From IMG/VR virus record IMGVR_UViG_3300036770_006893, positions 62,001 through 126,000 of that record: a DNA stretch of 64,000 nucleotides. One strand, given 5' to 3'. Shown here one piece after another: positions 1-64,000 of this stretch. The notes below the pieces were generated by a model. That model ran no database searches, was not told where the DNA came from, and saw nothing but the letters and a program-made list of their open reading frames with translations. Within the stretch, counting starts at the first letter, position 1, and each line of letters begins with the position of its first letter. The position numbers were made by a program, and so were the translations under genes.

Positions 1-2574
1 TATGATTCAGCAACAGATTATTGGGTTCCGTCTAGTAGCGGAAATTTTACTAATCTAAATATTAATGGAAATCAAATTCCAATCGGTAGTGGTCTAGCTA
101 ATCATATAGCTTATTGGAATAGTTCTAGCGGTTTAGTTGCTGATAGTGGTCAGCTTTATTGGGATAGTTCTAATAATAGATTGGGTATAGGAATAGATAA
201 TCCAACAAGTAAATTAGAGGTTGGTGGATCAGCAAGAGTTAGTGGGGTTCTTAGCTTATACGATGATGGTGTTTCTGCTTGGAAAAATATAACAGCGGCC
301 AGCAACAACTTAACTTTTGATGGTGTGCATGGTATTTTTGGATTCAGCATAGGCTTAAGAGGAAGTCGCGGTTCCGCTTGTGGAATGGAGAGCAACGCCA
401 CAAATGGATATTTAGCATTAGCTGCTGGAGGAAGTGAAAGAGTTAGAATAGCCACAGATGGTAAAGTCGGCATTGGGACCACGAGTCCATCACACTCATT
501 TCACGTTTCTGGCAGTGGCTTAGTCACAAACGGCTTTTATACAAACCATATTAATGTAAACAACTCTGTACTAACCTCTGCTAATGGCGCATTAGTTGTG
601 AACGGAGTGATTACCACCCAGGGTAGTTCTGTTAGAGGCTCAGATTTTTCTATCTATGGAGATAACAATACTAGAATTTATAAACCCAATGGGTCTACAT
701 TAGCAAGCAGCGTTTCTAACTCAGAATATAAACATTCTTTTGGTTTTAATTCTCTCGGTACGCATTATGATTGGGCAACTATCAATAGTACCGGATTGGG
801 AATAGGAACAACCAGTCCCACAACAGCCCTAGACGTTAGCGGAGTTATAACAGCAACCGGCGGAAATAGCACTGATTGGAATACTGCTTTTGGTTGGGGA
901 AATCACGCAATCGCCGGATATGCTCCATTAAATAGTCCAACTTTTACAGGAACACCATCCGCACCAACAGCAGCTAGTGGAACAAATACTACTCAAATTG
1001 CTACTACTGCATTTGTTAGAACAGAAATCACAAACCTAGTTGATTCGGCGCCAGGAACACTAGACACATTAAATGAATTAGCTGCGGCTCTTGGAGATGA
1101 TCCTAATTTTGCAACCACTGTGACTAACAACCTAGCGACAAAAGTTGCTGGTACAGGAACCACAAATAAAATTCCAAAGTGGGGCTCTTCTTCGGCTTTG
1201 ACAGATAGCATAATTACAGAGGCTAGTTCTGTGTTACAAATTGCTGGCTCAATACAAGGAGCTATTGATAACAACTATCTTAGCTTTGACGCAAATGCTA
1301 ATAGAGTTGGTATAACTAAAAAAGGTGGATTTTTTAGCAAATTTACTTACGGATCATCAGCCGAGTTTGCTATTGCCCAGTCTAACTCTACAGACATTTT
1401 ACCAACAGGAACCTTCACAGACAGATTTATCATTACATCGAATGGTACTATTAGATTCCCTGGGTTGACCAGTAATGGGTTTTTAAAAACTGGTAGTAGT
1501 AATGGTACTTTGAGTGTTGATACAACATCATACCAGCCATTGTTAACAAATCCGGTTACAGGATCAGGAACAACAAATTATGTTAGTAAATGGACAAGCA
1601 GTTCATCCCAGGGAAATAGTATAATATCCGATGATGGAGTTACCTGCGCCATAGGAACTGCTGGAGGAACAAGAGTTCAAATAGCAGGAATTGGTGGGGC
1701 CAATGCTGTTAGTGAATATTTTTCTACTCAATCTAACCCTAGATGGCAAATAGGTAGGGATTTGTTAGGAGGAGGATTGGCAGGTATAGGTTTTGGTATA
1801 GGAACTTCTACTATTGCTGCTGGTGGTGTTGCTATAGGATATGCTGCTAGTAGAGAAATGGGTTTTTACACATCCAACGGATCATCTCTTGTAGAAAGAA
1901 TGAGAATAGACGATGCTGGAAATATTGGGATAGGTACCTCTAACCCAACCGTCAAATTAGATATAGAAGGAAAGGGCAAATTTGGAGAACCAGGATATTA
2001 TGTATATATTGGCAATGATAATCTTGGAAGCGATTTGGGGATATCAACTGCAACTGAATATATAGCAGTTAAAATGTCCGATGGTAAATTCAGATACGGA
2101 GGAGATGGCGGGTCTAACATTGGTATAGTAATCGACTCGACTTATAAAGTCGGTATAGGTACAGACTCTCCAGAATATAAGCTTCAAGTAAACGGTAGTT
2201 TTGGCGCCACAACCAAGAGTTTCCGTATAGATCATCCAAGCAAGCCGAATTATAGTCTAGAATATGGAAGTTTAGAAAGTCCGTATCATGGAGTTCGTTT
2301 AACTGGTCGCGGTAAGATTACTAGAGGAATAGGAGTGGTTGAATTGCCATTCTACCTCAAAGATCTAATTCACAACGACGACACTATAAATATTCAGCTA
2401 ACAAACTATAAGCACGGTAAAACTCTTTATGTTAGCGATATTGATTTAACTAATGATCGATTCACAGTCAAGGCGGATAGAGCCAAAACCCTTGGAGATC
2501 TAGAATTCTTTTGGACTCTAACGGGGGTTCGTAAAGATGTGGATCACCTAGTAGTAGAAAAGGAAAAAATATGA
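1..2574 (+). CDS. Tail fibre protein, 5'-truncated by the window edge
   Basis: Frame 1 is open from base 1 (YDSATDYWVPSSSG...), so the listed 181 start is internal. It has repeated 'GIGTxxP' fibre motifs and a P2-gpH-like fibre block (YAPLNSPTFTGTP...LDTLNELAAALGDDPNFATT). The C-terminal KSFRIDHP...LESP...FFW domain is of the kind ending many phage fibres (possible chaperone-like domain). Confidence 0.85.
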   Translation, partial: YDSATDYWVPSSSGNFTNLNINGNQIPIGSGLANHIAYWNSSSGLVADSGQLYWDSSNNRLGIGIDNPTSKLEVGGSARVSGVLSLYDDGVSAWKNITAASNNLTFDGVHGIFGFSIGLRGSRGSACGMESNATNGYLALAAGGSERVRIATDGKVGIGTTSPSHSFHVSGSGLVTNGFYTNHINVNNSVLTSANGALVVNGVITTQGSSVRGSDFSIYGDNNTRIYKPNGSTLASSVSNSEYKHSFGFNSLGTHYDWATINSTGLGIGTTSPTTALDVSGVITATGGNSTDWNTAFGWGNHAIAGYAPLNSPTFTGTPSAPTAASGTNTTQIATTAFVRTEITNLVDSAPGTLDTLNELAAALGDDPNFATTVTNNLATKVAGTGTTNKIPKWGSSSALTDSIITEASSVLQIAGSIQGAIDNNYLSFDANANRVGITKKGGFFSKFTYGSSAEFAIAQSNSTDILPTGTFTDRFIITSNGTIRFPGLTSNGFLKTGSSNGTLSVDTTSYQPLLTNPVTGSGTTNYVSKWTSSSSQGNSIISDDGVTCAIGTAGGTRVQIAGIGGANAVSEYFSTQSNPRWQIGRDLLGGGLAGIGFGIGTSTIAAGGVAIGYAASREMGFYTSNGSSLVERMRIDDAGNIGIGTSNPTVKLDIEGKGKFGEPGYYVYIGNDNLGSDLGISTATEYIAVKMSDGKFRYGGDGGSNIGIVIDSTYKVGIGTDSPEYKLQVNGSFGATTKSFRIDHPSKPNYSLEYGSLESPYHGVRLTGRGKITRGIGVVELPFYLKDLIHNDDTINIQLTNYKHGKTLYVSDIDLTNDRFTVKADRAKTLGDLEFFWTLTGVRKDVDHLVVEKEKI

Positions 2575-2756
2575 TAATTTATGTAAATATTGATAAAACT
2601 ACTGGACAAATAACCGTAAACAATGATTTATATCCAGATACTGATGTGGTACAATTCAACCCTAATACTTTAGAACAAACAGATAGCGAAACTAAATTTG
2701 AAATAGCTTTTAATGTTAGTAGTTTCCAAAATCATGAAAATCCAAGAGAATTTTAA
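2571..2756 (+). CDS. Small hypothetical protein
   Basis: 61 aa, ATGA overlap with the upstream stop, AAGGA ribosome-binding-like site, next gene starts immediately after. Confidence 0.6.
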   Translation: MIIYVNIDKTTGQITVNNDLYPDTDVVQFNPNTLEQTDSETKFEIAFNVSSFQNHENPREF

Positions 2757-5288
2757 ATGGCTATAAGAACTAGTACACAAAGCGGCAATTTTAATAGTAC
2801 CACTACATGGGGAGGTAATCCTGTTCCTGTTGATGGAGATAGCTTTATTGTTGCTCCTGGACACATTGTTACTATTGACGATGACAGACGCACAACCAAT
2901 GGATTTAATGACAGCGATATTGACGGTAAGTTACATATCACCGGAACAGGCAAGTTACGAATGAACGGTATATTGCTGATAGACAATCCAAGCAACTCTA
3001 ACAATTCTTTCACAGAGGGAGTAACTAGTGCGGGATTTTTTAGAATGGATCCTGGCGCTGTGTTAGAGATCAAGGGCACAAACGCAGATCAGCACAGATT
3101 AGAAATAAATAATGCACAAAGATTAACCTGTGAAATTATAGGAGACAATCCAAATCCTCAGACTACTCTGTTGGCAGATGCTGATAGTAATTCGATATCA
3201 TTGTCTGTAAATGATGCCAGCCAATTTGCTGCTGGAGACTGGATAACCGTATACAAAGAAGAAAGACCCGGAAAAAGTTGGATCTATTATAAAACAGACG
3301 AAGGAATGTGGGTACATGACGTAGATTACCCTAATGATGTTATATATTTGCGACAGTTTGTTAGTCCTCAATCGACTATAGTTAGCACTAGCGGGTCTGT
3401 GGCTGTCGTTAACGATTCTAGTGTGTTTAGAGTTGGTCATAAGCTAATTTTTGGTACAGGGAATAATCGTAACATACTAACTGTCACAAATATTAATTAT
3501 GCTACTAATACCATAACTTTTGATTCTAATATCACCGGTTCAGTTGTAGGATCGGACATGTATCAAACCGGTACAGAAAAAGGACATTTTAGCGGAGACA
3601 ATGTTTTAAGAATATCTGCCACATTAACAGCTGACAGCAACGCTGGATCAAATGTTGTGTCTGTTAATAATATTAATGGATTTAATATTGGTGATATGAT
3701 ACTAATTCCAAATAATGATCCTAATTATACAGCAACATGGGACAGAGTTTGTGATTATACCATAACTAATATTGATACACAAAATAAAACCATAACTATC
3801 GGAGCAGGATACACGAGTTCTTCCCAAACAACGTTGTTAGACAATGTTAAGTCGGGTGGTCTGGTTGTAAATATATCTAGAAACACTAAGGTTATAGCTC
3901 CTGAAGGAACCAGTTATGGAGATGATCAGTGTTCTTTTATTTGGGCTGAGCGCACTAGTAATTTTAACTATACAAGAAGAATCAAAATCAAAAACACATT
4001 GATAAATTTAGGCTCTAATACTAATAGTAATAACTTTGGTTGTATTGGAATAAATGGCGGCAATAGTTTTGACTTAGTTTCTGGTGGTCAGTATACTTTT
4101 GAATTTGAGGGAAATGTTATTTATCCTGTTCGACGACAAACTTATAGTAATAGTGGCTTATTATGGGAACAGCATCAACAAAATTATCGCAACAATATAA
4201 GCTACAATGGAAATAGTCACGGAGGATTTTATTGCTTAGGCAATAATATGGGATGGTTTAATAATCTTATGATTAGATGTCTTGTTGGTTGGCAAACCGC
4301 AGGATTTTATGAGCCGGCTACACATATGGAATATAATTATGCTATTAGAACAGATACTTGCTATGGAGGATCTCAATGGAGGGAGCCTCAAGTATTTTTA
4401 CGCCAATGTTACGGATTATTTAATACCGGAAGACCATTTGGTATGACTTATCGTGGTGGTATATGGAAAATCAGTAAATGTTACTTTAATTATTATAGAT
4501 ATAATGACATCTACTCTGATAGGGGTTTTACTACGCATATAGACAATTCTTATATGGGTAATGATTGGGATGTTACCGGTGAAAATTCATCAATCTTTTA
4601 TAATGACAGTATAGATACTGCACGCTTAGATATTCATCGAATAGAAAGAGGAGACGCTACATCTGGGTTATGGCTAGTTACTAGTCGTAACTTTAAATAT
4701 AATGAAATTATGATGGGTAATTCACTAGCTATAAAATATTATGATTTTAGCGAAAAATCTTGGAGAATACTGCCAGACAGAGATGGAGGTGCGTTATTTA
4801 TGGGAATATATGATACAGTATTTGTGCCAGCTAATAGTCAAGTATTTATAAAAGCTACAATCAAGATGTTTCCTAACAATACCAATTATCCCTATATTTA
4901 TGCTCACAGAATTTTAGATTATTGGGCCGGACAGTACCACAACCTGAACGAAACTACGCTATCTCCCGATAGTCAATATGTAAATGAAGGAATTGGATTT
5001 AGGGACGCTAGCACAAGATTTACTAGCTCAAGTACCAGCAACTATGAAACTAAGACGCTAACACTACCACCCCAATCCTTCAACTATTTGCTCAATATTG
5101 GGGTAATGTGTAATGGAGGCCTTGGTGGAAATTATCGTTTGGGTTGGTGGGAAAAAGATTTAGATATCGCCATATCTAATCCCGACTATATGAATCTACC
5201 ACCAAATATTTTGAACATTACTACCAGTAGATCTATTCCTAGGGTCAGAGCAACCATGAATCAACTTAAAACAATATTAGGTGGATAA
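2757..5288 (+). CDS. Virion/tail-associated protein with G8-like N-terminus and probable beta-helix
   Basis: The N-terminus (SGNFNSTTTWGGNPVPVDGDSFIVAPGHIVTID) resembles G8-type starts. It has three SVNxxxxFxxGDxI-like repeats and an Asn/Tyr/Gly-rich central region, and lies in the fibre cluster. Confidence 0.55.
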   Translation: MAIRTSTQSGNFNSTTTWGGNPVPVDGDSFIVAPGHIVTIDDDRRTTNGFNDSDIDGKLHITGTGKLRMNGILLIDNPSNSNNSFTEGVTSAGFFRMDPGAVLEIKGTNADQHRLEINNAQRLTCEIIGDNPNPQTTLLADADSNSISLSVNDASQFAAGDWITVYKEERPGKSWIYYKTDEGMWVHDVDYPNDVIYLRQFVSPQSTIVSTSGSVAVVNDSSVFRVGHKLIFGTGNNRNILTVTNINYATNTITFDSNITGSVVGSDMYQTGTEKGHFSGDNVLRISATLTADSNAGSNVVSVNNINGFNIGDMILIPNNDPNYTATWDRVCDYTITNIDTQNKTITIGAGYTSSSQTTLLDNVKSGGLVVNISRNTKVIAPEGTSYGDDQCSFIWAERTSNFNYTRRIKIKNTLINLGSNTNSNNFGCIGINGGNSFDLVSGGQYTFEFEGNVIYPVRRQTYSNSGLLWEQHQQNYRNNISYNGNSHGGFYCLGNNMGWFNNLMIRCLVGWQTAGFYEPATHMEYNYAIRTDTCYGGSQWREPQVFLRQCYGLFNTGRPFGMTYRGGIWKISKCYFNYYRYNDIYSDRGFTTHIDNSYMGNDWDVTGENSSIFYNDSIDTARLDIHRIERGDATSGLWLVTSRNFKYNEIMMGNSLAIKYYDFSEKSWRILPDRDGGALFMGIYDTVFVPANSQVFIKATIKMFPNNTNYPYIYAHRILDYWAGQYHNLNETTLSPDSQYVNEGIGFRDASTRFTSSSTSNYETKTLTLPPQSFNYLLNIGVMCNGGLGGNYRLGWWEKDLDIAISNPDYMNLPPNILNITTSRSIPRVRATMNQLKTILGG

Positions 5289-5289
5289 T

Positions 5290-7173
5290 ATGAGCGATAT
5301 TATTATAACTCCATCTGGCGGAACTATTGACTTCTATCAAGACAAAGGAGCTAGTAGTTTAGCCAAAATAGAGCTAACAAATAGTAATGATTTGGCTTTG
5401 TCTGCTATAAGTGGTAATCTTATTATTGGAGATGCTAGCAGAGATGTTTATATTGGAGATGGAGTTAATGAAGTAGATATAGTATTCGAACAAAACGGAG
5501 AGATAAGATCTTTACCTAATAAGTATATTGGTATTACTGCCGGGCAAATTAATGCAACAGGAGTTAGTGTTAACGGCACTTCGGTGAGCGTTATTGGTCA
5601 TACACATACCTCATCAAATATCACAGATTTCAATTCTAGTGTCAGCGGATTGTTTCCAACTATAGCTAATAGCGGAGATAATCGTATTCTTACCAGCACA
5701 GGATCAACTGTTGGTATCAATGCTGAAAGCAATTTAACTTTCGATAGCTCCGCTCTTGTATTAACCGGTAACTTGAGACTGGGTACTGAAGCAAATAAAG
5801 CAACATTAACTTATACAACAAATGCTCCTAGAGCTTATACTATACCAAATGTTGGAGAAGATGCTAGTTTTGTTATGACCGGCGGCAGTCAAACAATTGG
5901 CGGAGTAAAAACATTTAGTTCTCAAGTAGTTAATACTGCTGGCAATAGTACAACAACAGGTGGGGGCCAAATATATCTCAATGGAGCAACAGGTAATAGA
6001 ATCGATTTTAATACCAATGGAGTAGCCGCTCCGTCTTTTATAACAAGAAGTGCTGGCACTAAAGTAGTATTATATCCACAATTGTCCTCTAATACTGTGG
6101 ATTATGCTTTAGGAATAGAGGGTAACACATTCTGGTCATCTGTTCCAAACAATACCAATACTCAATTCAGGTGGTATGGAGGAACAACAAACATCGCAAC
6201 ATTAACTGGTCCTGGAGTATTTACTATTGCTGGAAGTACTAGTCAAATTAATGTTGATAATTTGCGCTTAGATGGAAATACACTTAGTTCCACCAATACC
6301 AATGGAGGCATAATAGTTGAAACCAATGGAACCGGAGCCTTGCAAAGAGATTCTGGAGGCAATTCTAGGGGCCAATATGCTGTTGATTTACAAAATGTTA
6401 GATCAACTGGTACGATGGTTGCGGCTGGCGATTATAGTGTTATTGGCGGCGGACAAAATAATACCGCTACAAGCTATGGTGTTGTATGTGGAGGTAGTAA
6501 TAATAGCGTTATTGGAAATAATGGGTTTGTAGGAGGAGGAACAAGTAATTCTATTACAGACGGTGGGGCTGTTTCTATAGTTGGTGGATTAGGTAACACA
6601 TCTAGTTCATACTATTCATCCATAGGAGGAGGTTTCTATAACACAGGTAGTGGATATTGCAGTACTATTCCCGGCGGAATGCAAGCAAAAGCATCAAGAC
6701 ACGGAGAATTATCTCATTCTGCCGGCATGTTTACAAATAATGGAGATGCTCAACACACAATCCTAATAGCAAGAAGGTTAACCACAACCGACACTGCTCA
6801 ACTCTTATATCTGGACGGAAACTCCTCAAAAATTACTCTTCCTACACCCAGCTCAACTTTTGATGGTACTATGTGGAATTTTGATGTTAAATTAAGTGCC
6901 TATGGTTCTAGCGCATTTGGTATTAATCAACAAGCTTGTGGATATTGGACTTTTAGAGGAGCTATAGCCAGATCTACTCTTGGAGGCACTAGATTCATAG
7001 GTTCTGTGATTAATGAAAATAACGTAGAGCAAGGTTTTATAGGAGCGGACGCAAGTATAATAGCGAATAATACCGATGGTTCTTTAGATATATCCGTAAC
7101 AGGAAAACTCTTTTGGACCATACGCTGGGTTGCTACTATAGATATTAGTCAGGTGATCAACGGTAATATATAA
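5290..7173 (+). CDS. Tail fibre/adhesin-like protein with Gly-rich GGxxN repeats
   Basis: ATG at 5290 directly follows the upstream TAA (the track start 5281 is GTG inside the previous gene). About six 14-15-aa GG-x-x-N repeats; C-terminal half is paralogous to 8373-9485. Confidence 0.7.
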   Translation: MSDIIITPSGGTIDFYQDKGASSLAKIELTNSNDLALSAISGNLIIGDASRDVYIGDGVNEVDIVFEQNGEIRSLPNKYIGITAGQINATGVSVNGTSVSVIGHTHTSSNITDFNSSVSGLFPTIANSGDNRILTSTGSTVGINAESNLTFDSSALVLTGNLRLGTEANKATLTYTTNAPRAYTIPNVGEDASFVMTGGSQTIGGVKTFSSQVVNTAGNSTTTGGGQIYLNGATGNRIDFNTNGVAAPSFITRSAGTKVVLYPQLSSNTVDYALGIEGNTFWSSVPNNTNTQFRWYGGTTNIATLTGPGVFTIAGSTSQINVDNLRLDGNTLSSTNTNGGIIVETNGTGALQRDSGGNSRGQYAVDLQNVRSTGTMVAAGDYSVIGGGQNNTATSYGVVCGGSNNSVIGNNGFVGGGTSNSITDGGAVSIVGGLGNTSSSYYSSIGGGFYNTGSGYCSTIPGGMQAKASRHGELSHSAGMFTNNGDAQHTILIARRLTTTDTAQLLYLDGNSSKITLPTPSSTFDGTMWNFDVKLSAYGSSAFGINQQACGYWTFRGAIARSTLGGTRFIGSVINENNVEQGFIGADASIIANNTDGSLDISVTGKLFWTIRWVATIDISQVINGNI

Positions 7174-7194
7174 AATTTTTACCAAAGGAAAAAT

Positions 7195-7995
7195 ATGAAA
7201 AATTTCTTTTTTATTAGCGGACTTCCACGTTCCGGCAGCACACTGCTTTGCAATATATTGGCCCAAAATGATAACCTATTTGTTAGTAAAGCAACTAGCG
7301 GATGTCATGATATTTTATTTAACGTCAGGAATCAATGGGATAAATTAATCGAGCATCAAGCAGAGGGCGTTAATTACAATCAGCTAAAGCGAGTGCTACA
7401 ACACATACTAAATAGCTATCATTCTACAGAAAAAAATAATATTGTAGATAAGGGAAGAGGATGGTTAAGCCTTATAGAAATGACTGAATTTATTCTGGGA
7501 TATGTTCCAAAAATTATTGTCCCAGTGCGAAACGTTAACGAAATACTAGCAAGTTTTGAAAAATTGTGGAGAAATAGCACTGGTCAAAGTCAATGGCTCT
7601 TTGAGCAAAACGACTATTTCAAAGCTCAAACAATGGAGGGGCGTTGTGATATATGGGCTAATAATTCTCAGCCAGTTGGCTTGGCTTTTAATCGTGTAAA
7701 AGATGCCATAGATCGCGGATTCAAAGATAGGCTATTATTTGTAGAGTTTGACGAGTTAACATCTCAACCCTTTCAAACTATGAAAAAGGTGTATAATTAT
7801 TTAGAACTACCATATTTTGAGCATAATTTTAACAATGTTGAACAATACACAAAAGAAGACGACGAAGGAATACATAGGATCCCAAATTTACATAGTATTC
7901 GTCCTAAAGTAGCTCCCGTACCACATGTTAGCAAACAAATCTTGGGAGAATTTTTAACACAAAAGTATAGTAACCTAGAACTATGGAGAAATTAA
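7195..7995 (+). CDS. Sulfotransferase family protein (P-loop, PAPS-dependent)
   Basis: 5'-phosphosulfate-binding loop FISGLPRSGSTLL, a DK motif, 3'-PB-like VRNVNEILASFEKL, and FVEFDELTSQP...KKVYNYLEL typical of Sulfotransfer_3-type proteins. Confidence 0.85.
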   Translation: MKNFFFISGLPRSGSTLLCNILAQNDNLFVSKATSGCHDILFNVRNQWDKLIEHQAEGVNYNQLKRVLQHILNSYHSTEKNNIVDKGRGWLSLIEMTEFILGYVPKIIVPVRNVNEILASFEKLWRNSTGQSQWLFEQNDYFKAQTMEGRCDIWANNSQPVGLAFNRVKDAIDRGFKDRLLFVEFDELTSQPFQTMKKVYNYLELPYFEHNFNNVEQYTKEDDEGIHRIPNLHSIRPKVAPVPHVSKQILGEFLTQKYSNLELWRN

Positions 7996-7996
7996 A

Positions 7997-8362
7997 ATGA
8001 GCATATTAGATCGTAATGATGTTCCTAATGCTGTACCGCCAGCAAAAATAGCTGCTGACAGACTAATAAATCAGACAAGAATGACTTATCAACAAATGGT
8101 TCAAGCTTTCAATCAGGGATCAAGAATTTTCTGGGCAAATGGTTTGGGCGCTAGTTCATCGGATATTGCTGCTGAATTAGGAACCGACGCTAGAGAAGTT
8201 TTTGAACTGCACTATAAACTTGGCCAATTAATTGCTAGCGTTAAACCAGAAGCAATTCTTGAAGGCAATTCTTTGGTTGGGAATTTTACTATGAATGAAG
8301 ACGGCACCGTAACAATTATCGACCCTATTTCGGAAGATAATCCAGCTACTCCCACAGAATAA
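7997..8362 (+). CDS. Hypothetical protein, possibly fibre-associated
   Basis: 121 aa, tightly packed between the sulfotransferase and a fibre-like gene. Confidence 0.55.
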   Translation: MSILDRNDVPNAVPPAKIAADRLINQTRMTYQQMVQAFNQGSRIFWANGLGASSSDIAAELGTDAREVFELHYKLGQLIASVKPEAILEGNSLVGNFTMNEDGTVTIIDPISEDNPATPTE

Positions 8363-8372
8363 AGGTTAGTTT

Positions 8373-9485
8373 ATGGCCATCGACTATGGATCAAATTCAT
8401 TAACCACCATCTCATCGGTAACAGCTGCTAATGTGAGGTTATCTGGAAATGGTATTTCAGTACTAAATACCAATGGAAATCTCGTAATTCAAAGCAATGG
8501 GAGCGGTGCTTTACAGAGAACCATTTCTGGAAATACAAGAGGATCACATGCTACTGATCTACAAGGCCACAGATCGAACAATGCGCAAGTTGCTAATGGC
8601 GTATTTTCATTTATAGGAGGAGGGGGTAATAATACAGCAAGCTCAACATATTCTTGCGTTGTTGGCGGATACGGTAATACATCTTCTACTGTTGGTGCAT
8701 CTGTAGCAGGAGGCAAGTATAATACTTCTAGTGGCCCGTATTCTTTTGTTGGTGGAGGAAGTAGTAATTTTGCTACTAATGTTGCTACTGTTTGTGCTGG
8801 AGGATTGGGTAATTCCAGTAGTGGGTCGTATTCTGTTGTGTGTGGAGGAGATTTTAATTCTAGTAGTGCATCAAGGAGCTGCGTTTTAGGAGGAGGTAAT
8901 AACGCCAGTTCGGGTTCAAGTTCAACAGTTTGCGGAGGCGTTTTTAATACCGCTAGTGCTAGCTATAGTTCTATTGGGGGTGGATCAAATAATTTAGCAA
9001 CCGGTAATCATAGCTGTGTTCCTGGGGGTTTGTCAGCAGTTGCTTCACGTACTGGCGAATTGGCTCATGCTGCCGGTCCTTTTAGTGAGAGCGGAGATGC
9101 TCAACATAGTATTTTTGTGTTACGAGGCAAAACAACTAGTGGGTCACAAACAACAACATTGGGCTTGGACGGAACCACAACAAGCAGACTAACAGTTGCT
9201 TCTGGATTTATACTATCTGGCACTATTAATATAGTTGGTAGTATAAGTACTGGCGCTAGTGTAGCTAGATATGTTCGTCAATTCACAATAAAAAATGTTG
9301 GTGGAACTACAAGTCTTGTAGGGTCGATTATAACATTGGGAACCGATGAAGCGGCTGGAACCACAATATCAATAACGGCGGATAATACCAATGATGCTCT
9401 TCAAATTAGTGTTACAAGAGCAGCTAGCGAAACGTGGAGATGGGTTGCCGTTGTAGATGCTGTGCAAATGAAATACGGATCATGA
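8373..9485 (+). CDS. Tail fibre/adhesin-like protein with ten 15-aa GGxxN repeats
   Basis: Ten tandem 15-aa units (FSFIGGGGNNTASST, YSCVVGGYGNTSSTV...) at 8604-9053, resembling beta-roll/YadA-head-like repeats; paralogous to 5290-7173. Confidence 0.7.
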   Translation: MAIDYGSNSLTTISSVTAANVRLSGNGISVLNTNGNLVIQSNGSGALQRTISGNTRGSHATDLQGHRSNNAQVANGVFSFIGGGGNNTASSTYSCVVGGYGNTSSTVGASVAGGKYNTSSGPYSFVGGGSSNFATNVATVCAGGLGNSSSGSYSVVCGGDFNSSSASRSCVLGGGNNASSGSSSTVCGGVFNTASASYSSIGGGSNNLATGNHSCVPGGLSAVASRTGELAHAAGPFSESGDAQHSIFVLRGKTTSGSQTTTLGLDGTTTSRLTVASGFILSGTINIVGSISTGASVARYVRQFTIKNVGGTTSLVGSIITLGTDEAAGTTISITADNTNDALQISVTRAASETWRWVAVVDAVQMKYGS

Positions 9486-9519
9486 TCATGCAATTAGGTA
9501 ATAATAGGCCTACTTATTG

Positions 9520-9530
9520 TTTTGGTGTAT
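9520..9530 (+). promoter_or_regulatory. Candidate phage late-promoter motif TTTTGGTGTAT
   Basis: Exact 11-mer in the 9486-9569 intergenic gap, repeated in the 13455-13535 gap. Confidence 0.4.
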
Positions 9531-9569
9531 CATTGTAATTACAGCACTTCTTATAAAGAAAGCAATATA

Positions 9570-10097
9570 ATGGCTAATACTTACTGGGATATAGAGATAC
9601 CAATTATTGTTAGAACCCTAATTAATGATATGGATAATAATCCAACATACAGTGATGATAGAATAAAACAACTCATAGTAGTATCTGCTAATTATGTTAT
9701 TCAAGACGCTATACTATCGACAAGCTACAGTATAGATACTGTTGCCGAAACCATATCCCCAGATCCAGCATCACCATCGTCTAGGGACGGTGTTTTTATT
9801 GGGTTATTGGCCTTAAAATCGGCATGTTTCTTAGATCAAAGCACATTTAGAACCAAAGCTATGCACGAAGGAATATCTGCTGCTTTAGGACCAGCAAGAC
9901 TAAGTGTTGGCGGCAGTCTACAGGGATATAAGACGCTATTGGAAATGGGTCCTTGCTCTATGTACGAAAAACTTATTATGAATAATAATATAGGAGATAT
10001 TAATAATGTAAGAGCAATACTTAGTCCGTTTGTTGGCAATAATTTTGATCCCAGATATCTGACCGGAAATACTTTAAGAGGTCGAGACTTTTACTAA
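9570..10097 (+). CDS. Probable head-tail connector/neck-type structural protein
   Basis: First ATG in frame is 9570 (MANTYWDIE; the track start 9522 is TTG). Helical N-terminus (IVRTLINDM...YSDDRIKQLI) and position ahead of the tail block suggest an adaptor; function inferred from synteny. Confidence 0.5.
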   Translation: MANTYWDIEIPIIVRTLINDMDNNPTYSDDRIKQLIVVSANYVIQDAILSTSYSIDTVAETISPDPASPSSRDGVFIGLLALKSACFLDQSTFRTKAMHEGISAALGPARLSVGGSLQGYKTLLEMGPCSMYEKLIMNNNIGDINNVRAILSPFVGNNFDPRYLTGNTLRGRDFY

Positions 10098-10108
10098 AAG
10101 GATAATTT

Positions 10109-11167
10109 ATGCCAGCCGCTATTCATAATTTCTCAATAGAGTCTGGATCAGACTTTCAAATTACTTTTAGATATTTAGACCTTAATCAAAATCCAATAGA
10201 TCTAACTGATTATTGTGTTTCTTTTCTATGGAGACCTGTTGATGGATTAGGTTCTCCAAAAGCCTTTTCGTCTAGTGAGAATAGTAGTTTGTTTGTTAAT
10301 GGCTATAACCTCACATTAACAACATCTGGCGACATTATAATAGCCATGTCGGCTGCTTTTACTAAAGCAATAAATTGGACGAATGGAGTATATGACCTAT
10401 ACCTTTCTCAAAAATCCCCCACTTTCGCCAAAAAATTTAGACTCTCCACAGGCACTATCACTATACTGCCAAATAATTTCCCTGAATGTGCAACGAATAC
10501 TGCCGGATATTGTGCGGATTGTGAGTCTCTAGCATACGATCCAACCGAACCAGAATTGACTTCCACGCCAACGCCGAGTAACGGATCTGTACCTCAACCA
10601 ACCCCTACTCCAGATACCAATCTCTGTGACTTGGTTTGCGACGGACTAGACCTATATTCTGAGATGTATACTGGCTCATCCATAACAATCGATGACAACA
10701 GCGCTAGCTCTGGAACAATATCAATATCAGATATGCGTGAGATACAGAATATAGAGTTGTTTGTTAATAAGCTAAAGCACCAGCATCCACAAGATTTGGC
10801 TTTTGTATTAGTTACGCCGAACCAGGATAAGATTCTATTGTCTGCCCATAATAAGATATTAAACAATAATATTGTTAATGGATTTAATTTTGTGATCTCC
10901 AATAAGGCTGTTCCTGGAACTTATATAAATAATGTGGCAAATATACCTTACCAAATACCTTATGTTAACATACTAGATAAAAGGTCTTCATATAATTTTA
11001 ATAACGAAACACTATTGGCTGATTTTGACCATCTTATTGGCACCTCACCAAGCGGCGATTGGACATTAATAATTAAAGATGATGACATCGGCACATCTGG
11101 ATCTATATCAGATTGGGGTTTGGTAATAGCATATAAGCCTCCTCCATTTACTATAGATGAAATATGA
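10109..11167 (+). CDS. Structural protein: N-terminal BppU-like beta domain, Pro/Thr linker, C-terminal proprotein-convertase P-domain
   Basis: N-terminus FSIESGSDFQITFRYLD...PIDLTDY; PTPTP linker; P-domain pattern IQNIELFVNKLKHQHPQDLAFVLVTP...GDWTLIIKDDDIGTSGSISDWGLVI. Confidence 0.7.
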   Translation: MPAAIHNFSIESGSDFQITFRYLDLNQNPIDLTDYCVSFLWRPVDGLGSPKAFSSSENSSLFVNGYNLTLTTSGDIIIAMSAAFTKAINWTNGVYDLYLSQKSPTFAKKFRLSTGTITILPNNFPECATNTAGYCADCESLAYDPTEPELTSTPTPSNGSVPQPTPTPDTNLCDLVCDGLDLYSEMYTGSSITIDDNSASSGTISISDMREIQNIELFVNKLKHQHPQDLAFVLVTPNQDKILLSAHNKILNNNIVNGFNFVISNKAVPGTYINNVANIPYQIPYVNILDKRSSYNFNNETLLADFDHLIGTSPSGDWTLIIKDDDIGTSGSISDWGLVIAYKPPPFTIDEI

Positions 11168-11382
11168 CAATATCCGAAATAACCACAGGAATAGCGTACG
11201 TTTATGCTGCTATACCCAATAATTTTACAATATCATCAATTGATTCTTTATCAAATACAATATCGTTGTCACCAGTTTTAGCTAGTTCGCTAGTAAATTT
11301 AACCCAAGACTCTATTGTTGAAATAGTCCCTAGTCCATCATTAGTAGCAATTGTTTATAATACGAATGACACTAATATCTGA
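11164..11382 (+). CDS. Small hypothetical protein
   Basis: 72 aa, ATGA coupling to the upstream gene. Confidence 0.45.
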   Translation: MTISEITTGIAYVYAAIPNNFTISSIDSLSNTISLSPVLASSLVNLTQDSIVEIVPSPSLVAIVYNTNDTNI

Positions 11383-11869
11383 ATCTTTTAAAAACCTTTT
11401 TAACAAATCCATCGACGAGCTCTTGAAAAAGAATGCTCTTACGTCCTTATGTACATTAAAATTTACTAATTTTTTTGTAACTCTTTGTGATAACTGTATC
11501 TATGATAATATATCAAAAAATTCTTCTGGATATTATAATAATATCGGCCCAATACCTTTTGAGTCTGGTTCTGTATGTCCGGTATGTATGGGGCAGGGTA
11601 GTATAAAAAATAATAGTAACGAATACGACACCTATCTTGCTGTAATCTTTGATAGTAAATACTTTATTAATATATCTAATTCTGTTGTAAATATTCCAAA
11701 TTCTTCCATACAAACAATTTGTAGTACCAAAGAACTATCTTTTATATCCACATGTAGTGAGCTTATAGTTAAGGATCACCCAACCAGAATTTATGAGAGA
11801 GCTTCGGAGCCTATGCTGTGCGGTCTAGGTAATTTAGATTATATTATTACTATGTGGAATAAAAAATAA
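11366..11869 (+). CDS. Hypothetical structural protein with CxxC...CxxC motif (possible head closure/neck protein)
   Basis: ATG at 11366 (MTLISESFK); LCDNC and VCPVC pairs; position in the neck cluster. Confidence 0.5.
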   Translation: MTLISESFKNLFNKSIDELLKKNALTSLCTLKFTNFFVTLCDNCIYDNISKNSSGYYNNIGPIPFESGSVCPVCMGQGSIKNNSNEYDTYLAVIFDSKYFINISNSVVNIPNSSIQTICSTKELSFISTCSELIVKDHPTRIYERASEPMLCGLGNLDYIITMWNKK

Positions 11870-12516
11870 TGACTAAAATTAATATATCTTTATTAGAATC
11901 TGACGCACAAATATCGAAACTAATTTTTAAAGAACTAAAAAATAAATTAGAATCAGCGTTTAAATTAATTCCAAATAAAATTTCTTCGCCATTAAAAGAT
12001 ATAGTTTCCAATGCTCTAAAGTCAGAACCAGAATATTCATCTTTAAAATCGGGTAGATTAAAATATGAAATGGGTATATACGACACGTCTTCAGTAGATA
12101 AAGTCATAGATGGTCTAGTAAACACCCTCGATACACAGCTCTCTCCAATAAAATTTACTTCGTCGTCTCTTGTGGGCGGAATAACAATAACTATGATGAG
12201 AAGTAGTGACCTAGGGGGTGTAATTAATAGTCCAGATGCTTATGTTGTTGATAGCTCAAGAGGATATTCTCTACCTTGGTTAGAATGGCTGTTGCTCAGA
12301 GGTAACGAGGTCATAGTTGCTGGACACACAGTTAAAATAGGCCCTAATTCTGCTTCTCGCACAGGCAACGCCCTGATGATTAAGTCAAATGGTAATTGGA
12401 GGGTTCCGCCTGAATTTGTAGGCAATGAACAAAATAATTGGACAACAAGAGCATTATCCGCCACAGAATTATCAATAAACAGGCTTATAGAATCAGCTAT
12501 AAGAGAATCCATATGA
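11869..12516 (+). CDS. Hypothetical neck-region protein
   Basis: 215 aa, TAATG coupling; lies between connector-like genes and the tail tube gene. Confidence 0.5.
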   Translation: MTKINISLLESDAQISKLIFKELKNKLESAFKLIPNKISSPLKDIVSNALKSEPEYSSLKSGRLKYEMGIYDTSSVDKVIDGLVNTLDTQLSPIKFTSSSLVGGITITMMRSSDLGGVINSPDAYVVDSSRGYSLPWLEWLLLRGNEVIVAGHTVKIGPNSASRTGNALMIKSNGNWRVPPEFVGNEQNNWTTRALSATELSINRLIESAIRESI

Positions 12517-13454
12517 CATACATGTTCCAGTCTGTTACTAGTATTAGTGAAAAACTATTATTTTCGTCTCTCGAAGATAATATTAAAAGTTTTTTGGATT
12601 GGGGCTTTTTAAATATTGGCGGTTTTGTAAATGTGAATATTCCCACATCAGGTATGTCTAATGGAGAGTTTAATCTACTCAAGCCATCACCAGACCCTAC
12701 CGCTAAACCCGGATGCGTTTGGGAGGCTGTAAGAAAAGATTGGGTATGTGAAACTGGTGTTTCCTATAAATCTTCTTCTCCTGTTACTGTTAGTGGTATT
12801 TTTGTTGATAATAATTTCTTGCCATTACCAACAGATAATTCTGGTCCATATTACATCAACTATCCTCTTGGTCAAGTTGTTTTTAGTAGTCCACAGAGGT
12901 CCACAGCTAAAATATCTGTAAGTTATTCATATAGATATATACAGGTATATAAGTCTACTGATTCTATATGGTGGAAAGAATTACAGCAATTATCATATGA
13001 CCCAAACTGGTCAAATACAAATAAGCCAGATTTAGTAATGGTTAATCATAGGGTTCAAATGCCAACTATTATCGTAGAGAATACAGCAAGAACCATACAA
13101 ATACCATATGAATTAGGTAATGTTAAAAATATAATGGGTCAAGATATTTTGTTACATATTTTTGCTGAAAACCCTACTCAGTTAAATTCTATAATAGATA
13201 TTTTATTGCTACAAAAAGAAAAACAGGCCCATTTATATAATATCAATAAAATTATAGAAAATAATGTTAGCTTATTAGATTATCTTGGTAGAAAAAATAT
13301 CAACGGCTTAAATTATGGTCAAATTCTTAGCGACCCCACATACAAAAGCAATGTTTTTTACATTCATGATGCTTCTGTGTCCGAAACCAATAAGATATCT
13401 TCTTCTATATATAATGGTGTAGTGAGATGGCATATAAGAATTTTTCCGATATAG
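12513..13454 (+). CDS. Probable tail completion/terminator-like protein
   Basis: ATG at 12513 overlaps the upstream TGA. The C-terminal alpha/beta pattern (QDILLHIFAENPTQLNSIIDILL) and its position just before the tube gene fit; inferred from synteny. Confidence 0.45.
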   Translation: MTYMFQSVTSISEKLLFSSLEDNIKSFLDWGFLNIGGFVNVNIPTSGMSNGEFNLLKPSPDPTAKPGCVWEAVRKDWVCETGVSYKSSSPVTVSGIFVDNNFLPLPTDNSGPYYINYPLGQVVFSSPQRSTAKISVSYSYRYIQVYKSTDSIWWKELQQLSYDPNWSNTNKPDLVMVNHRVQMPTIIVENTARTIQIPYELGNVKNIMGQDILLHIFAENPTQLNSIIDILLLQKEKQAHLYNINKIIENNVSLLDYLGRKNINGLNYGQILSDPTYKSNVFYIHDASVSETNKISSSIYNGVVRWHIRIFPI

Positions 13455-13458
13455 GTTT

Positions 13459-13469
13459 TTTTGGTGTAT
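13459..13469 (+). promoter_or_regulatory. Candidate phage late-promoter motif TTTTGGTGTAT
   Basis: Second exact intergenic copy, 67 bp upstream of the probable major tail protein. Confidence 0.4.
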
Positions 13470-13535
13470 TAATTTTTGGCTTTCCACACGACAATATAAT
13501 TCAAATCAAGTCCAAAAGTATTCTGGAGATAACAC

Positions 13536-14615
13536 ATGGCTACTAATAAAAGAGTTTTCTATGCATGCGAGGCCGTACAACTCCGTCCACTCAACTACGC
13601 AAATGGGTCATATACACCAGCAGGCGACTACCAAACACCACTAGGCGTTCAGAGCGTTGGAATGACCACAAACTTTAATTTAGAAAAAATCTTCACTCTA
13701 GGACAACTAGCTCAATACGAAAGTATTGAAAATAATCCAGAGATTGAAGTTACAATCAATAAAATTTTTGATGGCACTACCCCATTGTATTTATTGTGCA
13801 TGGGCGGCGAAAAATGGAATATTGGCGGCAGTTTAGTGGAACTCAATAATAATAGAGTAGATATGAAGTTTGCGATCTACAAAGATACCACAGACCTTGC
13901 TTTAGCAGCATCTGGCGTATCTAATATGGAATGTACCGGTATGTTTCTACAGAGTGTGACATGGACATTTCCCACTGATGGTAATGCTACAGAAGACGTT
14001 ACTCTTGTAGCATCAAACAAAAAATGGACAGCTGGTACAGCACCTACTGCTATAGGTGCAGAAACTGCAGCTCGTACTATTGTTAGAAGATGGAAATTCG
14101 ATCTCTCGAGCGGTGGAGAAACCTCCACTGTGCTACCAATAGGCGATGGAGGTATGAGGCCCGGATCACCATTAACTAGCGTTACCGTAAGCGCCGACCT
14201 TAATAGAGAGGCTATCTACACCCTAGGATCTTATGAAGTCTACGATAGATCGGTACAATTTCCTATTGAAATTACGTGTGAAATTGAAAGCTTAGCTATA
14301 GACGGTGATTTTATCAATATCGATGAAGTATCTTATGGTTGTGTTGATACCAACTCTACTAATAAGCTCAAAAATTTCCCCATTAAGTTTGCTTTATGTG
14401 GCAAAGATGCCGGAGATAAGTTGATTATAGACCTTGGCAATAAAAATAAATTAACTAGTATTAGTTATGGCGGTGGTGAGGCTGGTGGTGGTAATCTAAC
14501 TATTACATATAGTTTCACAACAGATAATACCCTGATTGTTACTCCTTTTGGAAGTTACGCAGATACTATTGCATGCTCTGTGAATCAACTAACCGGAGAG
14601 AAAATTTGTAACTGA
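13536..14615 (+). CDS. Probable major tail (tube) protein
   Basis: 359 aa, beta-rich (GVQSVGMTTNFNLEKIFTLGQLAQYE; EIEVTINK; ITYSF), strong GGAG RBS, canonical position upstream of the chaperones and TMP. Confidence 0.7.
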   Translation: MATNKRVFYACEAVQLRPLNYANGSYTPAGDYQTPLGVQSVGMTTNFNLEKIFTLGQLAQYESIENNPEIEVTINKIFDGTTPLYLLCMGGEKWNIGGSLVELNNNRVDMKFAIYKDTTDLALAASGVSNMECTGMFLQSVTWTFPTDGNATEDVTLVASNKKWTAGTAPTAIGAETAARTIVRRWKFDLSSGGETSTVLPIGDGGMRPGSPLTSVTVSADLNREAIYTLGSYEVYDRSVQFPIEITCEIESLAIDGDFINIDEVSYGCVDTNSTNKLKNFPIKFALCGKDAGDKLIIDLGNKNKLTSISYGGGEAGGGNLTITYSFTTDNTLIVTPFGSYADTIACSVNQLTGEKICN

Positions 14616-14669
14616 TAATTTATTAGCCTTAAAGATATAAATAAAATTAGGACACAAGGATTTTAGCCA

Positions 14670-14789
14670 ATGGAAGAATTATATACTATTATAGGAAAAA
14701 TGTATGTTGAAATAATCAATATGCAAAAATATATAGAGCTATTAAGATCTCAAAATAGTTCGAAGGAAGAATCTAATAAAAATAACTAA
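14670..14789 (+). CDS. Small 39-aa protein missed by the ORF track (MEELYTIIGKMYVEIINMQKYIELLRSQNSSKEESNKNN)
   Basis: AAGGA at 14656-14660, ATG at 14670, TAA at 14787-14789; fills the gap between the tube and chaperone genes. Confidence 0.5.
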   Translation: MEELYTIIGKMYVEIINMQKYIELLRSQNSSKEESNKNN

Positions 14790-14795
14790 TGATTA

Positions 14796-15839
14796 ATGAA
14801 TAATGATAACGATATAGAAAATTTTTTATATAGAATATTATGTGGATATACATGTTTTGAGTATAATGACGAACAGTATATACTAAAATCACCAAATAGT
14901 GATATTAGATACAGGGCCACTATACTATATAACAAAATTATATCAGAAGAGAAATATCATAATTGGATTCGAGAGGAAAACATCGAAGCCACAATGATAT
15001 CTTCTGGTGTTTGGGGCAGGAATACTGAGGATGTCATAAAGGGATTGTATAAAAGGTTGGATGATTTAAAAATACAACTTTATAAATCGTGGATTATGCC
15101 AAGTCAACAAAAACCTATTAGAAAAAATATTGAACATATAAAGAGAGAATTAAATAAAATTCTATCTATTAAAAATAACTTCTATAATCATACATTAGAA
15201 GGCTACGCTAGCTCTATCAAAAATGAATATATTATATGTCAAACACTATATAAAAATACTAAACTGGTTTTTGATTTTAATAATATATCAAGCTCTAAAA
15301 GCTATTTAGACTTTAATAATATAAGTCAAGAGATAGAAGCTTTAACAGTCAATATATCAGATATCAAAAAATTAGCCAGATCGCCATCTTGGAAGTCCTA
15401 CTGGACTGCTAATAAAAATCACTCGGTATTTTCTGGTCCAGTTTCTGAATGGTCAGAAGAACAGCGACTTTTGTATAAGCTATCTCAAATGTATGATAAT
15501 ATATATGAGCATCCAGAATGTCCAGAGGACATAGTAATAGAGGACGACGATATGTTAGATGGCTGGTTATTACTACAACAAAGAGAAAGGGTTAAGGCTA
15601 AAAAACAAAAATCTTTGGAGCTCAATAATAAAAAGATCAAAGACTCGAATGAAGTATTCTTATTCCCCAAAAGTCAAGAAGAATTTGCAGATGTTATGGC
15701 CCTAAATTCCGATGAGGCTAGATTGGATATTCAAGAAAAAATGAGATTTATAGAGGCTAAGGGCTCAGCTGAAGATAGCGAATTGCCTGATGTTAAACGC
15801 AATATACAATTACAATTAAATGCTCTAAATAAGAGGTAA
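14796..15839 (+). CDS. Probable tail assembly chaperone
   Basis: Helical and charged; the C-terminal part (LSQMYDNIYEHPECPEDIVIEDDDMLDGWL) resembles gpT-like segments; lies between tube and TMP. Confidence 0.5.
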   Translation: MNNDNDIENFLYRILCGYTCFEYNDEQYILKSPNSDIRYRATILYNKIISEEKYHNWIREENIEATMISSGVWGRNTEDVIKGLYKRLDDLKIQLYKSWIMPSQQKPIRKNIEHIKRELNKILSIKNNFYNHTLEGYASSIKNEYIICQTLYKNTKLVFDFNNISSSKSYLDFNNISQEIEALTVNISDIKKLARSPSWKSYWTANKNHSVFSGPVSEWSEEQRLLYKLSQMYDNIYEHPECPEDIVIEDDDMLDGWLLLQQRERVKAKKQKSLELNNKKIKDSNEVFLFPKSQEEFADVMALNSDEARLDIQEKMRFIEAKGSAEDSELPDVKRNIQLQLNALNKR

Positions 15840-15844
15840 AAATA

Positions 15845-16159
15845 ATGAATCAAAAAGAAAATAAATTAATCAAAAATATAGAAAAAAAATTTACAACAAT
15901 TATGATAGGTGCTCTCGCTAGATTCGAAAATAATTTCGGTTATTTGTGGGATGAAAATTCACAAAATGGCGATGACTTTTATAATAAATGGGAAAAAACT
16001 AGGAACGAAATTTTAAATTTTGGCAACAACCAGCTGAGACTTGGAGTAGAAGAACTATACGAATTTTTTATCTATAATAAAAAAATAGGATCATATCACT
16101 ATAAGTTTGACACAAAAAACAGCTATAATAACACCAAACAAGGAGATAATCAGCAATGA
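15845..16159 (+). CDS. Hypothetical protein
   Basis: 104 aa, coupled to the downstream gene by an ATGA overlap. Confidence 0.55.
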   Translation: MNQKENKLIKNIEKKFTTIMIGALARFENNFGYLWDENSQNGDDFYNKWEKTRNEILNFGNNQLRLGVEELYEFFIYNKKIGSYHYKFDTKNSYNNTKQGDNQQ

Positions 16160-17073
16160 ACACAAAAACTTTTACCGCTACAGTAAACGACAAAAATATA
16201 GAACTTATGGTTAAAACACCGTCTTTACAAGATCAAAGAGAGGGTCAAAAAATATACAATCAAGCCTTTACGGATGCTATAAAGTCGAAAAGCGTAGTAA
16301 GAGCAAAACTAGATGATTTACTACAAGAACAAGGATTGTGGAATGACGAAAAACAGGCCCAATTCACTAGCCTGCAAAAAGAACTATTAGAGGGTGAAAA
16401 GAAACTTGCTAAAGGAGGCTTTAGTATTCAGGAAGCGAAATCACTAGCTCTTAAAATGAGGCTAATTAGAGAAGAAATAAGAGACTTAATAAGTGTTAGA
16501 ACATCGCTAGATAATCATAGCGCTGAAGGACAGGCAGATAATGCTAGATTTAATTACTTAGTATCTGTTTGCGTGGTGTATAAAGATTCTGGAAAGCCCT
16601 ATTTTAATAGCTTAGAAGAGTACCTAAATAGTTCCGATAACCCTGTTGCTATGCTAGGTGCCCAAACTTTGGCCGGTATGATTTATGGACTAGATAATAA
16701 TTTTGAAAAAACTTTGCCAGAAAATAAATTTTTGCACAAATACAAATTTGTTGACGAAAAACTAAGACTAATAGACAAACAAGGAAGACTAATTGATGCA
16801 GAAGGACGGCTTATTGACGACAACGGCAGATATATCGACGAGCAGGGTAATTATGTTGATAAATTTGGAAACAAGGTGGATAAAGATGGCGAATATGTTG
16901 TTGAGCAGCAGCCTTTTCTTGATGAAAACGGAAACCCTATTATTCTCGAATCGGATAAGCCAAATGATAAAGACGCAACTACTGTTGAGCCCAGTGCTAA
17001 TAAACCATCTGAAGCTAATGATAGCAAGCCTGTTGAAGCAGCAGGAAAAGATGCCGTCTCATCTACTACTTAA
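16156..17073 (+). CDS. Probable tail assembly chaperone with 7-aa DxxG repeat tract
   Basis: GGAG RBS; coiled-coil middle; NFLVSVCVVY-like gpG-type segment (NYLVSVCVVYKDSGKPYF); heptad repeats at 16747-16938; immediately upstream of the TMP. Confidence 0.55.
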   Translation: MNTKTFTATVNDKNIELMVKTPSLQDQREGQKIYNQAFTDAIKSKSVVRAKLDDLLQEQGLWNDEKQAQFTSLQKELLEGEKKLAKGGFSIQEAKSLALKMRLIREEIRDLISVRTSLDNHSAEGQADNARFNYLVSVCVVYKDSGKPYFNSLEEYLNSSDNPVAMLGAQTLAGMIYGLDNNFEKTLPENKFLHKYKFVDEKLRLIDKQGRLIDAEGRLIDDNGRYIDEQGNYVDKFGNKVDKDGEYVVEQQPFLDENGNPIILESDKPNDKDATTVEPSANKPSEANDSKPVEAAGKDAVSSTT

Positions 17074-17104
17074 TCGAGTACTAAAACATTTCTATCAAGC
17101 TGAT

Positions 17105-17141
17105 AAACACCATGCTGCTAATAACAGCGTGGTGTTTTTTT
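17105..17141 (+). terminator. Intrinsic terminator-like hairpin
   Basis: 13-bp stem AAACACCATGCTG / CAGCGTGGTGTTT (one G-U pair), 7-nt loop CTAATAA, running into a T7 tract. Confidence 0.7.
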
Positions 17142-17161
17142 AACTAGGGGAAAGAAACTAT

Positions 17162-20100
17162 ATGGCATTTAATCTTACGGCAGAAATTAATTTACGCGGA
17201 CCCAGCAACATTAGGAACGTTGTTTCTAATATTAGAAGACAGTTAAATTCTATATCTGTTGACGTATCTCCTTCGGTTAGGAACTCAGATATAAGGTCTA
17301 TAGCAACAACTATTAGATCTAGACTAGCTGGTATTAGCATACCAGTGAATATTGCTGCAAGTAGTTCTTCTATAAGGGCTGTGTCTAGAAATATAAGGAC
17401 TGGAATAGGTAACGTAAACATTCCGGTGTCTGTCAATGTTAGCCAAAGAAGCTTATCGGCTGCCAGAAGGGATATCAATGCCCGACTTAATAACATCAGA
17501 GCAAATGTCAATGTCGTTGTTAATCCCGTTTCAGTTAGAAGTGCTGCTGCTCTTAATGCCAATCTTACCAATCTTAATCAAACATTGACTAATGTCACCG
17601 CGTCAGCGACTTCAGCAGCTACGGCAATCAGAGATTTATCTGCTGCTATGAGAGCAGCTGGCGGAGGAGCAAATGCTTTAACCCAAATTAATACTGCTTT
17701 AAATGTTACTACCAATAATGCATCATCAGCAAATGCAAGCATTAGAAATATGTCCGGAGAAATAGAAAATTTCGGAAGACAAGCGGGATTAGCAATTAGA
17801 AGATTTGCCGCGTTCACTACTGTTACATCTGTTTTTTATGGCTTGGCTAGATCTGTACAGTCTGGACTATCGGCATTTATAGAATTTGATAGGCAGCTAG
17901 TTAGAATATCTCAGGTTACTGGGGATAGCTTAAGTAGTATAAAAAATCTTTCTAATAGTATAACCTCTTTATCTCAACTATACGGAGTATCTTCTGAAAA
18001 ACTAGCTGAAGTAGCTGTTGTGTTGGCTCAAGCTGGGTTATCTGCTAAAGAAACTCAACAGTCTCTTGCGTCTTTAGCAAAGACTACACTGGCTCCATCG
18101 TTTGATAATATTAACGATACTGTGGAAGGTAGTATCGCACTAATGAGACAGTTTGGAATACAAAGTAATCAGCTAGAGCAAGCATTGGGTTCTGTTAACG
18201 CGGTAGCAGCAAAATTTGCTGTGGAAGCTGGTGATATTATTGCAGCTATTCAGAGAACTGGTGGTGTTTTTGCAGCTGCTAGCAAAGGCGTAAGCGAAGG
18301 AACCGATGCTCTTAATGAATTTATTTCTGTGTTTACCAGCGTACGAGCCACTACTCGTGAAAGCGCAGAAACAATCGCCACAGGTTTAAGAACTATTTTT
18401 ACAAGAATACAAAGAGGCGGGACTATAGAAGCCCTAAAAGATTTTGGTATTAGCCTAACGGACGTCGAGGGGAAGTTTGTTGGCGCCTACAAGGCTGTAG
18501 AGCTATTGAGTACTGGGCTATCCAAATTAGACCCAAGAGATTTAAGATTTAGTCAAATCGTAGAAGAGCTCGGCGGCTTTCGACAAATTGGTAAGGTTAT
18601 TCCACTTATTCAACAGTTTGCTACGGCACAAGACGCTCTTCGAGTAGCACAAACTGGTGCTGGTTCTTTATCGGAGGATGCGGCAAAGGGTCAATTAGCA
18701 CTCGCTGTGCAGATAGCAAGAGTAAGAGAAGAATTTTTAGCTCTTATTAGAAGCGTTGGCGATACGTCTAGCTTTAGAACTTTGGTTAAATTAGGGCTAG
18801 ACCTGGCCAGCTCTCTAGTCCAGGTAGCAGATGCTGCAAAAGAATTGATCCCGCTTATAGGAGCATTTGCGGCTTTTCGTGGGGCTCAATCATTAACTAG
18901 GTTTGCTGCTGGCTTTGCTGGCGGAATCAGAGGTACTCCAGCAAGAGGTTTTGCTAGTGGTGGTTATGTTCCTGGGTCTGGCAATAGAGATACTGTTCCT
19001 GCTATGCTTACCCCAGGAGAATTCGTCATTCGCAAAAAGGCTGTTGAAAAAATTGGCGTCAGCAGTTTATCTAGATTAAATCGTAATAATGGCGGCCCAG
19101 TGCCCGCTCAATATTTTGAAGATGGCGGACAAGTACAACGGTTTGGCATAGGAGGAGTTGCCAAGAAAGGTGTAAACTGGAAAAATCTGTCTAAAGGCAG
19201 GGGTAAAAAAGGGCCTCGCGGACCACGAGCCAGATTTGATTTACCGCAACCAGGAGATGCAGACTTTGCTAAATGGCAACGTGAAGTATACGCAGAGTAT
19301 GATGCCGATCCTTCCTTGCCAAGAGTAAGAGTAAATGGTATACCAATGCCACCTGAAATCGCCTATGTCAATGAATTGATAGGAGAGGAGATTTTTAGGC
19401 AAAATTTTAGAAGCCGTAAAAGCAAAAAATCTGGCAAGCTTAAAAAAACACCGCTAGGATTAATAATAAGTGCCGCAAAAATGCCCAGAGGTCCACGAGC
19501 ACCAGCTGGTGAGATGGAAAAAATTATGGCTGGATATCAGCAATCTCCTGAGTTTCAGAAAGAAGCCGTCGGGGCAGGATCTTCCTTATTTTCAACCCTA
19601 AAAGGACCATTAGCATCTTTTAAGAAAGGAGGTACTTTTGGTGGTGTGATAGCTCCAGGCTCAGAAAATGCCACAAAGATAAAGGGCGCTTTAGCGAAAC
19701 TACTGAGTCAGTCATCTGGACAAGATGCTACTAAAGCTAAAACAGCACTAGATAAATTCGATTCATTTATAGCTGGTTCAACACCAGAAAAACCTGGACA
19801 CGTCTCCCATTTTACCTGGGCTATGAATCAGATATTCAAGAAAGGAATAGCAACGTTTGGTAGAGGAGGAAGAGCCTCAAGAAGAATGGGGGTTTTTGAT
19901 TTTGATATGACAACTGGAATAACGAAACAAAAAGAAACACCAAGCCTGTCTGGTTTTAGAGATCCAAAATTAGCAGTGCCAGATATACTAGGAGCAACTC
20001 CAACTGGCCTGGTTGGCCTTATGCGTAGATATGGTGCTTCACAAATTCTTACAGCACGATCCGGTGGACCAAGAGGGGAGATGAGAAGAGCTCTCGGCAC

Positions 20101-23100
20101 CTTTTTTAGACGAAGCGGAGTGATGTTACCGCAATCTAACATAATAACCCTCGGCGACCAAGTAGGATCTCTTAGTACAGCAGAGAAAAAAGCTAGGGCG
20201 CTCTATGCTATAGTTAAAAAATATGGAAAAGTTGATTTTTTTGATGACGACACAGCTAATATAGATGCTGCAAAAATGGTTAGGGGAGTAAGCGCCAGAA
20301 AAGTATCAGTAATGAAAAATTTGGGTGGCTTTGTTCAGAAGTTCATGGCTGGCAAAGCCGTAAAAAGAATGCCCGATTTGCCGCCTGATATTAAGGCGCT
20401 AATAACTAGAGAAGCGCGTCTAGGCATAGGCAAAGAAGACCCAGCACTACAATCCGCCTTATTAAATTTGGTAGCTAAGAGAAATAGATCTGTAGGAACA
20501 ACAGAATTAGCTAGTAGACTTGCGGGCTTAATCAAATCAAATCAATTAACTCCACGACTGGCTAATCAAATGCTGTCTACAGGAGGATTAGCAATACCTA
20601 CAGGACCAGGAGGTAAAACAACCATACAAGCATTATCTTTGGAGGCTCTAGGACCAAAAGACACAACCAAATACACAAGAAATATAGGAGGAAGAGAAAC
20701 AGATATTCTTAGAGCTTCTCCAACACCTGATTTATCAGCACGGCTGACTAGAGATTTAGTGCAAGGCACCAGAATAGGCATTGCTAGATTCATACGAACC
20801 GGATTAACAGAATATGCTATGCAGAGTCCAGAAAATAGACGGAGCCTAATTGATAGGGGAATTAAATTTGATAGCAAAGGCAGGGCAATACCCCCTAGGT
20901 CTGCTGTTGATGCTGCTATGTCGCATGGAGATGCTGGTAATTTTTTGGGCCCATTATTCGAAAAGGGAATCATTGGATTGGGAGCACAAGCTGGACCAAG
21001 CCTTCCTGGAAAAGCAGCACCGATAGACACATCAAGAGTCGGAGATATAGTAGCAAGCATTATGAGAGGAGGGGCGCCGATATCCGCTGAACTCCCAACA
21101 GAACTTAGGGCAGCCAAAGCTAAAACACGAGCATCAGCAGGTATTCCTAATATTAATAAAAGAGGATTAGTCAATCAAATATTGAGATTTTTTAAATTAC
21201 CAGGACTAAAGTTTGCGCAAGGAGGACTCGTTCCTGGTGTGTCTTCTTCACGAGCTAGAGAAGCTATATTAGGAAAACAGCTTAGTGGAGTTGAAATGAT
21301 CAGAGCCGCTAGGCGCGCTGGTTATGATATAGAAGAATTAGACAACGGATTGATTAGGTTATCTCGTAATAATAAGACTATGCACACACTGAGCCGACAG
21401 GAGGCGTCTAAGCTTCTGGGTAGTATGACTACTGGTTATAATCTCGGTGGAATGATACAAAAATTTGCTAGGGGGGGGTCTCCAAAAGATACTGTACCAG
21501 CACTGCTAACCCCTGGTGAGTTTGTAATTAATAAGAAGGCTGCTGCCAGACTAGGATCTAGTAAATTACATCGATTAAATAAAGCTGATAAAATTAGTGG
21601 CTTTAACACCGGAGGAGAAGTTGGTCGTGTGCCAACATTTTCTTCTGGTGGTGATGTTCAGAGATTCTTTTTTGGAGGAAGAGCAAGTGCTAGACCAGGA
21701 ACCGAGGCAAATACATCAAATCTTATGATAGCAGGAAATGTGACGACCCAACTTAGAGAGGTCGCTACTGCTTTACAAGAATTAGGCGCGGCTTCGTCTG
21801 CTTCCGCTGATATTTTAAGAAGAGGAGGTAGAATAAGCGTAGAGTCAGCAAATGCTGCTTATGAAGCTGATATACTAAGAATGAGAGTTGCCGGAGCGCC
21901 AATGGATGCTGTAATTCAGGCAGAAACACGTTTGGCAAATATGAGAAGACAAGCTCAGACTCAAGTAGCTGCACAAAGACAATTAGCCGGCGTTGGCGGA
22001 GCGCAACTAGAGAGAGTAGACACAACGGCCCAACAAAATATACAAAGAATGATACAAAGAGCCCAAAACTCTGGGGTTGATCTCAACGAAGCTCAAAGAG
22101 CTAGAATCGAAGATTTAGGATATCGTAGAGCGGCTCAAGCAGGAGGATTATCAGCAGCTCAAACTGCAGGTTTAAGTGGTAATGATATTAGGCAGTTTAT
22201 TAATAGCGCTATGGGAGATCCTAGAACATTCGAACAAATGAACAGACAGTTTGAGGCTAGAAGACGAGCTGAGTTAAACAATCAATATATTGCTGAAAAT
22301 AGATTTGGTGGTGATCGGAGACGTATACTGCAACAAGCGAGTAGAGATGCTGCTGAAGAAGCCAGAATACGAAGACAAACACTAAATCAAACACGAGGAG
22401 CAGCAGGCCCAGGAGGTACTCGTGGACAGCGAATGCAACAAGGTATGTTTGCGGCTAGTTTTGCACTACCCATGCTAGCACAAATGCTTGCTGGAGATCC
22501 TTCCAGAGCAACTAGTGCTGGTGGAGCCGCAATGTCTGCTGGTATTCAGGGTGGTGCTAATGCTTTAGCTTTGGGTACAATGTTATCAAGCCTCGTCCCC
22601 CCAGGACTGCCTCAAGTTTTTGTCGGCGTTGCAACAGCTGCCGGGGCTGTGGCTCAGGGATTTATAGATGCGCGTAATGCGACTATAGAATTTGAAAAAA
22701 ATATGTCAGCTAAAAAAGTGGAATTTGCGATAGCCGACACGGTAAGGCTTTTTGATAAACTGTCTAAAGATATTAAAAATATAGATGTTCAAAACGCTAT
22801 AGGTGATAAGCTAGTAGAAGCCGCCAAAGCCGCAGAAAGATCAATAGAAATTCAATCCAATACAGCCAGAGCATTTTGGATAAATATGATAGATGCTTTT
22901 GCTTCAAACGGTAGAGAAGCAGCACAAAGGGCCCAAATTTTAGAAAAATATGGAACCACAGCTTATTTATCAACAACTACTATAGGCCAATCTTTTATGG
23001 GAGGTTCTGGAACAGCGCAACAAAGAGCTGAACGCCGCAGGTCTAACTTTGCTATGGAAATGGCTCCAGAGCAAGCTAGAGAAATTTCTAGACAATTTTC

Positions 23101-26100
23101 TGAAATAGCAGATAGTTCAAACAAGCTTTTAGAAGAAAAAATTCGTAGTGGATTAAATATTGAGCAGTATATAAATACAGATGAATTTAAGGGTCTTAGC
23201 CAAGCAATAGCACTATCAAATGCCGCTATTGCTGAACAAATTCTCAATATTAGAGCCAGTACTGTTTTGACCCAGGCTCAAAAAACAGCACAAGAAAAAC
23301 TTATTATATCAACATATGCTGAACAAGAAGCGCGTAAAAGAGCAGCTGCAATAACGAGAGAGCTTGAAATAAAACAGGCCCAAAAAGTTGTGAATCAATT
23401 GGCTCGGTCTTTGGATCGTATGTTTGGTAATATGGAACAGGCTATAAATAAGACAAATTTTGCACTAGAAAAAATGAGTCGAGATTTGGATCTGGTTTCA
23501 TCCTCTCTAACCGGACAGGCTAAATTAGGTGAAAGATCAATACAGGCGATTAATGTATTGCAAAACCCTAGAGCCTATGGCTCCGGAGAATTGAATATGG
23601 CTCGCGGTCAAGCTGCTGGATTTTTTGGAGATAGTGGAAATATCATTCGTGGACTATTGACTCTTGGAGATGATATTGAAGCTAATATAATGGGCACTAT
23701 TAATAGGACATTAAGAGATACTAGAGATGATTCTCCTGGTAAAATAGCTATAGCTATACAAAAATCCGTTAAGGAAAAATTAGCAGGGCTAGCTTTACCA
23801 AAAGATCTATCGGATAAATTAGCTCGTGAAGTATCCAAGGCTCTAGAAGAAATACGTAAAGATGGTGAAGACCAAGCGGATTTTACACAGCTGGAAGAAA
23901 AACTACAAGATTTAAACAAAATTATTGATAGTACAACGAAAGCTCAAGACATAGCTATTAAAGCGTTAGAAACATGGCAAAATGCTCTAAATTCATATTC
24001 TTCTTCTATGAATTCTTTGGTCGATCTACAAATAGACTATCAGTCCAGACTAAGAACCAGTAATGATATTCTTTTGGATGGTCAGGCATCATTAGCTAGA
24101 TCTCTCGGTAAAGATATTGGACTGGAGTCTATAGCTAATCGACGCAATTTAAGAATTGCTCAACAAACTGGAGGAGCTACGGCCCCACAGGATATTTTTC
24201 GCAACATAAATAGACTAGAATTATTGAGGGCGCAACAAGAAAACGCTTCGAATGTAGCTGCTCAAAGAGGCCCATCTGGAGCTAAAGATTTTGTAGAAAT
24301 GCAAAATAACCTTAGGTCTACTAATGTTGCACTAAGAGAAAATTTTGATGCGCTAAAAAATCTTGCTGAAAATTCCGATTTAGCATCAGCCGCTCTTAAT
24401 AAGATACAAGAAGCACAACAAAGACAACAGGGAAAAGTTTCTTTTATCGAAAAGCTTGTGACCTCAACACCAGAAGAATTAAGTGGACTCAATCGAGCTT
24501 TCGTAAGACTGCAAAACAATATTAATGGTCAGGTTAATACTATCAATAATAGTGTTGGTGCCCAACGAGCCTATATTGAAGCCATCAGAAGTGGATCCAA
24601 TGCTTTTGAAGCTATGAAGGCTGCGCAAGATGCTTTTGCGAACGAAAGAAGAGAGACTCTGTCGGCTCTAAATGATATACTACCATTTTTAGGAGGAGGA
24701 AATAAAGCAAATCAAATAAGAGCCAATACTTTAGAATCAATGCTAGCTGAGTCTGGTGTTGGTGTCTCTCCTATGTTTCAAGATATATTAAACTCTCTTA
24801 GAGATCCAGAACTAGATCCAGAAACACAAAAAGCCATTGCTCTTTATGAACAGGCCAACATTCTTCAGGTTAAGGCCAACGATTTTCTTGCTCAAATTAA
24901 TCTAAAACTAGGTGAACAAACAGCAGAAGCAGCAGCCAAAGCTATAGCAACGGCTCTTTCTTCTGTGGTGCTAACATTCAAAAATGCTGAACAAGCAGAC
25001 ATAAATAGAGGACTTATTCCACAAAATAGAGCTAAAGGAGGAATAATTTATGCCTCCAAAGGAGTTTTTGCACCAAAAGGAACAGATACTGTTCCAGCGA
25101 TGTTAACTCCTGGAGAATTTGTCGTTAATAAAAATGCTACAGCAAAAAATTTACCTCTATTAAAAAGCATTAATAGCCAGACTCTTAGTTCTGGAGGTAA
25201 AGTAAAGTATTATGCTCGTGGAGGCTTAGTAAGTAGTTACTTAAGTACCAACGCTCAGTCTAGGGACGATTTTCAGCAAACAAAAGACAAATTTCTAGAT
25301 CTTTCTGAAAATGAACAACTATTTCAGGATGTGTCAAAGACATCACTATTTAGATTACCAAGCACATATATCAGAAAACCACAAGCTGGATTACAAACAC
25401 CCAGTAAATCATCTCCCGCAAGAGAAAGATACGATGATCGGCCAAATAAATATCGCTTAAAAGAATTATATTCTAATTCTGGAGAAATACTACCAGGATA
25501 CGTAACTAGTAAAATAGATTTAGGCCCCTATTATTATAGTGTTCCGTCTATGGCTACGGTCGCTAACAGAGAACTAGGCAAGTATTTAGAGCCTGTTAAT
25601 TTGATTCCTGCTGGTATTAAAACCACAATTTTAGGACTAGACTCCACAGATTTAGACATATCGTCTAAAAAATATAGCAAAAAAGATTTTGCTGAATATA
25701 AGAAAAAATTAGAGACGTTAAATATAGAAAGATTTAATTGGATTAACAACCCAGCAAGCTTTGCGCTCAGAGCATTAGAGGGTGTTACACAAGAATATCC
25801 TTCAAATATAGATCCAACCGCTTTAAACAATAGATTTTTTGATCCTAATTCTAAGCAAAAGCTAAGCTCTATCTATCCATCAGATGCAGGTCTCAGAACT
25901 TCTTCTGTTCCTTTTAAATATGCTAAAATTTTATCTGACAACCGATCTGATTATTTCGGTATTACTACTGGTTCAATAGGAACAGAGCCTCCAAATGGAG
26001 ATTTTTCATCTGGCCCCACTTTATCTAAAACAATAGATACAATGTGGGCTAAGGTATGGAATATAGATAAAAATAAAGCTTTGTCTCCACAGAGAGCCAA

Positions 26101-29100
26101 AGATATACTTAACTATAATCGCAAACAATTTAAGCTTATAAATAAAACTGTTCAAGCAGCTAAAGATAATTTTAAAGATATAGAGCTAGAAGATTCTGGC
26201 GAATTAAAAGACTATTTTGAGCTACAGCAGCAGTTGGGTAATCTATATAATAATTTTTCTATATACGAGGACTTTAATAAGCTGGATTTATTTGCAAATC
26301 CGCTATTATCTAATGCTAAATCACTAACAGTATTGTCTAATACTTCTGTTGCTAGATCAGATCTAAAAAAATATATCGAAAACCAACAAGCCCAGCTCGC
26401 TCAAGGAGTCGCCCCAGACAATAACGATAATCCAATCCTTATTGGTCTTAGAGATCCGCTTCCGCCAGATCTACAAGACGCAACCAACAAGTGGGTTAAA
26501 AAAACTGAATTTGATATTTTTTCTAGAGATGGGACCGGCCCAGTCAAAACTTTCCCATTCTTAATTAATGCAGATGCCAGAGATTTAGGCGAGGGTTTTA
26601 TGAAGAGAGCCGCTGTTGCTCTACAGGCCCAAAAAGATGCTATAGAAACAAGCATGGTAATAGATAATAATAAAATGACGCTTACGCTTGGCGCCGGTAA
26701 GAACATAGAGCTCCCCTATTCTGCAACATACACAAAATATAGTGGTCCTTTGTGGGATTTAAACAATAATACTTTTAGTGATGATAAAAATAAACAGCTC
26801 AAAGATTTATTCCTTCCAGATAAGGGTGCTGAAAATTCTATTTTTTCTAGTTTAGATACTAATGGAAGTAGATTATTTAAAAGGGGTGGTGTTTTTGATC
26901 TAAATAATATTCAACAAAGTATACCAGCTGACAATATCAATAAATTAATAGATTTGGTAAAAAATAATTCTGAACAAAATTTAATAGATAAAGAAATACA
27001 AAATATAAAAAATCAATCATCATTAACATTTAGACATATTGGAGATAATCAGGGATCACTAATTAAACTACAAAGAGCTATTGGTAAAGAAGTTTTTGTA
27101 GGCTATTCTCAATTAGCAAACACACCTGTTGATTTTGGAGCGTTTGTTGCTCAAGGTGTTATAGACTATGCTAAAAATTTAAAACAAGAAGCTGGAATAG
27201 CAGCTGGTCGTGCTCAGGGAGCAGATGATCAAGACCGAGTAGTATCAGATGTTCCGATGGCATTGCAACAACTAACAAAAGGAGCATTGAATGTATTTGG
27301 TAGAAGGCCTATTCCAGGTATAGGTCGTGGATGGCTAGCAAATAACATAAGACCGCTTATTGGATTAATGTCTAGACAGGGTCGCGGCAGAGCACCCGGT
27401 CTTACTAACGATCAAGCTAGAGGAGCATCTGCGTATATTAGAGATGTGATGAATAATGTTGGTGGATATGTTAATCAAATATCCGGAAGAGTATCCAATC
27501 CTGTGCTATACAATAGCTTAAAGGATACTTTAATTCTTATACAAGGTGCCTATAAATCATTTGATGCGCTGGCCAGATCAGATAGTGCAGATTTAGCACA
27601 AATGCTGAAATCTAATCTGGATCCAGAATCTATATTCCGTAGTTTTGGTTCTGGTGCTATGCTTGATAGAATAGCCATGAGCGAACTATCTGGCGACTAT
27701 AAGAATATTCTTGGTCAGCAGCTACGTGGGTCAAAGATAGCAACGGTTGGTGATAATGGCGATATTAAGCTACAAGAAGCGGCCAATCTTGAATTTAGAA
27801 ACTATAAAGACTTAATCAAATTGGCCATCAACCCGTATAATGAGTTTTCTTCTGTAAAAACTAGAAGAGGTATTTTTGGTAAGCTTACGAACGATATTTC
27901 TGGTGCTGTTGATAATAGGGGTATGCCTTATTTTGATCCTAACACACTCAATTTCTTATTAACTTCGCTCAATCAGCTAGATAAATGGTATGGTGGTGTT
28001 GGTCCTTGGCTAGGTCAAGACTATCTCTTTGATAAGACCTTAGACCCGGATCCTGCTACACGATCTCAAAAATTCCTGGCTAGTTTGCAGAAGGCCCAAG
28101 GAATATATGAATTATCTAATGTTGCCTATCAAAATCTTGGTGGGGCTGGTAAGTTTGGTCCAGTTTTACCAAATAAAGAATGGTTTCAAAATCGTATAGA
28201 TGCTGGCAACTTTGCTACCGGCGGTATGGTTTATGCGTCCGGTGGAACACTAGTTAACTATCAGCCACGAGGCACAGATACTGTTCCTGCTATGTTAACT
28301 CCGGGAGAGTTCGTGGTCAACAGATCTGCTACAAGAAAAAACCTGCCACTATTACAGCAAATTAATAGCGGTTACTTAGCAGAAGGCGGTATGGCCGAAA
28401 GTGCTGGTGTTAGTAGATTAAGATGGACTCCAGAAGGACGAACACGAGCTATAGAACAAAAGGACACAATCACCCCAAAACTAAACAATATAAATAAAAA
28501 CGTTCTCAATAATTTTACTAGTATTACATCTATTCAAAAAGATATTAAAAATATTAAAGATAGCATAAATAACAATACGCAATCTTTACAACAAACTATA
28601 AGCCTACTAAATATTAAATTTACTGAATTACAAAACCTATCTCAAGCCTTGGCTCCGTTTGTTTATAGTCAGTTACTGGTGGCTTTAAGAAATTTCTGGA
28701 GTAGTTTAGGAACAGCCATTATAACACAGGGACTCGGTAATGGTGCGCCATGGCCTCCTGCTCCGTTTAGCGATGGAGGAATTGTATATGCTAGCAAAGG
28801 ACAGCTCATTAATTTTCAACCAAAGGGAACCGATACTGTCCCGGCAATGCTTACTCCGGGCGAGTTTGTTGTTAATGCTAAAGCAACTAAAAATAATTTG
28901 GGATTATTACAAAGTATAAATAATGGAGTTGGTGGGTATAATAGGGGTGGAGTGGTTTATTTGGAAGATGGCGGCTTAACTCCTGGAGCAAAACAATCAT
29001 TAATAGACTTACAAAATCAAGGATATAATTTACAAGATATTGTATCTGGTAAAACAAGAATTCCTGGTATTATAGTAGAGACATCTAAAAAACAATATGA

Positions 29101-32100
29101 TCCTATGATGCCAACAAAACCGGCCCCAAACATAGAAACATATAGAGAAAATCCAAAATTATGGAACGGATTTAAAGACTCTAGTGGTTTTTGGTGGAAT
29201 AAAAGAGGAGAATCTGTCATAAGCGCATATGGGACTCCCCCAGTATTGCCAAATTTTCAAGAAAGAATGCAAGCATTTGAGTCTATTGTAAGTGCTTTTG
29301 CCGGGGCGGGCGGAGTAGGAGGTGGTCGCGGAAAACTAGCAGATGTTCGTGGCCTGCCTGCTGGAATGCCAATGCAGAGAAACGCTCCCGGACCATTAGG
29401 AACTAAAGTCGCTATTCCATATCTTATTGGTAGACCAAATCCCAATAATGCACCAAGAGCTAATTCAATGGGTCTCACATTAGACGCGATTAGAGATCCG
29501 CTAACAGGAAACTACTACGTATCAGATACTCCCGCAAGAAATATTACTATTTCTGGACGCCAAGGATTACCAGCGCCAAAAACTAGACAAAGAACAAAAT
29601 CACCTCTAGATTTAGAAAATGGTAAAATACCAGATTCTATTACTAATCCCAAATCCAAAGAATTTATGCATCTTGCGATAAAAGAAATGATTGGATATAC
29701 TGAATTCATGAATCTGGTTAAGCTAAAAGTACAAAGATCAGATAGGACATACTCTAGCTTATTAAAATTTTTAGCCTTAGATATATTTCCAAAAGGAAAT
29801 GCTTATGGAGTTGATTCTCTAGATAAAGCTATTTCATTTTTTAATACTCCAGAAGGTATAGAATTATATAATACAAAAATATCTCCAAAAATAGGCGTTG
29901 TTCCAGAGATAGGTGGATATAACGCATCTATAATTAATCAAAATTCTAAAACAGGTGGCGGAGGCATTACAGGAAGACTATTAAAAGAATTATTTCAACA
30001 AAATATATTTCATATTAGTAAAAGATCAGCAAATGTTCCAGACGATCTTAATTCCAGAATGGCGTCGTTGATTCCCCCAACAGCTGGATTGCTATATGAT
30101 GACAATATAGCAAAACTATTATCTTCCGCTGGCGTTACGCCAAAAGTAGATTCGAATAGAGTTAGTTATGTATTTGATGTCGCTGAAGCAGGGAAAGACT
30201 GGGGGTTACTTACTCCAGATCAAAGGGCCCATCTACAACAATTTGCTCCAAAAGCAACTGGCAGCGAATCATCTAATATGAAAAGAGGTCAGCTTAGGAC
30301 ATCATCCAGAGAAAGATTAGGTGATGGGCCGCCTAGCTTATCGAAATTTGGAACAGCCACTCCTAAAAAATCTTTTCACGGATCAGGATCAGAAATTATT
30401 CAAGTAGACCCAATGAAGCTGAACCAGGGTATGCTTGGTGAGGGTTTTTATGTGGGTTTTGATGCTAACGAAGCACCTATTAATTTTTTAAAGATGAGAT
30501 TAGACAGCTGGTTACTAGCTAACAAGCTAAAACCAGGAAATATTACACCAGAGCAATTAGCGCAATTTAAGGGTGGTATATATCCAGTTGATATATTAGG
30601 AGGCATTGATGACTTTTTGGCTGCTGATCAAATTCTAAAAGACAATCCGGCAGCGTTAGCAAAAATAGAAAATATATACAAAGACTTAGGACTAAGAAAA
30701 GTTTCTCTTGGACCAATAGAATATAAAAATGATCCAACGACAGGAAGAGCAAAAGCAGTAAGAACAGAAGGACCGCTTGATCTACCATCTGCCACAGTTA
30801 TGCAGGTTTACGACAATATTCAAAACCAGCTAGCAGCTAAATATGAAACTGAATTTGCTGGTAAATCCAATATTCCTGATCCAAGATTTGAGGCGCTCAC
30901 AAGATCAGCTACAGATATGAGAAATATATTTGTAAAATATGGCATACCCGGATTTACCGATTTAAATAATGCTCGTAGTCAAGGCTCGATGGCAGCTATA
31001 TTTGATTTGAATAGAATTAAATTAGGTAAGGCATATATTCCTGATAAAATACTCAAAGAAATAATGATGCCCATTGATCAAAATACTTATAAAGATATTG
31101 ATGGCGACTTAGAAATATTAGAATCTGTAAATAAAAAGAAAGGAGGTATAATTTATGCTAGCAAAGGCCAGTTTATAAACTTCCAACCTCGTGGCACCGA
31201 TACTGTTCCCGCAATGTTAACGCCTGGAGAATTCGTAGTTAACCGAACGGCCACACAGAAAAACCTACCTCTGTTAAAAGCTATTAATAGCGGTGTTGAC
31301 GGATATAGCAATGGAGGAGTTGTTTATTTAGCTGCTGGTGGCAGGCCACAGCGTACAACTCGAGATAAAAATAAGCTTGATATTAGAGAAATAGATAATA
31401 GATTCAGGTCGCAAATGACCAGTCGCAATGCTCAACAAATGGCCGAGGCCGCCGCAAACAGAGAAGGCAAGCTATGGGTATTCATGGTTAAGACTAGAGA
31501 TAATAATGGCGCAGAAACAACGGGCTTTTTAACAAAGGATCCTAATAACCCCAATCAGCCGGCACCAAAAAATATTCCGCCACAAACAGAATCTTTACTT
31601 GCGAATAGACTAGATGAAATATTTACTCTAAGAGCAAGAAATGAAAAAGAGGCCATGGATGCCTACAAAGAGATGAATGTAGCCGGACTGTTACCTGAAG
31701 TCAAACCAGCCTCAGCTCAACAAGCACTGAACAAGGCTAGAAAAAAATGGATGCAGCAACCACTATATGCCAAGATTTTTGATGAACTAGCTTATCAAAT
31801 TAATTTAGATCGAAATCAATTTAGCATATTTAATCCTGATTTCTTCAATCGAAATGTTAATGTTGATGAAAATATAAAGCCAATTATGGCTATTGTTGAT
31901 AATATGGATCCCAACAACCCCGCATCTGTTGCTTTGGGCGTTCCAGCAATATTAACTAAATTAAGACCAATAGTTCAAAGAATTAATTATTTGCGACACA
32001 TTATTAGAAACAATGAGCAGGCCCTAACAGCAGTTAAGAGTGCGATAGCCTCAGGCCTAAATATAAACGATCCTGCTAATATGAGAAAAGCTTTCGAAGG

Positions 32101-32965
32101 CAATCCTGCTACAAAAATTAATGAGGAACAACTTAATGGCGCCAAGCCCGAATTGGCTGGTGGTGAACAAGTATTAAATAAGCTTGGAACTAATCCTGTA
32201 CTAGCTAATCTTGGACGAGATCCTAGGTTTAAAGAGATAGTATCCACGTTTGGTTATGGTCCAGGAGTGGCTGTATCCACATTTGAGCGCCGTGTAGAGC
32301 AGATGGCTGCTCCACCAAAACTACTAGCCTCTGGTGGTAGAGTTACCTATGCTAGTAACGGACAGCTTATTAATTTCCAGCCACGGGGTACCGATACTGT
32401 ACCAGCTATGTTAACACCAGGAGAATTTGTGGTTAATCGCGAAGCGGCCAATAAGCACTTGTCTCTATTGCAAGCTATTAATAACAATAATTTTGCAAAT
32501 GATTCTGTTTTAACTTTAAGTCGAGGTGGTTTTATTTCCCCAGCATATTTACGTAATGGTGGATCAGCACCCTCTTTGGCCGGTTTATCTGATATGGTAT
32601 CAAAACTTACTCAGAGCATACAATCAGCAGTAGAAACAGCTATAACCAAAGCTTTTGAAAATTCTGAGCTATTGCGATCTAATTCTAGCGATGGTGTATC
32701 TGATAATGGTGCTGTTGTTGATCAAATAGCGGCGTTTACTAGAAATTTGGGAGATTTGGCGAATCGACTAGAGACGATATCTGTACCACCAGAAATCACT
32801 ATACAAGGACGACAAGACATCAATGTTAACGCTAATGGATTACAGGTACTTTCCAGTCTAGACCCATCTATGAAACAGCTCGCTATGAATATGATCAAAA
32901 CCGCATTTGATAATTTGGCCACAAAAAATCCCGGAACTTTAGATTTTAATGTAGACTATCCATAG
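17162..32965 (+). CDS. Giant tape measure protein (5267 aa), TP901 family, with embedded HAD and ADP-ribosyltransferase-like domains
   Basis: PhageMin_Tail/TP901 core near 17870-18700 (LAQAGLSAKET...LMRQFG...AVAAKFAVEAGDIIAAIQRTG...AETIATGLRTIFTRI); long Ala/Arg/Gln helical tracts; hydrophobic stretch near 22440-22670; follows tube and chaperones. Confidence 0.92.
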   Translation: MAFNLTAEINLRGPSNIRNVVSNIRRQLNSISVDVSPSVRNSDIRSIATTIRSRLAGISIPVNIAASSSSIRAVSRNIRTGIGNVNIPVSVNVSQRSLSAARRDINARLNNIRANVNVVVNPVSVRSAAALNANLTNLNQTLTNVTASATSAATAIRDLSAAMRAAGGGANALTQINTALNVTTNNASSANASIRNMSGEIENFGRQAGLAIRRFAAFTTVTSVFYGLARSVQSGLSAFIEFDRQLVRISQVTGDSLSSIKNLSNSITSLSQLYGVSSEKLAEVAVVLAQAGLSAKETQQSLASLAKTTLAPSFDNINDTVEGSIALMRQFGIQSNQLEQALGSVNAVAAKFAVEAGDIIAAIQRTGGVFAAASKGVSEGTDALNEFISVFTSVRATTRESAETIATGLRTIFTRIQRGGTIEALKDFGISLTDVEGKFVGAYKAVELLSTGLSKLDPRDLRFSQIVEELGGFRQIGKVIPLIQQFATAQDALRVAQTGAGSLSEDAAKGQLALAVQIARVREEFLALIRSVGDTSSFRTLVKLGLDLASSLVQVADAAKELIPLIGAFAAFRGAQSLTRFAAGFAGGIRGTPARGFASGGYVPGSGNRDTVPAMLTPGEFVIRKKAVEKIGVSSLSRLNRNNGGPVPAQYFEDGGQVQRFGIGGVAKKGVNWKNLSKGRGKKGPRGPRARFDLPQPGDADFAKWQREVYAEYDADPSLPRVRVNGIPMPPEIAYVNELIGEEIFRQNFRSRKSKKSGKLKKTPLGLIISAAKMPRGPRAPAGEMEKIMAGYQQSPEFQKEAVGAGSSLFSTLKGPLASFKKGGTFGGVIAPGSENATKIKGALAKLLSQSSGQDATKAKTALDKFDSFIAGSTPEKPGHVSHFTWAMNQIFKKGIATFGRGGRASRRMGVFDFDMTTGITKQKETPSLSGFRDPKLAVPDILGATPTGLVGLMRRYGASQILTARSGGPRGEMRRALGTFFRRSGVMLPQSNIITLGDQVGSLSTAEKKARALYAIVKKYGKVDFFDDDTANIDAAKMVRGVSARKVSVMKNLGGFVQKFMAGKAVKRMPDLPPDIKALITREARLGIGKEDPALQSALLNLVAKRNRSVGTTELASRLAGLIKSNQLTPRLANQMLSTGGLAIPTGPGGKTTIQALSLEALGPKDTTKYTRNIGGRETDILRASPTPDLSARLTRDLVQGTRIGIARFIRTGLTEYAMQSPENRRSLIDRGIKFDSKGRAIPPRSAVDAAMSHGDAGNFLGPLFEKGIIGLGAQAGPSLPGKAAPIDTSRVGDIVASIMRGGAPISAELPTELRAAKAKTRASAGIPNINKRGLVNQILRFFKLPGLKFAQGGLVPGVSSSRAREAILGKQLSGVEMIRAARRAGYDIEELDNGLIRLSRNNKTMHTLSRQEASKLLGSMTTGYNLGGMIQKFARGGSPKDTVPALLTPGEFVINKKAAARLGSSKLHRLNKADKISGFNTGGEVGRVPTFSSGGDVQRFFFGGRASARPGTEANTSNLMIAGNVTTQLREVATALQELGAASSASADILRRGGRISVESANAAYEADILRMRVAGAPMDAVIQAETRLANMRRQAQTQVAAQRQLAGVGGAQLERVDTTAQQNIQRMIQRAQNSGVDLNEAQRARIEDLGYRRAAQAGGLSAAQTAGLSGNDIRQFINSAMGDPRTFEQMNRQFEARRRAELNNQYIAENRFGGDRRRILQQASRDAAEEARIRRQTLNQTRGAAGPGGTRGQRMQQGMFAASFALPMLAQMLAGDPSRATSAGGAAMSAGIQGGANALALGTMLSSLVPPGLPQVFVGVATAAGAVAQGFIDARNATIEFEKNMSAKKVEFAIADTVRLFDKLSKDIKNIDVQNAIGDKLVEAAKAAERSIEIQSNTARAFWINMIDAFASNGREAAQRAQILEKYGTTAYLSTTTIGQSFMGGSGTAQQRAERRRSNFAMEMAPEQAREISRQFSEIADSSNKLLEEKIRSGLNIEQYINTDEFKGLSQAIALSNAAIAEQILNIRASTVLTQAQKTAQEKLIISTYAEQEARKRAAAITRELEIKQAQKVVNQLARSLDRMFGNMEQAINKTNFALEKMSRDLDLVSSSLTGQAKLGERSIQAINVLQNPRAYGSGELNMARGQAAGFFGDSGNIIRGLLTLGDDIEANIMGTINRTLRDTRDDSPGKIAIAIQKSVKEKLAGLALPKDLSDKLAREVSKALEEIRKDGEDQADFTQLEEKLQDLNKIIDSTTKAQDIAIKALETWQNALNSYSSSMNSLVDLQIDYQSRLRTSNDILLDGQASLARSLGKDIGLESIANRRNLRIAQQTGGATAPQDIFRNINRLELLRAQQENASNVAAQRGPSGAKDFVEMQNNLRSTNVALRENFDALKNLAENSDLASAALNKIQEAQQRQQGKVSFIEKLVTSTPEELSGLNRAFVRLQNNINGQVNTINNSVGAQRAYIEAIRSGSNAFEAMKAAQDAFANERRETLSALNDILPFLGGGNKANQIRANTLESMLAESGVGVSPMFQDILNSLRDPELDPETQKAIALYEQANILQVKANDFLAQINLKLGEQTAEAAAKAIATALSSVVLTFKNAEQADINRGLIPQNRAKGGIIYASKGVFAPKGTDTVPAMLTPGEFVVNKNATAKNLPLLKSINSQTLSSGGKVKYYARGGLVSSYLSTNAQSRDDFQQTKDKFLDLSENEQLFQDVSKTSLFRLPSTYIRKPQAGLQTPSKSSPARERYDDRPNKYRLKELYSNSGEILPGYVTSKIDLGPYYYSVPSMATVANRELGKYLEPVNLIPAGIKTTILGLDSTDLDISSKKYSKKDFAEYKKKLETLNIERFNWINNPASFALRALEGVTQEYPSNIDPTALNNRFFDPNSKQKLSSIYPSDAGLRTSSVPFKYAKILSDNRSDYFGITTGSIGTEPPNGDFSSGPTLSKTIDTMWAKVWNIDKNKALSPQRAKDILNYNRKQFKLINKTVQAAKDNFKDIELEDSGELKDYFELQQQLGNLYNNFSIYEDFNKLDLFANPLLSNAKSLTVLSNTSVARSDLKKYIENQQAQLAQGVAPDNNDNPILIGLRDPLPPDLQDATNKWVKKTEFDIFSRDGTGPVKTFPFLINADARDLGEGFMKRAAVALQAQKDAIETSMVIDNNKMTLTLGAGKNIELPYSATYTKYSGPLWDLNNNTFSDDKNKQLKDLFLPDKGAENSIFSSLDTNGSRLFKRGGVFDLNNIQQSIPADNINKLIDLVKNNSEQNLIDKEIQNIKNQSSLTFRHIGDNQGSLIKLQRAIGKEVFVGYSQLANTPVDFGAFVAQGVIDYAKNLKQEAGIAAGRAQGADDQDRVVSDVPMALQQLTKGALNVFGRRPIPGIGRGWLANNIRPLIGLMSRQGRGRAPGLTNDQARGASAYIRDVMNNVGGYVNQISGRVSNPVLYNSLKDTLILIQGAYKSFDALARSDSADLAQMLKSNLDPESIFRSFGSGAMLDRIAMSELSGDYKNILGQQLRGSKIATVGDNGDIKLQEAANLEFRNYKDLIKLAINPYNEFSSVKTRRGIFGKLTNDISGAVDNRGMPYFDPNTLNFLLTSLNQLDKWYGGVGPWLGQDYLFDKTLDPDPATRSQKFLASLQKAQGIYELSNVAYQNLGGAGKFGPVLPNKEWFQNRIDAGNFATGGMVYASGGTLVNYQPRGTDTVPAMLTPGEFVVNRSATRKNLPLLQQINSGYLAEGGMAESAGVSRLRWTPEGRTRAIEQKDTITPKLNNINKNVLNNFTSITSIQKDIKNIKDSINNNTQSLQQTISLLNIKFTELQNLSQALAPFVYSQLLVALRNFWSSLGTAIITQGLGNGAPWPPAPFSDGGIVYASKGQLINFQPKGTDTVPAMLTPGEFVVNAKATKNNLGLLQSINNGVGGYNRGGVVYLEDGGLTPGAKQSLIDLQNQGYNLQDIVSGKTRIPGIIVETSKKQYDPMMPTKPAPNIETYRENPKLWNGFKDSSGFWWNKRGESVISAYGTPPVLPNFQERMQAFESIVSAFAGAGGVGGGRGKLADVRGLPAGMPMQRNAPGPLGTKVAIPYLIGRPNPNNAPRANSMGLTLDAIRDPLTGNYYVSDTPARNITISGRQGLPAPKTRQRTKSPLDLENGKIPDSITNPKSKEFMHLAIKEMIGYTEFMNLVKLKVQRSDRTYSSLLKFLALDIFPKGNAYGVDSLDKAISFFNTPEGIELYNTKISPKIGVVPEIGGYNASIINQNSKTGGGGITGRLLKELFQQNIFHISKRSANVPDDLNSRMASLIPPTAGLLYDDNIAKLLSSAGVTPKVDSNRVSYVFDVAEAGKDWGLLTPDQRAHLQQFAPKATGSESSNMKRGQLRTSSRERLGDGPPSLSKFGTATPKKSFHGSGSEIIQVDPMKLNQGMLGEGFYVGFDANEAPINFLKMRLDSWLLANKLKPGNITPEQLAQFKGGIYPVDILGGIDDFLAADQILKDNPAALAKIENIYKDLGLRKVSLGPIEYKNDPTTGRAKAVRTEGPLDLPSATVMQVYDNIQNQLAAKYETEFAGKSNIPDPRFEALTRSATDMRNIFVKYGIPGFTDLNNARSQGSMAAIFDLNRIKLGKAYIPDKILKEIMMPIDQNTYKDIDGDLEILESVNKKKGGIIYASKGQFINFQPRGTDTVPAMLTPGEFVVNRTATQKNLPLLKAINSGVDGYSNGGVVYLAAGGRPQRTTRDKNKLDIREIDNRFRSQMTSRNAQQMAEAAANREGKLWVFMVKTRDNNGAETTGFLTKDPNNPNQPAPKNIPPQTESLLANRLDEIFTLRARNEKEAMDAYKEMNVAGLLPEVKPASAQQALNKARKKWMQQPLYAKIFDELAYQINLDRNQFSIFNPDFFNRNVNVDENIKPIMAIVDNMDPNNPASVALGVPAILTKLRPIVQRINYLRHIIRNNEQALTAVKSAIASGLNINDPANMRKAFEGNPATKINEEQLNGAKPELAGGEQVLNKLGTNPVLANLGRDPRFKEIVSTFGYGPGVAVSTFERRVEQMAAPPKLLASGGRVTYASNGQLINFQPRGTDTVPAMLTPGEFVVNREAANKHLSLLQAINNNNFANDSVLTLSRGGFISPAYLRNGGSAPSLAGLSDMVSKLTQSIQSAVETAITKAFENSELLRSNSSDGVSDNGAVVDQIAAFTRNLGDLANRLETISVPPEITIQGRQDINVNANGLQVLSSLDPSMKQLAMNMIKTAFDNLATKNPGTLDFNVDYP
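18989..32431 (+). repeat. Seven dispersed copies of the peptide motif DTVPA(M/L)LTPGEFV inside the TMP
   Basis: Asp codons begin at 18989, 21488, 25085, 28277, 28832, 31199 and 32393 (aa 610, 1443, 2642, 3706, 3891, 4680, 5078). Each copy is flanked by (F/Y)xxGG half-motifs. Confidence 0.95.
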
Positions 32966-32974
32966 GATAATTTT

Positions 32975-35900
32975 ATGAATCAACCAATACAAATTTATAA
33001 TAACATAGGCTGTGAGTTTATTCTAGACAACAATAATTTTATTATCGGCACAGCTTTAAAAGGCTATAATACTCTCGATAATAATCATGTGGGTAGTTAT
33101 ATTCCCTATTTAGTAAGAAATATATCTAGAGATCAGATTATAGCATGGGAGATAGGGGTTGGGTTTGTAGAGAAGGCTGATAGTAAGATCATAGTTTCTA
33201 GACATAATGTAATACAGTCATATGGGTCGATTGAGTCCCCCGGACAAAAAAACTTCTATTTATTTGCTAATGCCGATGGCTATAATAGTGGATTCAACAA
33301 CGTTGTTGTTGCAACAAGCGATTTTTTTGCTGGGACATCCAGAGCCTGCTACTTAATAGAAAAAAACGGTATCACTAAAGTCAAACTAATTGATCCAGCC
33401 AAAGCTAAATCTGTAGAACTTCAATTTAAGATTATATCTAGCGATGAAAATAGTGTAGTAGAGATATCTGATGACCACAGTTTTCGCTATGTGTTAAAAT
33501 ATAATCAAAAATATCTATCTATAGTCTCCGATGGAAGTAAGTGGAGGATATTACTTAGTCCATCATCTAATAGTAGCAATATGCTCTCAGCACTATCTGC
33601 CTCAAGCGATTTTTCTATACTTGGTGATCCAGCCGGAGACGATGGGTCATTTCAGTACAAGGTCGGAACTAGTTTTTCTGGCGGTCCCGTATATTTAGGT
33701 TCTGATGATAAGATTCTTTTTGGTCCTGATAGCATAGAATCTAACGCTAAAAGCATTATACCAACTTCTGGTAATTATGACACCATCATTAATAATACTA
33801 AAAATAAATCGGACTTTATTGTTCATGGAAGTGGTGTGCCAGATGGTTATCTACCAAAAAATCTTATTTTCACCTATGATGGTAAGCTTGGATTAAATCT
33901 CCCTTCTGGGGCTAAGCCACAAACTGCTCTTCATATAATCAACAATTCTTGCAGAGAAAGCATCAGGATCGAAAATCTCAGCGACTGTCCAACGCATATA
34001 CCCAACGTCACACTATATCACAAGCCATCTGGTGTTTCTGATGATACTATTATAAGTAAAGTTGTTTTCGCTAGTCGCGACTCCAATAATAACAAAAAGG
34101 ATTATGCTGTACTACAGACAACCGCTCAAAAAGTTGATCCGTCGGATGCTACTGGAAAGTTTGACTTGATTTTGGCGTCCGGATATCAGAGCGTAAACAC
34201 ACTTTCTTCCGATCCGTTGTCTACTGTTTTAGGCTATTTATCTGATTACTATTTGGTTGCTAACAGCACATCTGGTATTCGAATGATAGCACCCAGATCA
34301 AATAATCAAATTTTTGTATCAGATAGTTTAGCTGGTATGTCAGGTGGTATTGTATCAGTTTCTGGAGGTAGTGCTGTAAATATCACCTCCACCGGAACCA
34401 TAAATCTTAATCAAGCCGTTATTATTAACGGTATTAATATTGGTATGCCTTATATTGAACAAAATAAAGTATTAGCAGTTAATTCTCAAGGTTTACTGGC
34501 ACCAGCTACTAATTTCACTATTAATGGCGTAGGATCAAATAAACTATTGACTACTGACGCTAGTGGTGTTGTTACTGGTGCTTATAGTGACGATTCATTT
34601 TTGCTCACAGATGGCGACATAACATGGAGTAAATTTCCTCCTAGACTAGGCAATGTTTGTTTGAGACAAATTACTCCCATAGAAGATTTTCCCGTTAACG
34701 AATTTGCTGTAGGAGATCAGCTAGCAATAGTAACAGGAGTTGCACCAAATCAAGGCACCATATATCGCAATATAACTTCTATAGACAGAACAGATGATCT
34801 TATTAGCTATATCTTATTAGATCAAAACGTTACAACTATTGATTCTACCATATTTTGTTATTCGATCACCAAAGGCGGCGTGTTAACTATTCAGGTTAGA
34901 ACAGAAGACGGCACAGAATCCCAGGCTACTGCCACCATATTAAGCACAAGACCAGACACAAACACAGTGTTCAATACTAAACAAAAAAATATTAATTTCA
35001 CCGTATATGGTATTGAGGACACCCCAGCTCTACATATTATGGCCAAAGCAACTACGGTGCCTGTAAATTCTGGAGTTTATAACAAATTTGCTACTATCGA
35101 TGAGCCATTTGCTAGCATACCGAATCCACTAGGAGTAGGAATAGGTACTTCTCACAACAGTGTTAATTTTGCCAATATCCCTTCTGATTTATGGCTAAAC
35201 AAAGTTACATCTGTTGGTACTAATGGTAAGCCAAGTTTCTACGGCACATATGATCAAAACGGAAATGTTTACGAATGGGTAGAAGACACAAACCCAGCAT
35301 CTATATCGATAAACCAGAATGTTTGCGGTGGCTCATGGAAAACTTTAACTGCTGAGGGTTTGAGGAGTGTAATTTCTACACCAGCTAATTTAGCCTTAGA
35401 AGATGTTGGATTTAGAATATGTTCTAGATATGGTTATTCTGATGATGCGATATCGCCAACCATCGGACTTTCTTTTGTTGCTGTTTCTAATTTAGATAAT
35501 ATAGAAGACAACTCTTTTATATATACAGAATCATACTCTAATCGAGACGAATTAAATCTTCCTCCCGTACCATCATCTATTATTAATTTGGGCAAGGTTC
35601 AGCATCCATATCGCATATCGACATACGAGATTACCAACGCTCAATATATTAAATTTTTAAACTCGGTTAATAAAACTGCTATTTTCGATCTGTATAACGA
35701 TAATATGTCATCCGCTATAGTTGGTGGAATACTGAGGTCTGGTTCTGATGGCGACTATGTTTATACAACCAAAACCAACATGGGCGACAAGCCAGTTGTG
35801 TATGTAAATTACTTAAGCGCTATCAGGTTTATCAATTGGTTGCATAACGGTGCTCCCGATAGTGAAAATTTTGAATTAGAAGATATCGAGGATGGTGCGT

Positions 35901-38602
35901 ATACTATAGTGTCTAATCCTTATGGGACCACAGTATACAAAAACCGAGACCAAAAATACTGGTTGCCAAATTTGAATGAGTGGCATAAAGCTGCTTATTT
36001 TACTCCTGTCGTTAGCGACGCAGAGGCAGATGCCTCCGCAATAATGATTAGGAGAGAGCTGCCTGTTGAAATTTCTAGCGGTAACTTAGCATCATTTAAT
36101 GTTGGTGGAGGTATTTATGCTGATGAGCTAGTAATTGGAACCAATAATGATTCAGTCGGCTCTTTACTATCCACACTAGATGAAAATGGGTCTGGTATTA
36201 CTAGCATTAATTATGGTTATAATAATTATATGTTAAATATAGGACCTTCAGGTGCTATTGCATTAGATTCAGAGACTGAAGATTGGGATGGCGAACACTC
36301 AACATTTATATCTCCCTATCCTACAGAGGGGATACAACTAGCTACCAGCGGAACAATTAAACTTATTAGTCCCGAGTGTGTAAAAATCAGCGGATTATGT
36401 AGCGACCACTTATTTACTAAAAATATAACTTACATAGACCCAGACACCGGTGATCCTATAGAAGGAGGTCAGTTTCCAGGACCAAATGGTGGCTTTATCT
36501 ATAAAGACGTTACAACTGATTTGCCACTAGCATCTAATTTACTTTCTTATGTTGAGGCAGACAATGTGACGGGTATTGTGCTAGCTGGCTCAGAACCAAA
36601 TAATGCTATATATGCAAATAATCTGGGTATTTTATCTAGTTATGAGTTTGTAAGATTTGGCGCTACTGTTGAAGGACTAGATGGAGAAGTGGTCGCTATA
36701 GGTAATGTTGAGGCAACACCTGGCGAAACTGATGGAGAAGGCAATGAGCAGCCTAGTATTCCACTAGTGGTCGAATCCATTAGAATCGGCCCGCCGTTAC
36801 CAGCTTTTTCTGGAAGCATTTTGACCCATAATGGTACGGATCTTGCTGTTTGGCAACCAGCGAATTATATGCGAGCAGATGGTATGAGTTGGAATAGATA
36901 CGAGCGTCGTGCAGTAGAAATACTTTCTGGTAATGTCTTACGATTCTCTAGTCTGTCTCAGTCAGATGGTGGTACTGGTGCTGTAACTAGAGAGGCAATA
37001 GAGCAAGAATTTGGGCTAAATGATACTATTGCTATTTATAATCAGCAAAGAGAAGTAGAATATGTAAAAATAGCAGCTATAGTACCAGTCGGACAAAATG
37101 ACGAAGATATTAGCATTTTTAGTAACGAGGAAGCACTAGAGATAATAGTCTGCCCCAGCTTGCCCGATGCCTTCATAGATAATAGCTTGGTGCCAAATTC
37201 TGATCCTTCTGTATACATAGGTTACGCTTTCTCTGTTGACAAGGGTGCTCATCTCGATATGTCAATAGAGCCCAGCGCCACCAGCAGGTTTTCCTGTGAA
37301 ACAGATGCTGATTTAGAAAATTCGCCGTATGGCTTTAAGCCAAGCACAATAAATACAATAAGTATTCGTCCTGGCACAGATACTTCTTTTAATAAGCTTG
37401 GCGAAGATATCGATTTTGCTATTTATAATTATGTGCAAACGCTTAATGATAGATATGAAGAGGAGCTATTTGCATCAAACAGTCGAGGCAATCCATCTGG
37501 GCTTATTCCAGCACTATATATAGATTCTTTTATTGATTCATCTTTTATTGGCACCATAGGCAGTGGCGTATTTGCTGACAACAAGAGATTATTTGCTTCT
37601 GGCATTATCCCAGACCCTAGTGCAAAAATCACAATAAATACAAAGCAACCTCATATTGTAACATCATTATCTGGTGTGAAAACAGGTCTTATTTATCCAA
37701 ATAGCGTTTTACCTACCGGTAAACTAGTGTCTTCGGAACAAGACATAGCCACATATGCAGACTTGACCATTAACGGATATACATATAGTAGTGGAATTAT
37801 ATCAACAGAAATTGTATTAAAAAACACAGAAAATAGAGAGTATATACCCAATGCTCCTTTGACTATTAATTCGTTGGGTCAAATAGTGTCTATAGTCCCT
37901 CCCCCACAACCCACTATTTCAGATCCTCCAACTAATGTTTCTGGTTTTGCCGCAAATAGTAGTGTTAGACTTCAATGGAACCAGCCAGAAAACACCGGCA
38001 ACACCCCGATTATAGACTATGTGATAGAGTACTCAGAGAATGGAGAAATATGGGAGGTATTTGAACACGACCCATCGGTTGATACCTCTATATTAGTCAC
38101 CGGGTTACAAAATGCCATAGATTATAAGTTTAGAATATATACTGTTAATGAAATTGGAACCAGCGTCCCATCAGAAGCAAGCGATGCTATAAAACCAACA
38201 GCAAATGCTCCTACGCAGCCAACCAATCTTACAATTATAAACAGATCAGAATCACAAATTATTGTGGATTGGGCGATACCTCAGTACCAAGGTCCCACGG
38301 GTCAATCTGTAGTAAATTATATTGTAGAATATGCAAGTTCTGTAAGCCCTCCTGGTCCTTTAACATGGACGACTTGGCCAGAGTTTATAGGTACCACAAC
38401 TAATGTGACACTAACCAACTTATCTTCTGGTCCTACTTACTATATAAGAGTGAGGGCACAAAATTCCATCACTTCAGGAGCTTATGCTTCTATTTTTTCG
38501 GTAGGATCAGATAACGATATTAATCAGCCTGTTGCGCCAGAGCCCGAGCCCGAAGAGGATTGGGATTTTGGCGAAATAGCATTTACAGGAGTATGCTTAT
38601 GA
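32975..38602 (+). CDS. Large tail fibre/tail-tip protein with circularly permuted FGE-sulfatase (SUMF1-like) domain and two C-terminal FN3 domains
   Basis: N-terminal fibre-anchor-like segment (...IAWEIGVG); FGE motifs at about 35158-36001; FN3 x2 at about 37920-38490 (LQWNQP...DYVIEY...YKFRIYTVNEIGTS; VDWAIP...NYIVEY...YYIRVRAQN). Confidence 0.75.
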   Translation: MNQPIQIYNNIGCEFILDNNNFIIGTALKGYNTLDNNHVGSYIPYLVRNISRDQIIAWEIGVGFVEKADSKIIVSRHNVIQSYGSIESPGQKNFYLFANADGYNSGFNNVVVATSDFFAGTSRACYLIEKNGITKVKLIDPAKAKSVELQFKIISSDENSVVEISDDHSFRYVLKYNQKYLSIVSDGSKWRILLSPSSNSSNMLSALSASSDFSILGDPAGDDGSFQYKVGTSFSGGPVYLGSDDKILFGPDSIESNAKSIIPTSGNYDTIINNTKNKSDFIVHGSGVPDGYLPKNLIFTYDGKLGLNLPSGAKPQTALHIINNSCRESIRIENLSDCPTHIPNVTLYHKPSGVSDDTIISKVVFASRDSNNNKKDYAVLQTTAQKVDPSDATGKFDLILASGYQSVNTLSSDPLSTVLGYLSDYYLVANSTSGIRMIAPRSNNQIFVSDSLAGMSGGIVSVSGGSAVNITSTGTINLNQAVIINGINIGMPYIEQNKVLAVNSQGLLAPATNFTINGVGSNKLLTTDASGVVTGAYSDDSFLLTDGDITWSKFPPRLGNVCLRQITPIEDFPVNEFAVGDQLAIVTGVAPNQGTIYRNITSIDRTDDLISYILLDQNVTTIDSTIFCYSITKGGVLTIQVRTEDGTESQATATILSTRPDTNTVFNTKQKNINFTVYGIEDTPALHIMAKATTVPVNSGVYNKFATIDEPFASIPNPLGVGIGTSHNSVNFANIPSDLWLNKVTSVGTNGKPSFYGTYDQNGNVYEWVEDTNPASISINQNVCGGSWKTLTAEGLRSVISTPANLALEDVGFRICSRYGYSDDAISPTIGLSFVAVSNLDNIEDNSFIYTESYSNRDELNLPPVPSSIINLGKVQHPYRISTYEITNAQYIKFLNSVNKTAIFDLYNDNMSSAIVGGILRSGSDGDYVYTTKTNMGDKPVVYVNYLSAIRFINWLHNGAPDSENFELEDIEDGAYTIVSNPYGTTVYKNRDQKYWLPNLNEWHKAAYFTPVVSDAEADASAIMIRRELPVEISSGNLASFNVGGGIYADELVIGTNNDSVGSLLSTLDENGSGITSINYGYNNYMLNIGPSGAIALDSETEDWDGEHSTFISPYPTEGIQLATSGTIKLISPECVKISGLCSDHLFTKNITYIDPDTGDPIEGGQFPGPNGGFIYKDVTTDLPLASNLLSYVEADNVTGIVLAGSEPNNAIYANNLGILSSYEFVRFGATVEGLDGEVVAIGNVEATPGETDGEGNEQPSIPLVVESIRIGPPLPAFSGSILTHNGTDLAVWQPANYMRADGMSWNRYERRAVEILSGNVLRFSSLSQSDGGTGAVTREAIEQEFGLNDTIAIYNQQREVEYVKIAAIVPVGQNDEDISIFSNEEALEIIVCPSLPDAFIDNSLVPNSDPSVYIGYAFSVDKGAHLDMSIEPSATSRFSCETDADLENSPYGFKPSTINTISIRPGTDTSFNKLGEDIDFAIYNYVQTLNDRYEEELFASNSRGNPSGLIPALYIDSFIDSSFIGTIGSGVFADNKRLFASGIIPDPSAKITINTKQPHIVTSLSGVKTGLIYPNSVLPTGKLVSSEQDIATYADLTINGYTYSSGIISTEIVLKNTENREYIPNAPLTINSLGQIVSIVPPPQPTISDPPTNVSGFAANSSVRLQWNQPENTGNTPIIDYVIEYSENGEIWEVFEHDPSVDTSILVTGLQNAIDYKFRIYTVNEIGTSVPSEASDAIKPTANAPTQPTNLTIINRSESQIIVDWAIPQYQGPTGQSVVNYIVEYASSVSPPGPLTWTTWPEFIGTTTNVTLTNLSSGPTYYIRVRAQNSITSGAYASIFSVGSDNDINQPVAPEPEPEEDWDFGEIAFTGVCL

Positions 38603-39126
38603 CCAGTAGATTCAAAATCAAGAGAGACATAGTAACCACAAACGCCCCTCATCCTGACCAACTACAGATTGGAGAACTAGCACTTAATGCGGTTACGGGT
38701 AAACTATATACCAAATTAGTTAATGGTAAAATTATTGAATATGTTGGACAGCTAATATGCTATGAACAGACACCGTCCATATCTTTTAGCGACGTGGCTG
38801 GATTTTGCTGTTTCGGTGACCTACTTACTGTCACCGTAAGAGATCTTAAGCCTGCGCCAACATCTTATATTTTTGAAATAGAAGACTTAAGTAATAATAC
38901 TGTTAACTATAGTATTAGTGCCGCAATATATAGCGATTATACGACCTATCCAGACTCTATTGTGGCCGATTTGGCTCCAACACCGATAAATCTAAGACAG
39001 GCCATAGTTCCTATAACACTAAACATACAAGGACAAAAAAATTTGACCGTACTAAAATTTAAAGTTGTTTCTGATAATAATATCGTTGCTGAAAGAACTT
39101 TGACAATAGCCTGTAAGGAATGCTGA
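38599..39126 (+). CDS. Tail-associated protein with Mtd_N/hyaluronidase-like N-terminal motif
   Basis: ATG at 38599 overlaps the upstream TGA. FKIKR...PDQLQIGELALNAVTGKLYTK is the typical fibre N-terminal GELAxN motif; ends in a CKEC motif. Confidence 0.6.
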   Translation: MTSRFKIKRDIVTTNAPHPDQLQIGELALNAVTGKLYTKLVNGKIIEYVGQLICYEQTPSISFSDVAGFCCFGDLLTVTVRDLKPAPTSYIFEIEDLSNNTVNYSISAAIYSDYTTYPDSIVADLAPTPINLRQAIVPITLNIQGQKNLTVLKFKVVSDNNIVAERTLTIACKEC

Positions 39127-39128
39127 TT

Positions 39129-40397
39129 ATGTTTGAAACAATGAGGCTAAATAATAAAAATTGTGAATGCGGAATACCTTTAGGGTTCACTGAGGTAAGA
39201 CCAGCTAAGACCAAACTAGGAGATCTTATAAGCGTACAGGTTAACAATTTTGTTGTCACATTCACAACCCTAGTTGATCATACAATAAAAGCTGGCGATT
39301 TAATAGAAATTGTTTCGGGTGGTACACTAGACTCTGTTTTTGTTGGAAGACATACTATAACAGCCGTTGGTTCTCTTAATCAAAATGCGGCAAATACTTT
39401 TTCCTTTGGGTTAAGAACTCCTGATGTTACAACCACAGAGGTATCCGGTTATGTATATACGGTCCCAAATATAGAGAATAGTGATTCATATGTGATTAAT
39501 TTTACAAAAGAATTATCTATACCAGACAATTCGGATGTTGTTATTACTCCTGAGTCTTATACAATTCAAGGAGGTAATAATTTTATACCGACTACTAGCG
39601 TTAGAATTAGTTCTCTCTATACAACCTCTAGTAAAACAATTATTAAACTTTCTATTACTAATAGTTTTGGCAAGGTCCTATTCACTGAATATAAACAAAT
39701 TGTTTGCTCAAGATCCGCAGACTCTCCATGCGAAATAATTGCTCAAAAGCCTATAGTACCTTCTTTTATTTATCTAAACAGACAAAATAATTGGACATAT
39801 AAAAATAATGGGTTTTTGATTGCGCAATTTATTCCAGATAAAAATCTAAATGGCTATGAGAATATTAAAATTAGGTTGCCTAAACCAGCAGATGGCATAT
39901 TACCAAGTAATACTAACTTTGATAGATTAATTTTTACATATGATCCACTATTAGGTCAAAGCAAAGGTATCTCTAAAGGACAGGTTAAAACAGTAATTTT
40001 AGAAAATCCAATAAGTGCATCTTTACAAAAAAATATTTCTATAGATGAAAAATTTAATAGATTTATCGTATCTTTTTCTGGTATGTCGGTTCAACAATTA
40101 GAAAACCTACAAATAGAATCACTTTCACCAGGAGAGACTCAGACCAATAGGATAACACTTAAAGATGTAGGAGAGGTAGCGCTCTATATCTCTGAACCAC
40201 AAAGCATACCATCTATTATGTTTTTATCTTGGTCCGATACTAATCAAGTAGGCTATTTTTTTGGACAGCTACTATATGATTATCATGTTCTTAATAATAG
40301 CGATATTGTTGTAACTTTTAAAAATAATAATATAGAATATAGAATATCTCCTTTCGTAACCGTCGAGGACTTGTTTAATTATGATTATTCAGGCTAA
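39129..40397 (+). CDS. Hypothetical tail-associated protein
   Basis: ATG at 39129 just after the upstream stop; beta-rich; in the structural cluster. Confidence 0.55.
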   Translation: MFETMRLNNKNCECGIPLGFTEVRPAKTKLGDLISVQVNNFVVTFTTLVDHTIKAGDLIEIVSGGTLDSVFVGRHTITAVGSLNQNAANTFSFGLRTPDVTTTEVSGYVYTVPNIENSDSYVINFTKELSIPDNSDVVITPESYTIQGGNNFIPTTSVRISSLYTTSSKTIIKLSITNSFGKVLFTEYKQIVCSRSADSPCEIIAQKPIVPSFIYLNRQNNWTYKNNGFLIAQFIPDKNLNGYENIKIRLPKPADGILPSNTNFDRLIFTYDPLLGQSKGISKGQVKTVILENPISASLQKNISIDEKFNRFIVSFSGMSVQQLENLQIESLSPGETQTNRITLKDVGEVALYISEPQSIPSIMFLSWSDTNQVGYFFGQLLYDYHVLNNSDIVVTFKNNNIEYRISPFVTVEDLFNYDYSG

Positions 40398-42129
40398 TAG
40401 TAGCGTTTTAACCTACAAAAGTAGTCAGGTTCTGGACCTTATGCATCCGCCTTCTCCGGACTCGGATAGGCAACTATACTATGATTATAATGCATTTATT
40501 AGTGCTATAGATGCCATATACGCAACTCAAAATAAAGACGGTCACATACCGGTTTTCAGAACAGTATCAAGCTCATCTGATCCGGATATGCTGATACCCG
40601 ACTCTAACAGTACTCTTAAGTTCCTAATTCCTGGGCAATCTTATTTGTTTATTATAAACTCAGACTCTCACCTTCCTTTAAGAATACCAAATCCCATAGG
40701 ATTAAAAGATTTTGTATCTTACGCACCAGAAAACACAACCTATAATGACGACAGCTGCTGTCCAGTTCTTAGCTCTGAAGAAGTAGTAGTTAATTTAACA
40801 CCAGAAAGTGGCACATTTCATAGAATCAGAGCAGATATTCAAAATGCAATAAGTAATGAAATATATAGCTACTCTATATCCCCAGTATATTCAAACTGGC
40901 CAGCTAAACTAAGTCCAACTAGCGGAGAAATAGTCTTAGCTTCAACAGCAAATGATCTTGGTAAAACTAGTGGACATTTAGAAGCAGTTTTTTCATACTA
41001 TCCGTCACTAACGCACGACCTATCTGCGTCAATTCCATACTCCCTCAATAAAGTAGTTGACTCTAATTATTATACAGAAAATATATTTAGCATAATAAAT
41101 TTGAGCATTTTTAATAGTAAATGCAGTGTCTATGACAAAAATTTGATCCTGTCTTGTTCCTCATGTATAGATCCGCATAACTGTCCAACTGTGGAAATGA
41201 TTGCTAGTGGCAACAAAGACAACAATACCAAATATATAATTACTACAGTTAAAAATCTTCCAGATAATAGTAGATTTATGTATAACTTTTCTACCGATTC
41301 GTCTAATTGCACAGCAAATATAACTCCTCTTTCTGGTATTATAGATAGTCGTAACGCTAGCTATGCTATGACACCTTTTAATGCAAATGATTCTGCAGAA
41401 TCAGAATCGGTTATGACCAAGCCATCAATAACCATATATAGTGTTTTTGAACATAGGGATAGCCTAGCGTCAGTTGGTAATTTGTTACCAACTTCCAGCA
41501 TTGTGGCAGACCCAGCAGTTGATACTGACCTATATACCAATTTAATTTTTTCTCTGTATCCTATAGGAAATAATTATTGTAATCCCGTATATAAAAAAAT
41601 GCTACTTGAATGTGAGAAGTGTTTTCCTTCTACAGATTTTAAAACAACCATAAAATTTGATAATCCTGAATATAGAACCACTTTCAGCTCTTTACTTGGC
41701 CCTGGATTTAGATATCCTTCGCTATTTGATGACGGGGTCATTTCTACCTTCAATGGATTGGGTATTACTAGCGATAAAGCAGCTAGCATAAATCGTAGGC
41801 CAAATTGGGAACATAATGCCTATAATAGTGGCTTAGGAGAAGAATGTTGCAGTAAACCTATTAATATTAGTTTACAGATTACAGATGCTGTTTCTGGCGA
41901 GCCATATAGTTATGATTTTTACTCATATCCAGATATAACCATTATTCCCAGAAGCGGCAACTTAAGCTTCGACGAAGGATCTGGTAGTATATCGGTTCTT
42001 GCTTATCTGGACGGTCAAAGAAGCTCGGCGGTTCATGTCGTATTGAATCATAAAAAATCAAATCAAAAAGCTTTTGATGGTACTGTTATCAGATGTCCGG
42101 AGTCTTGGATAGTAGAAGAAGACGTATAA
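40381..42129 (+). CDS. Hypothetical Cys-rich tail-associated protein with three repeated beta modules
   Basis: Three YSY..(L/I)xPxSGxI modules, each bracketed by CC/CP and CxxC motifs. Confidence 0.55.
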   Translation: MIIQANSSVLTYKSSQVLDLMHPPSPDSDRQLYYDYNAFISAIDAIYATQNKDGHIPVFRTVSSSSDPDMLIPDSNSTLKFLIPGQSYLFIINSDSHLPLRIPNPIGLKDFVSYAPENTTYNDDSCCPVLSSEEVVVNLTPESGTFHRIRADIQNAISNEIYSYSISPVYSNWPAKLSPTSGEIVLASTANDLGKTSGHLEAVFSYYPSLTHDLSASIPYSLNKVVDSNYYTENIFSIINLSIFNSKCSVYDKNLILSCSSCIDPHNCPTVEMIASGNKDNNTKYIITTVKNLPDNSRFMYNFSTDSSNCTANITPLSGIIDSRNASYAMTPFNANDSAESESVMTKPSITIYSVFEHRDSLASVGNLLPTSSIVADPAVDTDLYTNLIFSLYPIGNNYCNPVYKKMLLECEKCFPSTDFKTTIKFDNPEYRTTFSSLLGPGFRYPSLFDDGVISTFNGLGITSDKAASINRRPNWEHNAYNSGLGEECCSKPINISLQITDAVSGEPYSYDFYSYPDITIIPRSGNLSFDEGSGSISVLAYLDGQRSSAVHVVLNHKKSNQKAFDGTVIRCPESWIVEEDV

Positions 42130-42160
42130 TATATTTAATAATTATGTAAAGTATATAACT

Positions 42161-42853
42161 ATGAGAATAATTTTTTCAAATTTTGCCGATAGAATTGTTA
42201 AATTGTGCTGCTCCAAATCTAATAATCCAGACCTTCCTCCAGAATGTCTGGAAGATGTTTTTCCCTCGCCTAGTCCCTCCCCAACTCCATCTGTGACGCC
42301 ATCAATCACTCTATCTATTACGCCGTCCATGACACTATCCGTCACGCCTTCTATGACGCCTACGCCATCACCTACCCCAAATGTTGTGTTGCCACCAACG
42401 TCCTATGTTTGCGATCCTTCTGATAATTTTTGCTTTTCTGCACTAGAGCCACTTAACTGTGGCTGTGTATTTAATGCTCCTGAGGTCTATGTTTCTGGAG
42501 AACAGTCCGGTTCGATATGGCGAAGAGTTTCAGTTTCATATAATGGCCCAGATGGTCAGTGCGACAATAATGGTGACTGCTCTATGATCGTCATCCGTGG
42601 TTCTGTGTCAATTAGATATCCTGGTTCTCCGCTATCAAATTGGATCATAGGCGAAAAGGTAGATATGGTATTAGGATACGCTCCCAGCTTTATAAATACG
42701 TTTGGATATATATGTGGCACAACACTAATATCTTCAAACGAGGGTGTATACGAAGGCATAGTCCTTAGGTGTACGCCACCCGCCCAACCTCCTGATCAGC
42801 CAGATCCTCCAGACACATCTAATTTAAGCGTAGTATTTATGAGGGCATTATGA
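42161..42853 (+). CDS. Hypothetical protein with Ser/Pro/Thr (TPS) low-complexity linker
   Basis: SPSPSPTPSVTPSITLSITPSMTLSVTPSMTPTPSPTP tract; Cys-rich flanks. Confidence 0.6.
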   Translation: MRIIFSNFADRIVKLCCSKSNNPDLPPECLEDVFPSPSPSPTPSVTPSITLSITPSMTLSVTPSMTPTPSPTPNVVLPPTSYVCDPSDNFCFSALEPLNCGCVFNAPEVYVSGEQSGSIWRRVSVSYNGPDGQCDNNGDCSMIVIRGSVSIRYPGSPLSNWIIGEKVDMVLGYAPSFINTFGYICGTTLISSNEGVYEGIVLRCTPPAQPPDQPDPPDTSNLSVVFMRAL

Positions 42854-44286
42854 ACATAGTCAATAAAGCTATCCAACAGCTTGGGTTCGGTATAGATGCG
42901 TCGATAAATTCCGTTATGCTTGGATATAAGTATATTGGCGGTATTAAGACTAATAATTTATCTATAGTTTTTAATGTCGATAATAAAAAACCTATTTCGG
43001 AACTGGATCCATCGGAAGTGATTCCACAACAAATTACTATCGATAATGAATTATATATAACGGATGTTATAGAAGACAACTCTCCTATTAAAGCTCTTAC
43101 TTGCTATACTGATTTTGTAAACGAACCCGAGATACTCAAGCTTCAGGGCAATCCCACACTATCAATACCTATTAAGGGAGGTCAAGAAATTGTTCAATTT
43201 CCGACCAAATGGACTCCTTCAGGGGGGTCGTATTCTATTGCTGTTGGCACACTAGGGTTTATGGCTGTTGATAATGAAGATAATCGGCCTGTAGGAGTTA
43301 CTAATGCTCATGTTGCATGTTTTTCGTACCTATTTAACTCTCTAAGAATAGAAAATAGCGACGCTATATCTAATCCATACAATTTATATGAGCCTATAAA
43401 CTGGATTGTTGATAATAATTCATATCCAGCAGGATTAACCGCTAGAAACGGAACCAATATCTTAGCTCCAGCTGACCGACTTGCCACGCGAATCAAGAAA
43501 TATTACCCCATATATAATACAAACATTAATCTTTTAAATTATGTGGATGTTGCTTTGGTTCACCTAAATGGCTCTTATCTTAACAGCAGTTCTTATATGA
43601 TACATTTGCCTCAAGGTGTTCCGGATGTTGGATTCATGACTTTTGCAACAACAGAGGAAATAGATGGTCTGCTGAGCGCTTCACCAAAACCCCCTATATA
43701 TAGCACTGGTCGAACCACGGGTCCTAAGGGATGGGGTTCAACATCCTCGTGTAAACTAGAAATAGACGGATTATTTGTTAGGGTTAACATAATGTTCCAA
43801 GATAGAGATAGGGTTATGGCTGCGCAATACGACGATATTATTAGATTTAGATACGAAGACTACAGTAATTTCCCAATTGCTCCAGGAGATTCAGGCTCGG
43901 CTGTTTTTGCTAATATAGGAGGTCAGTATAAAATAATTGGTCTAGCATTTGCTGGTAATTCTGGTAGTTTAACTAATCCTTCTACGAGTACGCATTACGG
44001 CTATGCTTGCAGAATAGACCGAATAGCCCAATTAATGAATATTAGACCTTGGGATATTTCTTATAATCCAAATTTTAGTGAATTAAATACTACTAATTTT
44101 GAGGTGTACTCAAGACCATTTATAGATGGTGGTGTAAATGATATTAGTGCTACAGTCAATAACAATACTTATTTTAATGTTGGCTTAGCAAATACTAGTA
44201 ATTTTGTGTTATCAAACCAATACAATACAAACACAGATATTACTAATATTAGGACCCTATCAATAGATATTTCTGATAGCATATAG
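42850..44286 (+). CDS. Trypsin-like (clan PA/S1) serine protease
   Basis: Complete triad: TNAH (His codon 43309), VDVAL (Asp 43546), PGDSGS (Ser 43891); also GTLG, GRTTG and IIGLAFAG motifs typical of Nal1-like S1 proteases. Confidence 0.9.
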   Translation: MNIVNKAIQQLGFGIDASINSVMLGYKYIGGIKTNNLSIVFNVDNKKPISELDPSEVIPQQITIDNELYITDVIEDNSPIKALTCYTDFVNEPEILKLQGNPTLSIPIKGGQEIVQFPTKWTPSGGSYSIAVGTLGFMAVDNEDNRPVGVTNAHVACFSYLFNSLRIENSDAISNPYNLYEPINWIVDNNSYPAGLTARNGTNILAPADRLATRIKKYYPIYNTNINLLNYVDVALVHLNGSYLNSSSYMIHLPQGVPDVGFMTFATTEEIDGLLSASPKPPIYSTGRTTGPKGWGSTSSCKLEIDGLFVRVNIMFQDRDRVMAAQYDDIIRFRYEDYSNFPIAPGDSGSAVFANIGGQYKIIGLAFAGNSGSLTNPSTSTHYGYACRIDRIAQLMNIRPWDISYNPNFSELNTTNFEVYSRPFIDGGVNDISATVNNNTYFNVGLANTSNFVLSNQYNTNTDITNIRTLSIDISDSI

Positions 44287-44304
44287 CTTATAGTAGGATA
44301 AAAT

Positions 44305-46440
44305 ATGACAATAAATAATGATCCAAATATATTTTTTGGAGCTCAAAACAATGGTGGTACGCGACTTGCTCCTCCTGTGCCTGTTAGTGTTTTCTGGGGA
44401 GACGCTAAGATATCCGATATTACTGGCCCAACTCCATTTGTGGATATTAGTAACAGAATAAACTTATCATCTAATGGCACACCAGAATCTGTAACTTCAA
44501 CCATCACACTTACTGGTAAAATTCTTAGAGCTACTGATTTTGAGTGGGAGAATCCAGAAGAGGGTCAAGACAGAAGTGTTTCAGATAACAAAGGTATTTC
44601 TGGCACTCTAGAAGCTGTTCAGGGACTAGAGAAACTTTTTAAAAAATGTCCTATTAATGACTTTAAAATAAAATGCTCTAATCCAGACGTAGAAATGTAT
44701 GTGGCTTCTGGAGCAAGACTTGTGGATCTTTCTTTTTCTAGAACAGAAAATAATTGGGGTAAAACCGTTGATTTTACAATATCTTTAGAAAAAACATCTT
44801 CGGTAGATGATGATCCAACAGAAAATGTTACTGAGCGATCTGAAACGTGGTCAATAGAGCCTCTTGATGAAACGGTATATGCTAAATTTATTACCAAGTC
44901 TAATTTGAGGAGTGAGTGGTCCAACCCGAATATGAAGCCAGTAGCACCTAGCATAAATAACACAGTACCACCAGGAGCTGTTGGTGCTCAAGGCGCAGGA
45001 TCTATGGATTTACAGATCTTATCTGTTCCTCAATTTAGAATAACAAGAAGATTATCCGCAAAAGGCATTTCACCTCCAATTACTCCAAAATGTGAATGCA
45101 CAACAAATCTTGATGGTTCAACAACATGCACAGAGCCAAATCCAAATATTAAGCCATCCAAGCCGGGTGATGGCTCGTGGCTATCTGCTAAGTTATGGGT
45201 CGATCAAAAACTAAACGATTTATTTAGTAATAGTCGTCCAACAGGATTACTTCCGTATTTTACAATTCGTAGACCAACAAGCCCAGATATGTTTGGTCCT
45301 TTTCCAAGTACGTACTTATATGACCATAATAGGTCTATTAATATAGATATCAGTAACGGAACATACGAAGCTACGGATACATGGCTAGCTATGCCAACAG
45401 GAATGCCGTATATAGAGACTTATACAGTTGAAACATCAACTAGTTTAGAGATGATAAAAACTGTTAGGGTGGCTGGTAGTGTACAAGGATTGAGTATTGG
45501 TAATATAGATATCATGGACGGCGGAACTACTGTTGCAGGCGCAGCCATATTTCCAACAGGAATGTCGCCAACTGGTAATACGCCCCCAGGCGAAGGGTTA
45601 ACTTTTCCTCCACAACCTGGTATTAATTTGGGATACAGTTTACGAGACGCAATGAGCGGAAGCATAAGAGCATATAATTTGCCAGATGTTGGTAGCAACA
45701 TTATGAGCGCTAATACTCAAATGTATAGCAGTAAATATATAAACGCTTTGAGTGGATGGTTACATGATATTAAGCCGTATATGTACAGACGAGCTAGTAT
45801 GGCCATGAATAGCGCAGATAGAAAACAGCCGTACGTACCAGCCTATGAAACCAATCCTCCTAAGGTTCCTGAAAATCCTATTTACGCAACAGAGTCTTTA
45901 TTAAGTGTTATACCAGTATCAACAACAGAGGGTCATGATCCTAAAAAAGGAACAATATCGTTTACTTATGAGTATAATAATAAATTTAATGTAATTAGTG
46001 GTGTTATTAGTGAAAATATCACCATAACCAATGATGGCCCAGCAGATACTATAGCCGAAACCCAGGTTCCAGGCAGAGAATTGGGCCCAATTATGACCAA
46101 AACTGGCACAACGGCCACTAAAAAAACAATTAATATAGAGGTAGTAGTTATGACTCCAACAGGAGTAGAAGGATTTTTTGTAAATAATCCATCTTGCCCA
46201 TTATATACTGGTGGTTATATATATACTACGATTAATAAATTGATTGAGGGATACAAGCCGTTCGGAATAGCACAGGATGTTGCTTTATTTGGAAGATATG
46301 CTCAATCTAAAAATCAATTTGGCCAAGCATATAAAACTTCCGATCAAGATACTTGGACGCCAACACAAGGAAGATATAATAGGACCGTTAGTTGGATATA
46401 CCAGCAATGCTCTAATCAGCGGTTTTATTTGGATCATTAA
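44305..46440 (+). CDS. Probable tail-tip/baseplate structural protein
   Basis: 711 aa, beta-strand rich (TITLTGKI, VDFTISLE, ISFTYEY, YNRTVSW); downstream of the TMP; AGGATAA RBS. Confidence 0.5.
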   Translation: MTINNDPNIFFGAQNNGGTRLAPPVPVSVFWGDAKISDITGPTPFVDISNRINLSSNGTPESVTSTITLTGKILRATDFEWENPEEGQDRSVSDNKGISGTLEAVQGLEKLFKKCPINDFKIKCSNPDVEMYVASGARLVDLSFSRTENNWGKTVDFTISLEKTSSVDDDPTENVTERSETWSIEPLDETVYAKFITKSNLRSEWSNPNMKPVAPSINNTVPPGAVGAQGAGSMDLQILSVPQFRITRRLSAKGISPPITPKCECTTNLDGSTTCTEPNPNIKPSKPGDGSWLSAKLWVDQKLNDLFSNSRPTGLLPYFTIRRPTSPDMFGPFPSTYLYDHNRSINIDISNGTYEATDTWLAMPTGMPYIETYTVETSTSLEMIKTVRVAGSVQGLSIGNIDIMDGGTTVAGAAIFPTGMSPTGNTPPGEGLTFPPQPGINLGYSLRDAMSGSIRAYNLPDVGSNIMSANTQMYSSKYINALSGWLHDIKPYMYRRASMAMNSADRKQPYVPAYETNPPKVPENPIYATESLLSVIPVSTTEGHDPKKGTISFTYEYNNKFNVISGVISENITITNDGPADTIAETQVPGRELGPIMTKTGTTATKKTINIEVVVMTPTGVEGFFVNNPSCPLYTGGYIYTTINKLIEGYKPFGIAQDVALFGRYAQSKNQFGQAYKTSDQDTWTPTQGRYNRTVSWIYQQCSNQRFYLDH

Positions 46441-46482
46441 TGACTAATTAGTACGCGCAATCATCACAGGAAATACTTTTAT

Positions 46483-49400
46483 ATGAGTAATACATGCCCA
46501 GGCGCTCAAAACAATTCTGATCAGGTTATTCAAACATTATTTCTTGGCGCATCAGTACTATCTTATAGTGTTAATATAGGGTGGGGAGGACAGCCATCAG
46601 TACTTAATGTGGAACTAATTAATGATGAACAGCCAGCAGCGTGTGAAGCAGACAATACGTCTCTTTTTCCTAACTCTAGTTTTGGACCAGACCATTATTA
46701 TACATGTGTTGGTGATGCTTGTTATATAGATGAGCGAGGTCGAACATATAGCCGCAATAACAGACCTCCGCCGCTTAAAAAGATGAGACCGGGCAAGTTA
46801 TATTTTTACTTCGAAAACGGCGAGATAAAATCTCAATATTGGAAAGATGGTGATCCGGGATTTTTTGGAGATTATACCTATATAAATAAAACGGGCGCCT
46901 ATACTAAAGACTTGGCGTCATCCTATGATATTATAGGCTCTCCTGTTGTTTTTGTATTAGATAGTTTTGTATTTGCTGGTATAGTTCAATCATGGGAAAA
47001 AAATCCTATAACTCGCACATACACCGTGACCATAGAAGGACCAGATAGTTTACTAGAAAATAGCTGGATAATTTTAAGAGATTATGGAGGATCTATTTTT
47101 TCGTCTACTGGAAGTTCTTTGGGTGCTCCGCTACCTTATATTGGACCATTAGCGCAAAATAATGGGAAAATAGCAGATGGAAATATTCATAATGTTTTTA
47201 ATGTATATGGATTTTTAGAATCTTTCGGAGTTGATTATTATGGAGGATCAAACGCTACCGAAGACGGAATACCATATTCATCGATTATCGACGCTTTATC
47301 TGTGCTAACTTCAATAGAGGGCAATCAAGCTGCTGCCGTTAACATATTGAATAATCTTAATAAAAGAGCATTTTCTCCATTTGGCAGAATTTTATCAAAA
47401 CCTATTGTTGATTTGGATTTGAGCGTAGCCACAATGGGAAATTTTGGTGTGGTGCCCAGTCAAGTCGATGATCTTAATATCAATCGAAGTTTTTATACGC
47501 TAGATTTATCAGAACTCCCAATCTTGGATAACTCATTTAGAATGTCTGGAGACGTAGTTAGTATCATGGACTTTATTCGTAGCTTAACTGCTGTATCGGG
47601 CAAAGATTTTTATACGCAGCTTCTGCCAGTATCAATCAACGGCATTTTGCATAATATAATTAAAGTAAAAGTTATTGATCGTAATATTAGACCAGCAGAT
47701 AATCAGATATCTTTAACCATTAATTCATTAAAAACAGCCGGATATAAAGTCAATGTAAATAGCCTAGGTAAAGAAAAATCCGATAGTAGTTCGTCCAAGA
47801 TTATGTATGTCGGAGCTAAACAAGAAAGATTATACCAGGCCAAAAACTATAGATTAGGATTTAGACAAACAGCATATGTATATGATCCAGCACTAAATAA
47901 ATTTGTGGATTTTGACTTTTTAAACGATTTAGGAAAAGTTAGATATCCTAGTCCATATTCTACTAGAAACACAGCGATATCTAGCTCGGTTAATGGTACT
48001 TTTGCCACAAATGTCTTTAATCAAATAGAAAACATACGCTTACGCATAGAAAGAGTAGTTCCAGAATCTATTGATAATATTTGGACTGACACAGAGGTTG
48101 GTGGAAGTGATCAGGTAAAACACTGGAATTATTCCCCATCTATAAGAGCAAATCTAGTTTTCAACAGACTGGACAAACAAAATCAAAGATATATCCCAAT
48201 TTATATGGATACCATTAGTCCATTTTTTGGCTATGTTATGGACGACCAAGCCAATGTTAACACAGGCAATGCCTCCAATAATTTTCGCAAAATTCGTCCA
48301 GTTTGGTTTGATAATTTAACAGGTCAGCTCGCAGTAGTTATTAAAACATCCGAACTTCCACCCATCACTTTGGGCTCTAGTTCTCTATTTAGAACAGCTA
48401 GTTTACAAACCATTCTTCCAAACGGGTCTGTGCTAATTACAGAAACAGAAATTCGAGCAGCTATGAGTGGTTTCGATTCTTACTTTACTTATTGTGATGC
48501 TAAGGCCGTTGCTAATAAGCCGCAACTATATCTAATGCTGTTAAGCGCATATTACCATGCTAACCCTGCTTTTGCCAATAATAGGGGCGGAGGCGTTGGT
48601 TGGGCCAGAGGCACCAACGGGTCAATTATTCCTTTTTTACCGCCAGAAAATATATTTGCCGAAGCAAACGTCGCTAATAATTTAGGATTACCGGGTAATC
48701 CACAATCCGCACCGACCTCTATTGGATGGTCAGCTTTAATTGATGATAATTTTATTAAAGACTTGATGACAATTTGTCAATTTATAGCTAATATTGGTAA
48801 TAGCTTTTATGGTAAAAAATACATGGTTAGAATAGGAGGAATTAATTCATACAGAGATACCACGGCTTATCTAAACGGATCTACTCCGTATATCATCAAT
48901 GCTTCTACTTATTTGCCTAACAGTACTGAGCAAATAGCGGTATTTCAAGGTGGTGGAAAAATATACTTTAGCTCAGAGCCATGTGATAGCGCGTGGGAAG
49001 AGCCGGGAAATATAATTGATGATAGTTTTGTGGTTGGTGGCGCAGCATGGTATAACCTGATTAATGAACAAGGTAAAATTCCGCCGCTTTTAGGATATAA
49101 TGCTAGCGACAATTACGACTCAGAAGCTATGAGGCTTTGTTTAATTAGTAAAATAATGCCCGGCGGAGTATCCCGTACTACTAATGCTAATATTGCTCAA
49201 TCCGCTCTATCTTCTCTAGACCCTAGTGCCAGTATGCCAAGAACATTGGGTTATAACTATAGTAATTTTACTTATTTAGGATCTTTCGCTAATCAGTCTA
49301 CCGCTCTGAAAACAGATACTAGTTACGGAAATATGGTTAGATTTTTTCTCACTGCTGGTACAGGATCTTGCTCTAAAGATAAGTTTATTTATCCTTCGAT

Positions 49401-52400
49401 CAATGTTAGCTCATTAAATAAAAATGATTTTGTTATCGTTAATACAAATAGCTCAAGAATAAATGCTTTTGGAGACACTATTAGCCCCGGCAATCGAAAC
49501 ACAATATTACCACCCATTTTACAACCAAATCTTCAATTAGCCCCTGTAACCAACCCTCAAGGGATGGCCAAAAAATTATTTGTAAAAGCACAAGCTGATG
49601 AAATGGGATTCATGGATCCTCTTAATCTAAGAGATCCTAGAATTATTTTAACCTCTCCTGGAGTTGAGCTAAATCCAGTATCTCTCATTTTTTCTGTGGA
49701 TCCTACAAGAACAGTTTTATGTAATGCGGCCGTAGAGGATTTGTTAGTTTATTTAAAGGCTGTGCCAGGACCAATTCAAGACAAATCATTTATAAATCAT
49801 TTACTTAGACAAATTAGGGGTTATGATGCATTTTCCAATGTTTATTTGAATCCTCAAGGAAATGCTTTGGTTGGAGCTCTATTTGGCGGGAGCTGGCCAG
49901 CTATGGCTTATAATAATAACGTAACAACTCAACATGCTCAAATAGCCCCAAAAGCAGCCCATCCTTATTTTGCCGCTATACCCATGAGATTAAACCAGTC
50001 GTGTTATGGACCATGGACAAACTACCCATATTTGATTCGTTCAGAAATTTTTAGTGATGGAATTACTAATCAGTTAGCGTCTTATAATTCTGAATTAGAT
50101 TATCTTAATAGTCAATTAAATAGTCCTCAATTATCTAATTTAGATAGGAAAGAAATTGCTAGAAGTATCAAAAGAATTGGTCAGTTAATTAACCGCGCTA
50201 ATACCGCTCGCAATAATGTTTCTAGTGGTGCGGCTATAGAAAATTTAGTTGGTGGGGTTAAGGTGCAAATAGAGCCAGATTTTGTTCCTTGGAATTATGG
50301 AGGCATGGCTTTTCTAGATAAGGTGGTTATAGGATTTATAAATAGTAACACTGATTTTAGGCAAATATTAGAGACAGCACAAATACAAATTAATAGCGCT
50401 CCAATATTTGGTATAGGCGGCGAATTTATGTATACAGATCCGGATTCTATAACAGGATCAATTCGCTTTAATAATGAGGCCTATCAGGTTAACGTTATTC
50501 CATTGCAGTATGAAGATGTAAAAGCTAATCCTTCGTCTACACCTATAAATATTCCTATTGTAGGAAATCCAATTTATCTTCCGCCTATAGGGGGTACTAC
50601 ATATACCAAAATCAACGTTACTTATAATGTTATAACTCTACTATCGCAAAATAGAACTGGTATAGCTCCCATTATTACTAATATGTCAACGAGGTTCGAC
50701 ACTTCTGGATTTAATACCACATATACGTTTCGATCATATGCTAGAAAGTTAGGATTGTACTCTAAACAGTTCTCTGATAGGCTAAAAAACAGCGTACAAC
50801 AGTCGCTACAATTGAACAAAACACTATTTTCACTAGATAGTGGTATCAGAAACTCTAAAAATATTCTGGTGCAAAATAGAATAAACGAAAGAAACAACGA
50901 CCGATCTTCTTATTCAATAGAGTCATTAAGAAACAGTAAGCTCTTCGGCACCAGCCCCACTGAAGTATTCATAGGCTCCGCACAGGGATACCTTCCTTCT
51001 GTAAATATCATCGAAAATAGAATATCTATGGCGTTTGCTAATAGAACACCAAACGGAATGCCGAACGGTGTCACTACGTCACCGCTTTCTATAAATGGTC
51101 AAGACCCTGGTGATATTGCAGTTAATCCTAAAGATGTTGGTGGTCTAAGTAAAAAATACAGACACAGATCATGGGTAGGGATGTTCCAGCACTGGGAAAC
51201 CAAAACCGAATTACAAGAAGGATATGAAGAAAAAGCAGCTATGAGCCTAGATGGTTTATTATCTCCTGTGTCTTTTTATCCAACACCCAATAATTCAACA
51301 TATGCGATGTTGCCATATCCAAAAATTAATGGGCGATCAATGTGCCCCTGTTGTAGAGGTACTCATTCTGTAACCCAACAAGTTGGAATAGGTAATCAAT
51401 TATCTAATCTAACAGCCCCATGTCCATGTTGTTCGCGAGGTATGCCCTCTATTGTGTTTGCGCAAAACGTTCCTGCTGATATTGGAAGCGGAGTAAGTGG
51501 CGTAAACGCCATGAATCTACAGCCTGTGGTGGTTCCATTTCCTGTGTGGCGCAATGCTCATGCTCAGCCGCCTTCTAGTGGAGAAAGACAAAGACATAGT
51601 ATAAGAGTAGTTGGTAGAAATTGGTTGGCGCCATTTGATGCCCGTAATGGAATGTCTTTAGATATAGATAAAAACAAAGAAGTTTTAATAGATCCTTTGA
51701 ATAATAAAATTGTAGAGAATGGGGCTGGGGTAAACAAAGACTTTCATGTGGCCGATATCGGTATGTTCCATGCGAACGGTGGATTTTATCTAAATAATCA
51801 TAGGTTTTTTGCTTTACGAGGGCCGCTGATGCTTCACGGCTGGGGATACGACATTTCTGGATATCCCGTGCCGAATGAAGCCGACGAACCAGATCCACAA
51901 ACTATGATCAGTAACCTACCAAAAAGATTCAGATTAACAGTATCTGGCACAAATGACTATACTCAAGACGGTGCTGTTTTTGCAACCCAGGCGCCTTATG
52001 GGCTCGGAGATATTATAGGCAAAGGGTGGAAATTCTCCGATGGGTCGTGGACCAGAACACCATCTAAATATTTTCATGTGAATTGGGGCGAGCGCCCTGA
52101 TTTATGGCCTGTTGGTCCTATTGACTTAAGATGGGATGCTAATCGCAGAGTGTGGACCGCCGGTGGCGAGGGTGGTTGTCCAGAGCAGTTGCCGCCATTC
52201 ATAATAGCGGATACAGATGATCCTGCGCTATTGTCTGAGTTCACTAAGTTGCCAAAGAGCGAATGTCCTTACAAGCTAATTTATATTACCCTAGAGGAGG
52301 ACATGATAAAGGAACCAGATTATGATGAAACATATCCTGTAAGAGGGTTCATTGACGATATACAGTATTCCAAGGAGCCACTACCCAATAAAGCTAGAAG

Positions 52401-52716
52401 ACTAGTATTTGTCAAAGATCGATCTGGATATACTGCTCCTAGAGCAGCTAAGTTATTATGTAGATATGATAAAGATACGGGCTTTTATGAACCTGTATCT
52501 AAACAGTCTTATTTTGTATTTGGTACAATAACTGGTGGAAATAATGCGGTTGTTGATTTATCTTATATACAGGGTAAGCACAGAGGTAGTAATTTTCCAA
52601 CGCTAAATATAGTTTTTGATAATACTAGATTCAAAATGAATATATCTGCAAATAGCAGAGGAATGTTTTATTATGAAAATGGCACATGGGTTTTGGTAGC
52701 AAAAAATGATAACTAA
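46483..52716 (+). CDS. Large tail-tip/hub-like structural protein (2077 aa)
   Basis: The N-terminus (LGASVLSYSVNIGWGGQPSVLNVEL...FAGIVQSWEK...YTVTIEGP) resembles hub/Tal-type openings; CPCC...CPCC metal-binding pair near 51340-51430. Confidence 0.55.
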   Translation: MSNTCPGAQNNSDQVIQTLFLGASVLSYSVNIGWGGQPSVLNVELINDEQPAACEADNTSLFPNSSFGPDHYYTCVGDACYIDERGRTYSRNNRPPPLKKMRPGKLYFYFENGEIKSQYWKDGDPGFFGDYTYINKTGAYTKDLASSYDIIGSPVVFVLDSFVFAGIVQSWEKNPITRTYTVTIEGPDSLLENSWIILRDYGGSIFSSTGSSLGAPLPYIGPLAQNNGKIADGNIHNVFNVYGFLESFGVDYYGGSNATEDGIPYSSIIDALSVLTSIEGNQAAAVNILNNLNKRAFSPFGRILSKPIVDLDLSVATMGNFGVVPSQVDDLNINRSFYTLDLSELPILDNSFRMSGDVVSIMDFIRSLTAVSGKDFYTQLLPVSINGILHNIIKVKVIDRNIRPADNQISLTINSLKTAGYKVNVNSLGKEKSDSSSSKIMYVGAKQERLYQAKNYRLGFRQTAYVYDPALNKFVDFDFLNDLGKVRYPSPYSTRNTAISSSVNGTFATNVFNQIENIRLRIERVVPESIDNIWTDTEVGGSDQVKHWNYSPSIRANLVFNRLDKQNQRYIPIYMDTISPFFGYVMDDQANVNTGNASNNFRKIRPVWFDNLTGQLAVVIKTSELPPITLGSSSLFRTASLQTILPNGSVLITETEIRAAMSGFDSYFTYCDAKAVANKPQLYLMLLSAYYHANPAFANNRGGGVGWARGTNGSIIPFLPPENIFAEANVANNLGLPGNPQSAPTSIGWSALIDDNFIKDLMTICQFIANIGNSFYGKKYMVRIGGINSYRDTTAYLNGSTPYIINASTYLPNSTEQIAVFQGGGKIYFSSEPCDSAWEEPGNIIDDSFVVGGAAWYNLINEQGKIPPLLGYNASDNYDSEAMRLCLISKIMPGGVSRTTNANIAQSALSSLDPSASMPRTLGYNYSNFTYLGSFANQSTALKTDTSYGNMVRFFLTAGTGSCSKDKFIYPSINVSSLNKNDFVIVNTNSSRINAFGDTISPGNRNTILPPILQPNLQLAPVTNPQGMAKKLFVKAQADEMGFMDPLNLRDPRIILTSPGVELNPVSLIFSVDPTRTVLCNAAVEDLLVYLKAVPGPIQDKSFINHLLRQIRGYDAFSNVYLNPQGNALVGALFGGSWPAMAYNNNVTTQHAQIAPKAAHPYFAAIPMRLNQSCYGPWTNYPYLIRSEIFSDGITNQLASYNSELDYLNSQLNSPQLSNLDRKEIARSIKRIGQLINRANTARNNVSSGAAIENLVGGVKVQIEPDFVPWNYGGMAFLDKVVIGFINSNTDFRQILETAQIQINSAPIFGIGGEFMYTDPDSITGSIRFNNEAYQVNVIPLQYEDVKANPSSTPINIPIVGNPIYLPPIGGTTYTKINVTYNVITLLSQNRTGIAPIITNMSTRFDTSGFNTTYTFRSYARKLGLYSKQFSDRLKNSVQQSLQLNKTLFSLDSGIRNSKNILVQNRINERNNDRSSYSIESLRNSKLFGTSPTEVFIGSAQGYLPSVNIIENRISMAFANRTPNGMPNGVTTSPLSINGQDPGDIAVNPKDVGGLSKKYRHRSWVGMFQHWETKTELQEGYEEKAAMSLDGLLSPVSFYPTPNNSTYAMLPYPKINGRSMCPCCRGTHSVTQQVGIGNQLSNLTAPCPCCSRGMPSIVFAQNVPADIGSGVSGVNAMNLQPVVVPFPVWRNAHAQPPSSGERQRHSIRVVGRNWLAPFDARNGMSLDIDKNKEVLIDPLNNKIVENGAGVNKDFHVADIGMFHANGGFYLNNHRFFALRGPLMLHGWGYDISGYPVPNEADEPDPQTMISNLPKRFRLTVSGTNDYTQDGAVFATQAPYGLGDIIGKGWKFSDGSWTRTPSKYFHVNWGERPDLWPVGPIDLRWDANRRVWTAGGEGGCPEQLPPFIIADTDDPALLSEFTKLPKSECPYKLIYITLEEDMIKEPDYDETYPVRGFIDDIQYSKEPLPNKARRLVFVKDRSGYTAPRAAKLLCRYDKDTGFYEPVSKQSYFVFGTITGGNNAVVDLSYIQGKHRGSNFPTLNIVFDNTRFKMNISANSRGMFYYENGTWVLVAKNDN

Positions 52717-55700
52717 AACTAGAGAAAATTGTGTTTTTTACGATAAGCATTTTTTAGATGATCTACAAGGATATTCTTTTGTAGAAGAAAACGGGGCGGC
52801 GTTTATACTTTATGATGATAATACCAGACTACCCGTTACGATTAACTCTAATATTTCTAGTATAATATCCTCTGAATACGCATCTGTGCCAAATCGCCAA
52901 AAAGATGTCTGGTATCCCGTTTTTTTAAACCTTGCCAATAACAAGATAAATTCCAGGTTCCTATTCAAAGGTTCTGTACAACCATATATTAATCTTGGCA
53001 TAGATGAAGCAATATCCTTTCCTGGCAAGTTTAGGAGCTGGTCTATCATAGGTTCTTCTACAATGTCGTGCGACTGGCATATTTCTGCTAGCGTATCTAC
53101 GAATATCTCAGAATATGGACTACTATGTTGGATTCAAGATTCTAGCAGAAAAGTGTCGGATATTAAAATTGACGACATACCAGTTGGCGCTATGTTTAAA
53201 ATAAAATCTTTTATCTCTTATGTTATCGAGGTTGTTGTAAATGGCATAAAAAAGAAAAAAACAATATCTATATCACCAAGCGATGTTTTGTATAAAATAG
53301 ATAAAGATAACTTACAAATCATTAATAATGGAGAGATTAGATTTAATCTAGGTAAATTTAATTTTTTAGATAAAAATAAAGCTTTTAATTTAAGCACATA
53401 CTTAGAGTACAATTATCCAAGAGGCAGCAGCGAACCTGAAGCCAGATACAACGAAAGAATCGATTTGGTGAGGTCAAGAATTTTTGGCACATTAAATTCT
53501 GCAACGACTACCACAAATATTATTAGCAATAGCACAATATTATTTATACCAAAAGGTGATGTATATAGTTATTTTGAAGATACACAAACCAAAGCCATAT
53601 CGAGAATTGCGTCATCAACATACCTATCGGCCACACTGCATCAAGAATATAGAGAAATATATAATATCCTTACCATAAATCAACAAAAGATAAATGGCTC
53701 TGCTTTAAAAATTTCTCAGGTTAAATTATTACAAAAAATAGCTATGTTTTTAGCTTCTTATCCTCTTATAGATAGAACTACTATTAGCATACTATTATCA
53801 GAACAGGCTCAAACTATTATTAATGACTTTATTAATTTAAGCGTTGGTAATAATGTACCAGAAGAGACACGACAATTAAAGCTAGCCTTAATCAAGATAT
53901 CTGAACTATTTAAGAACTTGTCTTCTAACATAAAATATAATCAAAATACATCAGGATACTGTTTTTCTACTACAGATATTATTAAAAATTTAATAGGCAA
54001 ATATGGATCATATCTAAATATAGGATCTACAAATACTACACTATCATATACGCCTAGGCTCAAATATGGTCCACATGTGAAAATTAACCAAGATATTATA
54101 AGTAAAGTATCGACTAGTATTAGTAATGCGGTAGTTTACAATAATTTTGTGTCTCAAATAGGCCCATTCACCCTACAATCAGCTATAACTGCTAATCAAA
54201 CTTATTTTTCCGTATATGATACTAGATCTAGATCTCCAAGAGTTAATATTCCTCTATGGGATATCAATAAAAGAAAAATTTTGAACATAACATCAAAATT
54301 TACTGCTGGGGATGATTTTATCATAAACTATGATCAAAAAATTAAGGAAATTGGTAGTGGGGACGAAATACAGTTCAGAATGGATGTCAGAGACCTAGGA
54401 TTGCAAGATGAATTGATTCCGGGTGAAGATTCACAAATATTATGGTCACGAATATCTGGACCCGACTGCCTTAGGTTCAGCGACAGCAATAGATCATTTG
54501 TCAGAGGTATAAATGGTGGGTTTATAGGAAATTTAGATTTAAAATATCAAGACTCTACGGTGCCATATCCTACGCTTTTTATTAAAAGTATAGGTAAGTA
54601 TATTTTGAGGCTCAAGGTATCTAATTCATTTGGCGTATTTTATGATCGCGTAACACTATATGTTGTTAATGCTAATGGTGAGTATGCCCCCGGCCAACGC
54701 CCACCATTGCTTAACAAGGCGACACTTGTGAATATAGCCCCAACTAATGGGATAGTTTCTATATGTCCACACCTTAGAGAATTCGCAATAGGTAAACAGG
54801 GTATTTTTTGGCCTATATATTCTGATCTTAGTACTTTTGATACGGTTACCAATCCTTATGGTAAAACGGCATCGTTTGGTGGAGATCTAAGAAAATATGC
54901 GTTTGATCTCGGTTTAGATGCTAATGGTAAAAAATCTATTATTAATACCCCAGTGCCTTTATCGCTATCATACATACCAAATAATACTAAAATGCAAATT
55001 AGTCGCATTATATTATCTCATATGATGGATAATAATAACGAATGCTATAATTGTGGATCGTTTTTTAAAACCATAATAGATAATAAGGGATTTACGCTAG
55101 ATGTTGATTCTTCATTTTTTCTAACAGATGAAAATAACGCTAGAAAAGAATTCAATTACCCACAGGATGTATCTAGTGACTATACAAAAATAATTAGTTA
55201 TGGTGGGTATTCTCCTAATTTAATCAACAACGATCTCGGAATATCTATACCTTACCACCCTTCCCCGAGCAGCATACTACCCAATATTACCGGGATGGAA
55301 CTAACAAACGACTCTTTTCCCGAAGGCAGACAGGTTCATTTATGCCATCTTAAAAGAGTTGATGCTGAGAAACCAATGGTTTTTGAAAAGGGTTGCTTTC
55401 ATCCTTCTTATGGATGGTTACCTAACAACAGAACCACAGACCCTAGATATAGGCCGTATATCAACAGCCTATATAATAATTTTATTAATAAAACAGCTGT
55501 AATTAATTTTAAACCAGAATATCGTAAAACTTTTATATTTAAGGGTCCTGGTTTCTTTTATTTAGATAATGCTAATTCAGATATTGCAAATCCAAATCAT
55601 ATAAATACACCAAATATTTATTTTAGCTCGATAGAACTTAGACTGGCCGAAGAAGCTCAAGAATGCTATGGTGTTGGTGATTTACCGTGCTCAGAATCGG

Positions 55701-58700
55701 AACGAGCAGAAAAAGAAAGAGAGGAAGTAGCCGATCAATATCCGCATCTTGGATATAGAACCTTTAATATAACCAGAATTTCTCAATTCAATAACCAAGA
55801 TGAATTTGCGTCTTTTTTAAACGTAGAACCAGCCGATGCATCTCCTAGCGAAGATTATTGCACAGCCCAATCGGCTCAAGCATATGAGGCTGCTTATGTT
55901 TTTCCTAGAAAGGGTAAGTATTTACCAGACAACCAAAGATCTAATGTGCGAAGATTTAGTCGAGATATACTTCAGGCTAAAATAGAAGATATAGAAGTAG
56001 AAATTGCTTTTATGAATTATGTGAACACAAAAAATTTGATTATTTGGTTAGACGTATTGCCCTGTGCTGGTATTACGGAAAAGCTGTATCCTAGAAAAAA
56101 TAGCGATACTCAGGACGGGGCTCCGGCACGAGATAGATGGAGTCACATATCAAAAAACCTTAATAACTCTATCTATTTTACGCGATACGATAGGACTAAG
56201 GCCAAGATCGACTCTATGCAAAATGGTCCATTAAAGTCTTATTTAAAAGCATTATTTGAAATGAATGATAATCCAGATCCACGGCAGACAATTTTGGGCC
56301 AAACAAACTCTATCAGTATTCCAGACTCGGACACCACAATAACACTAGACCCAACAGATGAGAGCTTACCAAAAAGTCCAATATTTAGACTATATCTATT
56401 AAACCAGGAGCATATAGAAGGAAACGGGTTTAATTTTAGCATAAAATTTTCTGATTTAATCCATAAAAACACACAGCCTTTTGACAGTAACAACATAGCT
56501 GAAAACATAGACCCCTCTCTGATAAAGGCAGTAGAAAAAGACGGTATAGTACACTTACTGCCAACGCTATCTCCATTTGGATATAGCGATAATGATATAA
56601 ACTTTTTTAGACAGATCATACAATCAAATAATCTTCATACACTAAATAATAGATTCGCTAAATTTTCTGGTATGGATCTATTTACTGGAGCTGAAGATAA
56701 ATTGGGTTTTGGTAGAACAAAATTCAGTTTGGGTATAGCCGTATTGAATCCTAGTGATATGATGTCCGTTTCTGATAATGTATATGCTCTAGATCAAAAA
56801 ACAAATACAGACTCTAGTATAGTGAAATCTACAGCCGATTTATTAAATAATAGTATTTGTTGCTGGAATCTAATTTTACACATAAATACTAATGGATCTT
56901 CTAGGTTTTTGCCATCTGATATATTGGGAAATATACAGTATTACCAAATAGATCCTAAGATATATGGATATAATTTTATTGCTAATTTTGACAACAAGAA
57001 ATACTTATTACCGCCGGTCAACATAAATGCACCCTATGGATCGACACTAGATCCAGAGATTTGTAGATATTCGAAAGAAAAACTAAATGCCCCAAAATAC
57101 AATCCTGTCCCATTTAGTCCCTTTCCTTTTCTTATTGTTAATCCCCAGGCTTCATTGGTTGGAGCTCTAGCGGAAATAGCTTCTGTTGATGCGCAGCTAG
57201 ATCAAATGAATAGAGAATTTTATGATTATTTTAGAGATCTTCGATATGCTAGACAAGCAGAATTGTTTTTCAATAATCTATATGTGTCTAAATATGATAA
57301 ATATGCTATGGGCGGTTCCGACAAGGCTTTATTAAGCGTTAGTTATGATGATACCGCATGGTATATGCTAGAGGCCTCAATATTCAAATATGGTAATTGT
57401 CCAATTGTAAAAAAACGTAGATATAACTACATGAAATTAAATCATGTGGTTAATAAGTCTATGTCAATTTTTCCATTTTCTACTATCAGTAAATTAGACG
57501 ATATCATAAATGAAGACAATATTAAAATCATATCAATTCCACTAACATCTCTATCAGAAGCGACTTCTTTGAGATATGAGACTATTGAATTAGCAAAAGT
57601 CAATTTAGACAATCAAGTAGTTGCTCTGCAGCAACAGATTGATCGAATCGTAGCATCCAATCCGACATCGCCAACATTAGATCAGCTATATATAAGATTA
57701 AAAGAGCTGGTGCTTTTGGTCTCTTTGCATACCGAAACTATGCAAAGTATAGGAGCAAAAATCAAAAAATTTGATATAGTACAAATTAAAAAAACTATAA
57801 TTAACCAGGCTAGAAACACTAGTCATAACGCAACTCTCGCCGGTACGTATATCGTCGATGAAAATAACACTTTGGTGCCCATATCTACTGTTCCAGGGGT
57901 TATACAGTACAATAAGCTAATCAGTGTTCTTAAGACATCCTCATTATTAGACTTTAGTTTTAATCTCATACCGAATCCAGACCCAGAAGAACGCATAGAT
58001 ATTCCTTTTATTCTATCTAATAAATTAATATCGCTAAGCGGATTAATTCCATTTCATTTTTTCGATAAAGATAATGACGTAGTAACGATTAGATCTAAGT
58101 ATGATCTAATTAATGAGCTTAGGTCACAAAATAGATTAGACGAAGCCGATCAAATATTACAAACAATCAAAACTGCTCAAAAAGCACTAGAGTCAGAAGA
58201 AAAAAAACCCAATCCTGATCCAGAAACAATAAAAAGACTTAAGGAATCTCTATGGCTTGCAGAAAATATATTGATAGATAATAAAATCATAGCTAAGGGC
58301 TACACGTATCTTAAGGGTTCGTATAAAACGATACTGGAGCTACAAAATCCTATAATTGGCTATGCTATATCTAAACGTCCTGCCGATACTAATAGCATTA
58401 TCATATATGATGCAAAATATACTACGGTACAAGATTCTAAAACAATGCCAGCTAATATGTGGGGTCTTACCACGTCCAGCAATTCTACTATTTTAAAAGA
58501 TAGTGCTGTTGAATCAACAATATCAACTTTTGGTGAAGGATCGTATGGAACTGGATCTATGTTAGTTTCTCCTCCAACTATTTCTAGAAAAAAGATAGAT
58601 AATTATGAGCAACCATTAAATGAAAGACTTGGTATTGATTTTAATTTTAAAACACAAACAGTTGTTGCAGATTTCTATGACAAAAATCAAAATTTAGTAT

Positions 58701-60202
58701 TGAAAGATTTTATAGATGCAGTAATTGGTTATAGTTATAGTAACATAGAGATGGCCAATATAAGAAGCGGAGATAACTATATTGATCTTAGTACAAAAAA
58801 AATAGCCGCTTTATTCAATAAAAGCCCAATTTTCTTTAGAGACACAAACGACATGGCTTTTATGAATTTAAAGTTTGAAAAAGCATTACCTCAAAATATT
58901 CCTGACTATGGTGAAATAGAATTAGACATTAGTCTAGATTTTGGTATGCCTATCTACAAATTAAATTCTACAGACTTAAGTATTATTAACAGCAGATTAT
59001 CTGTTTTGCTTCGAAAGCGCTCTATAAGACCCAATTGTCAGACAAACAATCCAAATCTTGGTCAATGTCTACAAAACTATTGGACAGGCGTAGATCCTTC
59101 GTCCTTGTTTATCAATGATCTTTATTTCTATTTAGAAAATATAAATTCTGTTAGAGAGAATGTTAGAGAACAAAGAAAAAGCATAGCTACTGCTAGACTG
59201 AGACAACTATTAATAGAGATGAATTTTATTCTATTTTATTGTGACGCCGGGCAAGCTGTAGCAAATATATCTAGAGACGAAGACAGCCCTCCTTCATTTA
59301 GACCGTCGCCTTCTGTTAATATCGGGGTACCAATCAATAAGATAGAAATCTCAACAGAAAGTGATGGCTCTCTATCATTTAAAGAAATATATTATGCTGC
59401 TAATGACTATTGGATAAATATAGATCCAGAACAATCATGCTCTTTAGATAGATCTGCTATGCCAAAAATTTTGCTTAAAACAGAATATACATGCCAAATG
59501 GTCAACGATTACTTGTCTTCCGATATGCGAAACATATGTCCCAAAAGCGCGATAAATATTATAAATGGAATAGATGAAAGTATGGAAAATAATAGCACTA
59601 ACTACATATATAGATCGTCTACTAGAGAAATAAATAGACAAAAATCCTTATATCCTAATACTATATGGCCAGTTATAAACCCAGATGGTAGCGTTACAGA
59701 TGGTGAGACTCTTGTGGTTGATCGAAGTTTTTTCATAAACGCTTATGGAAAAGAAAGAAATCAATTGGTAACATCAAGAGAAACATATGTTCTACCAAAG
59801 ATATTTACTCCCAAAACACCGCCAGATGGACAAGTAGGCAATAAGGTTAAAAATATTTTTAATTTGGACAATATAAATAACCTCAAGGTAAGATTTAGAA
59901 GAATACCAAGAAAGCTTTCTAAGATAGACACTCATCATGAAAAATACAACCCTAATGAATTTGGCCAACTTACAAAAAGCTTGCTCTCCGGCCCTGGCGG
60001 CCCATTTTATCCAGATCTTCAATTCTGGTATTGTATTAACACAAGGACGGGATCTTATATTGATCCCCCTAAATACTTTAAATGGTTGAATGAAATGATA
60101 TTTAGGGCTTATTATGGCAGTATAGACGGTGCCGAGCACAGAGGGTCCAGTTTATCGTCTAGCAAGGAGTACTTCGATTGGTTGCCATATGACTACATGT
60201 AA
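52706..60202 (+). CDS. Large tail-tip/baseplate-like structural protein (2498 aa) with Ig/PKD-like and degenerate P-domain segments
   Basis: ILWSRISGP...GKYILRLKVSNSFG (PKD/K319-like) near 54435-54640; split P-domain-like elements at 55982-56883. Confidence 0.55.
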   Translation: MITKTRENCVFYDKHFLDDLQGYSFVEENGAAFILYDDNTRLPVTINSNISSIISSEYASVPNRQKDVWYPVFLNLANNKINSRFLFKGSVQPYINLGIDEAISFPGKFRSWSIIGSSTMSCDWHISASVSTNISEYGLLCWIQDSSRKVSDIKIDDIPVGAMFKIKSFISYVIEVVVNGIKKKKTISISPSDVLYKIDKDNLQIINNGEIRFNLGKFNFLDKNKAFNLSTYLEYNYPRGSSEPEARYNERIDLVRSRIFGTLNSATTTTNIISNSTILFIPKGDVYSYFEDTQTKAISRIASSTYLSATLHQEYREIYNILTINQQKINGSALKISQVKLLQKIAMFLASYPLIDRTTISILLSEQAQTIINDFINLSVGNNVPEETRQLKLALIKISELFKNLSSNIKYNQNTSGYCFSTTDIIKNLIGKYGSYLNIGSTNTTLSYTPRLKYGPHVKINQDIISKVSTSISNAVVYNNFVSQIGPFTLQSAITANQTYFSVYDTRSRSPRVNIPLWDINKRKILNITSKFTAGDDFIINYDQKIKEIGSGDEIQFRMDVRDLGLQDELIPGEDSQILWSRISGPDCLRFSDSNRSFVRGINGGFIGNLDLKYQDSTVPYPTLFIKSIGKYILRLKVSNSFGVFYDRVTLYVVNANGEYAPGQRPPLLNKATLVNIAPTNGIVSICPHLREFAIGKQGIFWPIYSDLSTFDTVTNPYGKTASFGGDLRKYAFDLGLDANGKKSIINTPVPLSLSYIPNNTKMQISRIILSHMMDNNNECYNCGSFFKTIIDNKGFTLDVDSSFFLTDENNARKEFNYPQDVSSDYTKIISYGGYSPNLINNDLGISIPYHPSPSSILPNITGMELTNDSFPEGRQVHLCHLKRVDAEKPMVFEKGCFHPSYGWLPNNRTTDPRYRPYINSLYNNFINKTAVINFKPEYRKTFIFKGPGFFYLDNANSDIANPNHINTPNIYFSSIELRLAEEAQECYGVGDLPCSESERAEKEREEVADQYPHLGYRTFNITRISQFNNQDEFASFLNVEPADASPSEDYCTAQSAQAYEAAYVFPRKGKYLPDNQRSNVRRFSRDILQAKIEDIEVEIAFMNYVNTKNLIIWLDVLPCAGITEKLYPRKNSDTQDGAPARDRWSHISKNLNNSIYFTRYDRTKAKIDSMQNGPLKSYLKALFEMNDNPDPRQTILGQTNSISIPDSDTTITLDPTDESLPKSPIFRLYLLNQEHIEGNGFNFSIKFSDLIHKNTQPFDSNNIAENIDPSLIKAVEKDGIVHLLPTLSPFGYSDNDINFFRQIIQSNNLHTLNNRFAKFSGMDLFTGAEDKLGFGRTKFSLGIAVLNPSDMMSVSDNVYALDQKTNTDSSIVKSTADLLNNSICCWNLILHINTNGSSRFLPSDILGNIQYYQIDPKIYGYNFIANFDNKKYLLPPVNINAPYGSTLDPEICRYSKEKLNAPKYNPVPFSPFPFLIVNPQASLVGALAEIASVDAQLDQMNREFYDYFRDLRYARQAELFFNNLYVSKYDKYAMGGSDKALLSVSYDDTAWYMLEASIFKYGNCPIVKKRRYNYMKLNHVVNKSMSIFPFSTISKLDDIINEDNIKIISIPLTSLSEATSLRYETIELAKVNLDNQVVALQQQIDRIVASNPTSPTLDQLYIRLKELVLLVSLHTETMQSIGAKIKKFDIVQIKKTIINQARNTSHNATLAGTYIVDENNTLVPISTVPGVIQYNKLISVLKTSSLLDFSFNLIPNPDPEERIDIPFILSNKLISLSGLIPFHFFDKDNDVVTIRSKYDLINELRSQNRLDEADQILQTIKTAQKALESEEKKPNPDPETIKRLKESLWLAENILIDNKIIAKGYTYLKGSYKTILELQNPIIGYAISKRPADTNSIIIYDAKYTTVQDSKTMPANMWGLTTSSNSTILKDSAVESTISTFGEGSYGTGSMLVSPPTISRKKIDNYEQPLNERLGIDFNFKTQTVVADFYDKNQNLVLKDFIDAVIGYSYSNIEMANIRSGDNYIDLSTKKIAALFNKSPIFFRDTNDMAFMNLKFEKALPQNIPDYGEIELDISLDFGMPIYKLNSTDLSIINSRLSVLLRKRSIRPNCQTNNPNLGQCLQNYWTGVDPSSLFINDLYFYLENINSVRENVREQRKSIATARLRQLLIEMNFILFYCDAGQAVANISRDEDSPPSFRPSPSVNIGVPINKIEISTESDGSLSFKEIYYAANDYWINIDPEQSCSLDRSAMPKILLKTEYTCQMVNDYLSSDMRNICPKSAINIINGIDESMENNSTNYIYRSSTREINRQKSLYPNTIWPVINPDGSVTDGETLVVDRSFFINAYGKERNQLVTSRETYVLPKIFTPKTPPDGQVGNKVKNIFNLDNINNLKVRFRRIPRKLSKIDTHHEKYNPNEFGQLTKSLLSGPGGPFYPDLQFWYCINTRTGSYIDPPKYFKWLNEMIFRAYYGSIDGAEHRGSSLSSSKEYFDWLPYDYM

Positions 60203-60581
60203 TTTCATAAAAATAGGCTTAAATTTAGCCACTTGTATAAATTGCGGAATGACTATAGAAATTAATGATAGTATAGAAGATATGCCCATATTTCCGTGTG
60301 CTGGTCCCATAGTAGATCCATTAAAAGCCGACTTGTCTGATGCTGAAATCATTAAAGCTCAGGCCTTAGAATTAAAGCCAGATGGTCTGGATTCATCAAA
60401 CATGTGCTCGGAGGACCAGATTTTGACTAGATACAAACAATGTGGTGAGTGTGATTTTTTTGACCACAATACATGCACTAAATGTGGATGCATATTGGTT
60501 AGCAATAAAATATATATGAGTAAGCTTGCTTGGAAAACAGAGCAATGCCCTATAGGTAAATGGGGTCCTATATCAGACTAA
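60189..60581 (+). CDS. Cys-rich Zn-binding protein (CxxC...CxxCGC...CPxGKW type)
   Basis: ATG at 60189 (MTTCNF); RYKQCGECDFF...CTKCGC...CPIGKW pattern, resembling DUF6171-like proteins. Confidence 0.6.
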   Translation: MTTCNFIKIGLNLATCINCGMTIEINDSIEDMPIFPCAGPIVDPLKADLSDAEIIKAQALELKPDGLDSSNMCSEDQILTRYKQCGECDFFDHNTCTKCGCILVSNKIYMSKLAWKTEQCPIGKWGPISD

Positions 60582-60898
60582 TCCTTTTTCTGATATTTGT
60601 GCCATCCTTTATTGGGTAAATAATTGCCGTTGTCGTCTTTACGTTTTGGAAAAAGAGTACCGCCCTTTTTGTGTTGACCAAAGGCCAGAACAGCTCCACA
60701 GTCAGCGCATCTTAATTCATAGTAATCATTTCCGTCCACAGATCTTACAACAAACTTTAAATTGGTGCTTCCACAAAGACCGCATTTTTCTTCAGAAAAA
60801 ATTTCTTGAATTAGCGCAAGCTCTTTGAATATTTCTTTCTGCCCAGCTGCTTCTAGTTCGAACGATAATTTATCATTTGCTTTATAAATTACTTTCAT
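60578..60898 (-). CDS. Zn-ribbon-containing hypothetical protein
   Basis: CGLC...CADC pairs; start lies 3 bp from the upstream stop. Confidence 0.65.
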   Translation of the reverse strand: MKVIYKANDKLSFELEAAGQKEIFKELALIQEIFSEEKCGLCGSTNLKFVVRSVDGNDYYELRCADCGAVLAFGQHKKGGTLFPKRKDDNGNYLPNKGWHKYQKKD

Positions 60899-60901
60899 AA
60901 A

Positions 60902-61627
60902 TTACTTCCATTCTTGGGTATATCCGATTAGGTTATCTGATATGGAACTAGTATCTTGTTGATACTTGGACAAATTTCTGATTACACTAACCGCATCTTG
61001 GTGTGAAATACTGTATATATTTTTACTGTCTAGGCCACTAGATTCTAATAGCTTAGATATATTTATATTAAGTCTTTGTCCTATAACGTCAATGAAATTT
61101 ATTTGATTATTTGTGATTTTATTGACAGACCCAGAATCCGGATGATCCTCTACTGTATCTACTATTTCTTCAGCGGCCACCACCTTCCTTAGTCTTAGGG
61201 CGCGTCTTAATGCTCTACCCTCCGCTCTTGTTTCAGCTACTGCTACAGGATGATTTCTATATACTTTATCACAATTTCCCCAATAGACATCAGCAGCCCC
61301 ACTAACTGATCGATGTCTAATATCTTTATCTATAGAGCTATCATTAAGAATATAATCAAGCCTATACACTACCGTAGCTCTTTTCTCATTATCCGGAGAT
61401 GGAGACTGAACCACATCCGTCAATATGCTAATAATGGAACAATTTAATACGGACTCAAAGATACGCCTCAATCCATCTGTGGTCGGATTGCCTTTGATTT
61501 TTTCGTCATCAGACAACTGAGACAAAACGTAATCGGTCCAAGATACATCAGAAATATCTGGTTTTTCCAAACTCATTTCTTGTTGTTCTGTTTGTGGTTC
61601 AGGTGTGTCCTTTTTTAATCTTGGCAT
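60902..61627 (-). CDS. Possible single-strand annealing/recombination protein (Rad52/Sak-like)
   Basis: AVAETRAEGRALRRAL resembles the AETxAxGRAL helix of Rad52/Sak-like proteins; AGAGGATAA RBS. Confidence 0.45.
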   Translation of the reverse strand: MPRLKKDTPEPQTEQQEMSLEKPDISDVSWTDYVLSQLSDDEKIKGNPTTDGLRRIFESVLNCSIISILTDVVQSPSPDNEKRATVVYRLDYILNDSSIDKDIRHRSVSGAADVYWGNCDKVYRNHPVAVAETRAEGRALRRALRLRKVVAAEEIVDTVEDHPDSGSVNKITNNQINFIDVIGQRLNINISKLLESSGLDSKNIYSISHQDAVSVIRNLSKYQQDTSSISDNLIGYTQEWK

Positions 61628-62415
61628 TATTTATCCTCTATGGTAAATGAAGAAATCTGTTTATTGTTATTCTGTATCTCATCTATCGTACTCAGCAATT
61701 GCTGTAAAATGTTTTCAGCTCTAGTAGGAGAAAAGTCCTTATATTGTTTTATTCTAATAATATTCCATCCTTTTCCCAAAATTAATCCTGATTTTTTATT
61801 ATCGTATGCTTTATTTTTTTTTAACGAATCCTCACCCCAAACCGGAGCAAAATGAGACGGTCCATCAACCTCTATAGCTGTGTTAATAGTAGGGAGAAAA
61901 AGGTCTATTTGCAACTTGGTATTTGTAAGAATTTGTTCTTTATGAAAGTCTACTCTATAGCCCATTTCTATTAGTTTTGTCAATAAGAAGTTTTCTAATT
62001 TAGAGCCAACCTTACTAGCCTCCCTGACTGCTTTATTAGCCATCGATAACAGCTGTTCTTTTTCGTCCTCTGTTTTTAAATTCCATGCCGCTCTAGCTTT
62101 AGATTTCCTGTCTTTTATCTCTTCCTCCGATAACTGGCTCCAAGACTTAAGAACAGAATTACCAATTGAACGTTTAGTTGCTTCGCTTCTCTTACGTCCT
62201 TTGGTTGGGTGTGTGTGTTTTCCTGTGACAAGGGCGTTTTTTTGCGCCTCAGATTTATTGCGTATATTTATTTTTAAACGTATGGCATCTCGTCTAATTT
62301 TATTAGCATATGTCCCACATGCCTCCGCGATGTCTGCAAAACTTTTATTTTCATCAATATACAGTTTTTTGATTAACTTTTTCTTTTCCTCATCACCCAG
62401 CTGATTGTATAACAT
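61627..62415 (-). CDS. Putative free-standing homing endonuclease (NUMOD3-like motif plus Vsr/DUF559-type nuclease domain)
   Basis: N-terminal HTH-like segment; GRKRSEATKRSIG (NUMOD3-like); SKLE...IDLFLP..NTAIEVDGPSHF...D..K...L..KGWNIIRI nuclease signature. Confidence 0.75.
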   Translation of the reverse strand: MLYNQLGDEEKKKLIKKLYIDENKSFADIAEACGTYANKIRRDAIRLKINIRNKSEAQKNALVTGKHTHPTKGRKRSEATKRSIGNSVLKSWSQLSEEEIKDRKSKARAAWNLKTEDEKEQLLSMANKAVREASKVGSKLENFLLTKLIEMGYRVDFHKEQILTNTKLQIDLFLPTINTAIEVDGPSHFAPVWGEDSLKKNKAYDNKKSGLILGKGWNIIRIKQYKDFSPTRAENILQQLLSTIDEIQNNNKQISSFTIEDK

Positions 62416-62869
62416 TGATTATTTCCTCATATGAGAACTTGTTGATTTTATTGACACGTAATGATGGCCAGCATATGTTATATATGTTTTTTACATCATC
62501 ACTAGTTGATATAATATGTAAATTATTTTTTTCAAACAGTTTTTTCCATAAAGTATATTCTGTATATCCAGAAGCCCATGGTGTCTCATTAGTATAAAAA
62601 AATACGTTATGCGCTTTTGGAAAACTATTAGATAGCATTAAAGACATAGTATCAAATATAACAATATTACCATCAAAAAACTTACTATGGCTTATAGGCA
62701 TAAGAGGGATGTTCATATGAGACGTCATAGACGAAGAGCAATTAAATATGCAAATATTGCTCAACGGATTATGGTCTATAAAAGGTCTTATTTCTGATAT
62801 TAGGGCAATGTGTTCAGCAGACTGATTGAGGTATAGGCATATGAATGCTAGATCTTTTGTTAGTTTCAT
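62393..62869 (-). CDS. Hypothetical protein (Rossmann-like; possibly degenerate glycosyltransferase-related)
   Basis: 158 aa alpha/beta pattern; overlaps its neighbours in operon fashion. Confidence 0.45.
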   Translation of the reverse strand: MKLTKDLAFICLYLNQSAEHIALISEIRPFIDHNPLSNICIFNCSSSMTSHMNIPLMPISHSKFFDGNIVIFDTMSLMLSNSFPKAHNVFFYTNETPWASGYTEYTLWKKLFEKNNLHIISTSDDVKNIYNICWPSLRVNKINKFSYEEIINVIQSAG

Positions 62870-63600
62870 TTTACTATCTTTTCTAGAAAATCCTCTATAT
62901 CTACAGGACTAAAACTATTTGTGTTTTTGTTTATTGTGAGAGTCTCTGCGTCTAATATGACGCAGCCACAGGTATATGCTTCAGCAACATAGGACTCATA
63001 TTTATTTGACACAAAATATTTGCAATTATTTAAGATATCATTTTTGTCTAGTTCTGTAAGCATTCCGAGATTTTGAGGATGCTGTATAGATTTGTTATTA
63101 AATAATAAAAATTTACTATCTTTTGTTTCTGGATATAGATGTTTTTTTATATGTTGTGGAATCTCACTATCCTCATCCAAAAAATATGCTATCCTATCTA
63201 TTCTGTTGTAGTTTTCGTTGTTCTTAGAAGTAAATAAATTTTTGTTTATACAATAATCTGGTAGTACTAGAACATTGCTGTATCGCCGAAACTCATCATG
63301 GTCTTGGGGGTGTAAAATGTGTTTAGCCTTTTTAATATATCTAATAGCATCTTTATTGATTTGTGATCTGCTATGATATATAAACGCTTTTGTCAGTATG
63401 TCACCATATTCGCCCACAAACTGTATGATTTCGTTAGAAATAAAGGAACTATCAAAGATGTAGGCATTAGCACTAATCTTATGATGTATCTCATATAGAT
63501 TTGTAGGTTTGTCTATGAATATTTGAAATTTTGTGCTATTTATGTGTTTGATAGCACTCAATATTCTGTTGTCTCTATCAGACAAAAATACTTTTATCAT
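62866..63600 (-). CDS. Hypothetical protein (possibly glycosyltransferase-like)
   Basis: 244 aa; the C-terminal DILNNCKYFV...YVAEAYTCGCVIL weakly resembles the GT-B donor-binding region (ExA..CG..V). Confidence 0.45.
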   Translation of the reverse strand: MIKVFLSDRDNRILSAIKHINSTKFQIFIDKPTNLYEIHHKISANAYIFDSSFISNEIIQFVGEYGDILTKAFIYHSRSQINKDAIRYIKKAKHILHPQDHDEFRRYSNVLVLPDYCINKNLFTSKNNENYNRIDRIAYFLDEDSEIPQHIKKHLYPETKDSKFLLFNNKSIQHPQNLGMLTELDKNDILNNCKYFVSNKYESYVAEAYTCGCVILDAETLTINKNTNSFSPVDIEDFLEKIVK

Positions 63601-64000
63601 AAAAGTTTTTGACCCTTTTTATATCGTCTAATGTATTAATTTTGTAAATATTCTTTGTATTGCGAATAGCTATTGGTTCTATATCTATATTATTATTTAT
63701 TAGCAGGTTTACAAGCTCAAAAATATACAGATGATCTAATTTGTATAGTTTAGATAATTTTTGGATCGATTTAATTGTCCTGTTGTTCATAAATATGCAT
63801 TCAGACCATTGGTGTTTCAGGCCGTAAAACAGATACTCAACTTTTGTGGGATCTTGTATACCTATAGAGAAACCATCTTTATTTTTTGGTAATACGAACA
63901 GTGCTGTTTTTTGTGATATGGGTAATTTTTCTTTTAAGAGAACACCGTTGTTGATAAGTAAAAGATTTGATGGCTTTTTTGTGATTATATAATGCATCAG
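63578..64000 (-). CDS. Hypothetical protein, probably 5'-truncated (possible nucleotidyltransferase-like C-terminus)
   Basis: The frame stays open to the window edge (CTG precedes the ATG). The ending INTLDDIKRVK resembles the (E)IDT..DL end of sugar/choline nucleotidyltransferases. Confidence 0.4.
   Translation of the reverse strand: MMHYIITKKPSNLLLINNGVLLKEKLPISQKTALFVLPKNKDGFSIGIQDPTKVEYLFYGLKHQWSECIFMNNRTIKSIQKLSKLYKLDHLYIFELVNLLINNNIDIEPIAIRNTKNIYKINTLDDIKRVKNFYDKSIFV

Follow-up and report, generated by a model that had tools for sequence, protein, structure and literature searches.

A giant tape measure protein of an uncultivated jumbo phage with seven copies of a lambda gpH-type module and exchangeable cassettes, one of them a predicted HAD phosphatase

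Tape measure proteins (TMPs) are usually seen as rulers and channel formers, at most with a cell-wall enzyme attached. In phage T5, the TMP pb2 is cut after R1127 during tail assembly, next to an anchoring segment; its C-terminal piece pb2C, which carries a muralytic metallopeptidase, passes into the envelope of the host and reaches the periplasm on expulsion, and the new C-terminus of pb2* lodges in the opened hub, where it is anchored (PMC10038345). For the TMP of phage JBD30, gp46, a ‘hook’ has been predicted at residues 1022–1066 as a hairpin-plus-helix lodged in the opened baseplate hub, with a proposed cut at the adjoining residue 1066 (PMC11445458). Lambda gpH is cut within the Gly-rich part of its C-terminal region, site and protease being both unidentified, and half of the gpHC copies may be missing from the virion (PMC12617516). 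As cited in the same paper, peptidoglycan hydrolases embedded in the TMPs of TM4, SPbeta (YomI) and phiIPLA35 act on the host at entry (PMC12617516); the annotation of YomI is that of a transglycosylase. Polyvalent proteins, finally, are giant strings of diverse effector domains, including ADP-ribosyltransferases (ARTs) of the H-Y-D type, which are thought to enter with the DNA; the survey that describes them makes no mention of TMPs (PMC5512222).

The giant TMP described here is a variation on these cargo-bearing TMPs and polyvalent proteins. It is encoded in a stretch of 64,000 nucleotides (hereafter the window) by a single open reading frame on the + strand (17162..32965), which runs from an ATG start over 5267 residues without internal stop. 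This start is backed by relatives whose alignment begins at residue 3; a gene caller had placed it 88 codons downstream in the same frame (entry P0001). The frame is a genuine TP901-type TMP of an uncultivated jumbo phage, represented by a contig of 224 kb whose source habitat is probably freshwater. This identity, proposed in an earlier sequence-only reading of the window, is carried by the N-terminal core (17837..18874, + strand), which matches TIGR01760 (tape_meas_TP901, residues 226–571, E = 4.4e-21) and PF10145 (PhageMin_Tail, residues 265–470, E = 1.7e-22). The PHROG TMP families match the protein as well, and Pfam, NCBIfam and PHROGs searched over all 5267 residues returned TMP families only. 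For most of the protein, no enzyme family was found in Pfam, NCBIfam or PDB sequence searches, and phmmer comparison of four large segments with the PDB gave no meaningful match. Among cultured phages, the gene had no megablast match, and tblastn with the N-terminus reached SPbeta-type TMPs at only about 25% identity.

Gene order and sizes fit a place between the tail tube/chaperone genes and the distal tail genes, an arrangement kept in L018, a related locus. The three genes on the 5′ side (347, 104 and 305 residues; 14796..17073, + strand) occupy the tail tube/assembly-chaperone position and are 68–77% identical in L018; no family match was obtained for the neighbours, and no frameshifted chaperone pair could be demonstrated. 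On the 3′ side lies a tail protein of 1875 residues (32975..38602, + strand), FGE-sulfatase-like and with FN3 repeats, which is 60% identical in L018. Farther on, an open reading frame at 42850..44286 encodes a candidate protease. The composition of the TMP is TMP-like throughout, with no Cys, little His (12 residues) and few aromatics. Its 0 Cys in 5267 residues compare with about 1% in 17 neighbouring open reading frames. Across the whole TMP family only 20 Cys are found in 400,668 residues, and the exclusion covers the variable cassettes as well. A low Cys content is, however, typical of ordinary TMPs too, as in that of mycobacteriophage Marshawn (gp22, 1 in 1334).

Self-comparison revealed a module of about 70–140 residues as the sole internal repeat of the protein, the spacers being mutually unrelated. 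The motif at its core, DTVPAMLTPGEFV, is found exactly at residues 610, 2642, 3706, 3891, 4680 and 5078, and in a Leu variant, DTVPALLTPGEFV, at residue 1443. The copies are thus separated by 833, 1199, 1064, 185, 789 and 398 residues, with 190 residues from the last one to the end; the seven positions and the spacers given in the sequence-only reading were all reproduced exactly. The flanking context that it had described also holds in the seven-copy alignment, where the invariant columns include an upstream GG, then D-T-V-P-A-x-L-T-P-G-E-F-V, followed by A, L, N and a second GG. This motif is the core of a module of about 70 residues with the pattern GG-h-h-Y-A-S-x-G ... G-T-D-T-V-P-A-M-L-T-P-G-E-F-V-V-N ... 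L-L-x-x-I-N ... GG. All modules lie on the + strand: module 1 at 18929..19132 (residues ~590–657, core 610–622), module 2, the Leu variant, at 21428..21631 (~1423–1490, core 1443–1455), module 3 at 25025..25228 (~2622–2689, core 2642–2654), module 4 at 28217..28420 (~3686–3753, core 3706–3718), module 5 at 28772..28975 (~3871–3938, core 3891–3903), module 6 at 31139..31342 (~4660–4727, core 4680–4692) and module 7 at 32333..32536 (~5058–5125, core 5078–5090). A chance origin of these repeats is excluded. The seven peptides are identical but only 45% of their codons are, and every copy is thus separately under selection; recent duplication or gene conversion was rejected as the source of the repeats because of this codon divergence.

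By its sequence, the module is the same element of which lambda gpH and JBD30 gp46 each have a single C-terminal copy, and the kinship with gpH noted in the sequence-only reading is thereby upheld. A module profile searched against the PDB matched gp16 of mycobacteriophage Douge (E = 8e-19; two copies, residues 959–1030 and 1411–1474; PDB 8zdo), JBD30 gp46 (residues 1013–1067, E = 1.4e-4) and lambda gpH (residues 723–786, E = 2.5e-4). The module is carried by the TMP genes of 176 cultured-phage records, with 224 matches, so that some of them have two copies. In the JBD30 and lambda proteins, which comprise 853–1158 residues and no embedded enzymes, the single module precedes a C-terminal helix that docks in the tail tip by about 90–130 residues, and it is unresolved in all cryo-EM maps. 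With one copy some 60–170 residues ahead of a hub-docking C-terminus taken as the known pattern, the last module of the giant TMPs, here module 7, fits it, whereas the six further internal copies are a departure from it. The tail which follows module 7 (residues 5126–5267; 32537..32962, + strand) is conserved in many relatives and is presumed from its position to be the hub-docking end (PMC10721106, PMC11445458). The suggestion that the module serves for docking or processing agrees with what was proposed for the single-copy element in JBD30 and T5 (PMC11445458, PMC10038345). T5 pb2 was not matched by the module profile, and the link to the T5 anchor thus runs solely through the structural prediction of the JBD30 authors. 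No conserved Arg or other obvious cleavage signature was seen on the C-terminal side of the module in 371 copies. Marshawn gp22 was looked at as a cultured-phage precedent of module-flanked cargo; its single internal module lies 430 residues from the C-terminus, and neither a Pfam domain nor recognisable cargo was found in it.

At least 80 metagenomic relatives of the window TMP were collected, giving a family set of 81 proteins of 2954–7872 residues. The relatives carry 2–9 modules each, with 371 further copies in 80 proteins, in which the core positions are 94–100% conserved. The 484 inter-module cassettes fall into 155 types, of which 102 are singletons, and homology between relatives stops at the modules. 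Cassette S0 (residues 1–609) is kept in 80 of the 80 relatives, and the core cassette S2 is conserved in the family. The first module starts at a median residue of 519, and the stretch after the last module has a median of 123 residues (200 or fewer in 85% of the relatives). The family backbone is made of the N-terminal TP901-type TMP domain, the core cassette and the last module with its tail of about 120 residues, and it is interrupted by exchangeable cassettes bounded by the ~70-residue modules. The relatives were analysed as protein sequences, with L018 as the single locus added; its TMP has 4032 residues and 5 modules as against 5267 and 7 in the window, the genes flanking the TMP being 60–77% identical. 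The expectation behind the test set out in the sequence-only reading, that cassette number and content would vary among relatives while the module and flanking genes are conserved, is thus borne out. When the downstream gene and the ART-like region discussed below were used to search for related loci, only the window’s own contig was matched. The taxonomy of two short MAG contigs from the contig scan is contradictory (Alphaproteobacteria, Thermoplasmatales), so that no host can be assigned. The label of one relative, a Sphingobacteriia MAG, is an equally weak host clue. The ‘moraphage’ jumbo lineage was considered as kin and rejected, these phages being unrelated myoviruses without an identified TMP.

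The clearest candidate cargo is a cassette at residues 909–1050 (19886..20311, + strand), flanked by GG mini-motifs, which is predicted to form an entire HAD phosphatase, similar to the PNKP or dNMP-phosphatase enzymes of phages. The HAD motifs are found in order (D913-x-D915-x-T917; T964; K1009/K1010; D1028-D1030), and all four show no or almost no variation across 12 sequences, embedded and free-standing, at about 50% overall identity. The cassette corresponds to the full length of its free-standing homologues, phage proteins of 143 residues. The AlphaFold (AF2) model of the cassette has a pLDDT of 72.9 and a pTM of 0.70. Foldseek aligned it to AphA, 5′-nucleotidase III and YihX at a probability of 1.00, with TM scores of only 0.42–0.58, and also to phage phosphatases, PNKP phosphatase domains and a dNMPase, with E-values down to 3e-6. 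No Pfam or NCBIfam HAD model matched even at E ≤ 10, a HAD profile had no match among PDB sequences, and tblastn had none among cultured phages. In the relative P0038, the cassette is 81% identical whereas the N-terminus is only ~41–56% identical, which indicates that the cassette has been exchanged. A loss of Cys in the embedded copies relative to the free-standing ones was considered and dismissed, the latter having 0–1 Cys only.

Two enzyme signatures, HAD and ART, had been announced from the sequence, and they fared differently. The HAD signature proved genuine and belongs to a complete HAD-fold domain with intact motifs, but the ART signature could not be sustained beyond a conserved H-Y-D pattern, with no Pfam match and a poor fold prediction. 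This ART-like sub-cassette (residues 4392–4640; 30335..31081, + strand), part of cassette S5, carries H4406 (FHGSG), Y4430 (GEGFYVG) and D4615 (IFD), and 10 sequences share the corresponding patterns hYHG[ST]G, G-x-G-x-Y-x-G and h-h-[YF]-D, which lie at differing positions in different TMPs. On this pattern it is a probable H-Y-D ADP-ribosyltransferase-like domain. A phmmer search of the whole library with residues 4100–4679 retrieved no free-standing family of the ART-like part, all matches to it being in other TMPs that bear the module. The domain of the window had no Pfam match at E ≤ 10, and that of the relative P0082 weakly touches DUF3990 (E = 0.043, below the cut-off), a family of the ART clan (PMC7955679). 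No match was found by tblastn among cultured phages. AlphaFold (AF2), run on residues 4100–4679 with an alignment of four sequences, yielded a mostly unconfident coil (pLDDT 36, and 24–53 over the motifs), and Foldseek on this poor model returned noise and no match. For these reasons no ART fold is claimed, and much of S5 may be a disordered linker. Within the same cassette, sub-cassette S5a (residues ~4258–4387; 29933..30322, + strand) has free-standing homologues of 148 and 194 residues (P0084, P0091).

Cassettes S2 and S4 look helical. S2 contains a hydrophobic Gly/Ala-rich, glycine-zipper-like stretch (residues ~1762–1835; 22445..22666, + strand), weaker than a classical transmembrane helix (no KD19 ≥ 1.8), which is a candidate membrane-channel segment. 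Cassette S3 (residues ~2690–3685; 25229..28216, + strand), richer in aromatics and in Asn, Ser and Thr, is kept in about 20 relatives and has no family match. S6, used as a stand-alone query, matched one fragment only.

Compared with the described systems, the nearest working analogue in layout is T5 pb2, where an anchor or cut is followed by enzyme cargo (PMC10038345). T5 has one junction and one cargo in contrast to seven modules, its cargo is a cell-wall enzyme whereas a HAD phosphatase and an ART-like domain are predicted here, and its TMP shows no detected resemblance in sequence to the module. Douge gp16 has the module too, with two copies in one TMP. This TMP and those of other actinobacteriophages nevertheless have at most two copies in 1300–1700 residues, and neither cassette exchange nor enzyme cargo between the copies has been described for TMPs of this type (PMC13033339). 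The hydrolases of TM4, YomI and phiIPLA35 are a precedent for enzymes that are carried within a TMP and act at entry, but they are muralytic and envelope-acting, and their TMPs are not built of module-bounded exchangeable cassettes. Polyvalent proteins likewise vary strongly in content between relatives; these proteins are linked to MuF/head packaging or conjugation and carry embedded Zn-metallopeptidases for their processing (PMC5512222), both of which are lacking in the giant TMP. No peptidase domain was found in it with Pfam or NCBIfam. Of the several effectors typical of polyvalent proteins, one enzyme fold confirmed by structure prediction and one probable one are present; cassette diversity is high, most cassettes being uncharacterised. 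The polyvalent-protein arsenal envisaged in the sequence-only reading thus lacks two marks of that class, the protein having no embedded processing peptidase and lying in a tail-gene context, not a MuF or conjugation one.

Several other readings of this architecture have to be weighed. It is rather improbable that the protein is a plain giant ruler which only measures a tail of about 400–800 nm, the enzyme-like pieces being captured and functionless and the modules a structural punctuation by which a very long TMP oligomer stays aligned or is docked to tube and hub. Such a ruler would fit the TMP-like composition throughout, the restriction of Pfam and NCBIfam matches to the TMP core, the helical aspect of S2 and S4, the correlation of module number with TMP length (r = 0.68), and the one or two modules without known cargo in ordinary siphophages. 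It sits badly with HAD catalytic residues that are all invariant, embedded or free-standing, at ~50% overall identity, with the confident predicted HAD fold retained by the embedded domain, and with the hyperdiversity of the variable cassettes (the 102 singleton types), typical of conflict-driven cargo. Distinctly less credible is a polyprotein for assembly only, with modules as cleavage sites and variable cassettes that are discarded, or act as scaffold or chaperone, and never enter the host. In both T5 and lambda the tail tip retains the cleaved piece, it is not obvious what a nucleotide/polynucleotide phosphatase would do in tail assembly, and Cys is excluded from the variable cassettes too, as expected for passage through tube and envelope; on the other side, gpH and pb2 are both cut during tail assembly (PMC12617516, PMC10038345), and the possible loss of half of the gpHC copies from the virion (PMC12617516) would suit a discarded product.

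The location of the homology breakpoints at the modules could also suggest that these are mere DNA linkers, promoting in-frame recombination between TMP genes and devoid of protein function. We hold this to be very unlikely, since the identity of the peptides as against 45% of the codons, the 94–100% conservation of core positions in 371 copies and the spread of the element from Actinobacteria phages to lambda imply that selection acts on the module as a protein. The chance of an artefact, either an assembly chimera or a mis-called frame, is slighter still: despite the metagenomic origin and the other start picked by one gene caller, the frame is uninterrupted over 15.8 kb, the same contig region is present in a second sample (L017), and 80 independent relatives have the same architecture.

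The reading that we favour, at somewhat better than even chances, is that the giant TMP is an iterated version of the pb2*/pb2C layout, in which a cassette comes after each hook or junction element and cargo is expelled before the DNA. It derives from equating the module with the lambda/JBD30 element and its predicted hook, which would itself be equivalent to the pb2* end. Several such hook-plus-cassette units would be arranged in series, some cassettes being structural or channel-forming and others enzymes (the HAD phosphatase and the probable ART-like domain). The cassettes would be carried inside the tail lumen and leave it before the DNA does, the modules would dock in the hub and/or be cleaved, and the cargo would reach the periplasm or cytoplasm, where the enzymes would be active. 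We infer in this way the presence of the cassettes in the virion, the docking or cleavage of the modules, the delivery and the enzyme activity. Three or six folded domains of 16 kDa would be too bulky side by side in a lumen of ~4 nm, so that unfolding or a staggered arrangement of the cargo would be needed. Exit starts at the C-terminus; the ART-like cassette would thus find itself outside the cell ahead of the segment that would form the channel, a difficulty for an enzyme that depends on NAD. The periplasm is devoid of NAD.

A stronger version, which we regard as doubtful, takes the module for a reusable eject-and-release junction, each copy docking in the hub and directing a cut. The TMP would then be a programmable, recombination-shuffled effector carrier, from which separate effectors (phosphatase, ADP-ribosyltransferase and many uncharacterised cassettes) would enter the host before the DNA. 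If true, the protein would be the equivalent, for the tail lumen, of polymorphic toxin systems and of the polyvalent proteins that are packaged in heads.

Whatever the fate of the cassettes, a metagenomic family has enlarged its TMP four- to nine-fold by multiplying one conserved element and placing interchangeable cassettes in between. The module gives a function-oriented handle on the lambda gpH element that lies beside the gpH cleavage site; to our knowledge, neither this site nor the protease has been mapped since 1974. With seven copies under selection in a single protein and about 370 across the family, the conserved residues of the module are precisely defined, and the near-absolute exclusion of Cys over 400,000 residues is a constraint for every model of TMP transit. 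At least one cassette is an intact predicted enzyme of a kind that phages normally express early, so that the tail protein, once ejected, may bring enzymes into the host as well. If the cassettes are indeed ejected, the tail lumen would offer a second route by which pre-made effectors are delivered with the genome, and the module would serve as a natural point at which cargo is spliced in frame onto a phage tail.

The tape measure protein (TMP) is encoded by a single uninterrupted ORF of 5267 codons (17162-32965, + strand). Tape measure models of the TP901 type (PF10145, E 1.7e-22; TIGR01760, E 4.4e-21) match the protein at residues 226-571, and several PHROG TMP families match it as well. The gene lies in the usual place for a TMP, between three upstream genes (347, 104 and 305 aa) and a downstream gene for a 1875-aa protein with FN3 repeats; these flanking genes could not be named from family searches. 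In the public gene call (P0001, 5179 aa) the start is placed at position 17426, 88 codons past the ATG at 17162. The longer form is preferred here, since the alignments of relatives begin at its residue 3. The window is a section of a 224-kb IMG/VR contig, its region is also carried by a second sample (L017), and no close cultured phage was found for the TMP gene by nucleotide and tblastn searches. The upstream 347-aa protein (14796-15839) is weakly similar (21% over 160 aa, E 2e-8) to 2049-2516 of the homologous locus L018, the homologue of the 305-aa protein (16156-17073); these two tail genes may thus share a domain.

Seven copies of a 13-residue core, DTVPAMLTPGEFV, start at aa 610, 1443, 2642, 3706, 3891, 4680 and 5078, with Leu in place of Met in the second copy (aa 1443). 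These positions and their spacings are exactly those of the sequence-only reading, and the wider context that it described can also be recognized in the alignment of the seven neighbourhoods (A1), in which the invariant core is preceded by GG and followed by A, L, N and a further GG. Tiled self-comparison revealed no internal repeat in the protein other than this 70-140-aa module, the inter-module stretches being mutually unrelated. The core peptides are otherwise identical and share the same codon at just 45% of positions, which indicates old copies, each maintained by protein-level selection. Recent duplication, gene conversion and chance are ruled out by this level of codon sharing. Such strong selection on every copy implies that the module must have a role at each site.

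As a TMP element the module is known, if uncharacterised. A search of all PDB sequences with a profile built from 35 copies (A4) matched the mycobacteriophage Douge TMP twice (959-1030 and 1411-1474, E 8e-19), gp46 of Pseudomonas phage JBD30 (1013-1067, E 1.4e-4) and lambda gpH (723-786, E 2.5e-4), the gpH element having been correctly named in the earlier reading. By tblastn, 176 cultured-phage records have the module in their TMP genes; with 224 matches overall, it is thus usually present once, sometimes twice, per gene. It is resolved in none of the cryo-EM maps; the lambda models begin at residue 818 (PMC10721106) and the Douge models at 1658 (PMC13033339). For JBD30, a "hook" made up of two helices and one short hairpin is predicted at residues 1022-1066; from an analogy with T5, a cut of the TMP at 1066 was proposed, after which the hook would anchor it within the baseplate (PMC11445458). 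T5 pb2 is cut after R1127 during assembly; pb2C, which carries the enzyme, is expelled to the periplasm, and pb2* ends in 42-43 residues that settle into a crevice of the hub once it has opened (PMC10038345). Since pb2 was not matched by A4 among the PDB sequences, the link to T5 comes from the structural argument of the JBD30 authors and not from the present data. Lambda gpH is cleaved somewhere within its Gly-rich C-terminal region (PMC12617516).

A length-restricted search with residues 1-300 as the seed gave 81 proteins, 2954-7872 aa long, on contigs of up to 230 kb. Two to nine modules were detected in 79 of them (module HMM, adjacent hits merged). Without exception, the first comes after the N-terminal domain, at a median start of aa 519; past the last module there is a short tail, with a median of 123 aa. 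Module number correlates with protein length (r = 0.68). The cassettes of the window TMP, numbered S0 to S6 from the N-terminus, differ widely in their distribution. The N-terminal one is universal among relatives, S2 (aa 1443-2641), with its hydrophobic Gly/Ala-rich stretch at ~1762-1835, occurs in most of them, and S3, S4 and the C-terminal tail in many, while S1, S5 and S6 are confined to the three to five closest relatives. Homology ends just past module 1 (query residues 647-682), restarts just ahead of module 2 (1426-1435) and ends again just past module 4 or 5; additional breaks within S1 coincide with short GG motifs. The 484 inter-module cassettes cluster into 155 types, 102 of them singletons. 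Variable cassettes between conserved flanking genes, which the earlier reading had named as an outcome in favour of its hypothesis, are observed at L018, where the genes on either side share 60-77% identity with their window counterparts and the TMP has 4032 aa and five modules, versus 5267 aa and seven. Precomputed Pfam hits in other relatives (P0003, P0014; P0048, P0050, P0052; P0059, P0079), namely EF-hand motifs, PF03983 and the Gly-zipper family PF13441, show further cassette types in the family, all absent from the window TMP.

The HAD signature lies at aa 909-1050, where the motifs GVFDFDMTT, ILTARSGG, STAEKK and VDFFDDD follow one another. The nucleophile Asp, second Asp, Thr, motif-II Thr, Lys and DDD are invariant or nearly so in a 12-sequence alignment. 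Curated sequence models (Pfam, NCBIfam) and a profile search against PDB sequences did not detect a HAD domain. The AlphaFold model (pLDDT 72.9, pTM 0.70) retrieved almost exclusively HAD phosphatases from the PDB with Foldseek, such as AphA, 5'-nucleotidase III, YihX and the sEH phosphatase domain (prob 1.00, TM 0.42-0.47), and phage phosphatases, PNKP phosphatase domains and a deoxynucleoside-5'-monophosphatase from a viral library (E down to 3e-6). The HAD signature noted earlier is thus complete, and the segment is accepted as a HAD-fold enzyme domain with an intact active site. Taken alone, it matches free-standing 143-aa proteins at ~50% identity, starting exactly at the first motif. One of these, at 8001-8432 of the phage-like 31.7-kb contig L020, lies in a run of small ORFs; the contig also has Pfam families known from phages of the cyanophage type (Kyano_Gp96, GP88, DUF7249). 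An ordinary phage gene of the early region thus seems to be the source of the cassette. It has also moved between TMPs, since it is 81% identical in P0038, a relative whose N-terminus is just 41-56% identical. Short motifs of the F-x-R-GG-R-A-S and N-L-GG-x-x-Q-K-F types flank it at 19820-19885 (aa ~887-908) and 20312-20390 (aa ~1051-1076). They also occur elsewhere in the TMP and recur in many relatives where sub-cassette homology begins or ends, so that they act as junctions of a second and smaller kind, next to the 70-aa module.

The ADP-ribosyltransferase (ART) signature is less settled. Residues 4392-4640 hold FHGSG, GEGFYVG and, later, IFD, and the pattern hYHG[ST]G / G-x-G-x-Y-x-G / h-h-[YF]-D is kept in ten homologues; such an H-Y-D configuration has been described for ARTs of polyvalent proteins (PMC5512222). 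Among 1.84 billion representatives searched, the domain was found solely in other module-bearing TMPs, at differing positions, with two copies in P0013. One relative gave a match below cut-off (E 0.043) to DUF3990, an ART-clan family (PMC7955679). The window domain has no Pfam match, structure prediction was unsuccessful and Foldseek on that model returned noise. The conserved pattern makes this region a plausible candidate ART. Another sub-cassette, at aa ~4258-4387, is homologous to free-standing proteins of 148 and 194 aa, which have no family match.

Several other genes of the window may be mentioned. The structural genes include one for a 266-aa sulfotransferase (7195-7995, +; PF13469, E 1.4e-14; PF00685, E 1.2e-11), and the large tail protein (32975-38602) has an FGE-sulfatase-like domain; together, these may hint that sulfated glycans take part in recognition of the host or in modification of the virion. 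The 352-aa product of 10109-11167 (+) resembles an L-shaped tail-fibre assembly family (PHROG) at its N-terminus and has a C-terminal proprotein-convertase P-domain (PF01483, E 9e-8). Two giant downstream ORFs (46483-52716, 2077 aa; 52706-60202, 2498 aa; both +) have no Pfam or PHROG match. A 478-aa ORF in the tail gene block (42850-44286, +) matches a PHROG "protease" family (E 9e-9), with a further, sub-threshold match to Pfam Trypsin (E 0.0035) and none in a PDB sequence search; its product is a possible TMP-processing protease.

TMPs with muralytic enzymes, the cut-and-release of T5 pb2C and polyvalent proteins as strings of effectors were already known. No account of a TMP family with up to nine hooks, module-bounded shuffling and non-muralytic enzyme cassettes was found in the literature searched, and the polyvalent-protein paper does not mention TMPs (PMC5512222). 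The window TMP has neither an embedded peptidase nor a MuF or conjugation context, both of them defining for polyvalent proteins, and should therefore not be classed as one; it may work like one.

Our confidence in this anatomy is much higher than in its reading as a cargo-carrying mosaic TMP, which we favour by a small measure; all steps beyond the anatomy we infer. The earlier proposal of effectors injected with the TMP is partly supported, by the module homology, the variable cassettes and the HAD domain, and not by the ART-like region. That the modules serve as cleavage-and-release junctions, by analogy with T5, is rather doubtful, and no conserved cleavage residue was found at them. Exit of the C-terminus first would awkwardly place the ART-like cassette before the channel segment, space for cargo in the tail lumen is limited, and most cassettes have no recognisable fold. 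The window TMP has no cysteine in 5267 residues, against an average of 1.0% in 17 other large ORFs of the window, and the family has 20 in 400,668 residues (81 proteins), the variable cassettes being constrained as well. Histidine is depleted about four-fold (12 residues). Cysteine exclusion would be expected if the entire chain travels unfolded through the tube and an oxidising envelope; low cysteine is also seen in an ordinary TMP.

On the cargo-carrying reading, the protein would be an iterated pb2*/pb2C design, with a backbone that fills the ordinary roles of a TMP: the N-terminal domain would serve assembly, the hydrophobic stretch would form the channel, and the last module with its tail would dock in the hub. 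At each site, the best candidate roles of the module, from JBD30, T5 and lambda, would be hub anchoring, directing a nearby cut, or both, and the extra modules would permit the in-frame insertion of more cassettes. Cassettes such as the HAD phosphatase would then be released in or near the host cell ahead of the DNA; phage phosphatases of the PNKP and dNMP types (T4 PseT, T5 dmp) act early in infection, which fits pre-made delivery.

Follow-up and report, generated by a model that had tools for sequence, protein, structure and literature searches.

The tape measure protein (TMP) of phage T5, pb2, has a muralytic and fusogenic C-terminal end. A peptidoglycan-hydrolase motif is present in the TMP of mycobacteriophage TM4, as cited in PMC12619734. 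The RNA-repair HADs of jumbo phages (PKN-HAD and 'Swiss-army-knife' (SAK) HAD) are stand-alone or kinase-fused proteins found with RNA ligases (Iyer et al. 2021, PMC7824862). T4 PseT, a 3'-phosphatase, works with RnlA against host defence according to the T4 record annotation. No published report of a HAD phosphatase inside a TMP was found in the literature.

The window, that is, the whole stretch of 64,000 nucleotides analysed here (positions 62,001 to 126,000 of IMG/VR record IMGVR_UViG_3300036770_006893), comes from an uncultured phage of approximately 224 kb. An ORF at 17162-32965 (+) was found to encode 5,267 aa without an internal stop; in the public gene call the start lies 88 codons further downstream, giving 5,179 aa. 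The N-terminal region matched PF10145 (PhageMin_Tail) at aa 265-470 with an E value of 1.5e-22, and the ORF matched TIGR01760 (tape_meas_TP901) with an E value of 3.8e-21 as well as PHROG TMP families. On these matches, the ORF is a TP901-type TMP. At least 748 giant TMPs matched its aa 200-600 at E<=1e-20, and the nearest cultured one, an SPbeta-like TMP, was 25% identical. The giant TMPs of the clade differ widely in length and module content.

The features of the ORF are given in Table 1. Positions 19886-20305 (+) translate to exactly the 140 residues (TMP aa 909-1048) in which an earlier note on this DNA had read a complete HAD-superfamily domain. The four HAD motifs were found in order inside the TMP (D913/D915, T964 with R966, K1010 and D1028/D1029, respectively), and TMP family matches, alignment, AF2 and Foldseek confirmed that a complete domain is embedded there. 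Alignment of 32 sequences showed no variation in the catalytic T, K and DD, while each motif I Asp was conserved in at least 90% of rows. T70 and R72 of motif II and K116 of motif III were invariant in alignment A1, as were D134 and D135 in the motif IV columns, where N139 was conserved in at least 90% of rows. In the flap insert KETPSLSGFRDP, residues K, E, T, P, S, L, S, F and P were invariant in alignment A2, and the consensus across the wider family was DFSxFxDP.

Table 1. Positions in the window of the TMP ORF, its HAD cassette and associated features.
Feature	Position (aa)	Strand	Evidence
Giant TMP ORF	17162..32965	+	PF10145, TIGR01760, PHROG TMP families
Conserved TMP N-core (PF10145 region)	17954..18571	+	Pfam match
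Repeat copy 1 of 7, ~70 aa, 'GG..DTVPAMLTPGEFV..', module-delimiting	18914..19111	+	repeat comparison
HAD cassette, module boundaries	19847..20335 (aa 896-1058)	+	stretch shared with L004 TMP, AF2, Foldseek
Upstream linker FGRGG, (F/Y)xxGG type	19856..19870 (aa 899-903)	+	motif search
HAD motif I VFDFDMT (nucleophile D913, acid/base D915)	19892..19912 (aa 911-917)	+	translation, alignment
Flap/mini-cap insert KETPSLSGFRDP, conserved in close clade	19931..19966	+	alignment A2
HAD motif II ILTARS (T964, invariant R966)	20045..20062 (aa 962-967)	+	alignment A1
HAD motif III AEKKA (K1010)	20180..20194 (aa 1007-1011)	+	alignment A1
HAD motif IV FFDDDTANI (D1028, D1029, N1033)	20237..20263 (aa 1026-1034)	+	alignment
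Downstream linker NLGGFVQKF	20318..20344 (aa 1053-1061)	+	first half of repeated GG linker
Repeat copy 2, closes segment holding HAD cassette	21413..21610 (centre aa 1443)	+	repeat comparison
Most hydrophobic TMP stretch, candidate membrane-interacting segment	22442..22666 (aa 1761-1835)	+	Kyte-Doolittle scan
Repeat copy	25010-25207 (centre aa 2642)	+	repeat comparison
Repeat copy	28202-28399 (centre aa 3706)	+	repeat comparison
Repeat copy	28757-28954 (centre aa 3891)	+	repeat comparison
ART-PolyVal-like second cargo module (H4406, Y4430, D4615)	30308..31081 (aa 4383-4640)	+	alignment A3, ESM atlas, AF2, Foldseek
Repeat copy	31124-31321 (centre aa 4680)	+	repeat comparison
Repeat copy	32318-32515 (centre aa 5078)	+	repeat comparison

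When a 171-aa stretch was searched with phmmer against 1.84 billion representatives, 41 matches with E<=1e-3 were obtained, led by those at 2e-55, 2e-47 and 4e-31, a sequence similarity that is far beyond chance. Direct HMM searches of the window's domain (Pfam, NCBIfam, PHROGs, PDB) did not recognise a HAD domain: the HAD_SAK or PNK3P match that the earlier note had suggested as a check was not obtained, and Pfam gave no HAD match even at E<=1. The subfamily, and hence the substrate, is therefore not transferable. Among 32 homologues, the HAD-clan Pfams matched were DUF2608 (16), Hydrolase (13) and Acid_phosphat_B, NIF and PNK3P (seven each). The AF2 model (pLDDT 86.4, pTM 0.82) has the Rossmannoid HAD fold that had been predicted, and its top Foldseek matches in PDB and BFVD were nearly all HAD phosphatases, with 16 of the top 50 in BFVD named Pnk or PNKP.

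The HAD module was found in 39 of the 120 closest giant TMPs (>1,500 aa) and in 50 of the 131 scanned overall. All 50 embedded copies kept motifs I-IV, including DxDxT, although they fall into clades sharing <30% identity. The position of the cassette varied from aa 480 to aa 2950, with unrelated flanks. In the L004 TMP it lies at aa 1601-1762, is 68% identical to the window's, and is the only stretch shared with the window's TMP between aa 641 and 1412 of the latter. Compared with the 82%-identical L002 relative, the module showed a dN of 0.105 and a dS of 1.40 (dN/dS approximately 0.07); its aa identity was 85%, whereas that of the TMP as a whole was 67%. These comparisons show that the module behaves as a shuffled cassette, and that it is under purifying selection and conserved above the TMP average. 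The proteins most closely related to it are phage proteins of 143 aa that stand alone and are encoded in arrays of small genes; the window's clade is sister to them in the tree (SH-aLRT 97), which needs at least two switches between embedded and free forms.

The earlier note had placed (F/Y)xxGG half-motifs on both sides of the domain. The upstream FGRGG fits, but the downstream NLGGFVQKF is not itself of this type; it is the first half of a repeated linker present at aa 1426-1440 (YNLGGMIQKFARGG). The upstream boundary holds in the window's own clade and not as a family-wide feature, since, of the 50 modules, a similar motif was found in 14 of the 16 that fall outside clade A and in none of the 34 within it. 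Other embedded copies end with GGIIQRFAGG-type strings. The ~70-aa repeat is present once, at the C-terminal end, in the PHROG TMP families.

A second module in the same ORF is ART-PolyVal-like. Its H, Y and D were invariant in alignment A3, PF18760 was carried by 50 of the 100 ESM atlas clusters nearest to it, and four of its nine members gave a weak PF18760 match. The AF2 model (pLDDT 75.6) matched polyvalent-protein segments and a PolyVal ART in Foldseek. This module co-occurs with the HAD in seven of eight TMPs and, by analogy with its family, would need NAD+, a cytoplasmic cofactor.

The best explanation overall, which we hold to be probable, is a TMP-borne, virion-delivered HAD phosphatase acting at the start of infection, with aa 896-1058 forming a self-contained HAD (DxDxT) phosphomonoesterase with intact motifs, a minimal cap and a predicted Mg2+ dependence. 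The cassette would have been inserted, with Gly-Gly linkers on both sides, in the head-proximal fifth of the giant TMP. Because the module belongs to the TMP, a few copies would be built into every virion, and these would leave through the tail just before the DNA. Since several folded HAD domains should not fit the tail-tube lumen, unfolded storage must be assumed, and the module would fold or refold after ejection. Right as infection begins, it would then strip phosphate from a substrate that is present in few copies and is probably polyanionic or macromolecular; in related phages, this task would fall to the 143-aa stand-alone protein, whose gene lies among small genes of early appearance. 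We infer that the module reaches the host, as well as when, in which cell compartment and on which substrate it acts. Candidate substrates rank in the order 3'-phosphate ends, nucleotides, envelope lipid or glycan phosphates and phosphoproteins, and even the first of these, Pnkp-like action on polynucleotide 3'-phosphate ends, is put forward tentatively. End-healing, signal-phosphatase and anti-defence roles, as suggested in the earlier note, would be plausible. No polynucleotide kinase or RNA ligase partner was found in family scans of the window's larger ORFs and the two flanks read.

It is rather unlikely that the HAD instead has small nucleotides such as free (d)NMPs as its substrate, in the manner of T5 Dmp or the class B acid phosphatase AphA, altering host nucleotide pools or destroying a nucleotide-derived monoester signal. 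The ESM atlas places the domain near T5 dNMPase clusters (PF26880), T5-like dNMPases are present among the BFVD matches, AphA structures rank high in the Foldseek PDB search, and Acid_phosphat_B is matched by homologues as given above. However, the window's domain gave no PF26880 match, hhalign with T5 Dmp reached a probability of 15% over the N-terminal half only, and a few molecules per virion would be ill suited to emptying millimolar pools. The minimal cap, an established argument for large substrates in C0 HADs, also points away from small ones.

An envelope-acting phosphatase, easing channel formation in the periplasm or membrane during penetration, would have a parallel in the muralytic motifs that other TMPs carry, with phosphatidate, PGP, lipid A/LPS or teichoic-acid-linked groups as targets; we think this improbable to a similar or slightly greater degree. 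Envelope remodelling is the sole role in which enzymatic motifs of TMPs have an accepted precedent (T5 pb2; TM4, as cited in PMC12619734), and in 45 of 45 TMPs the HAD is on the N-terminal side of the first hydrophobic segment. One homologue has a weak APP1_cat (phosphatidate phosphatase) match, but no significant match to any lipid-phosphatase family was found. Periplasmic AphA is among the fold matches; in contrast, no signal peptide or lipobox is evident in the aligned sequences of the closest stand-alone relatives, and their genes lie among small ones of early type. This suggests a role in the cytoplasm, as would the NAD+ requirement of the co-resident ART-like module. A strongly basic charge (pI 9.6-10.8) is common to the HAD module and its free relatives; it suits acidic lipids and also counts towards the preferred reading, but is weak evidence because the whole TMP is also basic (pI 9.7).

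Less probable still is a phosphoprotein phosphatase of the MDP-1, FCP/SCP (NIF) or Legionella DUF2608-effector type, reversing host kinase-based defence or signalling. MDP-1 (1u7p, annotated as a phosphotyrosine phosphatase) gave the best Foldseek PDB E value, yet its TM-scores (0.43/0.45) were below those of T4 Pnkp (0.57/0.66), and none of the matches, those of homologues to NIF and DUF2608 included, is more than a weak, superfamily-level one. Ankyrin repeats, which bind proteins, are fused to several of the stand-alone homologues, and a response-regulator gene adjoins one homologue; we know of no kinase-type defence context for the uncultured host.

TMPs are primarily rulers, and the variability of the giant ones means that some insertions might be tolerated passengers, so that the HAD could be a structural spacer, plug, assembly element or decaying remnant with no chemistry in the host. 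The motifs retained across distant clades, the low dN/dS with above-average conservation and the free-standing orthologues make this very improbable. That a separate HAD gene was joined by mis-assembly or by an error removing a stop codon can be dismissed, even though the source is a metagenome assembly and internal TMP repeats break some contigs, since one contig of run X1 covers 18000-22000 without differences, a second contig (run X2) covers 18586-22000, the region is covered without differences by independent Logan contigs (three runs of a single subsurface study), and the in-frame fusion recurs in 50 independently assembled TMPs (ENA, JGI, Logan).

The preferred reading, a virion-delivered phosphatase, can be set against described enzymes. 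With T4 PseT (PDB 5uj0) the domain shares the DxDxT fold of HADs and a cap that is no more than minimal, and 5uj0_A gave the best TM-score of the PDB Foldseek matches (rmsd 3.9). By hhalign, the profile of the window's domain was placed on PseT aa 156-289 with a probability of only 64% (E 6.5e-5, ~15-17% identity), with motifs I, II (S/T-x-R), III (K) and IV (DD) all in register, S211-G-R213 against the motif II T and R, and K258 against the motif III K. D254, which we take to be among the essential T4 phosphatase residues, had no counterpart. The T4 Pnk-like layout given in the earlier note is supported as a structural resemblance. Unlike T4 PseT, an early cytoplasmic enzyme, the window's HAD lies in a virion tail protein, has no fused kinase domain and gave no PF08645 or PF25109 match. 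The jumbo-phage RNA-repair HADs are likewise small phosphatases, common in large phages; HAD_SAK_1 clusters are among the ESM atlas neighbours and a pandoravirus SAK HAD had the highest BFVD query TM-score (0.68), whereas the window's HAD is inside a TMP, with no ligase in the stretches examined and no PF10307 match. T5 Dmp (deoxynucleoside-5'-monophosphatase), also a phage HAD, is a pre-early FST gene product acting at the very start of infection (T5 record), but is encoded on first-step-transfer DNA and not virion-carried. DUF2608 (PF11019) was the Pfam most matched among homologues (best E 3.6e-9), and the window's own domain reached no threshold for DUF2608/MDP-1; DUF2608 has, to our knowledge, no established function. 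Membership in the PNK3P, HAD_SAK or T5 Dmp families is, on these alignments and profiles, not supported.

As in TM4 (as cited in PMC12619734) and T5 pb2, a catalytic module sits inside a tail-length ruler and would be delivered by ejection. The cargo of those TMPs is cell-wall hydrolases acting on the envelope, whereas the window's TMP carries a putative phosphomonoesterase and an ART-like domain, enzyme classes typical of cytoplasmic effectors. The occurrence of the HAD module in dozens of related giant TMPs suggests that these tail proteins also bring enzymes into the host at infection. In the text of Iyer et al. (2017, PMC5512222) on polyvalent proteins, tape measures, phosphatases and polynucleotide kinases have no occurrences, and its three 'had' matches are the ordinary verb. 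The polyvalent scaffold is a MuF/DarB-type head protein, and here it is a TMP. T4 Alt is likewise a virion-packaged ART (T4 record). Because the TMP also carries an ART-PolyVal-like module, with the ART-PolyVal H-Y-D signature, it resembles these injected proteins, in which several unrelated effector domains on one very large polypeptide enter with the DNA, and it may itself be a 'polyvalent' effector carrier.

The 5,267-aa product of the large plus-strand ORF has the core profile, the great length and the place in the tail gene block of a TP901-type tape measure protein (TMP), with matches to PF10145 (E 1.5e-22), TIGR01760 (E 3.8e-21) and several PHROG TMP families. Used as the query (E<=1e-20), its N-terminal core brought together a family of at least 748 clusters of proteins, about 3,000-7,900 aa in length and encoded on contigs of up to about 250 kb. 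The nearest INPHARED match to this core was SPbeta-like with 25% identity, and no cultured phage was close. Some of the relatives (collected proteins P0062-P0176) matched PF03496 (ADP-ribosylating exotoxin), EF-hand, PF28597, PF16581 or PF03983, the PF03496 and EF-hand matches being precomputed. The public gene call starts at 17426 and gives a protein of 5,179 aa; database residue numbers are thus shifted by 88, because this start lies 88 codons downstream of the first ATG used here. Hydrophobicity along the TMP peaks in a Gly/Ala-rich stretch, which is a candidate membrane-inserting segment. In comparison with the TMP of the related viral locus L002, the best-conserved stretches were aa 681-895 and aa 3950-4380, with 87% and 91% identity, respectively, and neither could be assigned to a family or function. 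The dS of aa 3950-4380 was unusually low (0.48), which suggests recent exchange.

Coordinates of the tape measure gene, its internal features and neighboring ORFs (residues numbered in the 5,267-aa ORF)
Feature	Motif	TMP residues	Window position	Strand
ORF called sulfotransferase (PF00685/PF13469)			7195-7995	
TMP ORF			17162-32965	plus
PF10145 match		265-470		
Stretch conserved with L002		681-895	19202-19846	
Antisense ORF (rejected as gene)			19828-20142	minus
Predicted HAD module		896-1058	19847-20335	
HAD domain as first delimited		909-1048	19886-20305	plus
Boundary preceding HAD domain	FGRGG	899-903		
HAD motif I	VFDFDMT	911-917		plus
HAD motif II	ILTARS	962-967		plus
HAD motif III	AEKKA	1007-1011		plus
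HAD motif IV	FFDDDTANI	1026-1034		plus
Boundary following HAD domain	NLGGFVQKF	1053-1061		
Candidate membrane-inserting segment		1761-1835	22442-22666	
Stretch conserved with L002		3950-4380	29006-30301	
ART-PolyVal-like module		4383-4640	30308-31081	
Repeat of ~70 aa, seven copies			18914-19111, 21413-21610, 25010-25207, 28202-28399, 28757-28954, 31124-31321, 32318-32515	
1,875-aa protein, probable tail tip or receptor-binding protein			32975-38602	
478-aa ORF with PHROG 'protease' match			42850-44286	

The earlier note had claimed that this TMP contains a complete HAD phosphatase domain of 140 residues. Translating that stretch gave exactly the residues claimed, as part of one stop-free ORF, and all four HAD motifs were located in it at the places and in the order proposed. 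The claim that the domain is bounded on both sides by (F/Y)xxGG half-motifs was borne out upstream, but the downstream motif is not of this form and corresponds to the initial half of a linker whose full version stands at aa 1426-1440. In a single subsurface-metagenome study, Logan contigs of three runs covered the HAD region with zero differences, indicating that the in-frame fusion of the HAD domain to the TMP is not an assembly accident. An antisense ORF of 104 aa overlaps the region and even 'matches' related loci; it was rejected as a gene and is a by-product of the conserved sense coding frame.

Searched on its own, the window domain had no HAD match in Pfam (E<=1), NCBIfam, PHROGs or, by phmmer, the PDB, and its single sub-threshold Pfam line, Chlorophyllase, was judged to be noise. 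No match of the HAD region was found in 50,697 INPHARED phage records by megablast or tblastn. A phmmer search of 1.84 billion representatives recovered 41 relatives of the HAD stretch (best E 2e-55). When the members of a 32-sequence alignment of HAD homologues were scanned singly, only HAD-clan families were matched in numbers, namely DUF2608 (16/32), Hydrolase (13/32), and Acid_phosphat_B, NIF and PNK3P (7/32 each). In the PDB, the profile of this alignment matched nothing but HAD proteins, all of them sub-threshold (E 0.07-0.8), and the ESM atlas neighbors of the domain were phage HADs (T5 dNMPase, HAD_SAK_1, DUF2608 and Acid_phosphat_B). T964, R966, K1010, D1028 and D1029 were invariant in the alignment, and D913 and D915 were conserved in at least 90% of its rows. 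Motif I, tested as DxDx(T/V), reads DFDMT at aa 913-917 and was kept in 50 of 50 embedded copies, as were DxDxT, (T/S)-A-R, the Lys and DD together.

The Rossmannoid HAD fold that had been proposed was recovered in an AF2 model built on the 32-sequence alignment (pLDDT 86.4, pTM 0.82), in which strands and helices alternate around a five-stranded core, and where a cap would be there is a short flap with two small helices. The best Foldseek matches in the PDB and BFVD were nearly all HAD phosphatases; in the PDB the best E-values were obtained with MDP-1, phosphoserine phosphatase and AphA, while BFVD gave 36 matches at E<=1e-3, with Pnk or PNKP names in 16 of the top 50. Because the homologue, alignment, atlas, AF2, Foldseek and hhalign evidence agree, aa 896-1058 can be assigned to the HAD superfamily with a predicted Rossmannoid fold. 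Among the more distant free-standing homologues, the proteins P0008, P0011-P0014 and P0017 match DUF2608 and are fused to C-terminal ankyrin repeats, an architecture typical of effectors from intracellular bacteria or giant viruses.

Between the window and L002, which is 82% identical, the module showed 85% protein identity compared to 67% for the whole TMP, with dN 0.105 and dS 1.40, a ratio of about 0.07 that is approximate because dS is near saturation. Twelve giant TMPs with the module came from a word-indexed search in which very long proteins alone were considered. Local hmmsearch with the profile of the 32-sequence alignment found it in 39 of 120 listed giant TMPs, which are the closest relatives and not a random sample, and in 50 of 131 long proteins overall. 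In the TMP of the related locus L004, which is 56% identical to that of the window in the N-core and 35% in the helical body, the module is the only stretch that aligns within aa 641-1412; its counterpart has 68% identity and lies 700 residues further on. Across the TMPs the start of the module ranged from aa 480 to 2950 (median relative position 0.23) with unrelated neighbors, and in 45/45 TMPs the first strongly hydrophobic segment was on its C-terminal side.

A maximum-likelihood tree, obtained by a quick search with SH-aLRT support, resolved a large, embedded-only clade A of 34 TMPs and a clade B of 13 TMPs, which includes the window. Clade B was sister to free-standing phage proteins of 143 aa (SH-aLRT 97), and the well-supported branches forced at least two switches between the embedded and free states. 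For the search of related loci a 4-sequence close-clade alignment was used, the 32-sequence alignment being too diverse. The free-standing forms were 42-51% identical, and their genes stand in series of small genes on one strand, with a GDP-mannose dehydratase, a glycosyltransferase and a sigma factor nearby. The contigs of two stand-alone homologues, P0009 and P0030, were too short to show a gene neighborhood. The Gly-Gly boundary holds for most modules outside clade A but not for clade A: the upstream (F/Y)xxGG was matched in 14 of the 50 modules, all among the 16 outside clade A (clade B plus three others), against a background rate of 0.12 per 35-residue window. Clade A has a conserved extension of ~110 aa, always after the HAD, with the pattern 'QG..FE...LGGP...IDFP.GL..AAKYF..NIPTDAKRTL.GP' (P0118:1136-1265, P0160:1251-1385 and 23 others). 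Its D, K and T are invariant and the pattern E...IDFP...(D/E)xK is reminiscent of a PD-(D/E)xK nuclease, a reading that received no support from a PDB profile search or the ESM atlas.

The TMP is punctuated into modules by seven copies of a ~70-aa element with the pattern 'GG..(Y/F)xxGG..G(T)DTVPAMLTPGEFV(V/I)N..LL..IN', which hold identical 33-nt cores. Since ordinary TMP families have this repeat once, at the C-end, the giant TMP looks like concatenated TMP-end units. A second module resembles the ART-PolyVal domain, whose active site is defined by an H in strand 1, a Y in strand 2 and a D in strand 5 (PMC5512222). The H, Y and D were invariant in nine homologous TMP segments, and the only Pfam family these segments matched was PF18760, weakly and in 4/9 members (best E 0.0076). 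PF18760 was also present in 50 of the 100 ESM atlas clusters nearest to the segment. The AF2 model (pLDDT 75.6) led Foldseek to segments of large polyvalent phage proteins (E 5e-9 to 2e-3) and a 'PolyVal ADP-ribosyltransferase'. The ART-like module was found in eight giant TMPs, with two copies in one, and the HAD was also present in seven of the eight, in one case (P0047) directly downstream of the ART-like module; the Fisher p for co-occurrence was 0.005 uncorrected and 0.06 with related sequences collapsed. Judged from profiles, motifs and models, the TMP would be polyvalent in the sense of carrying at least two unrelated effector-type domains in one polypeptide, the HAD and the ART-PolyVal-like domain.

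The source contig, IMGVR_UViG_3300036770_006893 of IMG/VR, is 224 kb long and the window has 37% G+C. The TMP gene belongs to a block of structural genes that are large and for the most part lack annotation, with tail-fiber and minor-tail matches in adjoining genes, and the tail-gene order is common to the window and the related contigs L003 and L004. One flank of the source contig encodes DNA polymerase III alpha, SSB and a glycosyltransferase, and the other Mtd_N/Laminin_G proteins. Directly 3' of the TMP gene, the 1,875-aa protein combines FGE-sulfatase-like, fibronectin type III repeat and purple-acid-phosphatase N-terminal (Fn3-like) domains; it probably serves as the tail tip or in receptor binding. 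The 478-aa protease-family match in the tail block (E 9e-9) could in principle cut the TMP at its Gly-Gly linkers, which is pure speculation. The sulfotransferase was listed in the precomputed table of the identical JGI contig, and to its left, on the contig flank L017, lie two Mtd_N proteins and Laminin_G_3 proteins; the Mtd_N (major tropism determinant) fold is characteristic of the targets of diversity-generating retroelements. The sole genome match was a 5-kb contig binned in an Alphaproteobacteria MAG, which is unreliable as host evidence.

TMPs are currently viewed as rulers with at most cell-wall-cutting motifs. Enzymes embedded in TMPs are already known, as are multi-domain proteins that are injected; what is new is phosphatase (and ART) cargo on a TMP scaffold, in a large lineage without a cultured member. 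Full-text searches of the literature turned up no TMP reported to contain a HAD or phosphatase domain, nor one with a deliberate ART domain. A survey of polyvalent proteins (PMC5512222) never mentions tape measures or phosphatases, and in a survey of jumbo phages (PMC7824862) HAD phosphatases figure solely among RNA-repair enzymes, either stand-alone or fused to a kinase. An intact phosphatase and an ADP-ribosyltransferase-like domain in one TMP would make the tail lumen a cargo hold for cytoplasm-type effectors. This raises the questions of how a tube of about 4 nm in width can hold a globular enzyme and how this enzyme refolds after ejection, which part of the TMP reaches the cytoplasm, and which host process needs dephosphorylation before any phage gene is expressed. 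The modular TMPs of this very large uncultured lineage could also be mined for new anti-defense activities.

All of the evidence is computational and comes from metagenomes. Taken together, it shows a HAD phosphatase module that is structurally credible, motif-complete and under purifying selection, belongs to the TMP polypeptide and turns up repeatedly as a mobile cassette. TMPs fill the tail lumen, from which they are expelled at infection to make or line the passage for the DNA (PMC7824862; Cumby et al., cited in PMC12619734). Because of this location and exit, the module would be delivered in few copies ahead of any phage gene expression, and it is the TMP identity of the protein that suggests entry of the cargo into the recipient cell with the DNA. 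Several copies of a folded domain of ~160 residues should not fit the tail-tube lumen, so the module is probably kept extended in the tail and would fold after exit. The ART-like module would be expected to depend on NAD+ for its chemistry, which points to the cytoplasm as a destination of TMP cargo. More broadly, and tentatively, since we consider the whole of it rather improbable, the giant TMPs of this large uncultured clade of ~150-250-kb phages might be modular effector-injection polyproteins, or 'polyvalent tape measures', whose cassettes, with Gly-Gly/DTVPAMLTPGEFV linkers between them, wait unfolded in the tail tube and enter the host cytoplasm before the DNA does. The HAD, which about a third of the TMPs have and which is often accompanied by an ADP-ribosyltransferase, might then be a pre-made counter-defense enzyme that removes, for example, 3'-phosphate-type blocks from nucleic acids or tRNA.

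The predicted chemistry of the module is Mg2+-dependent phosphoryl transfer via an aspartyl-phosphate, and we rank a Pnkp-like polynucleotide 3'-phosphatase first among its predicted functions. That the enzyme would be present in few copies and has a minimal cap speaks for a substrate that is scarce or macromolecular. Both the module and its free relatives have a strongly basic pI (9.6-10.8), which would suit nucleic acids or acidic lipids but is weak evidence because the whole TMP is basic too. A nucleotide, an envelope lipid or glycan, and a phosphoprotein are all live alternatives as the substrate. A purely structural role is unlikely. Somewhat against the classical end-healing version of the polynucleotide 3'-phosphatase reading, non-targeted family scans of the larger ORFs of the window and a reading of two flanks, together a minor part of the 224-kb contig, turned up no polynucleotide 5'-kinase or RNA/DNA ligase partner.

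The profile and structure comparisons place the module relative to known HAD phosphatases. Sequence profiles did not support its membership of the PNK3P/HAD_PNKP, HAD_SAK or T5 dNMPase families. The HMM comparison proposed in the earlier note gave no match to the subfamilies named there: in Pfam, even at E<=1, the window domain matched neither HAD_SAK (PF10307, HAD_SAK_1) nor the PNKP-type profiles PF08645 (PNK3P) and PF25109 (HAD_PNKP). HAD_SAK_1 was also absent among the families of the homologues, its sole links to the module being ESM atlas neighbors and one BFVD fold match, and PF08645 reached a best E of 8.8e-4 among the homologues that it matched. Kinship with T5 Dmp, a dNMPase (PF26880), was rejected, as there was no Pfam match and hhalign gave a probability of 15% over half of the domain. 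T4 Pnkp was structurally similar, in that its 3'-phosphatase (5uj0_A) gave the top TM-scores in the PDB for the window module (0.57/0.66, rmsd 3.9). When the T4 PseT sequence was taken from the T4 record, the 32-sequence alignment aligned to aa 156-289, which is the phosphatase half (hhalign probability 64%, E 6.5e-5), with motifs I-IV in register and R966, two residues past motif II, opposite R213.

Follow-up and report, generated by a model that had tools for sequence, protein, structure and literature searches.

In the window analysed here, a stretch of DNA of 64,000 nucleotides, an uninterrupted open reading frame at 17162-32965 (+) of the ORF list translates into 5,267 aa and has on either side further giant ORFs, tail-fibre-like and FN3-bearing. 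Its product matched PF10145 at aa 265-470 in the Pfam scan (E 1.5e-22), TIGR01760 in the NCBIfam scan (E 3.7e-22) and several PHROG families of tape measure proteins (TMPs). Judging by its sequence, the ORF encodes the TMP of an uncultured jumbo phage. TMPs are recognized by the PF10145/TIGR01760 core, a place after the tail genes, great length and helical repeats, and the matches above bear out the preliminary description, in which an ADP-ribosyltransferase (ART) domain had been located inside a TMP. The full-length TMP relatives of the ORF measure 5,166-7,872 aa. A module is repeated along the protein, and a motif scan located its fifth copy, with the TDTVPAMLTPGEFVVN core, at 28751-28963 (+), where it forms the N-terminal bound of the segment holding the ART-like domain, and its sixth copy at 31118-31330 (+), directly after that domain. 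None of the hallmark polyvalent domains (MPTase, SNF2, methylase, MuF) was detected in the TMP by the Pfam scan. The same protein also carries HAD-phosphatase-like motifs at aa ~910-1030, a second enzyme-like module that we regard as a weak lead only: this segment scored only 0.83 in the Atlas, where its nearest feature matches were nucleotide- or nucleic-acid-end phosphatases, and it was silent in the Pfam and PDB searches.

The ART-PolyVal-like domain (PARP-like, H-Y type) occupies aa ~4402-4636 of the TMP (~30365-31069, +), as delimited by conservation and by an AlphaFold model (pLDDT 79.6, pTM 0.74). It had been placed at 30368-31030, an interval that encodes aa 4403-4623 on the plus strand and whose translation contains all of the strings quoted at the time (SFHGSGSEIIQVDPMKL, GMLGEGFYVG, GGIYPVDI, YGIPGF and SMAAIFDLNRIK); the location was correct, while the 3' limit lies slightly further downstream. 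The domain faces no antisense ORF of more than 73 aa that might compete with it, and its GC content shows no local anomaly. Its identity among three TMPs was 68%, compared to about 27% in the upstream flank, and in our alignments and model the domain is a folded, selectively maintained island of conservation. We recovered approximately 14 copies, which belong to 13 proteins or loci and lie without exception in giant TMPs or in fragments of TMP type; the domain is found on three IMG/VR contigs, all of jumbo size (187-224 kb). The H, G, Y, Y-P and M-x-x-x-[FY]-D-x-x-R motifs were kept in every copy covering that part of the domain (the copy in P0011 is truncated N-terminally and comes without the N-terminal motifs), with an overall identity between subgroups of 27-35%. 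Besides, the place of the domain along the TMP varies, from aa ~830 in P0007 and aa ~920 and ~5350 in P0006 to aa ~4400 in the protein described here.

Within the domain, the motifs come in the order expected for an ART and fall on predicted strands 1, 2, 3, 4 and 5 of the model. Strand 1 carries S-F-H-G-S (30371-30385, +), which aligns with the YHGT of ART-PolyVal domains and includes His4406-Gly4407 (30377-30382, +), the predicted nicotinamide-anchoring pair; both residues are invariant in the family alignment A2, and no copy covering the region is without H-G, that of P0005 included. The strand 2 motif G-M-L-G-E-G-F-Y-V-G (30428-30457, +) aligns with G-x-G-v-Y-x-T of ART-PolyVal and contains Tyr4430 (30449-30451, +) on the predicted strand, with G29, G32, Y36 and G38 of the alignment invariant. 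Phe4442 (30485-30487, +) would be the second aromatic residue of an H-Y-Y/F tetrad, in a column filled by Y or F throughout A2 and matched by the Y-A of ART-PolyVal domains. Strand 3, G-G-I-Y-P-V-D-I (30572-30595, +), aligns with the conserved v-i-P-l strand of ART-PolyVal and holds Tyr4474-Pro4475 (Y80 and P81, invariant in A2); an H-Y-Y-E tetrad with Tyr4474 as its second Tyr was also considered and discarded, given that the alignment favours the aromatic residue at +11, Phe4442. Strand 4, G-I-P-G-F-T-D-L (30941-30964, +), is the likely counterpart of the ART-PolyVal G-Y-D-G-i in hhalign, with low mact; its G200, I201 and G203 are invariant in A2, and the prototype domain of a Roseovarius phage reads GGYDGAIV at this strand. 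Finally, S-M-A-A-I-F-D-L-N-R-I-K on strands 5-6 (30986-31021, +) is in register with E-x-V-x-F-[DN]-P-x-x-[IV]-[RK] of the reference domains, with M216, D221 and R224 invariant.

Strands 3 and 4 are separated by an insert of ~110 aa (30611-30937, +), delimited by DSSP on the model, in which helices are predicted at positions 102-115, 152-171 and 180-198 and the strands of a beta-hairpin at 120-129 and 136-144. The reference ART-PolyVal domains differ in length at the same place, so that the insert lies at the habitual variable site of the family. It is also a candidate module for target recognition, a role predicted in AcrIF11 for the corresponding helices, which vary more than any other part of that fold (bioRxiv 10.1101/2024.08.26.609590).

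Direct searches did not recognize the domain as an ART. The PF18760 search that had been proposed in the preliminary description returned no match for the segment even at E<=10, short of the gathering threshold of 31.2 bits, and its ART-PolyVal kinship was visible only by profile-profile and structure comparison. Likewise, no ART family was recognized in the segment by the Pfam, PHROGs and NCBIfam scans at E<=10, with no match to PF00644 (PARP catalytic domain) in the Pfam scan. Searches of PDB sequences with the segment or the family (phmmer and profile hmmsearch) gave spurious matches only, tblastn against 50,697 phage records did not match the segment anywhere and matched a reference ART domain once, uninformatively, and a scan of genome contigs retrieved no relative. 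Among the relatives of the domain, PF18760 was found only at E 0.011-0.066, with sub-threshold matches in four of the eight family members examined, and DUF3990, which belongs to the same Pfam clan (PMC7955679), was matched in two of the eight. The R-S-E signature of Alt and VIP2 was absent from the segment: strands 1 and 2 hold His and Tyr, and neither an E-x-E motif nor an ADPrib_exo_Tox match was found.

In contrast to these direct searches, the profile-profile comparison was clear. Alignment A2 matched a set of 25 reference domains (A4, in which 22 domains match PF18760, best E 6.6e-14) in hhalign with a probability of 97.2% and E 4.4e-11, and a further hhalign comparison reached 96.5% and E 8.5e-10. 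The trimmed set A4 was used in place of the full-length reference alignment A3, which was dropped because shared N- and C-terminal motifs, rather than the ART domain, dominated it; jackhmmer on the small local set over-expanded, and only domains covering the full model were taken. Moreover, a family profile search of 5.8e9 proteins found the PF18760 protein P0012 at E 0.028, and PF18760 was carried by 51 of the 100 ESM Atlas clusters nearest in language-model features, with some clusters near the query annotated as both AcrIF11 and ART-PolyVal. When an HMM of the 25 ART-PolyVal-type domains was compared with 339 six-frame tiles of the window, the only two matching tiles were those covering the domain (14.8 and 13.8 bits; next best tile, 2.9 bits), and the real domain scored 15.3 bits, whereas the highest value obtained with the shuffles, of which 867 of 1,000 returned a score, was 6.6. 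The resemblance of the segment to ART-PolyVal exceeds chance, and these comparisons demonstrate remote homology to ART-PolyVal domains. With PDB sequences, the top matches of the ART-PolyVal profile were PARP10, PARP13 and tankyrase over the strand 2 motif, weak and non-significant.

Structure comparison led to viral proteins. Foldseek of the model against BFVD gave 11 matches at E<=1e-3 (from 1.1e-9 to 1e-3), including proteins named as PolyVal ARTs ('PolyVal ADP-Ribosyltransferase' at E 8.3e-5), although the high RMSDs (6-14 A) count against the ART reading. Against the PDB, the full 254-aa model had no significant match and only repeated weak matches to cholix toxin. Over the PDB comparisons as a whole, the classical solved ARTs stayed non-significant (cholix toxin, E 0.25-1; diphtheria toxin, E 0.25 and TM 0.28). 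The model of a compact family member had its best PDB match in 9k3a_B (Foldseek probability 0.99, TMq 0.55), and this chain is the ejection protein gp27 of cyanophage A4 (A-4L), which bears an ART-PolyVal-like H...Y motif, LYHGT...GSGTYFS, at aa 1423-1464. An assignment of 9k3a_B to A4 gp28, whose 'alpha+beta domain' is described in the structure paper, was considered and rejected, since gp28 comes without the ART motif and the chain is gp27. No sequence similarity between gp27 and the TMP family was detectable at the profile level. The domain of gp27 is not called an ART in its paper (PMC12002296), and gp27 appears to hold an unrecognized ART-like domain. The structural check envisaged at the outset gave a mixed picture, with significant matches to viral models and gp27 and no significant match to the classical solved ARTs. 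The ART-PolyVal kinship first suggested by eye now stands as a remote homology. Because profile-profile comparison, viral models, the solved gp27 and language-model features agree, the domain is best described as a divergent ART-PolyVal/PARP-like fold.

The active site is where the domain departs from its relatives. The apparent absence of the acidic residue that normally precedes the final strand had been noted, and this proved accurate: Met4610 (30989-30991, +), with which strand 5 opens in both models, aligns with the PF18760-type Glu, each of the 14 copies has Met at the canonical catalytic position, and the loop before strand 5 showed no acid conserved across the copies. The invariant Asp4615 (31004-31006, +) was considered as the 'D in strand 5' of an H-Y-D triad and set aside; it lies five residues later and would correspond to the F-D-P/Y-D that follows the Glu of the references. 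Presumably, the F-D/Y-D-type position after the Glu of PARP1 likewise corresponds to Asp4615. An alternative register, with Q-M of P0006 and P0007 on the E-I of the Roseovarius domain, is opposed by the stronger F-[DN]-x-x-x-[IV]-[RK] anchor. Loss of the acid seems to be common in the ART-PolyVal-type lineage, since only 16 of the 35 reference domains have E or D at the catalytic position. The residues predicted to form the NAD pocket are retained, namely His4406-Gly4407, Gly-x-Gly-Phe-Tyr4430, the aromatic residue 4442 and Tyr4474-Pro4475. A precedent for activity without Glu is provided by the PARP triads H-Y-I, H-Y-L and H-Y-Y, which are listed as mono-ARTs (PMC7955679).

Our tentative reading, to which we assign a probability of roughly 45%, is that the domain is an NAD-binding mono-ART of the H-Y-hydrophobic type that is ejected with the TMP, as a discrete module of a jumbo-phage tape measure protein. 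ART is the commonest protein-modifying domain in injected polyvalent proteins (PMC5512222). An ART-fold module of the ART-PolyVal/PARP-like (H-Y) lineage would have been inserted into the giant TMP, and because the TMP is expected to fill the tail lumen and to be the first component out of the virion at infection, the domain may enter the host envelope or cytoplasm along with it and fold again on arrival. It would then bind NAD+ and act as a mono-ADP-ribosyltransferase in the Glu-less mode of PARP6-8, 10-12 and 14-16, on a target that may be picked by the conserved insert, so that a host component might be modified at the very start of infection. Two considerations count against such delivery and activity: NAD+ is cytoplasmic, and several copies of a ~26 kDa domain must fit or unfold in the tail lumen.

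A strong rival to an active mono-ART, which we nevertheless rate as less likely, is an inactive NAD-binding module, a reading in which an ART fold with an NAD-type pocket would be kept without ADP-ribose transfer; such a module might bind NAD+, ADP-ribose or another nucleotide, or might serve as a structural or spacing plug of the tail or as a folding anchor after ejection. The presence of Met in every copy, where no acid conserved in its vicinity could stand in for the missing one, the frequent absence of the acid in the lineage and the very different places of the embedded copies along the TMP agree with this reading, as does the nearest experimentally tested relative, AcrIF11, in which the equivalent Asp is needed: its D115A variant wholly lost activity and still bound NAD+ (PMC8120803), which also counts against an active Glu-less domain. 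On the other hand, His-Gly, Tyr and the second aromatic residue are invariant or conservatively replaced across the family, and the Met is itself invariant, which suggests active-site constraint rather than drift. Besides, inactive PARP-like domains are usually devoid of the His as well, as in the Y-Y-V of PARP13. At the other extreme, the likeness of H-G-S, G-x-G-F-Y and F-D to ART motifs would be convergent or fortuitous and the domain would have another alpha/beta fold, as might be suspected from the lack of a direct Pfam match, of significant classical solved ARTs and of any but spurious matches in the profile search of PDB sequences. We consider this hardly credible, given that four independent lines agree (profile-profile, viral models, solved gp27, language-model features), that the motif order and predicted strands fit, and that the shuffle and six-frame controls were clean.

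Two further alternatives keep the activity and change its substrate or its setting. The domain might be an active ART on a non-protein substrate, either a phosphorylated nucleic-acid end (of host RNA or DNA, or of the entering phage DNA) or a small molecule, and with such a nucleophile the catalytic Glu would not be needed. PARP10, PARP11 and PARP15 (H-Y-I/H-Y-L) and TRPT1 ADP-ribosylate phosphorylated RNA ends (PMC6582358), and members of the ART superfamily modify DNA, RNA and rifampin (PMC8120803); however, the ARTs of polyvalent proteins are predicted protein modifiers (PMC5512222), and we regard a non-protein substrate as improbable. The possible HAD-phosphatase-like module of the same TMP would fit this alternative, but with its low Atlas score and its silence in Pfam and PDB it adds little. 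An extended version, in which the TMP would be a tail-borne 'polyvalent' carrier with the HAD-like segment (aa ~910-1030) and the H-Y-Met ART-like domain (aa 4402-4636) between TDTVPAMLTPGEFVVN joints, threaded ahead of the DNA and delivering a Glu-less ART to a non-protein nucleophile (e.g., a phosphorylated nucleic-acid end) at the entry site, is similarly improbable. Very unlikely, in turn, is a role in the producing cell, where the domain would modify the TMP, the tail assembly chaperone or the tube proteins during morphogenesis of the long tail. It would fit tail building that every recovered copy sits in a giant TMP (5,166-7,872 aa) or in a fragment of TMP type, and that the domain's three IMG/VR contigs are jumbo-sized; nevertheless, we know of no tail assembly pathway that uses ADP-ribosylation, the place of the domain along the TMP is not conserved, and related ARTs sit in proteins of the ejection or polyvalent type, which follow a logic of delivery.

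An ejected mono-ART, our preferred reading, would join a known kind of phage effector. Virion-carried ARTs (T4 Alt, polyvalent proteins, MuF-VIP2) are tools of host takeover or counter-defence in the first minutes of infection. To our knowledge, those described so far are all head-packaged, and the enzyme-fold domains known in TMPs are cell-wall hydrolases. Our literature search found no ART in a TMP, and what is new here is the TMP as carrier together with a Met active-site variant of this kind of effector. If the reading is true, the presence of an NAD+-dependent fold in a TMP would imply that effectors directed to the cytoplasm are also delivered through the tail lumen, and that a portion of the TMP arrives in the cytoplasm still able to fold. 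Besides, the invariant Met offers a natural test case of whether Glu-less viral ARTs are active, like the H-Y-I/L PARPs, or are NAD-binding pseudoenzymes, and the same question applies to roughly half of the small ART-PolyVal-type proteins sampled, which come without the acid. The structure of gp27 provides an experimental reference for comparison with the TMP domain.

The ART-PolyVal domains (Iyer et al., 2017, PMC5512222) share with the TMP domain the order YHG[ST], G-x-G-x-Y, +11 aromatic, x-P, G-x-x-G and x-V-x-F-D-x-x-I-[RK], a variable insert at the same place, and residence in a very large virion protein expected to exit the particle at infection. The TMP domain differs in falling below the Pfam threshold, in its conserved ~110-aa insert, in a carrier that is a TMP and not a head-packaged polyvalent protein, and in having an invariant Met in place of the strand-5 acid (D of the H-Y-D in PMC5512222, Glu in most of the reference domains). 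The gp27 protein of cyanophage A4 (9k3a chain B, PMC12002296) is likewise virion-internal, ejected at infection, endowed with the H...Y motif and the best solved match, whereas it belongs to the pre-ejectosome of a podovirus and is not a TMP. AcrIF11 (PF26151), a mono-ART acting on N250 of Csy1/Cas8f, was recovered by none of our sequence or structure searches with the TMP domain; it is similar in being a small, diphtheria-toxin-like ART of viral origin, whose active site is non-canonical and whose helical region varies and is implicated in target recognition, and differs in keeping an essential acid (D115, or D146/E147) and in being a free cytoplasmic protein made after entry.

The H-Y-hydrophobic mono-ARTs among the PARPs (PARP6-8, 10-12, 14-16) have in common with the TMP domain the His-Gly, the Tyr, the second aromatic residue and a hydrophobic residue at the Glu position, and its strand 5 resembles their x-E-Y-[VI]-[VI]-[FY] (PMC7955679). 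Their kinship is at the clan level only, with no PF00644 match, Met and not I, L or Y at the position of the acid, and a viral, bacterial-targeting protein as opposed to eukaryotic ones. The analogy with T4 Alt drawn in the preliminary description holds at the functional level, as T4 Alt and the MuF-VIP2 fusions are also ARTs that travel in the virion and enter together with the DNA (PMC5512222, PMC7302621); it does not extend to the clade, which is R-S-E and not H-Y, nor to the head location and the catalytic Glu of these enzymes. Finally, TMPs with lytic transglycosylase, M23 peptidase or Rpf-like motifs, such as the SPbeta-type TMPs annotated as transglycosylases in phage records, provide the parallel of a globular enzyme-fold module embedded in a TMP, although those enzymes attack peptidoglycan in the periplasm or cell wall, whereas an NAD+-dependent fold would imply a substrate in the cytoplasm.

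The ART-like domain (TMP aa ~4402-4636, window ~30365-31069) is located in a single ORF of 5,267 codons on the + strand (window 17162-32965), identified as a tail tape measure protein (TMP) gene by matches to PF10145 at aa 265-470 (E 1.5e-22, Pfam scan), TIGR01760 (E 3.7e-22, NCBIfam) and at least nine PHROG TMP families. Translation of window 30368-31030 (+), which corresponds to TMP aa 4403-4623, recovered all the strings quoted in the preliminary description. The source contig (IMGVR_UViG_3300036770_006893, 224,357 bp in IMG/VR) has no close isolated phage, the top TMP-core identity being ~25%, to SPbeta-like phages. Giant tail-type ORFs surround the TMP. One of them, upstream, is tail-fibre-like; another, on the downstream side, encodes 1,875 aa (window 32975-38602, +) with an FGE-sulfatase-like domain, two FN3 domains and a purple-acid-phosphatase N-terminal domain; two further giant ORFs lie 3' of the TMP, of 2,077 aa (window 46483-52716, +) and 2,498 aa (window 52706-60202, +), neither with a Pfam match.

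Along the TMP, a ~70-aa module occurs seven times, with the core TDTVPAMLTPGEFVVN (motif scan) and the pattern G-G-x-v-Y-A-x-x-G...T-D-T-V-P-A-M-L-T-P-G-E-F-V-V-N...L-L-x-x-I-N, which matches PHROG TMP families 25241, 17300 and 35029. The copies (window 18908-19120, 21407-21619, 25004-25216, 28196-28408, 28751-28963, 31118-31330 and 32312-32524) partition the protein into eight segments, and the ART-like domain occupies the one between copies 5 and 6. Relatives contain one to nine copies of this LTPGE module, which could represent joints, processing sites or tube-binding sites. A HAD-phosphatase-like segment (window 19874-20280, TMP aa ~905-1040) shows all four HAD-phosphatase motifs, readable in order (G-V-F-D-F-D-M-T-T-G, I-L-T-A-R-S-G, A-E-K-K-A-R and V-D-F-F-D-D-D), all kept in both closest TMPs, and is a candidate for a second module with an enzyme fold. 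Neither Pfam nor a search of PDB sequences matched it, and its ESM Atlas neighbours were viral HAD families (HAD_SAK_1, T5 dNMPase, DUF2608, PNK3P) with a score of just 0.83. TMP relatives reach 5,532 and 7,872 residues, against 5,267 here. If each TMP residue accounts for ~0.15 nm of tail, as the usual tail-length rule has it, the present protein would imply a tail nearing one micrometre, unless much of it is globular cargo.

HMMER searches of billions of proteins, both word-indexed and exhaustive, retrieved very few relatives of the ART-like domain. The closest are full-length TMPs of 5,336 and 5,166 aa, with 56-66% identity over the domain, and one further relative is a 224-aa fragment; distant copies (27-38% identity) occur in proteins of 1,401, 2,544, 5,532, 7,872 and 1,013 aa, twice in the 7,872-aa protein. 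The 5,532- and 7,872-aa proteins possess PF10145 and a start resembling that of the window's TMP, and the remaining distant carriers share its LTPGE module. Loci with the domain were found on three IMG/VR contigs (187, 192 and 224 kb, the last being the window's own), at one additional locus in JGI metagenomes and at none in GTDB representative genomes. Among the sequences found, the family is confined to giant TMPs or TMP-type fragments. On a Logan contig (SRR25454913, 1-11042), the domain lies in a 1,013-aa ORF that shares 50 nt with the end of the ORF preceding it (at least 2,682 aa). This arrangement suggests that a frameshift or an assembly error divided the TMP, or that two genes encode it.

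In a comparison of the three closest TMPs, the domain stands out as a conserved island: identity is 68% within it, vs 20-27% in the preceding 450 residues and 35% immediately after it. Invariant residues (domain numbering, residue 1 being TMP aa 4395) include H12, G13, G15, G29, G32, Y36, G38, Y80, P81, G86, G87, I88, D90, F91, A94, D157, R193, G200, I201, G203, M216, D221 and R224. A motif scan of 14 copies recovered H-G-[STG]-G, G-x-Y, [YF]-P, G-I-[PA]-G and M-x-x-x-[FY]-D-x-x-R wherever the region was present, the truncated fragment P0011 being without the N-terminal motifs and the H-G motif of one copy (P0005) being seen outside the scan.

The PF18760 search proposed in the preliminary description was negative for this sequence, because no direct search returned an ART family: none in Pfam at E<=10, none in PHROGs, NCBIfam or PDB sequences, and none by tblastn against 50,697 phage records. 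Scanned individually, four of eight family members matched PF18760 weakly (best E 0.011) and two of eight matched DUF3990 (best E 6.9e-4), each time across the N-terminal H...Y portion; PF18760 and DUF3990 both belong to the Pfam ART clan (PMC7955679). Besides a family fragment, a profile search of 5.8e9 proteins gave a sole match, P0012 (E 0.028), a 218-aa protein pre-annotated as PF18760. An alignment of 25 trimmed domains from its relatives (A4; PF18760 in 22 of 25, best E 6.6e-14) matched the family in hhalign over strands 1-3 with 97.2% probability (E 4.4e-11), and the untrimmed set with 96.5% (E 8.5e-10); relaxed mact aligned the whole domain (96.9%, E 1.8e-10), and the C-terminal 59 columns alone gave E 6.3e-4 in unchanged register. 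In the reverse direction, the A4 HMM retrieved only the ART-like segment from 339 six-frame window tiles (14.8 bits; runner-up 2.9), and the top shuffle reached 6.6 bits vs 15.3 for the real sequence. In the ESM Atlas PF18760 was present on 51 of the 100 nearest clusters; the top score, 0.91 with 167-169 shared features, rates as borderline in the tool's guidance. These comparisons demonstrate homology to the ART-PolyVal lineage, and the domain boundaries are established by conservation and the AlphaFold model. The small metagenomic proteins P0012-P0081 have common N-terminal (G-Y-P-E-S-V-A-K-R-I-x-S-G-E-L-P-M-D) and C-terminal (A-A-F-D-P-E-Y-T-G-S-N-I-L-G) motifs around a variable middle domain, often ART-PolyVal with or without the acid; they look like a cassette whose constant ends are perhaps packaging or processing signals.

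The AlphaFold2 model of the domain (8-sequence alignment; pLDDT 79.6, pTM 0.74) places six strands at domain residues 8-13 (with the His), 35-38 (Tyr), 79-84 (Y-P), 203-206, 216-219 (Met first) and 225-227, coinciding exactly with the sequence motifs. Strands 3 and 4 are separated by an insert that comprises three long helices plus a beta-hairpin. A Foldseek search of BFVD yielded 11 matches at E<=1e-3 (best 1.1e-9); its matches include a 'PolyVal ADP-Ribosyltransferase' (E 8.3e-5, TM 0.49 on target), an 'ART-PolyVal-like domain-containing protein' (E 1.2e-3) and also large multidomain phage proteins. Against the PDB the full model had no significant match, cholix toxin catalytic fragments recurring at E 0.25-1. 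A compact family model (distant relative P0007, aa 830-1020; pLDDT 81.9, pTM 0.78) had one confident match, 9k3a_B (probability 0.99, E 0.013, TMq 0.55), followed by the diphtheria toxin catalytic domain (E 0.25) and MbcT (E 2.1); Foldseek RMSDs are large. 9k3a_B is gp27, the ejection protein of cyanophage A4 (Anabaena phage A-4L, KF356198, 20116-25269, - strand), whose ART-like region (aa ~1420-1610) reads L-Y-H-G-T...G-S-G-T-Y-F-S at aa 1423-1464 and G-V-D-A-L...L-V-I-N-P-D-A-V further downstream. This region aligned to ART-PolyVal in hhalign (73.8%, E 2.9e-5), Pfam detects nothing in it, and gp27 had no match to the TMP family at the sequence-profile level. The structural paper (PMC12002296) neither describes this ART-PolyVal-like motif of gp27 nor speaks of an ART.

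Polyvalent-protein ARTs carry H, Y and D on strands 1, 2 and 5 (Tox-ART-HYD2 clade) and were related by Iyer et al. to PARPs, cholix and diphtheria toxins (PMC5512222). Strand 5 of our reference set follows E-x-V-x-F-[DN]-P-x-x-[IV]-[RK]-S (for example, E-L-V-V-F-D-P-K-N-I-R-S and E-R-V-N-F-N-P-N-D-V-R-S). Since the window strand, M-A-A-I-F-D-L-N-R-I-K-L, is in the same register, Met4610 holds the canonical catalytic Glu position; in both models strand 5 starts with this residue. At the corresponding PARP strand motif, PARP1 reads E-Y-I-V-Y-D. The window strand parallels that motif, x-E-Y-[VI]-[VI]-[FY] (PMC7955679). The suspected absence of the usual acid before the final strand was thus borne out, with Met in every copy and no conserved acid in the preceding loop across copies. 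Purifying selection has preserved the predicted NAD-pocket residues: His4406-Gly4407, G-x-G-F-Tyr4430, Phe4442 (the +11/+12 aromatic, Tyr or Phe in relatives) and Tyr4474-Pro4475. Position 0 of 35 reference domains is E in 14, D in 2 and N, V, Q, S, M, Y, H or T in 19, Met occurring in one; with E or D in only 16, non-acidic variants are therefore common in the ART-PolyVal lineage.

The most likely mechanism, with a probability of roughly 0.45, is a tail-delivered mono-ART of the H-Y-hydrophobic type. We infer that the domain would be ejected together with the TMP, would refold and would then use NAD+. Counted against activity is the lack of the catalytic acid. The main rival, somewhat unlikely, is an NAD-binding pseudoenzyme or structural module. 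In AcrIF11, a related viral ART, D115A or D146A/E147A abolishes activity (PMC8120803; bioRxiv 10.1101/2024.08.26.609590); PARPs with H-Y-I, H-Y-L and H-Y-Y are listed as active mono-ARTs in a table of PMC7955679. A sub-variant with a nucleic acid or small molecule as the substrate appears improbable; for PARP10, 11 and 15, phosphorylated RNA ends are a further substrate (PMC6582358).

Counted against delivery are the need for the TMP segment to reach the cytoplasm, the site of NAD+, and the tight fit of ~26 kDa globular domains inside the tail lumen. A domain working in the producing cell seems very improbable. Equally little weight is given to the domain being no ART, with the empty direct searches on one side and the profile comparisons and their controls on the other.

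Enzymatic domains already known in TMPs are cell-wall hydrolases, and the searchable literature yielded no account of a TMP with an ART-fold domain. Virion-delivered proteins with ARTs are already known, namely T4 Alt, polyvalent proteins and MuF-VIP2 fusions (PMC5512222, PMC7302621). Compared with ART-PolyVal, the present domain falls below the Pfam threshold and lacks the strand-5 acid; because of both differences it is a divergent sister family rather than a member, sharing ancestry with the ART-PolyVal domain and predicted to work alike.

What the first reader, a model, noticed from the sequence alone, without database searches (positions are those of the whole stretch)
35158..36001. Circularly permuted FGE/sulfatase-modifying-factor domain in a tail protein
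Seen: the normally C-terminal half comes first (NFAN...VTSVG...SFYGTYDQNGNVYEWVED...GGSW...LRS...VGFRI, 35158-35420). The normally N-terminal half follows (FVAV..LDN...LGKVQHPYRISTYEITNAQYIKFLNSV...KPVVYVNYLSAIRFINWLHNG...EDGAYT...YWLPNLNEWHKAAYF, 35465-36001). Established: canonical FGE-fold domains run EITxxQY...PV..V....A..F..W...RLP.E.EW.KAA and then G..D..GNV.EW...RGGSW...GFR. The WLHNG..EDGAY subtype is one I associate with planctomycete secreted proteins, and this fold is also used as a ligand-binding C-type-lectin-like module. Inference: a permuted receptor-binding module, possibly host-derived, which would hint at a Planctomycetota/PVC host.
Basis: partly seen in the sequence, partly recalled or inferred. 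Interest (0 to 1): 0.7.

Follow-up and report, generated by a model that had tools for sequence, protein, structure and literature searches.

The report
Circularly permuted FGE-type lectin domain in phages
A giant tail protein of an uncultured 224-kb phage carries a lectin-like domain of the sulfatase-modifying-factor (FGE) fold whose two halves are in swapped order; the swap is real, is predicted to fold as one domain, is shared by hundreds of phage proteins, and was not seen in any bacterial genome examined.

Summary
In the 1875-aa ORF at 32975-38602 (+), aa ~737-815 match the C-terminal part of Pfam PF03781 (profile 158-252). Aa 875-1007 match the N-terminal part (profile 34-122).

It is a true circular permutant, not two relics.
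- AlphaFold2 gives one compact domain for aa 710-1011 (pLDDT 86.9, pTM 0.84).
- The halves, cut apart, re-dock in silico (ipSAE 0.92; best control 0.01).
- Each half superposes on the matching part of solved FGE-fold structures.
- No cryptic partner halves exist in the flanks.

The swapped order is common in phages. In the 80 best IMG/VR loci, 89 of the 92 ORFs with a match are built only of C-then-N units, and one 329-aa ORF is a stand-alone unit. All 80 best cellular loci keep the canonical order; 64 of them are Planctomycetota, Verrucomicrobiota or Lentisphaerota. No permuted unit appeared in 802 sampled genomes of those first two phyla.

The catalytic cysteines are absent, there is no DGR, and the gene directly follows a 5267-aa tape-measure gene.

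The most likely role is a non-catalytic glycan- or ligand-binding module on the tail; this is inferred, not shown.

The PVC-host idea is weak: the phage has 36% GC, against a median of 62% at the cellular homologue loci.

I rate it a new variant of a known kind, of moderate interest.

The parts
32975..38602 (+). ORF of 1875 aa: giant tail protein that carries the permuted domain. It lies immediately downstream of the tape-measure gene.
   Evidence: Orthologues of 1150-1970 aa all have the unit at aa ~700-1050.
35102..36007 (+). Permuted FGE-type (C-type-lectin-like) domain, aa 710-1011: the confidently modelled compact core.
   Evidence: AF2 model m8acb3b559ab0: pLDDT 86.9, pTM 0.84, blocks 11-310 at about 81-98. 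Split halves re-dock with ipSAE 0.92 against a best control of 0.01.
35150..35425 (+). First half, aa 726-817. It equals the C-terminal part of the canonical domain (N-S-x-N-F, VGTNG, YGTYDQNGNVYEW, GGSW, variable loop, GFRI); Pfam profile 158-252.
   Evidence: It superposes on the C-terminal parts of pFGE 1y4j (180-294), CalU17, EgtB-IV, OvsA and Mtd 1yu0 (269-380).
35426..35473 (+). Junction that joins the old C-terminus (GFR strand) to the old N-terminus (FVAV strand). It is 7-23 aa between the matched halves in viral relatives.
35474..36007 (+). Second half, aa 834-1011. It equals the N-terminal part of the canonical domain (FVAV..D..N, YRISTYEITNAQY..FLN, KPVVYV, NWLHNG, EDGAYT, LPNLNEWHKAAYF); Pfam profile 34-122. 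It contains a query-specific insertion at about aa 850-869.
   Evidence: It superposes on the N-terminal parts of TvpA 2y3c (53-214, Z 5.5), CarF 5aoh (2-163, Z 5.4), PvdO and ToxD.
36008..36112 (+). Tail of the unit, aa 1012-1046. It corresponds to the first part of the canonical N-to-C connector. It is conserved in the family (P at unit position 331, G at 346) but modelled at low confidence here.
37922..38482 (+). Two fibronectin type III domains near the C-terminus (aa 1650-1736 and 1751-1836).
   Evidence: PF00041, E 4e-22; PF16656; phrog_6977, minor tail protein.
17162..32965 (+). Upstream neighbour: tape-measure protein of 5267 aa. It sets the tail-module context.
   Evidence: PF10145 PhageMin_Tail, E 1.5e-22. 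The same gene order occurs in a related phage contig, L008.

Best explanation
Aa ~710-1046 of this tail protein form one autonomous domain of the FGE / sulfatase-modifying-factor type of the C-type-lectin-like fold, and its sequence is circularly permuted. The segment that ends a canonical domain (NSANY ... YGTYDQxGNVxEW ... GGSW ... GFR) comes first. A short linker bridges the old C- and N-termini. The segment that begins a canonical domain (FVxV ... YEVTNxxY ... NWLHNG ... EWYKAAYY ... YWxY) follows. The new termini lie in what is the N-to-C connector loop of canonical relatives, just upstream of the NSANY motif. (Shown: the order, the predicted single fold, the distribution.) The most economical origin is permutation by duplication. 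Canonical relatives often occur as head-to-tail arrays (N-C-N-C), and loss of the outer halves leaves a C-N unit. The permuted units are compatible with a single origin, after which the unit multiplied inside phage structural proteins as 1-3 copies per protein. (Inferred.) The domain lacks the FGE copper-binding cysteine pair and any accompanying catalytic domain, so it is most likely a non-catalytic binding module. Its probable ligand is a host surface glycan or envelope component, presented on a tail-tip or fibre protein. The hypervariable loop between GGSW and GFR is the same segment that DGRs diversify in TvpA and Mtd, and it is the likely contact surface. (Inferred, untested.)
For: Order and significance. 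Single compact fold: AF2 pLDDT 86.9 and pTM 0.84 for a 361-aa stretch, with aa 710-1011 at high confidence. Separated halves re-associate in silico: ipSAE 0.92 against a best control of 0.01. That mark was reached by 58 of 80 solved complexes and by 2 of 110 mismatched pairs. The three runs agree in at least 93% of contacts, and partner pLDDT is at least 87. The GFRIC strand pairs with the YRISTYEIT strand. Structural matches split exactly at the junction: model 120-313 aligns to the N-terminal parts, and model 7-120 to the C-terminal parts, of FGE-fold structures. No cryptic partner halves appear even with hmmsearch --max at E<=1000. Which pair forms the unit: in permuted-class proteins the C-to-N gap is tight (median 22 aa, maximum 67) and the N-to-C gap is loose (40-791). 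Canonical-class proteins show the reverse. In the 80 best viral loci, 78 ORFs have a lone C-N unit, 8 have CNCN and 2 have CNCNCN. Some units start at ORF residue 5-15, and a 329-aa ORF (L137/L138) is nothing but one unit. Cellular relatives are canonical: 80 of 80 loci, and no permuted unit in 401 Planctomycetota plus 401 Verrucomicrobiota genomes. Single origin is not rejected: the tree constrained to hold all 40 permuted units together has lnL 89 units higher than the free quick tree, p-AU 0.95. Non-catalytic: no conserved Cys after GGSW in the 70-unit alignment. Not a DGR target: no reverse transcriptase and no template-like repeat. Binding role: the GGSW-to-GFR segment (unit positions 90-112) is among the most variable and indel-rich parts of the domain. 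Bacterial relatives are fused to beta-helix, discoidin, FG-GAP and glucuronyl-esterase modules. Tail context.
Against: All structural evidence is predicted. Foldseek found no significant PDB match. VIA-align Z scores are only 5.4-5.5, below the tool's stated typical best Z of 7-8 for models with no clear match, so fold membership rests on sequence profiles plus the pattern of split matches. I could not superpose coordinates non-sequentially, so identity of the 3D arrangement with the canonical fold is inferred from the strand pairing, not measured. On quick and FastTree trees the permuted/canonical label needs 5-7 changes, deep nodes are weak, and I relabelled two rows (L058, P0029) as canonical after inspecting their architecture. 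Recurrent permutation therefore cannot be excluded. For the function: the domain is the most conserved part of the protein among orthologues (63-69% against 44-54% elsewhere in the closest one), and it sits internally at a fixed position. That pattern fits a conserved ligand or a virion-internal partner better than a fast-evolving receptor-binding tip.
Confidence: 0.8

Rival explanations
1. The two matches are relics of a decayed tandem array. One canonical domain lost its N-half and the next lost its C-half, so they are non-folding or independently folding fragments, not one domain.
For: Canonical relatives do occur as N-C-N-C arrays whose C1-N2 junction is colinear with the query. The top AFDB match spans both halves, but at rmsd 24.7.
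Against: There are no cryptic halves in the flanks. The halves are the most conserved part of the protein. One compact model has pTM 0.84, and re-docking gives 0.92 against 0.01. Seventy-eight lone C-N units occur in viral ORFs, some filling the whole ORF.
Confidence: 0.03
2. The domain is a real permutant, but it is formed by 3D domain swapping between chains of a trimeric fibre: the C-half of one chain pairs with the N-half of a neighbour.
For: Tail fibres are usually trimers (general knowledge). The split halves associate strongly as separate chains, which is equally compatible with association in trans.
Against: The C-to-N linker is short and tight, 7-23 aa. The monomer model is confident on its own. 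Stand-alone 329-aa ORFs exist.
Confidence: 0.05
3. The permuted domain is not a host-receptor binder. It is a conserved structural or assembly module, for example a docking site for other fibres or for baseplate proteins.
For: It is the most conserved segment among orthologues and sits at a fixed internal position at aa ~700-1030, while the C-terminal parts vary between 1150-aa and 1900-aa forms.
Against: The same unit recurs 1-3 times in many unrelated-looking phage proteins, including at N-termini and as a stand-alone ORF, and in three proteins of this genome. That is more typical of adhesion modules. The loop equivalent to the DGR-diversified region is hypervariable. Bacterial relatives sit in secreted carbohydrate-active architectures.
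Confidence: 0.25
4. The domain is an enzyme: an FGE/EgtB-like oxidase, or another activity acting on the host envelope, possibly linked to the neighbouring sulfotransferase.
For: PF03781 includes enzymes (FGE, EgtB, OvoA). A sulfotransferase gene lies in the same structural module at 7195-7995.
Against: There is no conserved Cys pair after GGSW, no conserved His or Cys in the 70-unit alignment, and no DinB-like partner domain. The closest solved relatives by profile are non-catalytic or binding proteins: pFGE, TvpA, PorK.
Confidence: 0.05

Closest known systems
Canonical FGE-sulfatase / 'FGS' domain (Pfam PF03781), specifically the WLHNG...TEDGAY subfamily of secreted, often PEP-CTERM-anchored proteins of Planctomycetota, Verrucomicrobiota, Lentisphaerota and Myxococcota
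   Same: Clear sequence homology: 35-46% identity over each half, with the motifs YEVTNxQY, NWLHNG, EDGAY, EWYKAAYY, NSANY, YGTFDQGGNVxEW, GGSW and GFR. The predicted sub-structures are the same. It also occurs in multiple copies per protein.
   Different: The sequence order of the two halves is swapped. The termini lie in the former N-to-C connector. It was found only in phage or viral contigs among the data examined. Composition differs: 36% GC against a median of about 62% at the cellular loci.
DGR variable proteins with the FGE-type C-type-lectin fold (Treponema TvpA, PDB 2Y3C) and the phage BPP-1 receptor-binding protein Mtd (PDB 1YU0)
   Same: TvpA is the best structural match (Z 5.5) and is also hit by the sequence profile. 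These are non-catalytic ligand-binding uses of the fold, and Mtd sits on phage tail fibres. The segment between GGSW and GFR, which DGRs diversify, is also the hypervariable part here.
   Different: There is no reverse transcriptase and no template repeat in this genome. The order is permuted, so the variable segment lies in the first third of the domain instead of at the C-terminus of the protein.
Human FGE (SUMF1) and pFGE (SUMF2), PDB 1Y1E and 1Y4J
   Same: Same Pfam family. The C-half aligns to pFGE 196-267 by profile (E 3e-11) and to 180-294 by structure.
   Different: The catalytic Cys pair is absent (like pFGE, unlike FGE), and the order is permuted.
Natural circular permutants of other lectin and binding domains (for example concanavalin A versus favin; swaposin) and the permutation-by-duplication model. 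This comparison rests on my own knowledge and was not tested here.
   Same: Same kind of evolutionary event. Tandem canonical arrays that could serve as intermediates are abundant among relatives, and one viral protein carries a permuted and a canonical unit side by side (L152).
   Different: A different fold. I found no report of a permuted FGE or C-type-lectin-like domain in the searchable literature.

Membership tests
PF03781 FGE-sulfatase (sulfatase-modifying factor enzyme 1-like domain) | Significant match to the family profile above the gathering score | tested here: met
   44.3-51 bits against a cut-off of 23.3, E 2e-11 to 2e-13.
PF03781 FGE-sulfatase | Colinear match to the profile (N-terminal part before C-terminal part) | tested here: not met
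   Profile 158-252 precedes profile 34-122. Swapped HSPs against a single-domain relative.
PF03781 FGE-sulfatase | FGE-type variant of the C-type-lectin-like fold | tested here: inconclusive
   Each half superposes on the matching part of solved FGE-fold structures (Z 3.6-5.5), and the halves pack confidently. Z values are modest, Foldseek gave nothing significant, and no non-sequential superposition could be run.
Catalytic formylglycine-generating enzymes (FGE/SUMF1) | Two conserved copper-binding cysteines shortly after the GGS(W/Y) motif | tested here: not met
   The query reads GGSWKTLTAEGLRS, with no Cys. No conserved Cys occurs in that segment across the 70 units.
DGR variable proteins (TvpA/Mtd type) | A reverse transcriptase and a template repeat nearly identical to the variable region | tested here: not met
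   No PF00078 match in the 224-kb genome. blastn of the unit finds only weak paralogue similarity, 73-76% over 74-82 nt.
Phage tail / tail-fibre protein | Location in the tail morphogenesis module and similarity to tail proteins | tested here: met
   It directly follows the PF10145 tape-measure ORF, and the same order occurs in a related phage. phrog_6977 'minor tail protein' hits the fn3 part. Weak tail-fibre-like fold matches for aa 1-709.
Receptor-binding protein (host adhesin) | Binds a host surface molecule and determines adsorption | not testable with these tools
   There is only indirect support: fold precedent, a variable loop, multiple copies, and the architectures of bacterial relatives.

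The most novel reading that the evidence does not exclude
The permuted unit is a phage-restricted lectin domain of single origin. It was made once, by duplication and truncation of a PVC-type secreted FGE-like protein, and it now serves as the conserved host-glycan recognition module of a large clade of uncultured low-GC phages with 5000-aa tape measures. Moving the termini into the former connector loop is what allowed the domain to be threaded as a bead into long fibre proteins. The family could then serve as a marker for this phage group and as a lead to its host, for example a low-GC subsurface lineage such as Auribacterota, whose genome G005 holds 36 canonical paralogues.
Probability: 0.25. 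Interest if true: 0.7.

Novelty: new variant of a known kind. Interest (0 to 1): 0.55.

Why it matters
The FGE-type C-type-lectin fold is one of the most adaptable ligand-binding scaffolds in microbes: it serves in DGR targets, the phage Mtd protein, gliding and secretion lipoproteins, and immune sensors. A natural, widespread circular permutant shows that the scaffold tolerates re-wiring of its chain. It also explains why profile-based annotation sees only weak, split 'FGE-sulfatase' hits in these phage proteins. It gives a defined domain (about 300 aa, with stand-alone versions available) for structural and binding studies in a large group of uncultured phages with giant tail proteins. The sharp split between permuted units in viral contigs and canonical units in cellular genomes is a clean case for studying permutation by duplication. 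A comparative survey of 224 jumbo phages reported finding no domains of this family in them (PMC7824862), so its presence here, in three proteins of one 224-kb genome, adds to that picture.

Tried and rejected
- **Foldseek against PDB** with the domain model gave no significant match; the best FGE-related row was 1y4j at E 0.9. I rejected it as uninformative for this irregular, permuted fold and used VIA-align instead.
- **AFDB and ESM Atlas fold searches** align only one half, with TM about 0.4-0.46. That is expected for sequential aligners. They found no permuted cluster.
- **tblastn of the whole protein against GenBank phages** found no match.
- **NCBIfam** gave nothing useful. PHROGs hit only the fn3 part, plus a 'kinase' family that matches the C-half.
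- **DGR hypothesis** rejected: no reverse transcriptase and no template repeat.
- **Duplicated NSANY motif.** A blastp extension suggested that the motif recurs in the query's tail. The family alignment does not conserve it there, because the query has a private 4-aa insertion, so I dropped this as evidence.
- **Strict monophyly of permuted units** on free trees was not obtained: 5-7 label changes and weak deep nodes. Only the AU test could be used.
- **Prophage-borne permuted units** in 802 Planctomycetota and Verrucomicrobiota genomes, sought to tie the phage to a host: none found. The one strong hit, L172, is a canonical tandem. Only 5 candidates per genome were scored.
- **N-terminal 709 aa.** The structure has pTM 0.28 and only weak fibre-like matches, so no firm assignment to a known tail-tip family was possible. 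The language-model Atlas search gave only viral hypothetical proteins.
- **Literature.** Five full-text searches found no description of a permuted FGE or C-type-lectin domain.
Full report
**1. The observation**

The finding lies in one ORF of 1875 aa at 32975-38602 on the + strand. Pfam finds PF03781 (FGE-sulfatase) in two stretches, and two fn3 domains near the C-terminus. I scanned the halves separately. Aa ~737-814 match profile positions 158-252, the end of the family model. Aa 875-1007 match positions 34-122, its beginning. The order 'C-terminal half, then N-terminal half' is therefore real, and it sits at the stated coordinates.

**2. One domain or two relics?**

A full HMMER scan of 1.84 billion representative proteins gave 5671 relatives. 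I mapped the two halves on the best 150 of them. They fall into two classes.

| Class | Proteins | Order | N-to-C gap | C-to-N gap |
|---|---|---|---|---|
| Canonical | 64 | N-C, often N-C-N-C | tight: median 28 aa, max 90 | variable: 10-2213 aa |
| Permuted | 55, query included | C-N, up to three units | variable: 40-791 aa | tight: median 22 aa, max 67 |

- Many permuted proteins start with the C-half at residue ~20-35 and end ~30-50 aa after the N-half. That leaves no room for partner halves.
- In the query itself, an exhaustive hmmsearch (--max, E up to 1000) finds no further half anywhere in the protein.

I aligned 70 permuted units (A1) and ran AlphaFold2 on aa 700-1060.
- The model has mean pLDDT 86.9 and pTM 0.84. 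Aa 710-1011 are at high confidence; the last ~50 residues are poor.
- I then cut the model at the junction and gave the two pieces as separate chains. They re-docked with ipSAE 0.92 (median of three runs); the best of three controls scored 0.01. That mark was reached by 58 of 80 solved complexes and by 2 of 110 mismatched pairs. The runs agree in at least 93% of contacts, and partner pLDDT is at least 87.
- The tightest contacts pair the GFRIC strand, which is the old C-terminal strand, with the YRISTYEIT strand near the old N-terminus. In C-type-lectin-like folds the N- and C-terminal strands lie next to each other (established knowledge). This is what makes a short linker across the old termini possible.

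Structure searches behaved as expected for a permutant.
- Foldseek found nothing significant in the PDB.
- VIA-align gave two disjoint sets of matches. Model 120-313 aligns to the N-terminal parts of TvpA (53-214, Z 5.5), CarF (2-163, Z 5.4), PvdO and ToxD. Model 7-120 aligns to the C-terminal parts of pFGE (180-294), CalU17, EgtB-IV, OvsA and Mtd (269-380).
- AFDB and ESM Atlas matches cover only one half, at TM about 0.4-0.46. They are bacterial PF03781 proteins, many with PEP-CTERM.
- The profile of A1 hits PDB sequences in swapped order.

The Z values are modest, and I could not run a non-sequential superposition. The identity of the 3D arrangement with the canonical fold is therefore a strong inference, not a measurement.

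**3. Where the chain was cut**

I compared the unit with a single-domain Verrucomicrobia protein made of a signal peptide, one domain and a PEP-CTERM anchor. The old C-terminus (...GFRxAS) is joined to the old N-terminal strand (FVxVxDxxN...). The new N-terminus lies just upstream of the NSANY motif. The new C-terminus follows the EWYKAAYY...YWxY...P segment. The cut is therefore in the loop that connects the two halves in canonical proteins. An apparent second NSANY-like motif in the query's tail is not conserved in the family, and I discarded it.

**4. Distribution**

- **Viral contigs.** The IMG/VR scan found 311 stretches. In the 80 best loci, 92 ORFs carry a match: 78 have a lone C-N unit, 8 have C-N-C-N and 2 have three units, so 88 are built only of complete C-N units. 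A further pair of ORFs (L130) holds one half each, which looks like one unit split by a frame break. One ORF (L171) has a partial N-half before two units. One protein (L152) has a permuted unit next to a canonical one. One 329-aa ORF (L137/L138) is essentially a single permuted unit.
- **This genome.** The same 224-kb genome holds two more proteins with permuted units, outside the window.
- **Cellular genomes.** In 185,579 species genomes the 80 best loci are all canonical. They comprise 37 Planctomycetota, 25 Verrucomicrobiota, 2 Lentisphaerota, about 8 Myxococcota or 'deltaproteobacteria', 2 Auribacterota and 2 Pseudomonadota.
- **Targeted search.** 401 Planctomycetota and 401 Verrucomicrobiota genomes gave no permuted unit; the single strong hit is a canonical tandem.

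The swapped order is thus common in phages and was not seen in cells.

**5. Origin**

Tandem canonical arrays are abundant, so permutation by duplication and loss of the outer halves is the simplest route (inference).

I built trees of the concatenated halves. The first had 271 rows (FastTree). A subsample thinned at 50% identity had 86 rows (IQ-TREE quick). On these trees the permuted/canonical label needs 5-7 changes, with weak deep branches. Two of those changes were my own mislabels of truncated canonical arrays (L058, P0029), which I corrected from their architecture. I also dropped one duplicate row, leaving 85.

The tree constrained to hold all 40 permuted units on one side of a branch has a likelihood 89 log units higher than the free quick-search tree, with p-AU 0.95. 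One origin is compatible with the data but is not proven.

**6. Function**

- **Not catalytic.** The catalytic cysteine pair of FGE is absent, and no Cys or His is conserved across the 70 units.
- **Not a DGR target.** The genome has no reverse transcriptase and no template-like repeat.
- **Tail context.** The gene directly follows a 5267-aa ORF with the tape-measure domain PF10145, as in a related phage. Aa 1-709 are beta-rich with weak tail-fibre-like matches.
- **Variable loop.** Within the family, the stretch between GGSW and GFR is among the most variable and indel-rich. It is the segment that DGRs diversify in TvpA and Mtd.
- **Bacterial relatives.** They are fused to beta-helix, discoidin, FG-GAP and glucuronyl-esterase modules.

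Together these favour a non-catalytic glycan- or ligand-binding module displayed on the tail.

Against a classic variable receptor-binding tip, the domain is the most conserved part of the protein among orthologues and sits at a fixed internal position. A conserved ligand, or a role in virion assembly, remains possible.

**7. Host inference**

As a host clue it is weak.
- The phage has 35.8% GC and the related viral loci a median of 35%. The cellular loci have a median of 61.6%.
- Low-GC exceptions exist. Auribacterota loci have 39-43% GC, and one such genome carries 36 paralogues.
- The phage comes from subsurface metagenomes.

That is a lead, not evidence.

**8. Known or new**

Five full-text searches found no description of a permuted FGE or C-type-lectin-like domain. 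Two comparative papers that treat this domain do not mention one. One of them reports finding none of these domains in the 224 jumbo phages it surveyed (PMC7824862; PMC8195603).

I rate it a new variant of a known kind. The fold and its use as a binding module on phage tails are known. The permuted, apparently phage-restricted form is not described in the library I could search.

Noticed in passing
window 17162-32965 (+): The tape-measure ORF is 5267 aa (PF10145 at aa 265-470). A related phage has one of 4982 aa. By the usual ruler relation of about 0.15 nm per residue (my own knowledge), this would imply a tail of roughly 0.8 micrometres, which is exceptionally long.
   Followed up: partly
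window 7195-7995 (+): A 266-aa sulfotransferase (PF13469, E 1e-14; PF00685) is encoded inside the tail-fibre gene block, an unusual companion for structural genes. Any link to the FGE-like domains is speculative.
   Followed up: no
G000:C1:162004-167640 (-) and 169355-172015 (-), outside the window: Two more proteins of the same phage (1878 aa and 886 aa) carry permuted C-N units. The 1878-aa protein has one at its very N-terminus and a second that is interrupted by an insertion.
   Followed up: partly
L152, ORF 2-4348 (+): A viral protein has the order C-N-N-C: one permuted unit immediately followed by one canonical unit. In the quick tree the canonical unit groups with two other canonical units close to the base of the main permuted cluster, but that node is weakly supported.
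   Followed up: partly
L137 ORF 5818-6804 and L138 ORF 3585-4571: A 329-aa open frame is essentially one stand-alone permuted unit (C at 43-135, N at 145-290). It is a natural minimal construct for structural work.
   Followed up: no
window 46483-52716 and 52706-60202 (+): Two further giant ORFs (2077 and 2498 aa) downstream in the same module have no Pfam match at all. Several ORFs between them and the finding have no PHROG match either.
   Followed up: no
G000:C1:212600-212952 (-) and the tRNA genes at 19.5-33.5 kb and 206-214 kb, outside the window: The phage genome encodes a tmRNA (tag GNTQLALAA) and nine tRNAs. These could help host assignment.
   Followed up: no
G005 (genome of L044/L047, Candidatus Auribacterota MAG): This genome has 36 matches to the domain profile, mostly ~330-aa single-domain canonical proteins. 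It has unusually low GC for this protein family (loci at 39-43%), closer to the phage's 36%.
   Followed up: no
window 10109-11167 (+): A 352-aa ORF has an N-terminal match to a tail-fibre-assembly PHROG (phrog_3304 and phrog_1084) and a C-terminal proprotein-convertase P-domain (PF01483).
   Followed up: no
L009-L011 (context of P0138): Another metagenomic protein with permuted units is fused to RCC1/WD40_RLD repeats. It sits among 1200-1900-aa RCC1-repeat proteins, which look like a different kind of phage fibre module.
   Followed up: no
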